Shown: piece after piece, positions 1 to 24,000 of the stretch
Layout: each line of letters opens with the position of its first letter
How positions within the stretch are numbered: the first letter of the stretch is position 1
DNA from: Propionicimonas sp.
Lineage (GTDB): Bacteria > Actinomycetota > Actinomycetes > Propionibacteriales > Propionibacteriaceae
Assembly: GCF_013791955.1 (NCBI RefSeq)
Contig: NZ_VMSW01000002.1
Strand: one strand, 5' to 3'
Length of the DNA stretch: 24,000 nucleotides
Made by a program: the position numbers and the translations under genes
Notes under the pieces: model-generated
The model's database searches: none
What the model saw: the letters and a program-made list of their open reading frames with translations, nothing else
What the model was told of the DNA's origin: nothing

Positions 1-63
1 GGGGGTTCGCCCGACCAGCTGCGGGAACTTTCGTGCGCCGGTGAACCACTTGGCCTCATTCAT
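1..63 (-). CDS. 5' end of a CDS that runs off the left window edge (function unknown)
   Basis: Minus-strand ATG at 63-61 lies 8 nt after the stop of the upstream gene (72). The frame reads MNEAKWFTGARKFPQLVGRTP with mostly G/C third positions. It is too short for the ORF track. Confidence 0.3.
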   Translation of the reverse strand, partial: MNEAKWFTGARKFPQLVGRTP

Positions 64-71
64 GACAGATC

Positions 72-347
72 TCAGATGTGCACAATGGTGCTGGGTGAGG
101 CCGGGTCAGCGGTCACCACGATCGCAGGCGCCGACTTGATGTCGGTCTCGACCTTCTTGGCGATGAAGGGGAGGGCGAACACGATCGCAACCACTAGGGC
201 CGCCCCCACGGCGCTGCCGATGATGCGCGCCAGCGCCCAATTACCCCTGGCACTGTTGATCAAAAAAAAGATTACGGCAAGAAGAGTCACGCCCCCCTTG
301 ACCGCAGCGTCGGTCTGTCCGGCCAAACTGTTGAACAAATCAAACAT
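72..347 (-). CDS. small membrane protein with two hydrophobic helices, part of the conjugation module
   Basis: 91-aa ORF with two hydrophobic stretches (GVTLLAVIFFLI and IIGSAVGAALVVAIVFALPFI). It starts 10 nt downstream of the TcpC-like gene and is co-oriented with it. Confidence 0.65.
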   Translation of the reverse strand: MFDLFNSLAGQTDAAVKGGVTLLAVIFFLINSARGNWALARIIGSAVGAALVVAIVFALPFIAKKVETDIKSAPAIVVTADPASPSTIVHI

Positions 348-357
348 CTCGTTCTCC

Positions 358-1356
358 TTACTTCTGCGTCGATGACGTCGACGGCGTACTGGGGGCGGGG
401 GAAGCTGTTACCGCGGGAGCAACACTGGGAGTAGCAGTGGGCTGCTTGGCGGCCAACAGTGGCGCGGACCGCACCTGTGACACTTCCCAACGGCCTGCGC
501 GGGCGGTCAAAGTCAGTGAGTACTGCACCGATACCGCCTGCTGGCCGCCCACCTGGGCAACGGCGGTCACCAACACATCGACTCGCGCGCCATCCGCCGG
601 GCTGTCCGGGATTTCGGAGTGAGCGGCCACCGAGCCGATCCGTACCGCAGTGAACGGAGCAGGCTGCACTGCAGTAATCGCTGCACGAGGTGCTACGACC
701 CGCGCAACATCACCACTACCGGCCAGATAGGCGGCCAGGAACTCCGTCGACGTTGTGACCACTGGGCTACTCGGTGGGACAGCAACCGAATAGTCCAGGG
801 CAGGGGCAGCAGCCGCGAGCGCAGTGCTAGGTACCTCCGCCGGCATTGCCACCGCGGAAACCGTCGAGCCGGCGACCTGCACCGGCAAAGTAAAGAAGCG
901 TCGAGACACCATGCGGGCATCGGTGACCGTGGCCGCCACCGTCACCGCCCACACCCCATTGCCAGCATCGACGTAACCGACCGGCATCGCATCAGCGACC
1001 TGCATCCCTGCCTCCGGCAGCATTTGCCCGCTTGAGGCTGGCAGCAGAGTGTGGACCAGGTCCTCCTGGCCGCGGGATGCACCCAGCCAGACAGTCACCG
1101 CCCTAGTCGCGAACTCGCCTGCGACCAGCTGCCGCGATTGAGCCTCACTGCTCAACCCCATAGCAGCCGAAGAAGGTGCGACCGGATGAGTGGCCTGCCA
1201 CATCGACACAGCAAACGCGACCGGGCCCAGCGCGATCGCGACCCACAACAGGCCCGTCACCGCAGTGCTGGCCATCTGGCTACCCATCGTCCACTGATGA
1301 CCGACGACTGCCGGATCCGCAGGGGCCTGCTCCGGTTTGCGGGAAAAGATCGTCAT
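358..1356 (-). CDS. TcpC-like conjugal transfer protein (membrane-anchored, extracytoplasmic)
   Basis: 332-aa ORF with GGAAGGG about 8 nt upstream of the ATG at 1356. It has an N-terminal TM helix (LLWVAIALGPVAFAVSMW), a soluble body and a Pro/Ser/Thr-rich tail. The architecture and context resemble TcpC-family proteins of Gram-positive T4SS elements. The family call is from memory, not a search. Confidence 0.6.
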   Translation of the reverse strand: MTIFSRKPEQAPADPAVVGHQWTMGSQMASTAVTGLLWVAIALGPVAFAVSMWQATHPVAPSSAAMGLSSEAQSRQLVAGEFATRAVTVWLGASRGQEDLVHTLLPASSGQMLPEAGMQVADAMPVGYVDAGNGVWAVTVAATVTDARMVSRRFFTLPVQVAGSTVSAVAMPAEVPSTALAAAAPALDYSVAVPPSSPVVTTSTEFLAAYLAGSGDVARVVAPRAAITAVQPAPFTAVRIGSVAAHSEIPDSPADGARVDVLVTAVAQVGGQQAVSVQYSLTLTARAGRWEVSQVRSAPLLAAKQPTATPSVAPAVTASPAPSTPSTSSTQK

Positions 1357-1607
1357 GCGATCGCCCTTCCGACAAGTTGAAGCGGTGGAGCTGCCACTGA
1401 GCCGGCTGCAGCCCCACCGCGATTAGAGGAAGCGAGCCCCCGATGGTGAGTGGATCTGCTCCCCCGAGATCCCCTCGACCCAGATGCCAGAACTCGGCGG
1501 ATGCGGGCCTCAGCCGGCTCAGACAAAGGCAGGGCAATCAGCACCCCAAGCTGATCGGCACCCCGCTTGTCCATTTCGGCCACTGATGGCCGGGCACCCA
1601 CACTCAT
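1353..1607 (-). CDS. hypothetical protein
   Basis: 84-aa ORF with GGAAGGAG 5 nt upstream of the ATG at 1607. Its stop overlaps the ATG of the next gene (ATGA at 1353-1356). Composition is only moderately protein-like. Confidence 0.45.
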   Translation of the reverse strand: MSVGARPSVAEMDKRGADQLGVLIALPLSEPAEARIRRVLASGSRGSRGSRSTHHRGLASSNRGGAAAGSVAAPPLQLVGRAIA

Positions 1608-1648
1608 CCGTGCTCCTTCCGTGAGCTCGCTTCACTCCTGGAAGGCAT

Positions 1649-1754
1649 AAATCCGGGGCTGATCTGACACCCAGACCAACCCAAAACCCCGATTCTCAGC
1701 GTTTTTTCAGGAAAAGGGGGGGTTTGGGCCAAATCGGGCAAGAAATCGGGCAAG
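1649..1754. promoter_or_regulatory. iteron-like repeats in a divergent intergenic region (candidate operator)
   Basis: A perfect tandem 12-mer AAATCGGGCAAG sits at 1731-1742 and 1743-1754. An inverted copy CCCCGATT is at 1687-1694 and a related AAATCCGGGG at 1649-1658. All lie between the divergent genes ending at 1607 (-) and starting at 1798 (+). Confidence 0.4.
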
Positions 1755-1797
1755 ACCCCCCCGAGATAGTGGACGCACCCCAACTCGAGGAGACCCC

Positions 1798-2613
1798 ATG
1801 CCCCCGACAACCACCACACCGCGCAAGTTCCGGACCCACCACGGCGACAACCCCGTGAACACCAAATCACCACTGTTCGACAAACTCTGCGGCGAATGGG
1901 TCAGCCTCAACACCGACCCCAACACAACGAACGCCACCCGACGCCTCGGCCAAAAACAACCCGCACTAGCCGAACACAACACACCCGGCGACATCGTCGA
2001 CGCGATCGACGCGGCCGACCACCTCGAAGCAGAGATCATGATCAGTGCGCTGCTGGAGTCGTTCCAGGATGGAGACCAGATCGCAGGCCGGATCCTGCTC
2101 CAGCAGTTCTTGCCATTCGTGGCTTCAATCACCCGAGCACCCAGACTTGGTTCAGACACCCAGTGGATTGAAGATCGCCGCCACATCGCCATCGCCGAGC
2201 TCTGGCACCTCGCGGCCACCATCGACATCGATCATTACCGCGGCCGGATCGTCTGCACCTTCACGTGGCGCCTTCGGCACCGCGCCGCCAGCACCGCAGC
2301 CGATGGTCGGCAGATCCCCTGGGGCGACAGCTCCGACTTCGACATCATCACCGAGACCACAAACGAAGAGGAACCACTGCTCTCCGAGCAGTACCGCCTC
2401 GCCCCGGTTCTCGCTTGGGCCCATAGCCAAAACATCATCACCCAGCCCGAGGTGGAGATGCTGACCATCATCTACATCGAGGGCAACCGCACCGACCATG
2501 TCGCCGCCCAGATGGGCCTCAAACCAGCCACGGTCAGCCAACGCTGCCACCGAGCGGTAAAACGGATCCAAGCCCACGTCGACCAAATCCCCGAACCCGC
2601 CGCCATCGCCTAA
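1798..2613 (+). CDS. sigma-70 family-like protein (region 4 HTH clear, region 2 degenerate)
   Basis: 271-aa ORF with GAGGAG 7 nt upstream. The C-terminus EVEMLTIIYIEGNRTDHVAAQMGLKPATVSQRCHRAVKRIQ matches the sigma region 4.2 HTH pattern. The N-terminal part is only loosely region-2-like. Confidence 0.7.
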   Translation: MPPTTTTPRKFRTHHGDNPVNTKSPLFDKLCGEWVSLNTDPNTTNATRRLGQKQPALAEHNTPGDIVDAIDAADHLEAEIMISALLESFQDGDQIAGRILLQQFLPFVASITRAPRLGSDTQWIEDRRHIAIAELWHLAATIDIDHYRGRIVCTFTWRLRHRAASTAADGRQIPWGDSSDFDIITETTNEEEPLLSEQYRLAPVLAWAHSQNIITQPEVEMLTIIYIEGNRTDHVAAQMGLKPATVSQRCHRAVKRIQAHVDQIPEPAAIA

Positions 2614-2623
2614 TCGAGCAGCC

Positions 2624-2968
2624 ATGACCCCACACCCACGAAGCAGGCCCATGCCCAGCCCAGCACCAGCGTTCTTCCCCCAGAAACTCCGCACCGCGAT
2701 CGACACCCGCGCCACAGACCAAACCCTCCGCCTAGACACCCCCGGCATCGCCATAGTCGACGTGCGTCAGCTGATGGACGACCTGGCCCACTTCGGCCCC
2801 CATCACTACCGCACCAAAGCCGAACGCCGCGCCTACCTCGAAGCCGTCCGCGACATCGCCATCCACGTCCAAGCAGCCACCTACACCCACCACGAATCCG
2901 ACGGCCACCTCGTACGAATCCACGGCCTCATCCGCGGCGTCCACACCAACAACGTCACCCACATCTGA
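2624..2968 (+). CDS. hypothetical protein
   Basis: 114-aa ORF starting 10 nt after the previous stop, co-oriented. No obvious SD. Confidence 0.5.
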   Translation: MTPHPRSRPMPSPAPAFFPQKLRTAIDTRATDQTLRLDTPGIAIVDVRQLMDDLAHFGPHHYRTKAERRAYLEAVRDIAIHVQAATYTHHESDGHLVRIHGLIRGVHTNNVTHI

Positions 2969-2978
2969 ACGGAGATCC

Positions 2979-3665
2979 ATGATTTCCAAACGCGCCGCAC
3001 GCCGCCTGCTACAACACCTGCAGGTCGAGTCGAACCCAACACACCCGACCCACGAACGATTGATCATCCGATCTGGCGAAGACCTCAACGACTTCCTATA
3101 CGACGCCGCACGGACTTTTCCCCGGTACGCCACCATCAGGCTCTACCTGCCACCGGTCCGATTCGGGCCGAATGTGTTCGCACGAACACGCCTCAACCTT
3201 CACGAGGGCAATGCGGTCATCGAAGCAGTGACCGTGCAGGATCCCGCCACGCCGCGGTGGATCACAACCCTCTACCAGCCCAGCACAGCCCTCGCCTACC
3301 CGGGCATCCAGATGGTCTTCCGCTCCGAACACATCACCGGCGCAGTCCCCGCAATCTTCAGCTATATCACCGGCTGGCTAGCCTGGCATACAGCAGCCAC
3401 CGGGCCCGTCACAGTGGCGATCGGTTACACCGCCACCACTGCGGCCTTGGCCGTAGTCGCCGTCCTGGGCGGCATCGTCGCCCCCCACCTGTACCGGACA
3501 CGCTGGTCCAAGACCCTGCCCGTCGACACAGCACAAGAACCAGGAACCTCAATCCTCACGACCCTACGAGACCACCCCAACACCGAACCCGCCGACATCT
3601 GGCGCCACGCCAACGAATACGCCGCCCTGCCTTCAACCCTCTACCGGCCCCACGACCTCCGATAA
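2979..3665 (+). CDS. hypothetical membrane protein
   Basis: 228-aa ORF with GGAG upstream. Hydrophobic segments include AIFSYITGWLAWH and VAIGYTATTAALAVVAVLGGIVA. Confidence 0.65.
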   Translation: MISKRAARRLLQHLQVESNPTHPTHERLIIRSGEDLNDFLYDAARTFPRYATIRLYLPPVRFGPNVFARTRLNLHEGNAVIEAVTVQDPATPRWITTLYQPSTALAYPGIQMVFRSEHITGAVPAIFSYITGWLAWHTAATGPVTVAIGYTATTAALAVVAVLGGIVAPHLYRTRWSKTLPVDTAQEPGTSILTTLRDHPNTEPADIWRHANEYAALPSTLYRPHDLR

Positions 3666-3810
3666 CCACCGTTTGTGGCGGCCCGCCGCACCCACTACTC
3701 CCCTATTTGCCGAGGGCCTTCCGCACCGTTTGCCGACTGATACCGAGCAGGACAGCGGCCCACCAGACACAACTAACAGCGCTGTCAGCGGCACCCAATA
3801 ACCTCACACC

Positions 3811-4047
3811 ATGGACTCCACCATCACCCGGGACGACATCGAGTTGATCACCAGACACAGCATGATCAACGACACCGCCCGGACCAGCACCTACACCCAA
3901 ACACGCGACCACGTGCTCGAGACGGTCAGCCGTAACCAGGCCAACGGGAACACTGAAGCCAACCTGCGGCTATTGATCACCGCACTCCGCGGCCAGAACC
4001 AGGCACTCAACACCCTCGTCCGCGCCATCAAGATCCCGGCGGCCTAG
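3811..4047 (+). CDS. hypothetical protein
   Basis: 78-aa ORF. Its stop lies 2 nt before the start of the next gene. Confidence 0.5.
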   Translation: MDSTITRDDIELITRHSMINDTARTSTYTQTRDHVLETVSRNQANGNTEANLRLLITALRGQNQALNTLVRAIKIPAA

Positions 4048-4049
4048 CC

Positions 4050-4376
4050 ATGCCAAACCAGCCAGGCCACAACGACACCGTGGTGCTCACCATCGCCCAG
4101 GTCGAGTACCACCCAGGCGGCTTCCCGGTCGGCACGATCACAACGATCACCACCGACACCGCCCACCTCTACAGCACCGCAGACGCCTGGGCACGAGAAC
4201 ACGTCCTCACCGAGACCGAAAGCCTCACCAGAGGCATCCGGCACCTACTCAACCCCACCACGCCACCCAAAGACGGCTTCGCCGGCCTCATCAACAAACC
4301 CACCGGCATCTTCCTCCTCGCGCAGTGGCCCTGGTGTATTCGCCTCCCCCGAGAGATCCAAGCCCTCCTGAGCTAG
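4050..4376 (+). CDS. hypothetical protein whose 5' end has a degraded second copy at 10759-10852
   Basis: 108-aa ORF. Nucleotides ~4056-4132 recur with one frameshifting indel at ~10777-10852. Confidence 0.6.
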   Translation: MPNQPGHNDTVVLTIAQVEYHPGGFPVGTITTITTDTAHLYSTADAWAREHVLTETESLTRGIRHLLNPTTPPKDGFAGLINKPTGIFLLAQWPWCIRLPREIQALLS

Positions 4377-4516
4377 GGCCAGAGGCTAGGCGCCAGCACT
4401 GACACCCCTGCCCGAAATCTTTACCGCACCCCTCGTCTGGGCCGGCGCTGATCGAGGTCGCCATTTCCGGCGTTGATCTGAGCATCGAGGCAGGCAACAG
4501 TCCTTCAACTACACCC

Positions 4517-4545
4517 TTGCCACATGTCAGGTTTCCTGACACTAT
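4517..4545 (+). promoter_or_regulatory. candidate promoter with an embedded palindromic operator
   Basis: TTGCCA (4517-4522), a 17-nt spacer, then CACTAT (4540-4545). The spacer contains the perfect inverted repeat TGTCAGG-TTT-CCTGACA (4525-4541). It sits in a 225-nt gap upstream of the 4602 operon. Confidence 0.35.
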
Positions 4546-4601
4546 TGAGTCCTCAAGAGGTCAGGCATCAGGCCAGACCGAAAGCCCCAAGGGAAAAAAT
4601 C

Positions 4602-4847
4602 ATGCCCGAGACCACCACCAGCCGGATCTACACCACCCTCGCCGATCTGGTCGATCAAGAGATCATCGGAGCGTTCGTCGAGTACGGCACCGACTACGAC
4701 ATCGACGGCCTAGTGCAGGCGCTCCGCGACGCGGACCACATCACCTACATCAACACCGTGCCCCTCGACCAGCAAGGCTTCCAACTGAGCATCGACTCCG
4801 ACACATTCTGGGCGCTGGCAGCCAAGTTCGATCGAGCAGCCAAGTGA
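4602..4847 (+). CDS. hypothetical protein
   Basis: The internal ATG at 4602 is preceded by AAGGGA. The 26 upstream codons of the listed ORF overlap the predicted promoter, so they were dropped. Product is 81 aa. Confidence 0.55.
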   Translation: MPETTTSRIYTTLADLVDQEIIGAFVEYGTDYDIDGLVQALRDADHITYINTVPLDQQGFQLSIDSDTFWALAAKFDRAAK

Positions 4848-5254
4848 GCATTGAGCTCGCCGAGCTGGCCCCCACTTCGGTGGGGGCCTCCCGCATGTCG
4901 GCGGCAGAGTTCCGCTGCCTGCGGGAATGGCTCGGTCTCACCACATCGTGGGTCGCCGAGCATGTCGGGGTCGCCGAGCGGTCGGTGCACAGGTGGGAAG
5001 CCGGGGCAATGCGCGTCCCGGAAGCGGTCGGGGCCAAAATGCTGCAGGTGTCCGAGGTCACCTACGACGCCCTGAATACCGCCGTGGACCATCTGATGGA
5101 TCTATCCGAGCCGTCGATCTGGACTTATCGCACCGACGATGACTATCGCACTCACCACCCAGAGCTGGACTGGCCAGCCTCCTGGCATCGGGCACTGTGC
5201 GCACGTATCGCCGACGAGGTCCCTGGACTTCGCATCGATTACTGGCATGGATGA
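4844..5254 (+). CDS. XRE-type HTH regulator, paralogous to the C-terminal two-thirds of the 6156 product
   Basis: GTG at 4844 overlaps the previous stop (GTGA); the alternative start is ATG 4895. HTH motif: FRCLREWLGLTTSWVAEHVGVAERSVHRWEAG. The N-terminal 109 codons of the listed 245-aa ORF are R/H/P-rich and were rejected. Confidence 0.65.
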   Translation: MSIELAELAPTSVGASRMSAAEFRCLREWLGLTTSWVAEHVGVAERSVHRWEAGAMRVPEAVGAKMLQVSEVTYDALNTAVDHLMDLSEPSIWTYRTDDDYRTHHPELDWPASWHRALCARIADEVPGLRIDYWHG

Positions 5255-6095
5255 TCTGCCGCGCCTAGTGGCCCGCCAATCTGGGTCCCGTCTGGTCACG
5301 CGCCGTGAAGCCGCCGACGATCTGGGGTACTCGGCAGCGTCGTTGGCCACGCTGATAAGCCGCTATCCGCAGCGATGGCCCCGGCCCGCTGCGATGCTGA
5401 GGGTGGGCAGGGTATGGCAGATGCTATGGGATCTGGACGAGCTCCAGTCGGCAGTGCCGCCGCTACGGGAGTCACGGATTGGTCGTGGATCCACGGTGTC
5501 CGAGTCAGACGGGATCATCAGGTGTCTGGAATGTGGCCTGCGGTTCCGCAACCTCGGGCGCCACCTCAACGCCGCCCACGACATGACAGCAGCGGAATAC
5601 CGATCCGCCCACCAACTGCCAGCGACGGCTGCGCTGATGGCTGACGCGCAGCGTGCCCAAGGGCACGACAGGATGATGGACGCCGACATCGCCCACCTGG
5701 CGAAATTCCGTACCCCTGAGCACCTGAACCAGATGCGCGCCGCCGCCATCGAGTCAATAAGGGTCACTGAGGACTATGCAGCAGTCAGGGCCGCACGAGC
5801 GGCGGGCAGGCGTTATGCGGTCCAAGTGATGCACGGAAAGCGCATGCTGGCCATCGATGACAAGGCCCGCCAGGCCGGATACGAGGGTATCGACGATGCG
5901 ATCCGGGCCACGCAGGCATTGGCGGGTACTGCTGCGGCAGCCAAAATCGGCATAGGTCACACCACCGTGCTGCGGCGCCGTGCGCAACTCGGCATCGCCA
6001 GCCCCCGCCGAAGGGCGCGGCGGTCAGTCGAGTCAGGAAATTCGTCCATCCCGCCCACCGCACGACCTAGCCAACACCAAACCAACCGTGATTAA
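5247..6095 (+). CDS. MucR/Ros-family zinc-finger regulator with extra HTH-like segments
   Basis: ATG 5247 overlaps the previous stop. The motif CLECGLRFRNLGRHLNAAHDMTAAEYRSAHQLP matches the C-x2-C...H-x3-4-H MucR/Ros signature. HTH-like stretches flank it: N-terminal (VTRREAADDLGYSAASLATLI) and C-terminal (AAAKIGIGHTTVLRRRAQLGI). Confidence 0.8.
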   Translation: MDDLPRLVARQSGSRLVTRREAADDLGYSAASLATLISRYPQRWPRPAAMLRVGRVWQMLWDLDELQSAVPPLRESRIGRGSTVSESDGIIRCLECGLRFRNLGRHLNAAHDMTAAEYRSAHQLPATAALMADAQRAQGHDRMMDADIAHLAKFRTPEHLNQMRAAAIESIRVTEDYAAVRAARAAGRRYAVQVMHGKRMLAIDDKARQAGYEGIDDAIRATQALAGTAAAAKIGIGHTTVLRRRAQLGIASPRRRARRSVESGNSSIPPTARPSQHQTNRD

Positions 6096-6155
6096 ATAAT
6101 CACACCGAGTAAGGCTTCAGGCCACGGCTCGCCCTCACGAGAGGACCACCACCCC

Positions 6156-6728
6156 ATGACCGACTACACCCAATGCCCCGAATGCGGCAGCGATGACCTC
6201 ACCATCAACACCTGCGAGGCCTGGTGTGGCGACTGCAGCTGGCACATCACCGACCAAGCCCCCGCCTTCGACCAGTACCGCACAGCTGAACTCGCACACC
6301 GCGACACCATCACCCAACTGGTGGACTCCATCATCGACACACAGCTCGCACCGATCACCCCCACCGCCATCGAGCTCCGCGCACGCCGTGAAGCTCTCGG
6401 CCTCAGCCAACAACAACTCGCCAGTGCCATTCACGTCGCGCAATCAACGCTGGCTCAGTGGGAATCCGGTAAGCGACGCATCCCGGGCATACGCCCCGAG
6501 CTGAACGTGCTCGAAGCCCTGGTGGAGGACTTCATCGACGACCTGGTCGACCAGGTCAACACCGGCGGAGCTGAAAGTCTGCGGACATACCTCGCCGACA
6601 CCGACTGGTGGGCCACCGATCCAGTCGTGAACGCATTGGCCCTCCCAGCGGCACTACACCGCGTCGCGGCCGCCAGAGCTGCAGCAAAGCTGCACCGCAG
6701 CGGCACCACAATCAGCATCACGACGTAG
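6156..6728 (+). CDS. zinc-ribbon + XRE-type HTH regulator
   Basis: 190-aa ORF with GAGAGGA upstream. N-terminal CPECG...CEAWCGDC, then ELRARREALGLSQQQLASAIHVAQSTLAQWESGKRRIP. The C-terminal region parallels that of the 4844 product (TYLADTDWW vs TYRTDDDY; LPAALHRVAAARAA vs WPASWHRALCARIA). Confidence 0.8.
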   Translation: MTDYTQCPECGSDDLTINTCEAWCGDCSWHITDQAPAFDQYRTAELAHRDTITQLVDSIIDTQLAPITPTAIELRARREALGLSQQQLASAIHVAQSTLAQWESGKRRIPGIRPELNVLEALVEDFIDDLVDQVNTGGAESLRTYLADTDWWATDPVVNALALPAALHRVAAARAAAKLHRSGTTISITT

Positions 6729-6802
6729 CTCGGCGACGCTCGGTGCGATGGATCGTCGTTTCTCAGCGCACCGGGGCCACTACTGAGACCAGTATCCACA
6801 TA

Positions 6803-6856
6803 CTCTCTAGGCTTATCTAAGCCTCTCTAGGCTCGCACCTTAGACAGGCGTATATT
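6803..6856 (+). promoter_or_regulatory. AT-rich promoter/operator region for the ATPase cassette, possibly leaderless
   Basis: Direct repeat CTCTCTAGGCT at 6803-6813 and 6823-6833 (20-nt phasing). Perfect inverted repeat AGGCTTA-TC-TAAGCCT at 6809-6824. TATATT at 6851-6856 ends 7 nt before the ATG at 6864. GC content is clearly lower than in the surrounding sequence. Confidence 0.4.
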
Positions 6857-6863
6857 CTGCTAG

Positions 6864-8027
6864 ATGGAGCCCGAACTCAACCCGTACCGGCCCGGCGCAG
6901 GCCTACTCCCCCCGGAGCTCGCCGGACGCGAAGAGCACCTCAACCACTTTGAACAGCTCATCATCCGCGCCAAACACCGAACCATCGACCGCGCCCTGAT
7001 CATTTCCGGCCTACGCGGCGTCGGCAAGACCGCCCTGATGACTCGCTTCTCCCAAATGGCCGACCAGCACCGCTGGATCTACATCACCACCGAGGGCCAA
7101 GCCAACGACACCGCAGCACACGAAGTACGCCGCCGCCTCGGCGCCGAGATCCAAGCCGCACTTGTCCGATTCAGCCTCAAAGCCCGACTAGACGACGCAC
7201 TCCGGCACCTCAGCGCCCTCGCCGGCCAGTTCTCCCTCAGCCTCGGCCCCGTCACCATCGAATCCAAGCCCGCAGCAACCGGCCTGCTCGACCTCGACGT
7301 CGAAACGCTCACCCTCGCCATCGCCAAAGAAGCCCAGGTCCGCGAAGCCGCCTTCGCGATCTTCGTCGACGAACTCCAAGACCTCGACCACGACATGCTC
7401 ACCGCACTCCTGGTCGCGCAACACAAGGCACAGCAACAAAACCTGCCGTTCTACCTCATCGGCGCCGGCCTACCCAGCCTCCCCGCGATCCTCACCAACG
7501 CCAAGTCCTACGCCGAGCGACTGTTCCGCTACTCCACCGTCGGGCCACTCAACGAGCAGCACGCCACCGAAGCCCTCACAGTCCCCGCAGAAAAGGTCGG
7601 CTGCTCCTACTCACCCGACGCCCTCGCCACCATCCTCACCGCCTCCGGCGGCTACCCCTACTTCCTTCAGGAGTACGGCAAGGCAATCTGGGACTTCGCC
7701 GATGAAAAGACCTTCACCGATCTCGACGCACTCGCCGCGGTCGAAATCGGCCGCGAACAGCTGGACTCCGGCTTCTTCCCATCCCGCTGGCTACGGGCGT
7801 CCGACCGCGAGCGCGAATACATGACCACCATGTCAGTCGTCGGCGCCGGCAAACCGGCATCCACCACAGCGATCGCCAAAGACATGAGCGCAGCACCCAG
7901 CAAGCTCAGCCCCATCCGACAATCCCTCATCGCCAAAGGCCTCATCTACGCCCCTGAACGCGGCTTCGTCGACTTCTCCGTCCCAGGCATGGCCGACTAC
8001 ATCGACCGCGCCTGGATCGGCGACTAA
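6864..8027 (+). CDS. AAA-type ATPase (archaeal-ATPase/AAA_16-like) with a probable C-terminal winged helix
   Basis: 387-aa ORF. N-terminal NPYRPGAGLLPPELAGREEHL, Walker A GLRGVGKTALM and Walker B IFVDELQDL. The C-terminal ~70 aa are helix-rich. Confidence 0.85.
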   Translation: MEPELNPYRPGAGLLPPELAGREEHLNHFEQLIIRAKHRTIDRALIISGLRGVGKTALMTRFSQMADQHRWIYITTEGQANDTAAHEVRRRLGAEIQAALVRFSLKARLDDALRHLSALAGQFSLSLGPVTIESKPAATGLLDLDVETLTLAIAKEAQVREAAFAIFVDELQDLDHDMLTALLVAQHKAQQQNLPFYLIGAGLPSLPAILTNAKSYAERLFRYSTVGPLNEQHATEALTVPAEKVGCSYSPDALATILTASGGYPYFLQEYGKAIWDFADEKTFTDLDALAAVEIGREQLDSGFFPSRWLRASDREREYMTTMSVVGAGKPASTTAIAKDMSAAPSKLSPIRQSLIAKGLIYAPERGFVDFSVPGMADYIDRAWIGD

Positions 8028-8109
8028 GGCAGCCCAAATCGGTCAGCGGGCCCGCGTGTCAGCGCCACGTGGTCGAATAGCCGCAACCAGCGACCACAGG
8101 AAACCGCAA

Positions 8110-8925
8110 ATGCCTCTCACCGTTCTGCACGGGGACCAGCTTGTCCACTCGTGGGACTACCACGATCTGGATGACTGGCAGGCGCTCCGCGACGACTCAC
8201 AGAAGGTCCGGAAGCTGCACTTCCCCTGCTGCACCTCACCGGTCGTGCTCAAAGTGTCGATCAACGAAATACCATTCTTCGCCCATGCACCTGGCCGAGC
8301 CTGCACCCAATCGCAGCAGGCCGGGAGACGAGAATCGCCTGAGCATCAGGCGTTGAAATACGCGGTCGCATTCCACCTCTCCAAGATCACCGGCTGGACC
8401 GTACGAACAGAGCACCCAGCACCAGACCGGACCTGGCGAGCCGACGTACTCGCCACACACACAAATGGCCGCCAGCTGGCCGTGGAACCCCAACTCGCCC
8501 GACAGTCAGCAGCAGCCTTCACGCACAGGAGCACCCGCTACCTACAGGCAGGGATCATGCCCGCCTGGATCACAACAGGCCTACCCACCGAAGTCGAGAT
8601 GCGACAGGTGGCTCACTTCCAGATTCCCGATCGACAGCTGCTACGAGCCCACACTTCCGCCATCCTCAACACGATCGGTGCGACCGCCCAATGGGGGACG
8701 AAAGAAGAACTCACCCTTGCCGATTACCTCGACCGGATGGCCGCCCCTGACGCAGACTGGCCCTGGACGCTCGAAGCGATCCGAGACCTACGAGTACCTC
8801 CCCCGAAGCGCCAGGTCCAATGGCCCGAAATGGGCCCGCCACCAGCCACCGAAGCCGACCGGATCAAAGCGATGTACACGCGGCTAGTGGCCGCGGCCCA
8901 GATAGATCAGAACCACCAGCGGTAG
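8110..8925 (+). CDS. CoiA-like PD-(D/E)xK family nuclease
   Basis: ATG 8110 with AGGAAA upstream (alternative GTG 8056). Motifs appear in CoiA order: PCC...FFAH, ESPEHQALK, RADVLA, LAVEPQLARQS, RSTRYLQAGIMPAWI. Confidence 0.75.
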   Translation: MPLTVLHGDQLVHSWDYHDLDDWQALRDDSQKVRKLHFPCCTSPVVLKVSINEIPFFAHAPGRACTQSQQAGRRESPEHQALKYAVAFHLSKITGWTVRTEHPAPDRTWRADVLATHTNGRQLAVEPQLARQSAAAFTHRSTRYLQAGIMPAWITTGLPTEVEMRQVAHFQIPDRQLLRAHTSAILNTIGATAQWGTKEELTLADYLDRMAAPDADWPWTLEAIRDLRVPPPKRQVQWPEMGPPPATEADRIKAMYTRLVAAAQIDQNHQR

Positions 8926-9590
8926 TGTTCAACACCGTGCCAATCCATCACCCCGAGCAGAACGCGCTCCAGTCGGCCTACCGACAAAATGGCACCCACG
9001 ACGTCGCATACCTTGACGAGTCCTACCGCATCGAACCAAGCGGCCAGACCTACTACATCATCACCGCAGCAGTCATCGAACACGACCAACGCGACATCGT
9101 CCGCCGCGACATCGTCAGAATCGCCGCCACAACCTACTGGCACACAACCAACGCACTCCAAACAAATGCAGGGCGCACCAAAGCCCGCGAACTACTCGAC
9201 TACCTCGGCGGCCCCTCCGGCACCGAGACCGCATTCATCGCCCACCAACACCCCATCAACGCAGACGACCACGACGGCGAAGCCGCCCGAGAGACCTGCC
9301 TCACCGCGATCCTCCACCACATCAACAAAAACCTGAATGCCGACCTGTTCGTCCTCGAGCGCCGACTCACCCGCATGATGGAAAACCGTGACGCGCGCAC
9401 CAAGAAGATCGCCATCACCCAAGGGCTCATCAGACCCAGCGCACGACTCTTCCAGACCAGCCCGAGCACGGAACCGCTTCTCTGGATCCCAGATCTCATC
9501 TGCAGCGCCTACCGCCACAGCATCACCCAGCAGACTCCGGACCTGTACCAACGCATCAACGCGCTGTGCACGGTCCTCCCCCAAACATGA
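8925..9590 (+). CDS. DUF3800-like protein (tentative)
   Basis: GTG 8925 overlaps the last base of the previous stop codon (TAG, 8923-8925). N-terminal AYLDESY and C-terminal LLWIPDLICSAY resemble the DE...D motifs of DUF3800. Upstream codons of the listed ORF overlap the CoiA-like gene and were dropped. Confidence 0.55.
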   Translation: MFNTVPIHHPEQNALQSAYRQNGTHDVAYLDESYRIEPSGQTYYIITAAVIEHDQRDIVRRDIVRIAATTYWHTTNALQTNAGRTKARELLDYLGGPSGTETAFIAHQHPINADDHDGEAARETCLTAILHHINKNLNADLFVLERRLTRMMENRDARTKKIAITQGLIRPSARLFQTSPSTEPLLWIPDLICSAYRHSITQQTPDLYQRINALCTVLPQT

Positions 9591-9594
9591 AGCA

Positions 9595-9624
9595 GCCCCT
9601 GGCTGCCGCAGCTACACCAGGGGC
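9595..9624 (+). terminator. stem-loop just after the cassette stop (possible terminator, no U-tract)
   Basis: GCCCCTGG (9595-9602) pairs with CCAGGGGC (9617-9624) around a 14-nt loop. It starts 5 nt after the stop at 9590. Confidence 0.3.
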
Positions 9625-9899
9625 CAACAACTCTCACCTAGCGGGAGAAGAAGTCTTGCTCACAGACCACGATACCCGATAGCCCGAATCCTGTCAGCAT
9701 CTCCGAAACCGACAGTCCCTCGCACGCGTGGCCCGCTGCAGCAGGCGACCACGTACCGCCTACTGCTCGCCGAGGACCGCATGGGCCCAAAAGAGCAGGG
9801 ACCGAGCGAGCCGACTAGCGCACCAGGCCTTCACTAGCCACCGTTGACTGAGTGCCGGTGCCGCTGCCAGCAGGTTGCGGTGGGGGTCCGGGTTATGTC

Positions 9900-9928
9900 T
9901 TGCATTACTCGGTGTTTTGTCCTACAAT
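9900..9928 (+). promoter_or_regulatory. sigma-70-type promoter for a leaderless toxin-antitoxin transcript
   Basis: TTGCAT (9900-9905), 17 nt, then TACAAT (9923-9928). The GTG at 9935 lies 7 nt after the -10 box, and there is no SD. Confidence 0.45.
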
Positions 9929-9934
9929 ATTGCC

Positions 9935-10219
9935 GTGGCAGTGAAATGGACCGAAAGCGCAGACAAGCGAGGCATCGACCACAGCGACGCCCTCAACGCC
10001 ATCGCATCAGCCACATACGCCATCCAAGGATTCGGGGACTCAAGGGTTCACACCAGCGGAAGGATCGACCTCTACATCGGCCCAACTCAAGACGGGCAGA
10101 CCGTGCTCGAAGTCATGACCGAGACCACCGGCCGCGACGTCACCGTCTTCCACGTAATGCCCGTGCGGCAGAAGATCCTCGACGCCGCACGGTCCCAACT
10201 CCAAAAGAGGAACAAATGA
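9935..10219 (+). CDS. type II toxin-antitoxin toxin candidate (BrnT/DUF497-like, tentative)
   Basis: 94 aa from GTG 9935 (alternative GTG 9941). It reads KWTESADKRGIDHSDALNAI ... TVFHVMPVRQKI, and its stop overlaps the antitoxin ATG (ATGA at 10216-10219). The toxin-first order fits BrnTA-type pairs. The family call is uncertain. Confidence 0.6.
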   Translation: MAVKWTESADKRGIDHSDALNAIASATYAIQGFGDSRVHTSGRIDLYIGPTQDGQTVLEVMTETTGRDVTVFHVMPVRQKILDAARSQLQKRNK

Positions 10220-10542
10220 CCACCCACACAGACCTGAACGACTTCGCCGAAAACCTAACGGCCCGCGACTTCGCTGGCACCACAGCACACACCGGCGAAC
10301 AAGCCACCACACTGGGCCGCGCCCTACTAGAAAACGCCCTCGGCGGCCCCGAAGGCGTAGACAAAGCACTCGGCGGACGCCCGTCACTGAGCACCGCAGG
10401 CATATCACCATCGCGCACCGTGCGATTGCCCCGCGACCTAGATTCAGCCCTGATCAACCTCGCACGAGCGGAAGGACGCAAACCCAGCGCCATCGTGCGC
10501 GACGCCGTTGCCGACTACCTAGCCCAACACCACGCCAGCTGA
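10216..10542 (+). CDS. ribbon-helix-helix (CopG-like) antitoxin
   Basis: 108 aa. The C-terminal RTVRLPRDLDSALINLARAEGRKPSAIVRDAVADYLAQH fits the RHH pattern. It is translationally coupled to the upstream small gene. Confidence 0.75.
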   Translation: MTTHTDLNDFAENLTARDFAGTTAHTGEQATTLGRALLENALGGPEGVDKALGGRPSLSTAGISPSRTVRLPRDLDSALINLARAEGRKPSAIVRDAVADYLAQHHAS

Positions 10543-10669
10543 CGGAGTACCTACGCCCGTACATAGGAGGAAACTCCTGATGCTGGGACCGCACCTCACG
10601 TGCGTGGGCCGCGCCAACACACGCCAGGGATCGACACAGCTACCCCAAACCACCTACACTGTTTGACGC

Positions 10670-10712
10670 AGACCCCCCCACACACGTGGATCAGGGGGTC
10701 TCGCTGTTTCTC
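10670..10712 (+). terminator. GC-rich compound hairpin followed by a T-rich run
   Basis: AGACCCCC (10670-10677) pairs with GGGGGTCT (10694-10701). An inner CCAC/GTGG pair forms around the CACGTG core, followed by CGCTGTTTCT. Confidence 0.35.
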
Positions 10713-10758
10713 CGGCCTAAACCTCTTGAGGCGCGCGAAAAAGGTCACGCTCAGCCAA

Positions 10759-10852
10759 ATGGGTGCCGTACCACTAACCCAGCCAGGCCACAGCGACACC
10801 GTGCTGCTCACCATCACCCAGGGGCGAATACCACCAAGGCGGCTTCCGTTGC
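10759..10852 (+). pseudogene. degraded 5' fragment of a paralog of the 4050 gene
   Basis: ~10777-10852 aligns by eye to 4056-4132 (AGCCAGGCCACA[A/G]CGACACCGTG[G/C]TGCTCACCATC...GGCGGCTTCC). One extra base breaks the frame, and similarity is lost after ~10852. Confidence 0.5.
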
Positions 10853-10859
10853 CGCTTGA

Positions 10860-10975
10860 CGCGGCGGGCCGGGGGCGCGCGGAAAGAAATCGTGCCGCGC
10901 GGGCCGCCACTGTTTTTCCCTGACCGTCCCTCACGTGCCGGGGCCGCTGCGGCACTAATCCAAAGCGTGTTCCAT
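10860..10975 (-). pseudogene. decayed 5' fragment of a second SARP/BTAD-like gene
   Basis: The minus-strand ATG at 10975 sits in the same SD-ATG context as the intact gene at 13319, but a TAG follows after 6 codons. Downstream nucleotides still resemble the 13319 gene (ATTAGTG..CCGGCAC; GGCAC..CTTCGCG..GGCCC). Confidence 0.35.
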
Positions 10976-11035
10976 CAGGACCCCTTCCTCTCATTCAGGA
11001 GGTGTCTCTTCAGGGCCTCGGTCGGTGCTTCCAAC
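10932..11035. repeat. direct repeat copy X (partner Y at 13287-13382)
   Basis: By-eye alignment gives roughly 75-85% identity over ~100 nt. Shared blocks include CACTAATC, TCCATCAGG, CATT[C/G]AG, GG[A/T]GGTGTC and GGGCCTCG..CGGTGCTTCCAAC. Homology ends at the same CCAAC in both copies. Confidence 0.6.
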
Positions 11036-12457
11036 AGTCTCAACAAACGTTTGGTTCGTTGTTGACCCGGCCAGGACTGGTTGGTCCTGTCGGGTAGCCC
11101 GACTGTGTGGGCGTGTTTGTCGCTCGCGGAATCGGCCGGGGTCGCATCCCCATCGGGTGGCGAACTGGCAGTCGAGATGGGCGAGAACCGCGTCCTTGGA
11201 CATGTGCTGGTCCCGCCCGGCCAGCGAACGTCGCTGGAGGATGACGCGGGAGGCGTTGATGTCGGCGTGGACGCCTTTGCCGCAGAACCCGCACCGGAAC
11301 CGGTCTTGGGTCTTGCGGTTGGTCTTGGTGGTGTAGCCGCAACCAGAGCATTGACGGCTGGTGTGGGCCGGATTCACCGCCGTGACGGTGATGCCGTGAT
11401 CTTCAGTGAGGGCCGCAACTTTGGCGGTAACCGCGGCCCGGCCGGCGATGGTGAGTATCCGGTTCATCCGACGGGACATGCCACCGCCGCGGAAGTCGAG
11501 TTTCTCGACCACGAGCTCGGCAACATTGTCGGTGGCGATCTTGTTGAGGACCCGGCCTACTTCGTTACGGACGTGGCGCCGGAGCCGACGAACCATGGCC
11601 CGGTACCGTTTCGACTGGCTGAGGCGGATGCCTTGGCGTTGCAGGCTGGCGGCAAGGGCCGTCAGTTGGGTGTCGGCGGTGCGGAGCCAGCGGTACAACT
11701 GTTGTCCATGGCGTCTGCCGTCGCTGGTAGCGAACAGGTTCGCCAGCCCCCAGTCCAGACCGAGGACCTTGCCTTCGGACCGTGGGGCCGCGATCGGGGA
11801 GTGTTTGATCACCCGATAGACGATGGGGCCGTGGTCGGGAACATGAACCTGGAGGTAGTTGGCCCGTTGCCCGGCCGCGGCTTGCTCGTAGGGGTTGGTC
11901 CCGAACGGGATCCGGACCGGCCTGGTTCCCGGCACCCCCGAGATCCGTACCCACGTCTGGTGGGGGCCGTTCGGGTTGGCCGGCACCTCATGGGTGGCGA
12001 TCGGACCGTCCATGTTCATCGTCCGGACCGTGGCCAGGTGTGGGAACGGCAGGGTAGTGGACAACAGCCGTTCGACCATCGGTCCTAGTACCGGATGCCC
12101 GAACCACCGCTTAGCTTTGTTGTCCTGATACAGCGCGATCCGGTCCTCATCAGCAACGTCGAGGTCACAGATCAACGCCCTAACTGCGATCACCGCCAGT
12201 TCGCGCCAGGACTCGATAGCGGCGTTGACCTGGTTAACCACACTCTTCCACTGCCGCTGCGACAGATAGCCGGGGAAGGCGCGGGTGTCGAGATAGCCAG
12301 GCCGGATACCTTCCCGGAGCCGCCGCACCACGATCAGTTGAGTGTGAACCAGGCCACGTTGCCACCAGGGCAGAAGATCACGGACCCGCTGCTCCTTGCC
12401 CGGGTTCGCGTGTGACGGTAGTAGATAGGCACGGGTCCGCATCCGGCTATTGCTCAT
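10991..12457 (-). CDS. tnpB: TnpB-like RNA-guided endonuclease (IS200/IS605-family OrfB type), catalytic triad intact
   Basis: 488 aa from ATG 12457 (GGAGG 9 nt upstream). RuvC-I KVLGLDWGLANL, RuvC-II ELVVEKLDF, zinc ribbon CSGCG...CGFCG and RuvC-III VHADINASRV are present. The 57 further upstream codons of the listed ORF are R/P/W-rich and were rejected. The last 15 codons lie inside repeat X. Confidence 0.85.
   Translation of the reverse strand: MSNSRMRTRAYLLPSHANPGKEQRVRDLLPWWQRGLVHTQLIVVRRLREGIRPGYLDTRAFPGYLSQRQWKSVVNQVNAAIESWRELAVIAVRALICDLDVADEDRIALYQDNKAKRWFGHPVLGPMVERLLSTTLPFPHLATVRTMNMDGPIATHEVPANPNGPHQTWVRISGVPGTRPVRIPFGTNPYEQAAAGQRANYLQVHVPDHGPIVYRVIKHSPIAAPRSEGKVLGLDWGLANLFATSDGRRHGQQLYRWLRTADTQLTALAASLQRQGIRLSQSKRYRAMVRRLRRHVRNEVGRVLNKIATDNVAELVVEKLDFRGGGMSRRMNRILTIAGRAAVTAKVAALTEDHGITVTAVNPAHTSRQCSGCGYTTKTNRKTQDRFRCGFCGKGVHADINASRVILQRRSLAGRDQHMSKDAVLAHLDCQFATRWGCDPGRFRERQTRPHSRATRQDQPVLAGSTTNQTFVETVGSTDRGPEETPPE
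11036..11250 (-). ncRNA. putative omega-RNA (reRNA) scaffold overlapping the tnpB 3' end (inferred, not demonstrated)
   Basis: Two adjacent hairpins sit at the 3' extreme. One is TCAACAA/TTGTTGA (11040-11065). The other is CCCG-CAGGAC/GTCCTG-CGGG (11066-11094). They end 4 nt before the X/Y homology breakpoint. The tnpB ORF continues ~86 codons past RuvC-III, as expected where an omega-RNA overlaps the gene. Confidence 0.25.
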
Positions 12458-12665
12458 CGGCGTCGGCCTCCAAGGCGGCGACTGCCGCAGCGGTTCGGCG
12501 TTTGGCCGACCGGAGTCCGTACCGGCGAGCGGCCGAAGCCGTAGATGATCGAGACGAAGTCCAGCGGGCCTCGGCGGCCAGCCAGAACTGATGCGGGCCG
12601 ATCTCCTGGCCCACCCGCCCCGGGTCACATGTGGCCACTTGCCGCAGAGGATAGACCGTGGACAT
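12447..12665 (-). CDS. small hypothetical protein between the SARP-like gene and tnpB
   Basis: 72-aa ORF with ~72% G/C at third positions by my count. ATG 12665 lies 12 nt after the SARP-like stop, and GAGG overlaps that stop. Its own stop overlaps the tnpB start by 11 nt. I recognised no motif. Confidence 0.35.
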   Translation of the reverse strand: MSTVYPLRQVATCDPGRVGQEIGPHQFWLAAEARWTSSRSSTASAARRYGLRSAKRRTAAAVAALEADADEQ

Positions 12666-12677
12666 CAGCCCGCGACC

Positions 12678-13319
12678 TCAGGCCAACGCCAGCGCGGAAT
12701 TGCGCATCGCTGACAGCAGCTCGTCACCGGGCATGACCTGCAGACCGACACCTGCAGCCCAGGCTGCTTGGACCGGTGCGCTCTCGTAGCGGCGGGCCAA
12801 CTCGGTGGCCACGGCGGCGATCCGGATGGTCATCTCGACACGGAGTCGGTCAGCCCATCGGTAGCGGGCCGGATGCACGCCGGCGAGGGGCTGGCCGCTG
12901 ACCAGGCGCAGCGCGGCGGTGAGCTGCGCCGGCGAGCGGGACAGCATCGCACCAGGTGTGTGTCCTGATAGGTCCAGGAAAGCGTGCCAGTCGGTGGCCA
13001 GACGCAGCTGCAGCGAGCCACGCGCCAGATAGGGCCCGTCGGAATCGCCAGCAAGCCAACGCCGAAGCCGCGACACCGCGGTATTGCGCGTGTTCTGGAT
13101 GGTCTCGGCCCGCCGATCAGGCCAAATCGCGTCATCGATCGAGGCTGCGGTCGACGCCGGCACCAGGGCCAGCAGTGCGGCGAGTTCGGTCAGTCGAGCC
13201 ATGTGGGAGGGGTCTGGGGCGGGGCCGTACGCGTCGAGCCGGACAGGGCCGAGGACGCGAAGTGTTGGGGTGCCGCACCAGGTGGCGACGTGTGCCGGTA
13301 GACCACTAATCTGTCCCAT
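12678..13319 (-). CDS. SARP-like regulator (OmpR-type winged helix + C-terminally short BTAD)
   Basis: 213 aa from ATG 13319 (AGGAGG 8 nt upstream). It contains LRVLGPVRLD, IDDAIWPDR...NTRNTAVSRLRRWL and LRLVSGQPLAGVHPARYRWA. It is clearly paralogous to residues ~700-900 of the 956-aa protein at 15728-18598, but it ends ~40-60 aa earlier. Confidence 0.75.
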   Translation of the reverse strand: MGQISGLPAHVATWCGTPTLRVLGPVRLDAYGPAPDPSHMARLTELAALLALVPASTAASIDDAIWPDRRAETIQNTRNTAVSRLRRWLAGDSDGPYLARGSLQLRLATDWHAFLDLSGHTPGAMLSRSPAQLTAALRLVSGQPLAGVHPARYRWADRLRVEMTIRIAAVATELARRYESAPVQAAWAAGVGLQVMPGDELLSAMRNSALALA

Positions 13320-13382
13320 CAGGGAGCCTCCTATGCGCATTGAGCTAGGTGGTGTCCTAGGGCCTCGCGCGGTGCTTCCAAC
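13287..13382. repeat. direct repeat copy Y (partner X at 10932-11035)
   Basis: Covers the 5' UTR, SD, ATG and first codons of the SARP-like gene. See copy X for the alignment. Confidence 0.6.
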
Positions 13383-13392
13383 GCCGCCGGGG

Positions 13393-13414
13393 CCCGCCCA
13401 ATTTCTTGGGCCGG
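13393..13414 (-). terminator. stem-loop between the tad-operon end and repeat Y (possible terminator, no U-tract)
   Basis: GCCCAA-TTTC-TTGGGC at 13396-13411, plus two flanking G:C pairs if one base bulges. It lies ~50 nt downstream of the stop at 13464. Confidence 0.3.
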
Positions 13415-13463
13415 ACGCGGCCAGCTTTGCACGCCCCCCTGACATCTGCCAAGCCCCACACCG

Positions 13464-13922
13464 TCAGCCTGGAACCGGCGTCGAGGTGGTCGGCTGGTCA
13501 CGTAGGCGGATGAGCTGGTCGAAATCGATCCAGGGCAGGCCCATCAGTCCTTGAGCCAGCACGCCCTCCAGTAGGCCCGGATGTAGCAGCGCCGCTGCGG
13601 TGAGCAGCTTCTTCAGCTGGGCGGCTTCGAGTTCGTCGATGGCGTCCTCCTGAGCTGACCGCACCGCAGCCTTGAACCGGGTGCCGAGATCTCGACCACA
13701 CCACAAGCCGCACGCTTGGCGTGCCCGATCACTGGCGCCAACCACCACGCCAGCATCCACCTGCAGGTGGCCAGCAGTGACCAGGTGCTCCAGGTCCTGC
13801 TCTACATCAGATGGATCGAGCCGACCCCGGGCCGCGATCCTGGCCGCGTCGGGGTCCAGGCCGGCATCTAGCAGCAAGATCGCGAGGTGCAGGACGGCAC
13901 CTCCCCGAGATCTCTTCATCAC
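13464..13922 (-). CDS. hypothetical protein, last gene of the tad-linked operon
   Basis: 152-aa ORF. Its ATG overlaps the previous stop (ATGA at 13919-13922). Confidence 0.6.
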   Translation of the reverse strand: MMKRSRGGAVLHLAILLLDAGLDPDAARIAARGRLDPSDVEQDLEHLVTAGHLQVDAGVVVGASDRARQACGLWCGRDLGTRFKAAVRSAQEDAIDELEAAQLKKLLTAAALLHPGLLEGVLAQGLMGLPWIDFDQLIRLRDQPTTSTPVPG

Positions 13923-14302
13923 ACCACCGTCCGGGTCTCTGTGGAGTCGGCACTGTCGGGGTCAGTGGCCCACCACTGCATGACTGGTGGGCCTCCTTCG
14001 GTGTCCCGCTTGGCCTGGATCTGCGTCAGGATGCGCTCCCGCCACTGATCGTGAGTCTCGACGATCTCCGGGGACGACTCGGCGCGCGCGGCGGGCCGCC
14101 GCACCCATCCGACCAGCAAGCCCACTACCACCGCCACGAGAATTACTCCGAGAGACACGTACCCGGCAGCCAGGAGGAACGGCCCGGCCTGATCAGGCGC
14201 GGCTTCAATCCAAACCCCCAGCGCGTGGGTGATACCGGCGCCGAGGATGAGCCCAGCCATCACCGCGCCAGCCGCCAACAGAGGCACCTTGATGTCGTCC
14301 AT
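13919..14302 (-). CDS. hypothetical membrane protein
   Basis: 127 aa from ATG 14302, 2 nt after the previous stop. Three hydrophobic helices: LLAAGAVMAGLILGAGI, FLLAAGYVSLGVILVAVVVGLLVGW. The long upstream part of the listed 308-aa ORF overlaps the 14305 gene and was rejected. Confidence 0.65.
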   Translation of the reverse strand: MDDIKVPLLAAGAVMAGLILGAGITHALGVWIEAAPDQAGPFLLAAGYVSLGVILVAVVVGLLVGWVRRPAARAESSPEIVETHDQWRERILTQIQAKRDTEGGPPVMQWWATDPDSADSTETRTVV

Positions 14303-14304
14303 CG

Positions 14305-15147
14305 TCACGGCCCCGTCACGACGACTTGGATCTCGGTGATCTGCAGCGACCTCGTGTTGGTCAGCCGGAAGTTGATGTCTCCGGACTGGCCCATGCCGGT
14401 CCAGTGCGCAGTCCAGTAGGTCGTGGCGGTGATGGTGACCCGTCCGCGCTTGTCGTAGACGTGACCACAGGTGGGCGACTTGGTCAGTTTGTCCGGGACG
14501 GTCCACTCGGTGCCTTGCTGGCAGGTCACCTTGTCGCCGTCGCCCATCGACCAGACGACCTTGGTGGCTCGAGCAGTGAGCGTGACTCCGCCGGCGGAAA
14601 TGGTGTTGGGTCCCCACGTCCGCGGGGTGGGGTTCTCGACCCACATCCACACCGGAACACCGACGGTGCCGACATTGCCCGCGCCCTGACGCGGCACCAT
14701 CCCCATATCGATCTTGGTCAGATGCATCTGGCTGAGTAGCTGTCGCGCGATTGTCTCCGGATCCACCGCCGCCACGTACCACCACTCGTCCAAGTACTGA
14801 TTGTCGCCGAGCATCTGGGTGCCGAGGCAGTGGATGTGCGCCCACCCGGGCGGGCCGTAACCCCCATATTGGGGCATGTTGATGTAGAGCCAGTCACCGT
14901 CATCAGGCACCGCGCTGTTGATGTCGAACGCGGGGCAGCGAGGTAGGTCCGGCACCCCATCGCTCCCACCGCCGTCATTGTCTCCGCCACCACCGCCGGT
15001 TTTGTCACACACAGTGCATGTCACTGAGCCACCACCACCGTCCCCACATCCGGGCGGGCACATCTCAGGGGCGGCGTGCGCGGGGACAGCGGTCCATACG
15101 AGTCCAACGAGCGCGGCGGCGATGATTAGGGGTAGTCGCTTCAGCAT
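14305..15147 (-). CDS. secreted Cys/Gly-rich protein of unknown function
   Basis: 280 aa from ATG 15147. Signal peptide MLKRLPLIIAAALVGLVWTAVPAHA, then CPPGCGDGGGGSVTCTVCDKTGGGGGDNDGGGSDG and a beta-rich C-terminal domain (GVPVWMWVENPTPRTWGP...). Confidence 0.75.
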   Translation of the reverse strand: MLKRLPLIIAAALVGLVWTAVPAHAAPEMCPPGCGDGGGGSVTCTVCDKTGGGGGDNDGGGSDGVPDLPRCPAFDINSAVPDDGDWLYINMPQYGGYGPPGWAHIHCLGTQMLGDNQYLDEWWYVAAVDPETIARQLLSQMHLTKIDMGMVPRQGAGNVGTVGVPVWMWVENPTPRTWGPNTISAGGVTLTARATKVVWSMGDGDKVTCQQGTEWTVPDKLTKSPTCGHVYDKRGRVTITATTYWTAHWTGMGQSGDINFRLTNTRSLQITEIQVVVTGP

Positions 15148-15731
15148 CCGGAGACCACCTGCCCACCGGCTTGCCACACTTTGAAGGCCTTCGCACCCTT
15201 GGCCTTGCGTAGCTCGTAGGTGCGGAGGAGGTAGGGGACGTGGACGGCGCTGTCTGTGATCTCAGCACCCTTTTTGTCCGTCACGCGGGTTGCCGTCTGG
15301 TCCTTGCAGAAGGTGACGGTGATGGACGTCGAGGTCCCGGCTGTGGTCGGGTCGCCGACTTTGGTGGTGACGATCTTCTGGTCACCCGTCTCCGACCACC
15401 CCGCCTGATTCCACTGGTTGCGGGCGGTGAGTGCGGCCTGGATCATCGGCGCGTCGCTGATCGGCTTGAGGATCTTGATCATGGTGAGCTGGCCGGTCAT
15501 TCGGGGGTCGTGTCGCATCCGCGCCAGCAGATTCTCAAAGGTGGTGGCGTTGGCGAGGGCTGTCGCTTGGTCCGGGCTGTAGGTGGGCGTCGGGTTCGGC
15601 GACGGCACTGGGGTGGCCGAAGGGGTGGCGGTCGGGTCGATCACCGCTTGGGAGGTCGTGCATCCAGCGAGGAGCACGGCGGCGAGCGCCGCAGCGGCGG
15701 CTGCGGTCCAAATGCGGGGGCGGGTACTCAT
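15141..15731 (-). CDS. lipoprotein of unknown function
   Basis: 196 aa from ATG 15731 (ATGA overlap with the previous stop). Lipobox LLAGC follows a signal-like N-terminus, then a Pro/Thr-rich linker. Confidence 0.75.
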   Translation of the reverse strand: MSTRPRIWTAAAAAALAAVLLAGCTTSQAVIDPTATPSATPVPSPNPTPTYSPDQATALANATTFENLLARMRHDPRMTGQLTMIKILKPISDAPMIQAALTARNQWNQAGWSETGDQKIVTTKVGDPTTAGTSTSITVTFCKDQTATRVTDKKGAEITDSAVHVPYLLRTYELRKAKGAKAFKVWQAGGQVVSGC

Positions 15732-18598
15732 TGGCCAATCGCTTTCTCCCACGCACGGTGGGGATCAGTGGCCAGGTCGGCCAGCAATTCGTTGGTCTCA
15801 GGCTCGAGTTCGAGGCCGAGCTCATCAGTCACGGCAAGGAGGCGCGCCTTTGCCTCTTCGAAGGCGGCGTGGTCGCCGGAGTGGTGCGCGGCCAGTATCC
15901 GCAGCCGCCACAGATGCTCCAGGGCTGGCTCGATCGCCAGCGCCACCACCACGGCGGCTTCCACACCGCGGCAGTCGTTGGCCATCAGACGCCGGCGGCC
16001 CAGCTCGTAGGAGGCCTCGACGATCTCGGCAGTCATCTGCTGCCGGGCGGGCTCGGCCCACGCGTAGCGGCGAGGATGCACACCGGCGAAGGGGCGGCCG
16101 CGGACGAGCTTGAGAGCGGCGTCCAGCTCGGCAGTGGAGGCGTGCTGGGCGCCGCGGTGCAGCAGCTGCTGCCACGTCGACCAATCACTGACCACCCCGC
16201 GCAGCTCGTACCGGTTCAGCGGCAGGTACAGCTCACCGACAGTGTTTTGCCCCAACCAACGCCGCAACTTGCTGGTCGAGGTGTTCCGCGTGGTGGTGTT
16301 GTCGTCACGGGCACGGTCGGGCCAGATCGCGGCATCGATCTCGCCAGCTGGTGAGGCGGGGTTGAGGTGGAGGTAGGTGGCGTACTCGAGCAGTCGGCGG
16401 CTCTTGGACGGCTCGACAGGGCCGTCAACGCCGTCAATCTCGACCGCACCCAGGAGCCGGATCGTGGGAACCGGGCCCGGCAGGGCGGTTACTGGCGCCG
16501 GATCCGCAGTTGCAGTCTCATCCTCGACGGCCGGAGCCTCTGGTGTGGTGTCGACCTGCTTGGTGGGCAGAGCGATCACCACACGCGACTCAGGAGCCGC
16601 AGGAGGGCTTTGGCCGTCCAAGACGGTGTCGAGGAAGCCTGGAGCGTCATGGGTGGCCACAGGGGCCTCCTGAACCGGCTCTGGGGCTGTGATGAGGTCG
16701 TCGTAGGTTGCTGCGGCGACCAGGTTCAGCATTTCGGTGTAGGCGGTCGCGGGGATTAGCTGCGGGGTGAGCCGCAAGCCGACTGGCTGGAGGGTGGCGC
16801 TGCGGTCGGGGTGCAGCTGCAGCGCCCACTCCCCCAGCGGCTCAATACCGGCACCGGTCACCGCGGCGATCGCGACCCGCGGCACATCCTCCACCAGCCC
16901 GGTCAGCAGGTTGCGGTGGCGGGCGGTGAGGTCGCCGGCGATGATCACGATCTCCGGCGACCAGGTCGACGGGGCGACCCGGCACAGGCGGGCGTCGGCC
17001 ACATCGTCAGCGCCGGCATCGGCCAGCGCCTGATGGTCGGCGGTGGTGCGGCCTTCCAGGTCGGCGATCGCGAGCTCAACGGTGGGCAGGTAGCGGACCC
17101 GTCCGGTCTGCAGAGCGCCCTCGAGCTCGGCGAAGGCCCCGACGACGGTGACGGTGAGGTCGTCGGCCCAGGGGCTGACGGCGAGCTCGATCGCCAATGC
17201 GGCCAGCGCTTCGCGGGTGGCCTCGGTGTCGCCGACGATTCCTAGCGACCCGAGGTTCTCTAGGTCGACCAACACGTTGGAGTGCTCCTCGTCCTCACCG
17301 ATCGTGACCAGCGACGGGTAAGGGGCGGGGATCTCCGACAGGTCCTCGCCGGGCATGTCCTCGGCATCAACGCCGTCCAGCATCCACACCGTGCCATCGG
17401 CGGTGCCCCGCCACGGCGCCGGCATATCGGCGGCATCGGTCAGGAATAGCTCGAAGCGGTCGGCGGACAGGCGGGCGGCGTGGATGGTCGGTAGCGCAGT
17501 GTCATCGGCGGCAAGGTCACGCGAAAGGGCGCGCAGGGCGGTGTCGACGATCGCCAAGCTGAGCGGGGCTGCGGCGGCGCGCAGTTGCTGCTCGGTGGCC
17601 GCGGCGGCGGGGTCGGGCATCGGGATCCGCAGACCGGGACGCCAAGCGCGCAGCTGCCGGCGGCGGCGGTAGGTGAGCAGGCTGATCACACCGGCAGCCA
17701 CCACGGTGCCCACCCCGGCACCGATCGCCCACAGCGGCACCGGGTCGGCCTCCACCGACGCGTCGACTGTCGGAGTGGCCGGAGACTGCGACTGCGCCGG
17801 CGCCGATTCAGCAGGGGCTGCTGGGGCCTCTTGCGGGGCTGGGGCTTGCTGCTGGACCGGTGCGGTGGCCGGCGGAGTCTCCACCGGAGCCGAATCCGTG
17901 GGTGCCTGGGTGGCCGGCTGGTCGCCGTGTTTGTGCTCGCCCCCGCCGGTGGCCTTCTGTGGCACCTCGAGGGTCCAGCCGATATCGATCATGTCCGGAT
18001 CCTGCAGGCTTTCACCGCCAGGCTGGCGAATGTCGGTGGATGCCTTGTAGATCTGGGGCCATTTGTGGGCGTCACCCAAGTGCTTCTCGGCGAGCTCGCT
18101 GAGGGTGTCGCCCTTGTGCACCGTGATCTTCTTCACGTGCGCAGGCGCGGCCTTGTCCTTGACGACGGGCGCCGTCGGAGCATGGCTGGCGCCAGCCGCC
18201 GGCGGCGGCGTGATTGGCGCTGCAGCAGCCGATGTGATCGACCCGAGCATCGGAGCCGCCATGAATAGCACCGCGGCGCCGGCAACCATCTGTCGCGCCG
18301 CGGCCTGACCCAGCTGCATGCCGGGGATCCGGGGTGCCGGCGTGCGCCGCACCGCAGCGACGATCTCGACCAGGATCGCGGCGGCCAGATACGCCCACGC
18401 CACCCAGGCCACCACCGTCAGCAGCGCGGAGATCAGCGTGCCGTCATCAGGCATCGACAAGCGCACCCACAGGTCCGGCCACGACACAATCCCCGCCCGG
18501 GCAGGGTTGAACCCGACCAGCAGCAGCGCTGCCGGCACACCGGCAATAACCACCAGTAGGCCGAGCAGTGAGCTGAGTCCCACAATCAGACGCCGCAT
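15728..18598 (-). CDS. polytopic membrane protein with extracellular LysM and cytoplasmic winged-helix + BTAD (SARP-like) domains
   Basis: 956-aa ORF with GAAGGG upstream. It has three N-terminal TM helices, LysM (ITVHKGDTLSELAEKHLGDAHKWPQIYKAS...IGWTLEVP), a Pro/Ala-rich linker and a fourth TM (LWAIGAGVGTVVAAGVISLLTYRRRRQLR). The C-terminus carries RLLGAVEIDG...IDAAIWPDR...TSKLRRWL...LKLVRGRPFAGVHPRRYAWA. Confidence 0.9.
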   Translation of the reverse strand: MRRLIVGLSSLLGLLVVIAGVPAALLLVGFNPARAGIVSWPDLWVRLSMPDDGTLISALLTVVAWVAWAYLAAAILVEIVAAVRRTPAPRIPGMQLGQAAARQMVAGAAVLFMAAPMLGSITSAAAAPITPPPAAGASHAPTAPVVKDKAAPAHVKKITVHKGDTLSELAEKHLGDAHKWPQIYKASTDIRQPGGESLQDPDMIDIGWTLEVPQKATGGGEHKHGDQPATQAPTDSAPVETPPATAPVQQQAPAPQEAPAAPAESAPAQSQSPATPTVDASVEADPVPLWAIGAGVGTVVAAGVISLLTYRRRRQLRAWRPGLRIPMPDPAAAATEQQLRAAAAPLSLAIVDTALRALSRDLAADDTALPTIHAARLSADRFELFLTDAADMPAPWRGTADGTVWMLDGVDAEDMPGEDLSEIPAPYPSLVTIGEDEEHSNVLVDLENLGSLGIVGDTEATREALAALAIELAVSPWADDLTVTVVGAFAELEGALQTGRVRYLPTVELAIADLEGRTTADHQALADAGADDVADARLCRVAPSTWSPEIVIIAGDLTARHRNLLTGLVEDVPRVAIAAVTGAGIEPLGEWALQLHPDRSATLQPVGLRLTPQLIPATAYTEMLNLVAAATYDDLITAPEPVQEAPVATHDAPGFLDTVLDGQSPPAAPESRVVIALPTKQVDTTPEAPAVEDETATADPAPVTALPGPVPTIRLLGAVEIDGVDGPVEPSKSRRLLEYATYLHLNPASPAGEIDAAIWPDRARDDNTTTRNTSTSKLRRWLGQNTVGELYLPLNRYELRGVVSDWSTWQQLLHRGAQHASTAELDAALKLVRGRPFAGVHPRRYAWAEPARQQMTAEIVEASYELGRRRLMANDCRGVEAAVVVALAIEPALEHLWRLRILAAHHSGDHAAFEEAKARLLAVTDELGLELEPETNELLADLATDPHRAWEKAIGQ

Positions 18599-18612
18599 TT
18601 TCGTGCCCTTCG

Positions 18613-19026
18613 CTATGACTTCGTGACTCGGGTAGAGCTGATTTCCGCCGACCCATCAGCGGACAGGGATCCGATCCCCACTGCGGACAGGAAGATCGGG
18701 TGATATTGGGTCTGGACTGTGATCCTGATTTTGTCGCCTGACACTGACACCGTTCCGGTCGCACCGGCCGCCGCGATGTACTTCTCCGCAGCCACGCGCG
18801 CCGAGGCCGGATCGACCTTCACGTCCTTGGCGCCCTGGATCAGGGAGGTCGCGTCCAGCTGTTGCCCGGCCTGTCGCGCAGCCTGCGCCGCGATCTGGTC
18901 AGCCTCCTGGGTGGCTTTGATCGCACCGCCGCCGTCGACCACCAGGCCGATCACCATGAAGAACGCCACAGCCAACACCGCGTAGAACAGCGATGCCGAG
19001 CCGCGCTCACCACGACGCTTGTTCAT
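18613..19026 (-). CDS. TadG-like / TadE-family pseudopilin-like protein
   Basis: 137 aa from ATG 19026 (ATGA overlap). N-terminal ERGSASLFYAVLAVAFFMVIGLVVDGG. The upstream part of the listed 319-aa ORF was rejected. Confidence 0.7.
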   Translation of the reverse strand: MNKRRGERGSASLFYAVLAVAFFMVIGLVVDGGGAIKATQEADQIAAQAARQAGQQLDATSLIQGAKDVKVDPASARVAAEKYIAAAGATGTVSVSGDKIRITVQTQYHPIFLSAVGIGSLSADGSAEISSTRVTKS

Positions 19027-19439
19027 TTCCGCTCCCTGAAGTTGTCCAGCGGGCTCGTGGCCGAAGCGGTGAGGCTCAGGCTGCCGGGCATCCCGATCAG
19101 ACCAGCCATGCTCACATCGCACGTCACAGTGGCGCGCACCATGGCCGCCTGGCCAACCGCGGTTGCGAAGCCGGAGGTGTCCACGTCGACCTGAGTCGAC
19201 GCGCACCGCAAGTCCTGATTCAGCAGAGTCGCGGATGCAGTCGCAGCAGCCGAAGACTTCGCTGCTGACGCGGTGCGTTCGATCGAGGCCGCCCGGGCAG
19301 CTGAAGCCGCGGCGGCATTCACTGTCTGGGTGGCCAACGCGTACCGGCCGGCGAAGATCATCAAGGCGATGACCGCCAAGATCGCTGGTGCCACAATCGC
19401 CATTTCCAGCGCAGCCGAGCCGCGCTCCCCCGCCTTCAT
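19023..19439 (-). CDS. TadE-like pilus assembly protein
   Basis: 138 aa from ATG 19439. N-terminal ERGSAALEMAIVAPAILAVIALMIFAGRY is a typical TadE N-terminal segment. Confidence 0.75.
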   Translation of the reverse strand: MKAGERGSAALEMAIVAPAILAVIALMIFAGRYALATQTVNAAAASAARAASIERTASAAKSSAAATASATLLNQDLRCASTQVDVDTSGFATAVGQAAMVRATVTCDVSMAGLIGMPGSLSLTASATSPLDNFRERK

Positions 19440-19828
19440 CAGGTCGTCCTCTCCACTGGCAAGGTCGCCGACTGGCTGATCGGTAGATGCAGCCATGGCA
19501 CCAGCACTGTCGACTCACCTTCGACAACCACAGTGGTCGAGGTTGCGCCGCGTGTGGCCTCCACCGAGCCAACCTTGAAGAATCCCGACCCTGTCCGGGT
19601 GGCGAAGCTCACAGCAGCCGAGCGTCCAGCTGAAGAAGTGCCATCCTGCGACGCCGAGGCTCGAGCACCCTCCTCGGCGGCTGCGATCGCCACGTCACGG
19701 GCGTGGTACCACAAGCCGCCTTGGATGATGACGCCGGCCAGCGCGAGCATGGCCGGGGCCAGGATCGCGGTCTGCAGCGCAGCATTGCCACGCTGGTCAC
19801 CGGAGCGGGAGTGGGTGGGGGTGGTCAT
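19439..19828 (-). CDS. TadE-like pilus assembly protein
   Basis: 129-aa ORF. QRGNAALQTAILAPAMLALAGVIIQGGLWYHARDVAIAAAEEGAR matches the TadE pattern. Confidence 0.75.
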   Translation of the reverse strand: MTTPTHSRSGDQRGNAALQTAILAPAMLALAGVIIQGGLWYHARDVAIAAAEEGARASASQDGTSSAGRSAAVSFATRTGSGFFKVGSVEATRGATSTTVVVEGESTVLVPWLHLPISQSATLPVERTT

Positions 19829-19837
19829 GGTCAGTGG

Positions 19838-20038
19838 CTATCCGTGGATCTGCGCGATGTAGCTGTTGGTCGTTCCGCTCAGCGCGGCGACGACTGCGAT
19901 GGCGATCGCAAGCACAGCGGCAGCGATTACGGCGAAGGCGATCACTTCCGATCCCCGCTCCGAGTCGGACCGGATGGCGTCAACCTTGGCCGGGAGAGTG
20001 ATGGTCAACATCAAATGCAATGCGGTGAAGAACTTCAT
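19838..20038 (-). CDS. flp: Flp-type prepilin (atypical motif)
   Basis: 66 aa from ATG 20038 with GGAGGGA 7 nt upstream. It has a leader, then ERG/SEVIAFAVIAAAVLAIAIAVVAAL. It sits between tadC and the tadE-like genes. Confidence 0.7.
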   Translation of the reverse strand: MKFFTALHLMLTITLPAKVDAIRSDSERGSEVIAFAVIAAAVLAIAIAVVAALSGTTNSYIAQIHG

Positions 20039-20120
20039 ATTGATCCCTCCGAATGTTGTCCCTGATAAGGGGGTGATGGAAACAGTGTTCCAGGGGGGTG
20101 GTTGATAGCGCACCCCACCG

Positions 20121-21020
20121 TCAGCTGGGGTGGATCAGGCGAAGGAACGCCGGAGTGGCGAGCATCACCGTGAAGATCAGTGCGAGAGCGGCGGCCGGAT
20201 ACGAGATTTGGGTGGTGGTGCTGTTGGCCTGAGCCAAGTCGGTGTTCATGAGTGAGTTGCGCATCGAGGTGGCTGTGGCTCGCAGGGTTGTGTACACCGC
20301 GGCGTTGTCCTCAGCCGACATTCGCATGATGTCGGCCAGGTCTGATAGCCCCGGCACATCCAGGCTTTCAGACAGATCCCGTAGGGCGTCCCACGGGCTG
20401 GTGCCGGAGAGCTTGGAGGCGAGGAGCGACTCGCGGATCCTGGTGAAGGCCCACGAGTCGCCGGTGTTGGCCGCGACCTCCATCGCTTGGCGAGTTTGGG
20501 CGCCGGAATTGCGGGCGATCGCGACCAGGTCAAGGTAGGCGCTGAGCGCATGGGCGAACTCCACCCTCGCAGCGGCAGCGCGGCGCTTGACGTCCATGTC
20601 GGGAAGGAAGCTCAGCGCCACCGCGGCAGCAAGGGAAGCTGCGGCCGGGATCACAAATGGGATCGGGATCCGGAGCACGGTAGCTGCGGCTCCAAAAAGT
20701 AGCGGCAGGATCAGGCCGACGGCGGCGTGGGCCGCTTTGTCGGCGTAGAAGCGGTGGAGCGGAATCTGTAGCAGGTCCAGATCCTTGGTCGGAGGTTTGA
20801 CCCAGAGGCTTAGTGGCAGGTGGCGCATGAGCCATACTCCGACTCGGTCGGTGTAGTCAGATACCTCAATCGGCACGGTCCGGGACAGCCGGGCTGAGGG
20901 GCTCAGTTGGCCGAGAAACTCGCCCAGGGCGGGACGGGTGGGCGCGAACGCCAGGAGTGCGGCGGCAAGGCCCGTGCCGACGAGAAGTCCGGCGAATATC
21001 GCAAGGTTCATTGTGGTCAT
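20121..21020 (-). CDS. tadC: TadC-like (T2SS F-family) inner-membrane platform protein
   Basis: 299-aa polytopic ORF with an ATGA overlap with tadB. Position and size are typical of the second platform protein. Confidence 0.8.
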   Translation of the reverse strand: MTTMNLAIFAGLLVGTGLAAALLAFAPTRPALGEFLGQLSPSARLSRTVPIEVSDYTDRVGVWLMRHLPLSLWVKPPTKDLDLLQIPLHRFYADKAAHAAVGLILPLLFGAAATVLRIPIPFVIPAAASLAAAVALSFLPDMDVKRRAAAARVEFAHALSAYLDLVAIARNSGAQTRQAMEVAANTGDSWAFTRIRESLLASKLSGTSPWDALRDLSESLDVPGLSDLADIMRMSAEDNAAVYTTLRATATSMRNSLMNTDLAQANSTTTQISYPAAALALIFTVMLATPAFLRLIHPS

Positions 21021-21880
21021 TTCTCTCCTCCCACCACGGTCAGGAAGCGGGGTGGCCGTTTGACTTCTGCGAGGCGTTTCATCCAGATCAGGCTGGCTGC
21101 ATAGAGCACCAGCATCACGCCGAGGATCACTTGGCCCGACGGGGAGCGGTAGGGGTCGACATAGTCGCCGACGAAGAACAGTGCGGCGATGACGACTGCG
21201 GTCAGGCCGGTCACGCCGCGGGCTGTGGTGCGGGCGGTGGCGCGGCTTGCGACCACGCTGCGGCGGGCGGCCATGTCTTCATCGAGGGAGGTCGCGAGGT
21301 CGGAAAGCACTCCTGATAGCGCCGCGCCTCGGCGGTCAGCGCCGAGCATGAGGGTGCACACGATTTTGTCGGTGATCGGGTCATTCATTTCATCGGCGAA
21401 GGCGCGCAGTGCGACGGTGGTTGGGATCCGTGACGAGATGCGTGCGTTGAGGCGCTGTACCTCGGGCCGGATCTCTGGTGCGGTCGACCTGAGGCTAGAC
21501 CACAGGGCCTGCTCCAGTGAGGCGCCTGCGCCCATGCTGCCTGAGAGGGCTGATACCCATTTCCCCATTGCTTCGATGCGGGCCTGCTGCCGGGTTTCGG
21601 TGCGGGTGTCGAAGAGGTAGGGCAGGCCGATCGCGGCGGCGGGGAGCAGGATGATCAGGATCCACCAGCCTGTGGTGATCGCCAAGACCAAACCAGCAGC
21701 GATTGTGACGGCAAGGAGCAGCCGCGTCCGGCGGTCCAGGCGCGATAGTTGCCGGATCCTCGGCAGCGCGCGTCTGGTGGTGGGCCGTTCGGGGAGGTGG
21801 TTGGTAAGCGTGGCCGCGACGAGCACCACGCCAATCAAGATGAGCATCGCCGCAGCGGCAGCGATCAGAGGCCAGTTCAC
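21017..21880 (-). CDS. tadB: TadB-like (T2SS F-family) inner-membrane platform protein
   Basis: 287-aa polytopic ORF. GTG start overlaps the tadA stop (GTGA). Confidence 0.8.
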   Translation of the reverse strand: MNWPLIAAAAAMLILIGVVLVAATLTNHLPERPTTRRALPRIRQLSRLDRRTRLLLAVTIAAGLVLAITTGWWILIILLPAAAIGLPYLFDTRTETRQQARIEAMGKWVSALSGSMGAGASLEQALWSSLRSTAPEIRPEVQRLNARISSRIPTTVALRAFADEMNDPITDKIVCTLMLGADRRGAALSGVLSDLATSLDEDMAARRSVVASRATARTTARGVTGLTAVVIAALFFVGDYVDPYRSPSGQVILGVMLVLYAASLIWMKRLAEVKRPPRFLTVVGGEK

Positions 21881-23406
21881 CGCCCACCGCCTTGGTTGAA
21901 GCCATCGATGTCAAAGCCGTGCTCGGCTAGATCCAGCAGATGATCGGGGAGGATGTCGGGGACGGCGCGGCCGTCGGGGCCGGGGCTGAAGATGTCGGTG
22001 AAGTTGGGGCCTTCTGGGCTCCAACCGACAGAGACCACTTCGGTAACGAAGCGGGAGCGGTGTGCGAAGTTCTCCTCCCCCGGTGCCAGCGGTGACTGGT
22101 CGCGCTTGATGTAGACCATCAGGTCGACGTGTTGCGCGATGGCTTTCTCTGCGTACGTCTCGGAGATGTTGGGGCCAGATTTGAGCGCGCAGGTGACGAG
22201 TTTGGACAGGATGTCGCGTGCGCTGCGGGCGTGAGTGGTGGAGATGGTGCCGCGTCCGGAAATCATGGCCTCGATCATTTCCAGGATTTCGTCGCCTCGG
22301 ACCTCGCCGACAACGTAGCGATCCAAGTTGTACCTGAAGCTGGGTTTGAGGAGGTCGCGCAGGGTGATCTCGCCAGGCCTGCGGCCGTCGGCTGTGACTT
22401 CGCCGGAGCCGGGGCGGGCTTCCCACGGGATGACGCGGGCGTGGTTGTCGAGTTTGTCGAGGTGCAGCTCCCGTTCGGTCTCGAATGTACCGACCTTCTC
22501 CCAAGACCCGAAGGCGGCACAGAGTGCGCGGGCGAGGGTGGTTTTGCCTGCGCTGGGGAATCCACCGATGACCCAGCTCTTGCCTGCGCGGACGCTGGCC
22601 GTCATGAAGCTGGCGAGGACAGGGCTGACAGTCTTTGAGGCCACCAAGGTGTTGAGGTCGATGTTGGTGAGTCGGTGCCGGCGAATCTGGAGGGCGGGGC
22701 GGGGTGTTACCCAGGCGGTCGCGGCGAGACGTGATCCGTCTTGGTCGAGCTCGAGGTCCAGCCAGGGCACGGCTTCGCTAAACGGGCGCCCGTGGCGGCT
22801 GGCCAGAAACTGGAGATCAGCGATGAGTTCGGCGTCTGATGCCGCAATCATGGGGCCGCGGCGTAACTCGCCAGTGGCGTCCTCCAGCACCACGTTGTCG
22901 TGGCCGATCGCTTCGATGTTCTCTACATCCGTCTGACGCAAGAGCGGGGAGATGCGGCCCAGTCCGAAGAGTGCGTCGATAACTGCCTGGACGGTGGCGT
23001 GTTGTTCTTGGACCGACATTGCTTGGCCGATGCCGGAGTGCAGCACGTCGGAGGCGTGCTCCTGGAGGAGTTCGGCGACGATGTCTCCGCCCGCTTGACG
23101 CTCGTCGAAGCTTTCGCCCGCTTTGGCGGCGGCGAGCTGAGCTTCAGTGAGCCGATCGGCGGCCTTGGATCGCATTTCTCGGATAAGTGCCCAGTCCAGG
23201 TCATCGGAGGATGTCAACGCAGCGTGGACGGTCTCTTGGACGGCGCGGCGTGCGGTGGTGAGCTGTGACGCTGGCACGGTGCTGGGGACTGCCGGGGTGG
23301 CCGTTCCGAATCGGAGCTGAATCGGGGACGCAACCGGAGACTCAAACAGCGGCAGAGTGGCCAGGCCGCCGGGTTGTGGGGCGTCCGGAACGGAGTTGAG
23401 GGTCAT
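21877..23406 (-). CDS. tadA: TadA/CpaF-family secretion ATPase
   Basis: 509 aa from ATG 23406 (ATGA overlap with the upstream gene). Walker A GGFPSAGKTTLARAL, VVGEVRGDE and the GRGTISTTHA His box are present. The 160 upstream codons of the listed ORF are R/P/H-rich and were rejected. Confidence 0.9.
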   Translation of the reverse strand: MTLNSVPDAPQPGGLATLPLFESPVASPIQLRFGTATPAVPSTVPASQLTTARRAVQETVHAALTSSDDLDWALIREMRSKAADRLTEAQLAAAKAGESFDERQAGGDIVAELLQEHASDVLHSGIGQAMSVQEQHATVQAVIDALFGLGRISPLLRQTDVENIEAIGHDNVVLEDATGELRRGPMIAASDAELIADLQFLASRHGRPFSEAVPWLDLELDQDGSRLAATAWVTPRPALQIRRHRLTNIDLNTLVASKTVSPVLASFMTASVRAGKSWVIGGFPSAGKTTLARALCAAFGSWEKVGTFETERELHLDKLDNHARVIPWEARPGSGEVTADGRRPGEITLRDLLKPSFRYNLDRYVVGEVRGDEILEMIEAMISGRGTISTTHARSARDILSKLVTCALKSGPNISETYAEKAIAQHVDLMVYIKRDQSPLAPGEENFAHRSRFVTEVVSVGWSPEGPNFTDIFSPGPDGRAVPDILPDHLLDLAEHGFDIDGFNQGGGR

Positions 23407-24000
23407 GACAGGCCACCTTCGCTGACGGTGTGGATCGCGGCTCGGCGGCGGCTCGCGGACTGTTGCAGGGCCAGGGCAGCGGCACGCGCTGACTGAACCA
23501 TCGCCGAGTGGTTGAAGTTCTTCGGGTTCACGGGGCGGGCGGGATCCTCGCCGAAGGCGAACACGTCGGCGTTGACCGGGTCGAAGGCCATGGTGGCCAG
23601 GATCGGGAGTTTGAGGACGCGGCGGATTTCGTCGCTGGGGTTGGGTCGGCCGGGGCCGACGATCGCCAGGCCGAACGCGGATGGGTCGGTGGCGGCTTCG
23701 ATGGTCGGTTGCCAGGCTCTGGCTGCGACGATGGCGGGCAGGGTTGAGCGGGTGACCAGGACGGCGAGGTCGGCGGCGCTGATGGCGGCCATCGGGGCGT
23801 ATCGGGCCGAGAGGCGTCCGGCGTCGATGATCACGTCGATGCCGGCTTTGTCGAGGCCGGCAAGGACGGGCATCAGGTCGGGCCACAGGCCTGCAACGGA
23901 TGCGGCTTGCCCTACAGCCTGGATCCCCGGCATGAAGCTGACGTTTGAGTTCGGCAGCTGCAAAGTGGCCGCCTTCAGCGTTTCGGCGACTTGGCCGTGC
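23403..24000 (-). CDS. TadZ/CpaE-like ParA/MinD-family protein, C-terminal part (5' end outside the window)
   Basis: The frame stays open to the window edge (HGQVAETLKAAT precedes the listed start). GIDVIIDAGRL...ADLAVLVTRSTLPAIVAA is the typical ParA-fold C-terminal half. It lies immediately upstream of tadA. Confidence 0.7.
   Translation of the reverse strand, partial: HGQVAETLKAATLQLPNSNVSFMPGIQAVGQAASVAGLWPDLMPVLAGLDKAGIDVIIDAGRLSARYAPMAAISAADLAVLVTRSTLPAIVAARAWQPTIEAATDPSAFGLAIVGPGRPNPSDEIRRVLKLPILATMAFDPVNADVFAFGEDPARPVNPKNFNHSAMVQSARAAALALQQSASRRRAAIHTVSEGGLS

Follow-up and report, generated by a model that had tools for sequence, protein, structure and literature searches.

The three adjoining genes g1, g2 and g3, located in a 24,000-nt stretch of Propionicimonas sp. 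DNA (hereafter the window), are probably single-gene modules that move separately and came together recently and by chance in a cargo hotspot of actinobacterial conjugative elements. Comparison of the sequences established that each gene occurs intact in relatives that lack the other two. Because these relatives show each gene travelling alone, we regard the locus as a mosaic of cargo genes and not as a three-gene defence system. Taken singly, the genes may plausibly act in defence or exclusion.

Gene layout and promoter region

All three genes lie on the plus strand: g1 (6864-8027, 387 aa, ATG start) is separated by an 82-nt spacer (8028-8109) from g2 (8110-8925, 271 aa), and the GTG start codon of g3 at 8925 (8925-9590, 221 aa) overlaps the TAG stop codon of g2 (8923-8925) by 1 nt, which confirmed the linkage described in an earlier note on this DNA. 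Independent gene calls on identical contigs gave the same coordinates, the GTG start of g3 agrees with the N-termini of its homologs, and an AGGAAA motif is placed like a ribosome-binding site 8 nt upstream of g2. The three genes are real and in the window are probably transcribed from a single promoter, and their 1-nt overlap points to selection favouring co-expression. Just 3' of the g3 stop codon lies a weak plus-strand hairpin (GCAGCC-CCT-GGCTGC, 9592-9606; -10.6 kcal/mol, z = -1.4); the stem-loop noted earlier after the last gene thus exists, but it was rejected as a canonical intrinsic terminator, as the plus strand has no T-run and no terminator was called there. A plus-strand terminator search from 6000 to 10600 found none, and with no terminator intervening, read-through from the g1 promoter would therefore express g2 and g3.

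The element in the window is conjugative, as indicated by TcpC and AAA_10 matches, in line with the mobile-element setting proposed before. Within it, the trio occupies a variable cargo hotspot that is flanked by the Xre/Ros-type regulators of the element on one side and by a TnpB-like gene on the other. The previously described context of a toxin-antitoxin pair and a TnpB was partly right: downstream of the trio we found an RHH/RelB-like pair and a TnpB-like gene, with a 114-aa gene and an RHH gene forming a pair at 9875-10542.

The region preceding g1 (6803-6863, plus strand) is an AT-rich putative promoter carrying direct and inverted repeats. Its GC content of 0.469 (6800-6863), compared with 0.649 for the whole window, places it in the lowest 0.4% of 64-nt segments, and a TATATT -10 box at 6851-6856 is followed by the ATG 7 nt further on, a distance so short that it implies a leaderless g1 transcript. 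The direct repeat CTCTCTAGGCT occurs at 6803-6813 and 6823-6833 with a phase of 20 nt, so that the AT-richness, the repeat phasing and the box reported earlier were all recovered. The "perfect palindrome" of the same report was slightly overstated, because the inverted repeat AGGCTTA-TC-TAAGCCT (6809-6824) has matching 7-nt arms around a non-palindromic 2-nt centre. A further, operator-like inverted repeat, TCTAGG (6826-6831) with CTTAGA (6839-6844), overlaps the -35 region, and 3 of the window's 31 CTAG sites are clustered within 54 nt in this region. The sibling element L100 keeps the core TAGACAGGCGTATATT(C/T)TGCTAGATG together with the 20-nt-phased TCTAG.

A TANNNT motif precedes the start codon by 5-9 nt in 70 of 76 g1-family loci (background 0.8% per position), and perfect inverted repeats with 6-bp arms were found upstream in 31% of the family's loci, compared with 6.5-11% of controls, without being universal. 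The predicted leaderless -10 box promoter was thereby shown to be a hallmark of the g1 family and not a trait of the cassette, and the claim that the cassette possesses its own promoter had to be dropped.

Protein families of g1, g2 and g3

Pfam profile searches upheld the assignments as ATPase, CoiA-like and DUF3800-like proteins, the last below its cut-off. The product of g1 is an AAA+ ATPase that stands alone, is of ORC/Cdc6 or ATPase_2 type and ends in a winged-helix domain. It matches AAA_16 (E = 1.9e-13, 51.7 bits, cut-off 32.6) as well as AAA_22 and ATPase_2, the latter at a marginal 26 bits against a cut-off of 33.2, while TIGR02928 scores 16 bits. Walker A (G49-LRGVGK55T), Walker B (F167-VDELQD173) and a GYPYFLQ motif are present, and GVGKT and hhhhDE are invariant in the family alignment. 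The structure model (pLDDT 85.6) combines an AAA+ fold and helical lid with the C-terminal winged helix, its best matches being RuvB, Orc1/Cdc6 and Pyrococcus PAB2304 (PDB 2qen; TM 0.56/0.62). The N-terminal NPF/NPY...GR motif, which g1 shares, is typical of ATPase_2/Orc1-Cdc6-type families. PAB2304 and other ATPase_2 (PF01637)/Orc1-Cdc6 proteins resemble g1 in core, lid and winged helix; however, the g1 family is bacterial, solo and preceded by a leaderless promoter, and its sequence similarity to them is marginal. We rejected a STAND/Avs-type sensor, as the 387-aa protein comprises only ATPase and winged helix and its matches to nSTAND1 (E = 0.03) and Avs4 (E = 0.019) are confined to the P-loop.

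The g2 product is a CoiA-like endonuclease consisting of an N-terminal Zn-ribbon and a PD-(D/E)xK core. Both CoiA domains (PF06054/PF25164) exceed their Pfam cut-offs, CoiA_nuc with 41.9 bits (cut-off 20.3, E = 1.5e-10) and CoiA_N with 26.8 bits (cut-off 26.3). The CCHC Zn-ribbon is formed by C40, C41, H59 and C65, and the PD-(D/E)xK residues E75, D112 and E126-x-Q128 are invariant in 7 homologs of 35-100% identity. Homologs of g2 are rare, with only 8 clusters among 5.8 billion.

For g3, we propose a divergent DUF3800 protein with a predicted RNase H2-like fold. DUF3800 (PF12686) is its only Pfam match and scores 17.5-18.1 bits, under the 21-bit cut-off, so the earlier description of this assignment as weak was correct with regard to the score; at the family level a link could nonetheless be drawn. 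The RNase H2-like fold goes along with the N-terminal DE and C-terminal D motifs of DUF3800, 24 of 105 divergent family members match DUF3800 (best 6.7e-8), the only other match in the family is a weak YbjQ_1 hit of one member, and NCBI annotates a 37% homolog as DUF3800. Conserved acidic residues are D31-E32, E145, D156, E183 and D190, and the model (pLDDT 88.8) matches RNase HII/H3/H2A best (E to 8e-6, TM 0.47-0.58). Homologs of g3 fall into 18 clusters, and its family of 769 representatives forms a separate, mostly actinobacterial subfamily.

Distribution among sibling elements and relatives

Neighbourhoods of ±5-10 kb were inspected for each homolog. The complete trio was found only on identical or near-identical copies of the window contig, and no same-order co-occurrence was seen across unrelated genomes, with siblings and distant relatives each missing one or two members. 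Failure to co-occur outside close relatives was the outcome that the earlier note had itself named as contradicting its reading of the trio as one cassette or system, and that reading is accordingly abandoned. Among the sibling elements (~80% identity, all metagenomic), L100 is arranged as g1-ATPase2-g2, L102 and L001 hold g2 alone, and L016 and L019 hold g3 alone; trio members are thus dispensed with in siblings whose conjugation backbone is kept. ATPase2 is an AAA_16 paralog with 25% identity to g1, has its own AT-rich promoter and ends 9 nt before g2. In L102 (g2 80%, order HTH-g2-array), the array is fused to a 45-nt remnant of g3 that stems from its 5' end. This remnant demonstrates gain and loss at the hotspot, and on its account the junction of g2 with g3 appears to be an ancestral trait of two lineages or more.

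Outside the window, g2 orthologs (67-82%) occur without ATPase or g3 in most contexts. L001 (82%) has neither and carries a g1 relic, L005 (73%) adjoins a type III RM system, L008 (67%) adjoins ZacABC/Azaca, and the more distant L003 and L004 (35-37%) have other neighbours; the catalytic residues are invariant across these loci and L102. Altogether, intact g2 without an adjoining ATPase was observed in L102, L001, L005/L006/L007, L008/L009, L003 and L004. Orthologs of g3 (~60%) in L016/L017, L019 and L111 likewise lack g1 and g2, plasmid homologs are paired with unrelated genes, and on small Mycobacterium plasmids g3 homologs adjoin parA.

With >7,875 homologs and at least 527 candidate stretches in the species-representative genome collection, the g1 family is very large. 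Its members are solo actinobacterial genes, dispersed over chromosomes in housekeeping surroundings where other plasmid functions are lacking. Neither g2 nor g3 was found within 5 kb of g1-family genes at any of 80 genome loci; no neighbour gene is conserved, the largest neighbour cluster being an acyl-CoA dehydrogenase (7 of 80 loci), at 40 of 75 loci the gene downstream has the opposite orientation, and defence genes are few among the neighbours.

Comparison with known systems

The closest precedent for an ATPase and CoiA-like pair is PD-lambda-4, a two-gene E. coli anti-phage system of mobile DNA origin that was experimentally protective (Vassallo et al. 2022, PMC9519451). PD-lambda-4A matches ATPase_2, AAA_35 and NB-ARC, and PD-lambda-4B the CoiA N-terminal Zn-ribbon (PMC9519451 supplement). 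The validated pairing of a CoiA-domain protein with an ATPase_2/STAND-like NTPase corrects the earlier remark that CoiA-family proteins are usually discussed in connection with competence, not defence. The likeness, drawn from domain descriptions, is between 4A and the AAA_16/ATPase_2 domain of g1 and between 4B and CoiA_N of g2. However, the NTPase domain starts near residue 224 in 4A and at residue 18 in g1, 4B matches only the 66 N-terminal residues of CoiA whereas g2 also has the CoiA nuclease core, and the g1-g2 pairing is not conserved. No component showed a significant full-length match in PADLOC-DB v2: g2 and g3 had no match at E <= 1, and the best g1 match, PDC-S01 (E = 1.9e-4), covers only the P-loop (residues 38-76). 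That no named system could be recognised beforehand therefore agrees with our searches, in a library for which the presence of PD-lambda-4 models is unconfirmed. The trio resembles nuclease-NTPase defence operons such as Gabija, Hachiman and Azaca in so far as a P-loop NTPase gene adjoins a nuclease gene on mobile DNA, but none of the trio has a matching HMM and the g1-g2 partnership is not conserved; Azaca adjoins the g2 ortholog in L008 as a separate system.

CoiA itself is a structure-specific ssDNA/D-loop endonuclease reported to be restricted to Bacillota (10.1101/2024.02.06.579203). With it, g2 shares CoiA_N, the CoiA_nuc core and an E...D...ExQ motif, but g2 is shorter (271 aa), its C-terminal half is unrelated, and whereas CoiA is a competence-regulon protein that cooperates with RadA, g2 resides on an actinobacterial conjugative element without competence context. 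A competence function was rejected on account of this host and the reported restriction to Bacillota. DUF3800 nucleases are known as retron type VII effector and as accessory or effector proteins at V-A2/VI-F CRISPR loci (PMC12669027; PMC10910872 for V-A2/VI-F). The resemblance of g3 to these RNase H2-like nucleases comprises the fold, the N-terminal DE, the C-terminal xxD and the acidic DE..E..D set; by contrast, g3 scores below the Pfam cut-off, has no adjoining reverse transcriptase and shows no TPR fusion. A retron type VII was rejected, as the window's genes contain no RT domain and there is no Rfam match, and no DUF3800-associated Rfam RNA motif was found near g3.

CRISPR-like repeats and TnpB-like genes

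In sibling elements, a 28-nt CRISPR-like repeat forms arrays with a period of 61 nt, and the hotspot ends at a TnpB-like gene with such a mini-array, whose spacers match sibling elements. These TnpB-like genes, with mini-array spacers matching sibling conjugative elements, are a by-product of the analysis. The window keeps only three degenerate plus-strand copies of the repeat: one at 9711-9738, at the 3' boundary of the cargo hotspot, a second at 10587-10612, which together with the first brackets the 114-aa and RHH pair, and a third at 10922-10949, with the TnpB-like gene (10991-12628, minus strand) having its 3' end 42 nt further on. This gene matches Cas12f1-like_TNB and OrfB_IS605 in Pfam and Cas12f as best PDB sequence match, and its RuvC D-E-D residues and Zn finger appear intact. 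BLASTP gave no meaningful similarity between it and the L100 effector, whereas the sibling effectors of L016 and L100 (the pair compared) are 74% alike; as judged from these alignments, it is not orthologous to the array-associated gene of the siblings.

Proposed function and alternative explanations

In this element, RNA polymerase would use the TATATT box and begin the transcript with the A of the g1 start codon, so that the mRNA would be leaderless, and the inverted repeat across the -35 region would serve as operator. Its binder would most plausibly be the g1 winged helix in an autoregulatory manner, or alternatively the upstream Xre regulator. Read-through would allow g2 to be expressed from its AGGAAA and g3 to be coupled via the TAGTG overlap, and the products would act independently: g1 as an ATP-dependent DNA-binding switch, g2, by analogy with ssDNA/D-loop cleavage by CoiA, as a structure-specific DNA endonuclease, and g3 as an RNase H-like nuclease. 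The latter two would most likely act in conflicts with incoming DNA, that is, phages and competing elements.

We count against chance juxtaposition that g1 and g2 are neighbours both in the window and in L100, that the g2-g3 junction seems old and has a 1-nt overlap, that PD-lambda-4 is a validated defence pair of similar make-up, and that partners may be encoded in trans beyond the inspected ±5-10 kb. An alternative reading is that g1, or an AAA_16/ATPase_2 paralog in its place, teams up with g2 as a defence module of two genes, NTPase and nuclease, following the logic of PD-lambda-4, in which the ATPase senses or licenses, g2 cuts invading DNA and g3 is optional. The position of ATPase2 directly before g2 in L100 could indicate that an ATPase partner is favoured, L001 holds a g1 relic, the PD-lambda-4 pair protects E. 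coli (PMC9519451 supplement), and nuclease-NTPase pairs are frequent in defence (10.1101/2025.07.10.664194). Yet the solitary intact g2 genes listed above, the absence of a CoiA-like neighbour at the 80 g1-family loci, the P-loop-limited or missing PADLOC matches and a promoter of monocistronic type across the g1 family make this module unlikely. Quite unlikely, too, is a modular NTPase-nuclease defence with swappable parts, in which g2 is the constant effector, alone or licensed by an upstream AAA_16/ATPase_2-type ATPase (g1, or the 25% paralog in L100), and g3 an optional second nuclease. The obligate three-component system against phages or plasmids, served by a promoter of its own as envisaged in the earlier note, would account for the tight spacing, the single promoter without internal terminator and the mobile setting with other conflict genes adjoining, but with the trio confined to near-identical contigs, at least one member missing from each sibling or distant relative and no PADLOC match, we consider it extremely improbable.

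The trio might also serve the element's own DNA transactions, with g1 as an ORC-like initiator acting on the upstream AT-rich repeats, g2 resolving recombination intermediates of transferred ssDNA and g3 removing RNA primers. The ORC/Cdc6-like fold next to such repeats resembles archaeal origin-plus-initiator layouts, CoiA acts on incoming ssDNA as a D-loop resolvase (10.1101/2024.02.06.579203), and the parA genes beside g3 homologs fit as well; nevertheless, g1 relatives sharing this promoter layout are chromosomal, all three genes are dispensable in siblings that keep the conjugation backbone, and g2 orthologs reside in restriction and Azaca neighbourhoods, which renders this function very unlikely. 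Finally, g2 and/or g3 could be accessory to the neighbouring TnpB-derived CRISPR-like locus, g2 aiding spacer uptake in the manner of Cas4 and g3 aiding interference or guide processing. In favour of this, the distance between g2 and the array is 0-1.2 kb in L100, L102 and L001, g3-like genes adjoin the array in L016/L017, DUF3800 nucleases are accessory at V-A2 and VI-F loci (PMC12669027, PMC10910872), and no cas1 or cas2 appears among the listed Pfam matches of genes called in the stretches around the arrays. A stable association with effector and array is lacking, however: g2 and g3 are intact in the window despite its degenerate repeats and unrelated TnpB-like lineage, the repeat (searched with the window's consensus only) is absent at g2 orthologs of 67-73% and g3 homologs of 32-59% identity, and the L016 array comes without g2 and those of L100, L102 and L001 without g3. 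We therefore rejected a role as class 2 CRISPR accessory, which appears highly improbable. Independent single-gene cargo is the reading we retain.

Implications

The analysis keeps catalogues free of a false "new three-gene defence system" that would rest on gene spacing alone, and provides a worked example of an actinobacterial conjugative-element cargo hotspot that shuffles single-gene nucleases. A rare actinobacterial CoiA-like nuclease is placed in restriction and Azaca neighbourhoods, which makes g2 an inexpensive candidate for testing single-gene defence. Should the modular defence be true, the PD-lambda-4 design would be carried over to Actinomycetota and to warfare among conjugative elements. 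For the very large family of solo ORC-like ATPases of Actinomycetota, the conserved leaderless, operator-bearing promoter offers a concrete handle for study.

Gene layout and element setting

The three genes claimed as one defence or exclusion cassette, coding for an ORC/Cdc6-like AAA+ ATPase (g1), a CoiA-like nuclease (g2) and a divergent DUF3800-like protein (g3), are indeed closely spaced on the + strand: g1 (6864-8027, 387 aa, ATG start) is followed after an 82-nt gap by g2 (8110-8925, 271 aa, ATG start), whose TAG stop overlaps by 1 base with g3 (8925-9590, 221 aa, GTG start). The same coordinates were found in the gene calls of identical public contigs. Profile searches bore out the proposed domains, with Pfam assigning AAA_16 to g1 (E = 1.9e-13) and CoiA_nuc and CoiA_N, each above cut-off, to g2, while the DUF3800 assignment of g3 was as weak as had been stated, scoring below the cut-off. 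The AT-rich, repeat-bearing stretch before g1 is likewise seen in the sequence, as the 64 nt upstream have a GC content of 0.469 versus 0.649 for the window (lowest 0.4% of such windows) and carry the direct repeat CTCTCTAGGCT (6803 and 6823), the inverted repeat AGGCTTA-TC-TAAGCCT (6809-6824) and a TATATT box (6851-6856) 7 nt before the ATG. The proposed stem-loop after g3 exists at 9592-9606 but is weak (z = -1.4), and no + strand terminators were found across 6000-10600. NCBIfam returned no informative names, PDB sequence searches with the three proteins nothing informative, and Rfam, including DUF3800-associated RNA motifs, no match at gathering score and only chance-level matches at E <= 5; neither an RT nor an Rfam motif was detected near the trio. 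A near-identity DNA search of 6000-10500 against plasmids and phages gave no matches.

The window is identical to GenBank JAHIJR010000089.1 (GCA_018897675.1), as well as to several ~75-kb metagenomic contigs. Upstream of the trio lie conjugation genes (TcpC-like and the VirB4-like AAA_10) together with genes for two HTH proteins of the Aca2/YdiL type and one Ros/MucR protein; downstream come a 114-aa gene and an RHH/RelB-like gene, as well as genes for a TnpB-like protein, a BTAD protein of 956 aa and Tad-type secretion. The trio therefore resides on a conjugative element. The two HTH proteins and the Ros/MucR-type Zn-finger protein are encoded at 4517-5254, 5139-6095 and 6156-6728. The 190-aa HTH protein among them has an additional N-terminal CxxC...CxxC motif and a sub-threshold match to the MqsA family TIGR03830 (24.1 bits vs a cut-off of 61.8, residues 13-108), and is kept in sibling elements (57%) immediately 5' of g1 or g2. 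A sustained skew was also observed on the + strand over 1-10500 (GC skew to -0.37, AT skew to +0.37; C-/A-rich), which exceeds the usual coding-strand bias and flips past ~11000, where the gene strand switches.

A family of solo ATPases with a leaderless-type promoter

The g1 family is very large, with more than 7,875 matches, those listed and named being mostly Actinomycetota proteins of ~390 aa. Invariant in it are Walker A and B, the motif GYPYFLQ and, at the C-terminus, a winged helix. Structural matches of the g1 model (pLDDT 85.6) include RuvB, Orc1/Cdc6 and PAB2304, a member of ATPase_2 (TM 0.56/0.62). Scanning a single genome for each species yielded at least 527 candidate loci, of which 80 were fetched, and relatives of g2 or g3 lay within 5 kb of the g1 homolog in none of these 80. 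No neighbour gene is conserved across the family loci, the largest shared-neighbour cluster being an acyl-CoA dehydrogenase (7/80); the gene 3' of the homolog lies on the opposite strand in 40 of 75 loci, few defence families occur among the neighbours, and a 62% homolog adjoins the mraZ/dcw cluster. These neighbourhood data led to the conclusion that g1 is a solo gene. In the sibling element L001, 38 codons of the g1 C-terminus remain as a relic (L001:1735-1848, 74% identity) beside a divergent Xre HTH gene ~6 kb from g2, which is evidence for loss of g1 and rearrangement in this element.

The earlier note had credited the cassette with its own promoter; the -10-box promoter is, however, that of g1, as 70 of 76 g1-family loci have a TANNNT box whose end lies 5-9 nt, in most cases 6-7 nt, ahead of the ATG or GTG, against a background rate of 0.8% per position. 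Such -10-to-start spacing is linked to leaderless mRNAs in actinobacterial transcription. The 45 nt upstream are AT-rich and often contain an inverted repeat with 6-bp half-sites that stops a few bases short of the -10 box, for example TTATGG-N8-CCATAA in Rhodococcus, TTCTAG-N8-CTAGAA in Dactylosporangium, TCTAGG...CTTAGA in the window (6826-6844) and TCTAGC...CCTAGA in the sibling L100. Perfect 6-bp arms were found upstream of 31% of g1 loci versus 6.5-11% of controls, whereas the looser test (6-bp arms, at most 1 mismatch) gave 76% versus 61-71%, which is not significant. As only perfect arms are enriched, the idea of a universal operator was toned down, the generic inverted-repeat test having performed no better than controls. 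Across the 80 fetched loci, the ~60 nt upstream of g1 homologs contain clade-specific inverted or phased TA-containing repeats. Because the half-sites vary from clade to clade and the neighbouring genes are not conserved, the inverted repeat would most likely be bound by the winged helix of g1 itself, which would amount to autoregulation.

Separate occurrence of the nuclease and DUF3800-like genes

Homologs of g2 are very scarce, forming 8 clusters among 5.8 billion. In L001 (82% identity, same backbone) g2 is preceded by an unknown gene of 202 aa and followed by two genes on the opposite strand, with both the ATPase and g3 absent; in the sibling L102 (80%) it immediately follows an Xre-type HTH gene, without the ATPase; and in L100 (82%) the order is g1 (82%), a second AAA_16 ATPase and then g2. 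This second ATPase (L100:2408-3529, + strand, 373 aa) is 25% identical to g1, stops 9 nt ahead of g2 and has an AT-rich promoter of its own (2355-2407; ATATAA twice, TATAAA). Three further loci (L005, L006 and L007; 73%) adjoin a type III methyltransferase and restriction enzyme, the system lying immediately beside the g2 ortholog at L005:1791-6229, and two (L008 and L009; 67%) adjoin ZacA/B/C, the Azaca system (PADLOC E down to 0), which is complete at L008:2119-8439. The surroundings of the L005 and L008 orthologs are thus defence-island neighbourhoods. More distant homologs adjoin a Dcm methylase, a GIY-YIG protein and Vsr (37%) or have a TraG-like coupling protein nearby (35%).

The CCHC Zn-ribbon and the nuclease motif E75/D112/E126-x-Q128 are invariant across all these g2 homologs; since the motifs persist in differing neighbourhoods, g2 looks functional without a fixed partner. 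Distant CoiA-family genes occur on ~100 plasmids from several phyla with no constant neighbour, and a scan of viral contigs found relatives of neither g2 nor g3. CoiA itself acts on ssDNA and D-loops as a structure-specific endonuclease and is said to occur in Bacillota only (10.1101/2024.02.06.579203).

For g3, 18 homolog clusters were found. Orthologs at ~60% occur in the siblings L016/L017 and L019 without g1 or g2, another lies in a chromosomal BioY/RapZ/WhiA neighbourhood, and homologs at 32-41% are carried by 28 actinobacterial plasmids. On small plasmids of Mycobacterium avium and M. intracellulare, it is found 3' of an unrelated gene of ~500 aa, next to parA. At two such loci (L108:3397-5654 and L110:1084-3251; mobilizable plasmids of 18-32 kb), the DUF3800-like homolog (37%) lies 3' of the ~500-aa gene, which has no Pfam match, with a 1-nt overlap in one case; the two may form a conserved two-gene unit. 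The ~500-aa gene was considered as a g1 or g2 relative and rejected as unrelated. Within the g3 family (769 representatives), D31, E32, D156 and D190 are (nearly) invariant, and DUF3800 was matched in 24 of 105 divergent members with no other family recurring (one weak YbjQ_1). The structural matches of the g3 model (pLDDT 88.8) are RNases (HII, H3 and H2A; E to 8e-6, TM 0.47-0.58). DUF3800 has been described as RNase H2-like; it serves as the effector in type VII retrons (PMC7736814).

A variable hotspot with CRISPR-like mini-arrays

Comparison of the siblings shows that gene content varies in the stretch bounded by the Xre HTH gene and a TnpB-like gene. This stretch holds g1-g2-g3 and then the 114-aa/RHH pair in the window, g1-ATPase2-g2 in L100, g2 and a relic (45 nt) of the 5' end of g3 in L102, sortase, surface-protein and MarR genes followed by g2 in L001, and other genes followed by a g3-like gene and a second DUF3800-like paralog in L016. 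The sibling hotspots end in a CRISPR-like mini-array of 3-6 copies of the 28-nt repeat GACCGTCCCTCGCGTGCGTGGGCCGCTG, which has no significant hairpin of its own, with 33-nt unique spacers (L102:6871-7203; L100:4375-4524; L001:9955-10158; L016:10146-10295, and L016:5213-5301). The last repeat lies 0-1 nt from the stop codon of the ~530-aa TnpB-like gene in L100, L001 and L016 and 4 nt from it in L102; these genes are 74% (L016 v L100) and 92% (L100 v L102) alike. Neither cas1 nor cas2 was among the Pfam matches of called genes in the fetched array stretches.

The spacers match backbone genes of sibling elements. Spacer 1 of L100 matches L102 (12129-12161) and L001 (15099-15131) at 33/33 and the window at 30/33 (16205-16237, - strand), inside the 956-aa BTAD gene (15728-18598); an L016 spacer matches its own backbone at 32/33 (L016:13115-13147), and L102 spacers match L100, L001 and their own element with 4-5 mismatches. 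This looks like RNA-guided competition among related elements, or self-regulation.

The window retains only three solo, degenerate repeats at irregular spacing (9711-9738, 10587-10612 and 10922-10949). Those at 9711 and 10587 flank the 114-aa gene (9875-10219, +), which has no family match and overlaps by 4 nt with the RHH/RelB-like 108-aa gene (10216-10542, +) in a toxin-first layout; the pair is positioned as if captured by, or inserted into, a former array. The TnpB-like gene of the window (10991-12628, -), with intact-looking RuvC D-E-D and Zn-finger motifs, was rejected as a counterpart of the siblings' array-associated gene, as it shares no meaningful similarity with it and belongs to an unrelated lineage; this element seems to have exchanged its effector.

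Origin of the gene trio

Viewed from g1, g2 and g3 alike, the trio postulated by the earlier note does not co-occur outside close relatives in the loci compared, an outcome that the note had itself named as refuting its reading. We consider it probable that the three genes are separately mobile single-gene modules brought together recently and by chance in a variable cargo hotspot. A facultative ATPase-nuclease pair has its nearest precedent in PD-lambda-4, a validated E. coli system which combines an ATPase_2/AAA_35/NB-ARC-like NTPase with a protein bearing the CoiA N-terminal Zn-ribbon (PMC9519451) and shares the NTPase plus CoiA-like logic; the architectures differ, however, the g1-g2 pairing is not conserved, and PADLOC returned no match to the two genes beyond the P-loop of g1, so that such a pair appears rather unlikely.

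Roles of the three genes in maintaining their conjugative element are more doubtful still. DUF3800 proteins are accessories of V-A2 and VI-F CRISPR loci (PMC10910872, PMC12669027), but the hotspot and array findings argue against a dependence of g2 or g3 on that RNA-guided system and support the reading of the hotspot as a conflict locus; CRISPR accessory roles are very improbable. An obligate trio, as the close spacing had suggested, is the hardest of these readings to credit.

With chance juxtaposition in the hotspot as the preferred reading, there is nothing unusual in the finding as stated, in which cargo shuffling has brought together uncharacterised members of known families. More interesting are two by-products of the analysis, namely the leaderless promoter common to the solo ATPase family and the TnpB-like mini-arrays directed at siblings.

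Follow-up and report, generated by a model that had tools for sequence, protein, structure and literature searches.

On the minus strand of a 24,000-nt window (the whole stretch of DNA analysed, part of a 75-kb contig in a metagenome-assembled genome of Propionicimonas), a SARP-type regulator gene, a 72-aa open reading frame (ORF) and an intact tnpB follow one another between two similar stretches, X and Y, raising the question of whether the three frames form one unit. A sequence-only reading had taken them for a single co-directional unit bracketed by ~100-nt direct repeats, and had offered three explanations: (i) a larger mobile unit with the regulator as its passenger, (ii) a tnpB-only insertion sequence (IS) between two tandem SARP copies with later deletions, and (iii) an operon pairing the nuclease with the regulator. 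The layout was described accurately, with 12 nt between the SARP-like stop codon (12678-12680) and the small-ORF ATG (12665), an 11-nt overlap of the small ORF (12447-12665) with the tnpB ATG (12457), and all coordinates reproduced here, but it does not amount to a true unit. The tnpB locus is very probably an IS607-type element lacking its own transposase, lodged after the SARP-fold regulator of a mobile island.

The regulator and its island

The contig carries a Tad-pilus/conjugation-type mobile island, and two features of the window belong to the part shared with sister islands:

12678..13319, minus strand: SARP-fold regulator gene, 213 aa, full length (orthologues, paralogue, AF2 model)
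13320..13382, minus strand: Y, conserved 5' leader of the SARP-fold gene (24-nt core at 13359-13382; GGAGG before the ATG at 13319)

Nucleotide homology with sister islands extended without a break from the Tad/T2SS genes across Y and the whole SARP-fold gene, ending exactly at the SARP stop codon; with sister island L021, DNA identity was 79% from the T2SS genes to that stop codon, and again from the CoiA gene. Because the homology is unbroken up to its stop codon, the alignments identify the regulator as the last gene of the conserved island backbone, not as IS cargo. Y and the regulator were syntenic in at least five sister islands, with homology reaching far upstream of Y, and Y aligned with the leaders of L021, L023 and L025, with homology extending upstream of GTTGG. 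Directly downstream of the SARP-fold gene is a variable slot, which here holds the wreck of an IS607-family insertion sequence.

Orthologues of the regulator (57-88% identity) were all 213-217 aa long, so the gene is untruncated. With the C-terminal part of a 956-aa BTAD protein, also encoded in the window, the regulator shares 45% identity (E 5e-30); its AF2 model (pLDDT 79.5, pTM 0.79) had as best Foldseek matches the SARP domain of AfsR (8k60, E 8e-5, TMq 0.59) and EmbR (2fez), with a predicted fold of an N-terminal winged helix followed by a helical BTAD. Direct searches with Pfam and NCBIfam gave no match, including BTAD (PF03704) and Trans_reg_C, for the 213-aa protein or 7 orthologues, and a regulator profile compared with PDB sequences gave no BTAD/Trans_reg_C match; sequence support for BTAD is transitive only, through the 956-aa paralogue (BTAD at 2e-7) and distant homologues carrying PF03704.

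tnpB and the remains of its transposase gene

Downstream of the regulator, the following features were delimited:

10991..12457, minus strand: tnpB, 488 aa, intact (Pfam Cas12f1-like_TNB and OrfB_IS605; NCBIfam guided_TnpB)
12447..12665, minus strand: 72-aa ORF, a spurious frame made of unplaced sequence, out-of-frame tnpA and an in-frame tnpA tail
12462..12561, minus strand: tnpA remnant (IS607 serine recombinase), codons ~156-188, in two frames with a 1-nt insertion
12562..12677, minus strand: 116-nt stretch between the SARP stop codon and the tnpA remnant, containing the deletion junction

TnpB passed the NCBIfam guided_TnpB model (103 bits, cut-off 100) and scored 33 bits with the IS607_TnpB model, far under its cut-off of 350. 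In a 12-member family alignment, D235, E318, D399 and the zinc-ribbon cysteines C370, C373, C389 and C392 were invariant, bearing out the earlier view that the D-E-D triad and zinc ribbon are intact and that the protein, its catalytic triad being preserved, is not of the nuclease-dead TldR type. Family models and alignment assign tnpB to the RNA-guided nuclease genes of an IS607-associated actinobacterial clade. Its nearest relatives, P0002 and P0003 (56-57% identity), are encoded behind a Resolvase gene, and relatives at L014, L018 and L029, on phage-like contigs, follow a full 188-aa Resolvase-domain tnpA. Gene-neighbourhood analysis revealed no recurrent SARP gene beside the TnpB homologs, with none at these three loci nor at the Nocardia loci L001 and L007. 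The exact TnpB was present in 20 contigs from several samples, and since all share a single genomic context, they point to one insertion with no sign of other copies; plasmid and phage collections gave no DNA match.

Using the TnpA of L014 as a tblastn query, AARRYGLRSAKRRTAAAVAALEAD was recovered at 12533-12462 (20/24 matches, E 4e-7), and DFVSIIYGF in the other frame at 12561-12535 (8/9 matches). In DNA alignment with relatives, the tnpA homology began at ~12561, with the extra G present, and none was found upstream of that position. The IS607-family element has lost its left end and ~155 of 188 tnpA codons, keeping the last 33, and is immobile for that reason. The remnant falls inside the interval 12457-12677, which the sequence-only reading had named as the place where other tnpB copies without a SARP-like neighbour might have their ends; L014, L018 and L029 are such relatives, each with tnpA in front, and this outcome counts against explanation (i). 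As for the 72-aa ORF, the open frame exists but does not amount to a gene, being a chimera of decayed sequence whose last 24 residues match the C-terminus of the IS607 serine recombinase, frameshifted; it had no family match in Pfam or NCBIfam.

The 116-nt stretch had no significant similarity to the post-SARP regions of five sister loci (scores not above shuffles), and no terminator-like site was found in it on the minus strand. It had been observed that no room remains here for an IS left end or promoter, which is correct, the left end having been deleted. With its own promoter region lost, tnpB probably depends wholly on transcripts running through from the SARP gene, which would explain why three frames look like one operon. 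No disabling mutation was found in tnpB although tnpA is almost gone; this could mean that the decay is recent, or that the nuclease is under selection. Cases in which tnpB outlasts tnpA are well known in the literature, and the window feature alone is an ordinary outcome, an IS607 element without transposase and with tnpB kept.

The right end, the guide position and X

Beyond the tnpB body, four features adjoin or overlap:

11034..11200, minus strand: IS right end and presumed ωRNA scaffold, ending ...GAGACTGT at 11034 (upstream limit approximate; overlaps the tnpB 3' end)
11012..11033, minus strand: guide position of the ωRNA, the 22 nt of flank directly beyond the IS end, TGGAAGCACCGACCGAGGCCCT
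10964..11035, minus strand: X, what is left of a second SARP-gene leader: RBS, ATG (10975-10973) and the next three codons, giving M-E-H-A
10922..10949, minus strand: solo degenerate 28-nt CRISPR-like repeat, copy 1 (86-89% to all six L021 repeats; family D1)

Right-end homology with the independent copies L014, L018 and L029 stopped at the same ACTGT, after which the four flanks differ; all four copies end ...GA(G/A)ACTGT, which sets the IS boundary at 11034, within one base of where X begins. The GG that is the usual terminus/crossover dinucleotide of the IS607 family is absent, the right end finishing GT and the relatives' left-end flanks reading GGTGT. A consensus fold of the ωRNA had limited covariation (4 compensatory pairs), and the window copy lacks the 5' half of the last hairpin through a 10-nt deletion relative to its relatives, in place of which an alternative hairpin can form. 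No Rfam match was obtained, ωRNA-type families included.

X and Y both start at GTTGG (CCAAC on the plus strand), the common boundary pointed out earlier, and from GTTGG on X aligned with every Y-type leader. The 24-nt core (11012-11035 versus 13359-13382) was 22/24 identical and had no third copy in the window, and none of 100 shuffles contained two matches; global alignment of X and Y gave 73 matches, a score reached by 0/1000 shuffles, likewise with the core removed. The homology behind the supposed ~100-nt repeat is real, but its robust part measures only ~75 nt (11035 to ~10964), and the last ~28 nt of the tail formerly counted to X (10949-10922) are better explained as the degenerate CRISPR-like repeat. 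X was ~78% like Y over its first 76 nt; its match to the SARP leader of sister island L023 was closer, with 85% identity across 73 nt (E 4e-17). On these alignments, X is identified as a real, diverged copy (~75 nt) of a SARP-gene leader plus four codons. It also forms the 3' end of tnpB, as had been noticed, supplying the last 14 codons (15 in the earlier count) and the stop codon (at 10991), which read through the IS end into X.

The guide position was placed from the right-end boundary and the known TnpB/ωRNA architecture, and because the IS ends exactly where X starts, it reads a SARP leader. Compared with Y it was 20/22 identical, with mismatches at guide positions 12-13, and the match in Y lies 40-63 nt upstream of the SARP start codon. 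The flank at Y, where a TAM would lie, is GGCGT, against GGTGT in the left-end flanks of three relatives.

On the preferred account, an IS607 element would first have inserted into the leader of a SARP-type gene, at GG(T/C)GT|TGGAAG and ~60 nt before the start codon. That leader would thus be its right flank, X, which is why the guide position falls on leader sequence. Two deletions or illegitimate joins would have followed: one taking out the stretch between the end of the first SARP gene and mid-tnpA, the other the second SARP copy from its codon 5 on, as far as the relic repeat. An independent parallel was seen in sister island L028, where the central part of the resident TnpB gene has given way to another 5'-truncated IS607 (tnpA residues ~58-188 and a 445-aa TnpB). 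Of the three earlier explanations, (ii) comes closest to the evidence, in that an IS does lie beside a second SARP copy; the element is, however, IS607-family rather than tnpB-only, it is 5'-truncated, and only the leader and four codons of that copy are left. The account calls for at least three events (one insertion, two deletions/joins), and the 116 nt at the left junction lack a source among the five sister loci. It is further weakened by the intact state of tnpB, by the TnpB-family gene or remnant that always stands behind the regulator in sister islands, by the 20/22 guide match to the adjacent leader, whose motif an L027 array spacer also targets, and by the fact that no donor island with a complete IS607 in a SARP leader turned up.

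It is also possible, though doubtful, that a ~1.6-kb piece came from a sibling island with the IS in its SARP leader and entered the array region by end-joining or recombination, no tandem SARP copy ever having existed here; it would comprise ~75 nt of that leader, the right end, tnpB and a portion of tnpA. The greater likeness of X to the L023-type leader than to its own Y speaks for such a capture, as do two non-homologous junctions (116 nt without known match on one side, the relic repeat on the other) and L028, in which a truncated IS607 piece did end up in the slot. Against it, a donor island with a full IS607 in its SARP leader was not found, and L027 has a similar leader remnant after its array, ending ATGGGACACGCT; this leader-plus-MGHA remnant suggests that the leader copy at that position is older than the IS.

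Movement of Y, SARP gene, tnpB and right end as one composite, with X as the start of a truncated second tandem copy, is highly improbable. Direct repeats do bracket the block, and module-level duplication occurs in the island family, since in L027 a SARP-TnpB-array module lies between 58-62-nt direct repeats and the contig has a second SARP copy and a TnpB remnant. Weighing against a composite are the backbone synteny of Y and the regulator, with homology reaching far upstream of Y, the limited likeness of X to Y, the closer likeness of X to the leader of another island lineage, the single context in 20 contigs, and an IS end that lies inside the block and not at its edge. A composite or tandem unit with like ends in more than one context is contradicted by the synteny and the single context, and the regulator, as syntenic backbone, is rejected as passenger of a larger mobile unit.

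The slot in sister islands and known systems

Two further relics of a CRISPR-like array were located downstream of the tnpB locus:

10586..10612, minus strand: solo repeat, copy 2, like the sister-island CRISPR-like repeat
9711..9738, minus strand: solo repeat, copy 3, like the sister-island CRISPR-like repeat

In every resolvable sister island a TnpB-family gene or remnant, from three different lineages, stands right after the regulator. Regulator orthologues always precede such a gene or remnant, and at the level of the slot the regulator-TnpB pairing is real; a random insertion site would not be expected to give such constancy. Most often the slot is filled by an immobilised 522-530-aa IS607-type TnpB, which has a CRISPR-like array and no tnpA. 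Sister arrays are regular (28-nt repeat, 33-nt spacers), an effector stands beside the repeat-spacer array in L021, L027, L042 and L046, and no adaptation genes were found within the flanks fetched. The effector was 50-57% identical to Streptomyces/Kitasatospora IS607 TnpBs and matched Cas12m only at E 1e-4; its RuvC motifs look intact. Spacers of the resident arrays match the island-family backbone beside a shared 5' flank motif, and one L027 spacer targets the SARP-type leader motif that the window guide position also matches. In the window the array is reduced to the three solo repeats, irregularly spaced and without a resident effector; copies 2 and 3 flank a toxin/RHH-antitoxin pair (9891-10540) that is 78% identical to the pair after the L028 array. 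Two further IS607 elements landed independently in this ~2.5-kb module.

These findings bear on a functional pairing, which we consider unlikely for the window: the island would have adopted the immobilised TnpB and its ωRNA, which would share a transcript with the SARP-fold gene and act on SARP-type leaders, either as a brake on its own operon, with binding tolerated despite two mismatches, or as a weapon or gene drive against sibling islands with a better-matching leader; in either mode the IS607 TnpB would stand in for the resident TnpB-array effector that was lost. In its favour are the intact tnpB frame and catalytic residues beside a destroyed tnpA, the lack of a terminator-like site between the genes, the near match of the guide position to Y shortly before the SARP start codon, the constant order of regulator and TnpB-family gene in sister islands, the spacers against backbone and leader, and literature precedents in which TnpB/Cas12 relatives serve as transcription regulators or plasmid-competition tools. 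Against it, an element inserted into a leader copy has a guide that matches the leader in any case, without selection; Y in the window has two mismatches and a divergent flank; the last ωRNA hairpin carries the 10-nt deletion; the TnpB clade is without SARP association elsewhere; and known RNA-guided repressors of the TnpB family are nuclease-dead, which the window TnpB is not. Explanation (iii) of the sequence-only reading has low probability for this tnpB; what is real is a pairing at the level of the slot. The full proposition, that the island family keeps a dedicated RNA-guided effector slot and that in the window the effector's function has passed to a second, unrelated IS607 TnpB with its ωRNA guide fixed on the SARP leader, expressed from the regulator promoter and acting as an autoregulatory brake or inter-island weapon/gene drive, likewise has a small chance of being right; if true, it would mean recruitment of a nuclease-competent TnpB beside a SARP regulator, a pairing so far undescribed.

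Under the preferred reading, decay of an IS607 element, the look of a three-gene operon, the 72-aa ORF and the bracketing repeats are all accounted for, and the sister-island setting is of more interest than the window feature itself. If confirmed, the sister islands would represent a natural TnpB-to-CRISPR-like transition in mobile-island conflict or self-control, with a SARP-fold regulator as constant neighbour, and the window a testable case of an IS-borne guide frozen onto a regulatory leader.

Compared with SARP regulators of the AfsR, EmbR and ActII-ORF4 type, the window protein shares the predicted winged helix and helical BTAD, but is short (213 aa) with a shortened BTAD part and without a Pfam BTAD/Trans_reg_C match, is a paralogue of the C-terminus of the 956-aa protein, and has its gene on a Tad-type mobile island instead of in an antibiotic gene cluster. 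With the IS607 family (IS607, IS1535, the Clostridium botulinum IStron), the locus shares tnpA-type sequence directly upstream, its 3' end overlapping the tnpB start region, a TnpB with RuvC D-E-D and zinc ribbon, a right end overlapping the tnpB 3' end, a guide taken from the flank, and a G-rich target flank. It differs in being non-autonomous through loss of the left end and most of tnpA, in a right end finishing ...CTGT where the family usually has GG, and in a TnpB only 56-57% identical to its nearest relatives, with no Rfam match; no signs of mobility (several copies or empty sites) were seen among the 20 contigs.

As in TldR and other exapted TnpB regulators (flagellin-, DppD/OppF-, sigma-, SpoIIE- and RHH-associated TnpB; no SARP/BTAD partner is listed among those described), an immobilised tnpB without transposase lies at the distal end of an operon-like arrangement and its guide position matches leader or promoter-proximal sequence of a nearby gene; in contrast to them, its catalytic residues are intact, the association of TnpB clade and partner is not conserved, and the guide match is accounted for by insertion history. 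Transposon-CRISPR intermediates (TranC) and plasmid type V-M (Cas12m) systems resemble the sister-island systems in combining a TnpB-family effector and a regular array without tnpA, targeting related mobile elements, and standing next to a transcription regulator. The window differs from them in keeping three solo repeats with the effector gone, and the sister-island effector in being much closer to the Streptomyces/Kitasatospora IS607 TnpBs than to Cas12m, with seemingly intact RuvC motifs.

Island backbone and the SARP-fold regulator

Twenty public contigs, drawn from several samples, encode precisely this 488-aa TnpB, with identical neighbours in all of them, the longest being 75 kb (assembly GCA_018897675.1, Propionicimonas sp. 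at NCBI). The gene content of the window is of the Tad-pilus/conjugation type (T2SSE, two T2SSF, TadE-like genes, TcpC, a 956-aa BTAD-domain protein, HTH regulators, a CoiA-like nuclease and a toxin/RHH pair), and there is no tRNA. Rfam gave no matches at gathering thresholds across the whole window and none at E ≤ 1 in 9600-13500, megablast of 10500-13500 against plasmid and phage collections returned no matches, and viral contigs scanned with the TnpB alignment contained no relative.

Features of the locus in the window
15728-18598: gene for the 956-aa protein, whose C-terminal ~250 aa are a paralogue of the small regulator
13359-13382: core of Y, the 5' leader of the regulator gene
12678-13319, minus strand: SARP-fold regulator gene
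12447-12665, minus strand: 72-aa ORF
12561-12535, minus strand: tnpA piece in the other frame, DFVSIIYGF, 8/9 (tblastn with relatives' TnpA)
12533-12462, minus strand: tnpA tail, AARRYGLRSAKRRTAAAVAALEAD, 20/24, E 4e-7 (tblastn with relatives' TnpA)
10991-12457, minus strand: tnpB, RNA-guided nuclease gene
10964-11035: X, a second, diverged leader copy
10922-10949, 10586-10612, 9711-9738: solo degenerate copies of a 28-nt repeat, irregularly spaced

For the 213-aa regulator neither Pfam nor NCBIfam gave a match, and profile searching against PDB sequences brought up no SARP protein. Residues 700-869 of the 956-aa protein, which has a BTAD match at residues 811-939, align with the regulator at 45% identity (E 5e-30), and the small gene resembles a copy of that protein's C-terminal domain that has become detached. 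Of the AlphaFold models, only the one built from 12 sequences (pLDDT 79.5, pTM 0.79) was interpretable, an earlier AF2 model from 8 sequences having reached pLDDT 39; the best structural matches of the 12-sequence model were the AfsR SARP domain (8k60, E 8e-5, TMq 0.59) and EmbR (2fez). The name SARP-fold regulator thus rests on predicted fold plus transitive homology; no family model supports it. Orthologues of the large protein (958-978 aa) were present in every sister island.

Since regulator orthologues are all of the same length (213-217 aa), the gene is taken as complete, and truncation by an insertion sequence was rejected on that ground. Between the T2SS genes and the SARP stop codon the window is homologous to sister island L021 at 79% identity; the homology ends at 12678 and picks up again at the CoiA gene. 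Because it is unbroken up to the stop codon, the first of the readings proposed earlier, a mobile unit carrying the regulator, was discarded; the regulator belongs to the island backbone.

Two 48-nt elements were also recorded: a direct repeat (87.5% identical) at 10800-10847, downstream of X, and 4079-4125, 6.7 kb apart, and an element with a GACCCCC/GGGGGTC hairpin at 10667-10714 that is 98% identical to 15921-15968 of sister island L027. The latter has no Rfam match, and the two island backbones are just ~60-70% alike.

The tnpB gene and its IS607 relatives

The nearest TnpB relatives (P0002, P0003 and P0004) are 56-58% identical and lie in phage-like contigs (L014, L018 and L029, with rIIB-like, NlpC/P60 and methyltransferase genes), each preceded by a 188-aa Resolvase-domain gene. 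By this homology, the window's tnpB is part of an IS607-family element. The catalytic D-E-D triad and four zinc cysteines occupy invariant columns of a 12-member alignment, which bears out the view of an intact nuclease, and the spacings between regulator, 72-aa ORF and tnpB are as the sequence-only reading gave them.

The 72-aa ORF had been counted as a member of one unit with its neighbours; it did not survive comparison with the relatives' TnpA. Homology to tnpA starts near 12561, one extra G causing a frameshift in the DNA alignment, and no source was detectable for the 116 nt between this remnant and the SARP stop codon. Because tnpA pieces lie in two frames and the remainder is of undetectable source, the ORF is an accidental frame across decayed sequence. 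Nothing is left of tnpA or of a left end upstream of ~12561, and in a left-end alignment with Nocardia copies the upstream motifs common to Nocardia were absent from the window and boundaries were not located. The left end and most of tnpA are therefore gone, which accounts for the correct remark that neither a left end nor a promoter would fit before tnpB. By eye, 12562-12677 and the ORF's N-terminal half had resembled the first part of the sister islands' resident 522-aa TnpB gene; local alignments against five sister loci scored no higher than shuffles, and this candidate source was rejected.

Leader copy X and the right end

The X/Y repeat held up: its 24-nt core (22/24 matches) is unique in the window, two matches occurring in 0/100 shuffles, and the score of the global alignment (73 matches) was reached by 0/1000 shuffles, also with the core left out. 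X aligns with sister-island regulator leaders from GTTGG through the RBS and ATG, and is nearer to the L023 leader (85% identity over 73 nt, E 4e-17) than to the window's own Y. Its last codons, ATG GAA CAC GCT, are compatible with the M-G-H-A start of several orthologues. Of the ~100 nt first described as leader repeat, the part from GTTGG through the ATG and following codons stands, and the last ~28 nt (10949-10922) are a degenerate 28-nt repeat instead. No SARP gene body was found downstream of X in the window (tblastn with the regulator and the 956-aa C-terminus), leaving the second SARP copy reduced to a leader and four codons.

The right end is common to four copies (window, L014, L018, L029) up to ...GA(G/A)ACTGT, after which the flanks are wholly different, and in the window this boundary falls at 11034, exactly at X. 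The IS607 family usually ends in GG, whereas the right ends of L014, L018 and L029 end in ...ACTGT. The L021 and L023 leaders read GGTGT|TGGAA, the window's Y reads GGCGT|TGGAAG, and the left-end flanks of three relatives read GGTGT, a candidate TAM that is inseparable from the first IS bases. The GT common to IS end and leader fits a two-base serine-recombinase crossover site; together with the GGTGT flanks, it therefore points to insertion of IS607 into a SARP leader. TnpB systems are known to take their guide from the flank directly past the right end, which would make TGGAAGCACCGACCGAGGCCCT the window's putative guide, and it matches a leader because the element inserted into one.

A consensus fold of the shared right-end region contains four compensatory pairs and one hairpin that differs in sequence in each copy. 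The window's terminal hairpin lacks its 5' half (10-nt deletion) and a substitute hairpin is possible, so the state of the ωRNA is uncertain; folded alone, the window's putative ωRNA region gave z = -1.5, which is not significant.

The slot after the regulator and its repeat arrays

Behind each resolvable regulator orthologue (at least 57% identity) lies a co-directional TnpB-family gene or what is left of one.

Contents of the slot in sister islands and related loci
L021/L022/L031 (L021 8877-10786): 522-aa TnpB, then six 28-nt repeats with 33-nt spacers
L027/L033 (L027 11076-12829): 530-aa orthologue (69% identical), then three repeats
L032 (second regulator copy, L027's contig): N-terminal remnant of the 530-aa gene
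L042/L043 (L042 4001-5803): 529-aa TnpB, then four repeats
L028 (10655-12750): first 17 codons of the resident gene fused to a 5'-truncated tnpA (residues ~58-188), a different 445-aa TnpB, then the resident gene's last ~45 codons and two repeats
L046 (4001-5667): resident-type TnpB and two repeats, no SARP-fold gene upstream

The resident 522-530-aa protein belongs to a large actinobacterial family (NCBI name IS607-family TnpB; 50-57% identity to Streptomyces and Kitasatospora members). Within the 67-92% subclade of this family, a SARP-fold gene lies directly upstream of resident-type TnpB in four island types so far, and not in L046 or in L044, where a truncated copy sits beside an IS110; the link is not absolute. 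The resident TnpB of L021, L027, L042 and L046 is immobilised, with no tnpA beside it, and a regular array comes directly after it; the flanks retrieved for sister islands showed neither cas1 nor cas2. The array period is 61, and 66-69 in L027 and L028.

Several islands show rearrangements of their own. L028 is a separate case, with another 5'-truncated IS607 in place of the middle of the resident TnpB gene. L023-L026, four of several independent assemblies of one sister island, all break ~470 nt past the regulator, which suggests a multi-copy element there. The L027 regulator lacks its own leader and start codon, SARP-type leader pieces lie downstream of it between array repeats (10-14-nt overlaps per repeat), and upstream of it are TnpB 3'-end remnants, one repeat and a 58-nt trailer; the arrangement (9757-10035, 12546-12993 and 12667-12870) looks like a permuted or duplicated module. 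The first L027 spacers are pieces of SARP-type leader, with ATGGGACACGCT after the array. In the window, the solo repeats at 9711-9738 and 10586-10612 flank the toxin/RHH-antitoxin pair (9891-10540), which is 78% identical to the pair after the L028 array.

Spacers of the sister arrays agree with island backbone sequence at 27-30 of 33-34 positions.

Protospacer sites
L021: 7352-7384, 13192-13160
L042: 1372-1405
L027: 451-483, 6525-6558
Window: 14324-14356

L021 spacer 1 matches its own island and the window (14356-14324), L042 spacer 3 matches L042 and L027, and L042 spacer 1 matches L027. The 5' flanks (ACCAA five times, CGGCA twice, GCGAA once) suggest a candidate TAM and targeting of related islands or of mismatched self. 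The sister arrays look like a predicted working RNA-guided system against related islands, or against self with few mismatches.

The window is best read as holding a decayed IS607, no longer mobile, in a slot prone to recombination, X being the remnant of the leader it had entered; the fragment would either have decayed where it lay, flanked by two SARP copies, or have been captured from a sibling island. The window's TnpB may alternatively have been taken over functionally, as its intact ORF, the position of its guide on a leader and the repeated occupation of the slot by RNA-guided effectors would allow, but the guide match needs no selection, the 488-aa TnpB clade has no SARP association elsewhere, and the end of the ωRNA has changed. 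Sigma-, SpoIIE-, flagellin-, DppD-, RHH- and PrimPol-linked forms appear in surveys of TnpB exaptation, and a SARP/BTAD partner is absent from them. The window feature is a divergent IS607 remnant, a known kind of element, and the island family around it merits separate study. The TnpB-array system of the sister islands is similar to transposon-CRISPR intermediates and to the type V-M loci of plasmids, which likewise have a regulator as neighbour.
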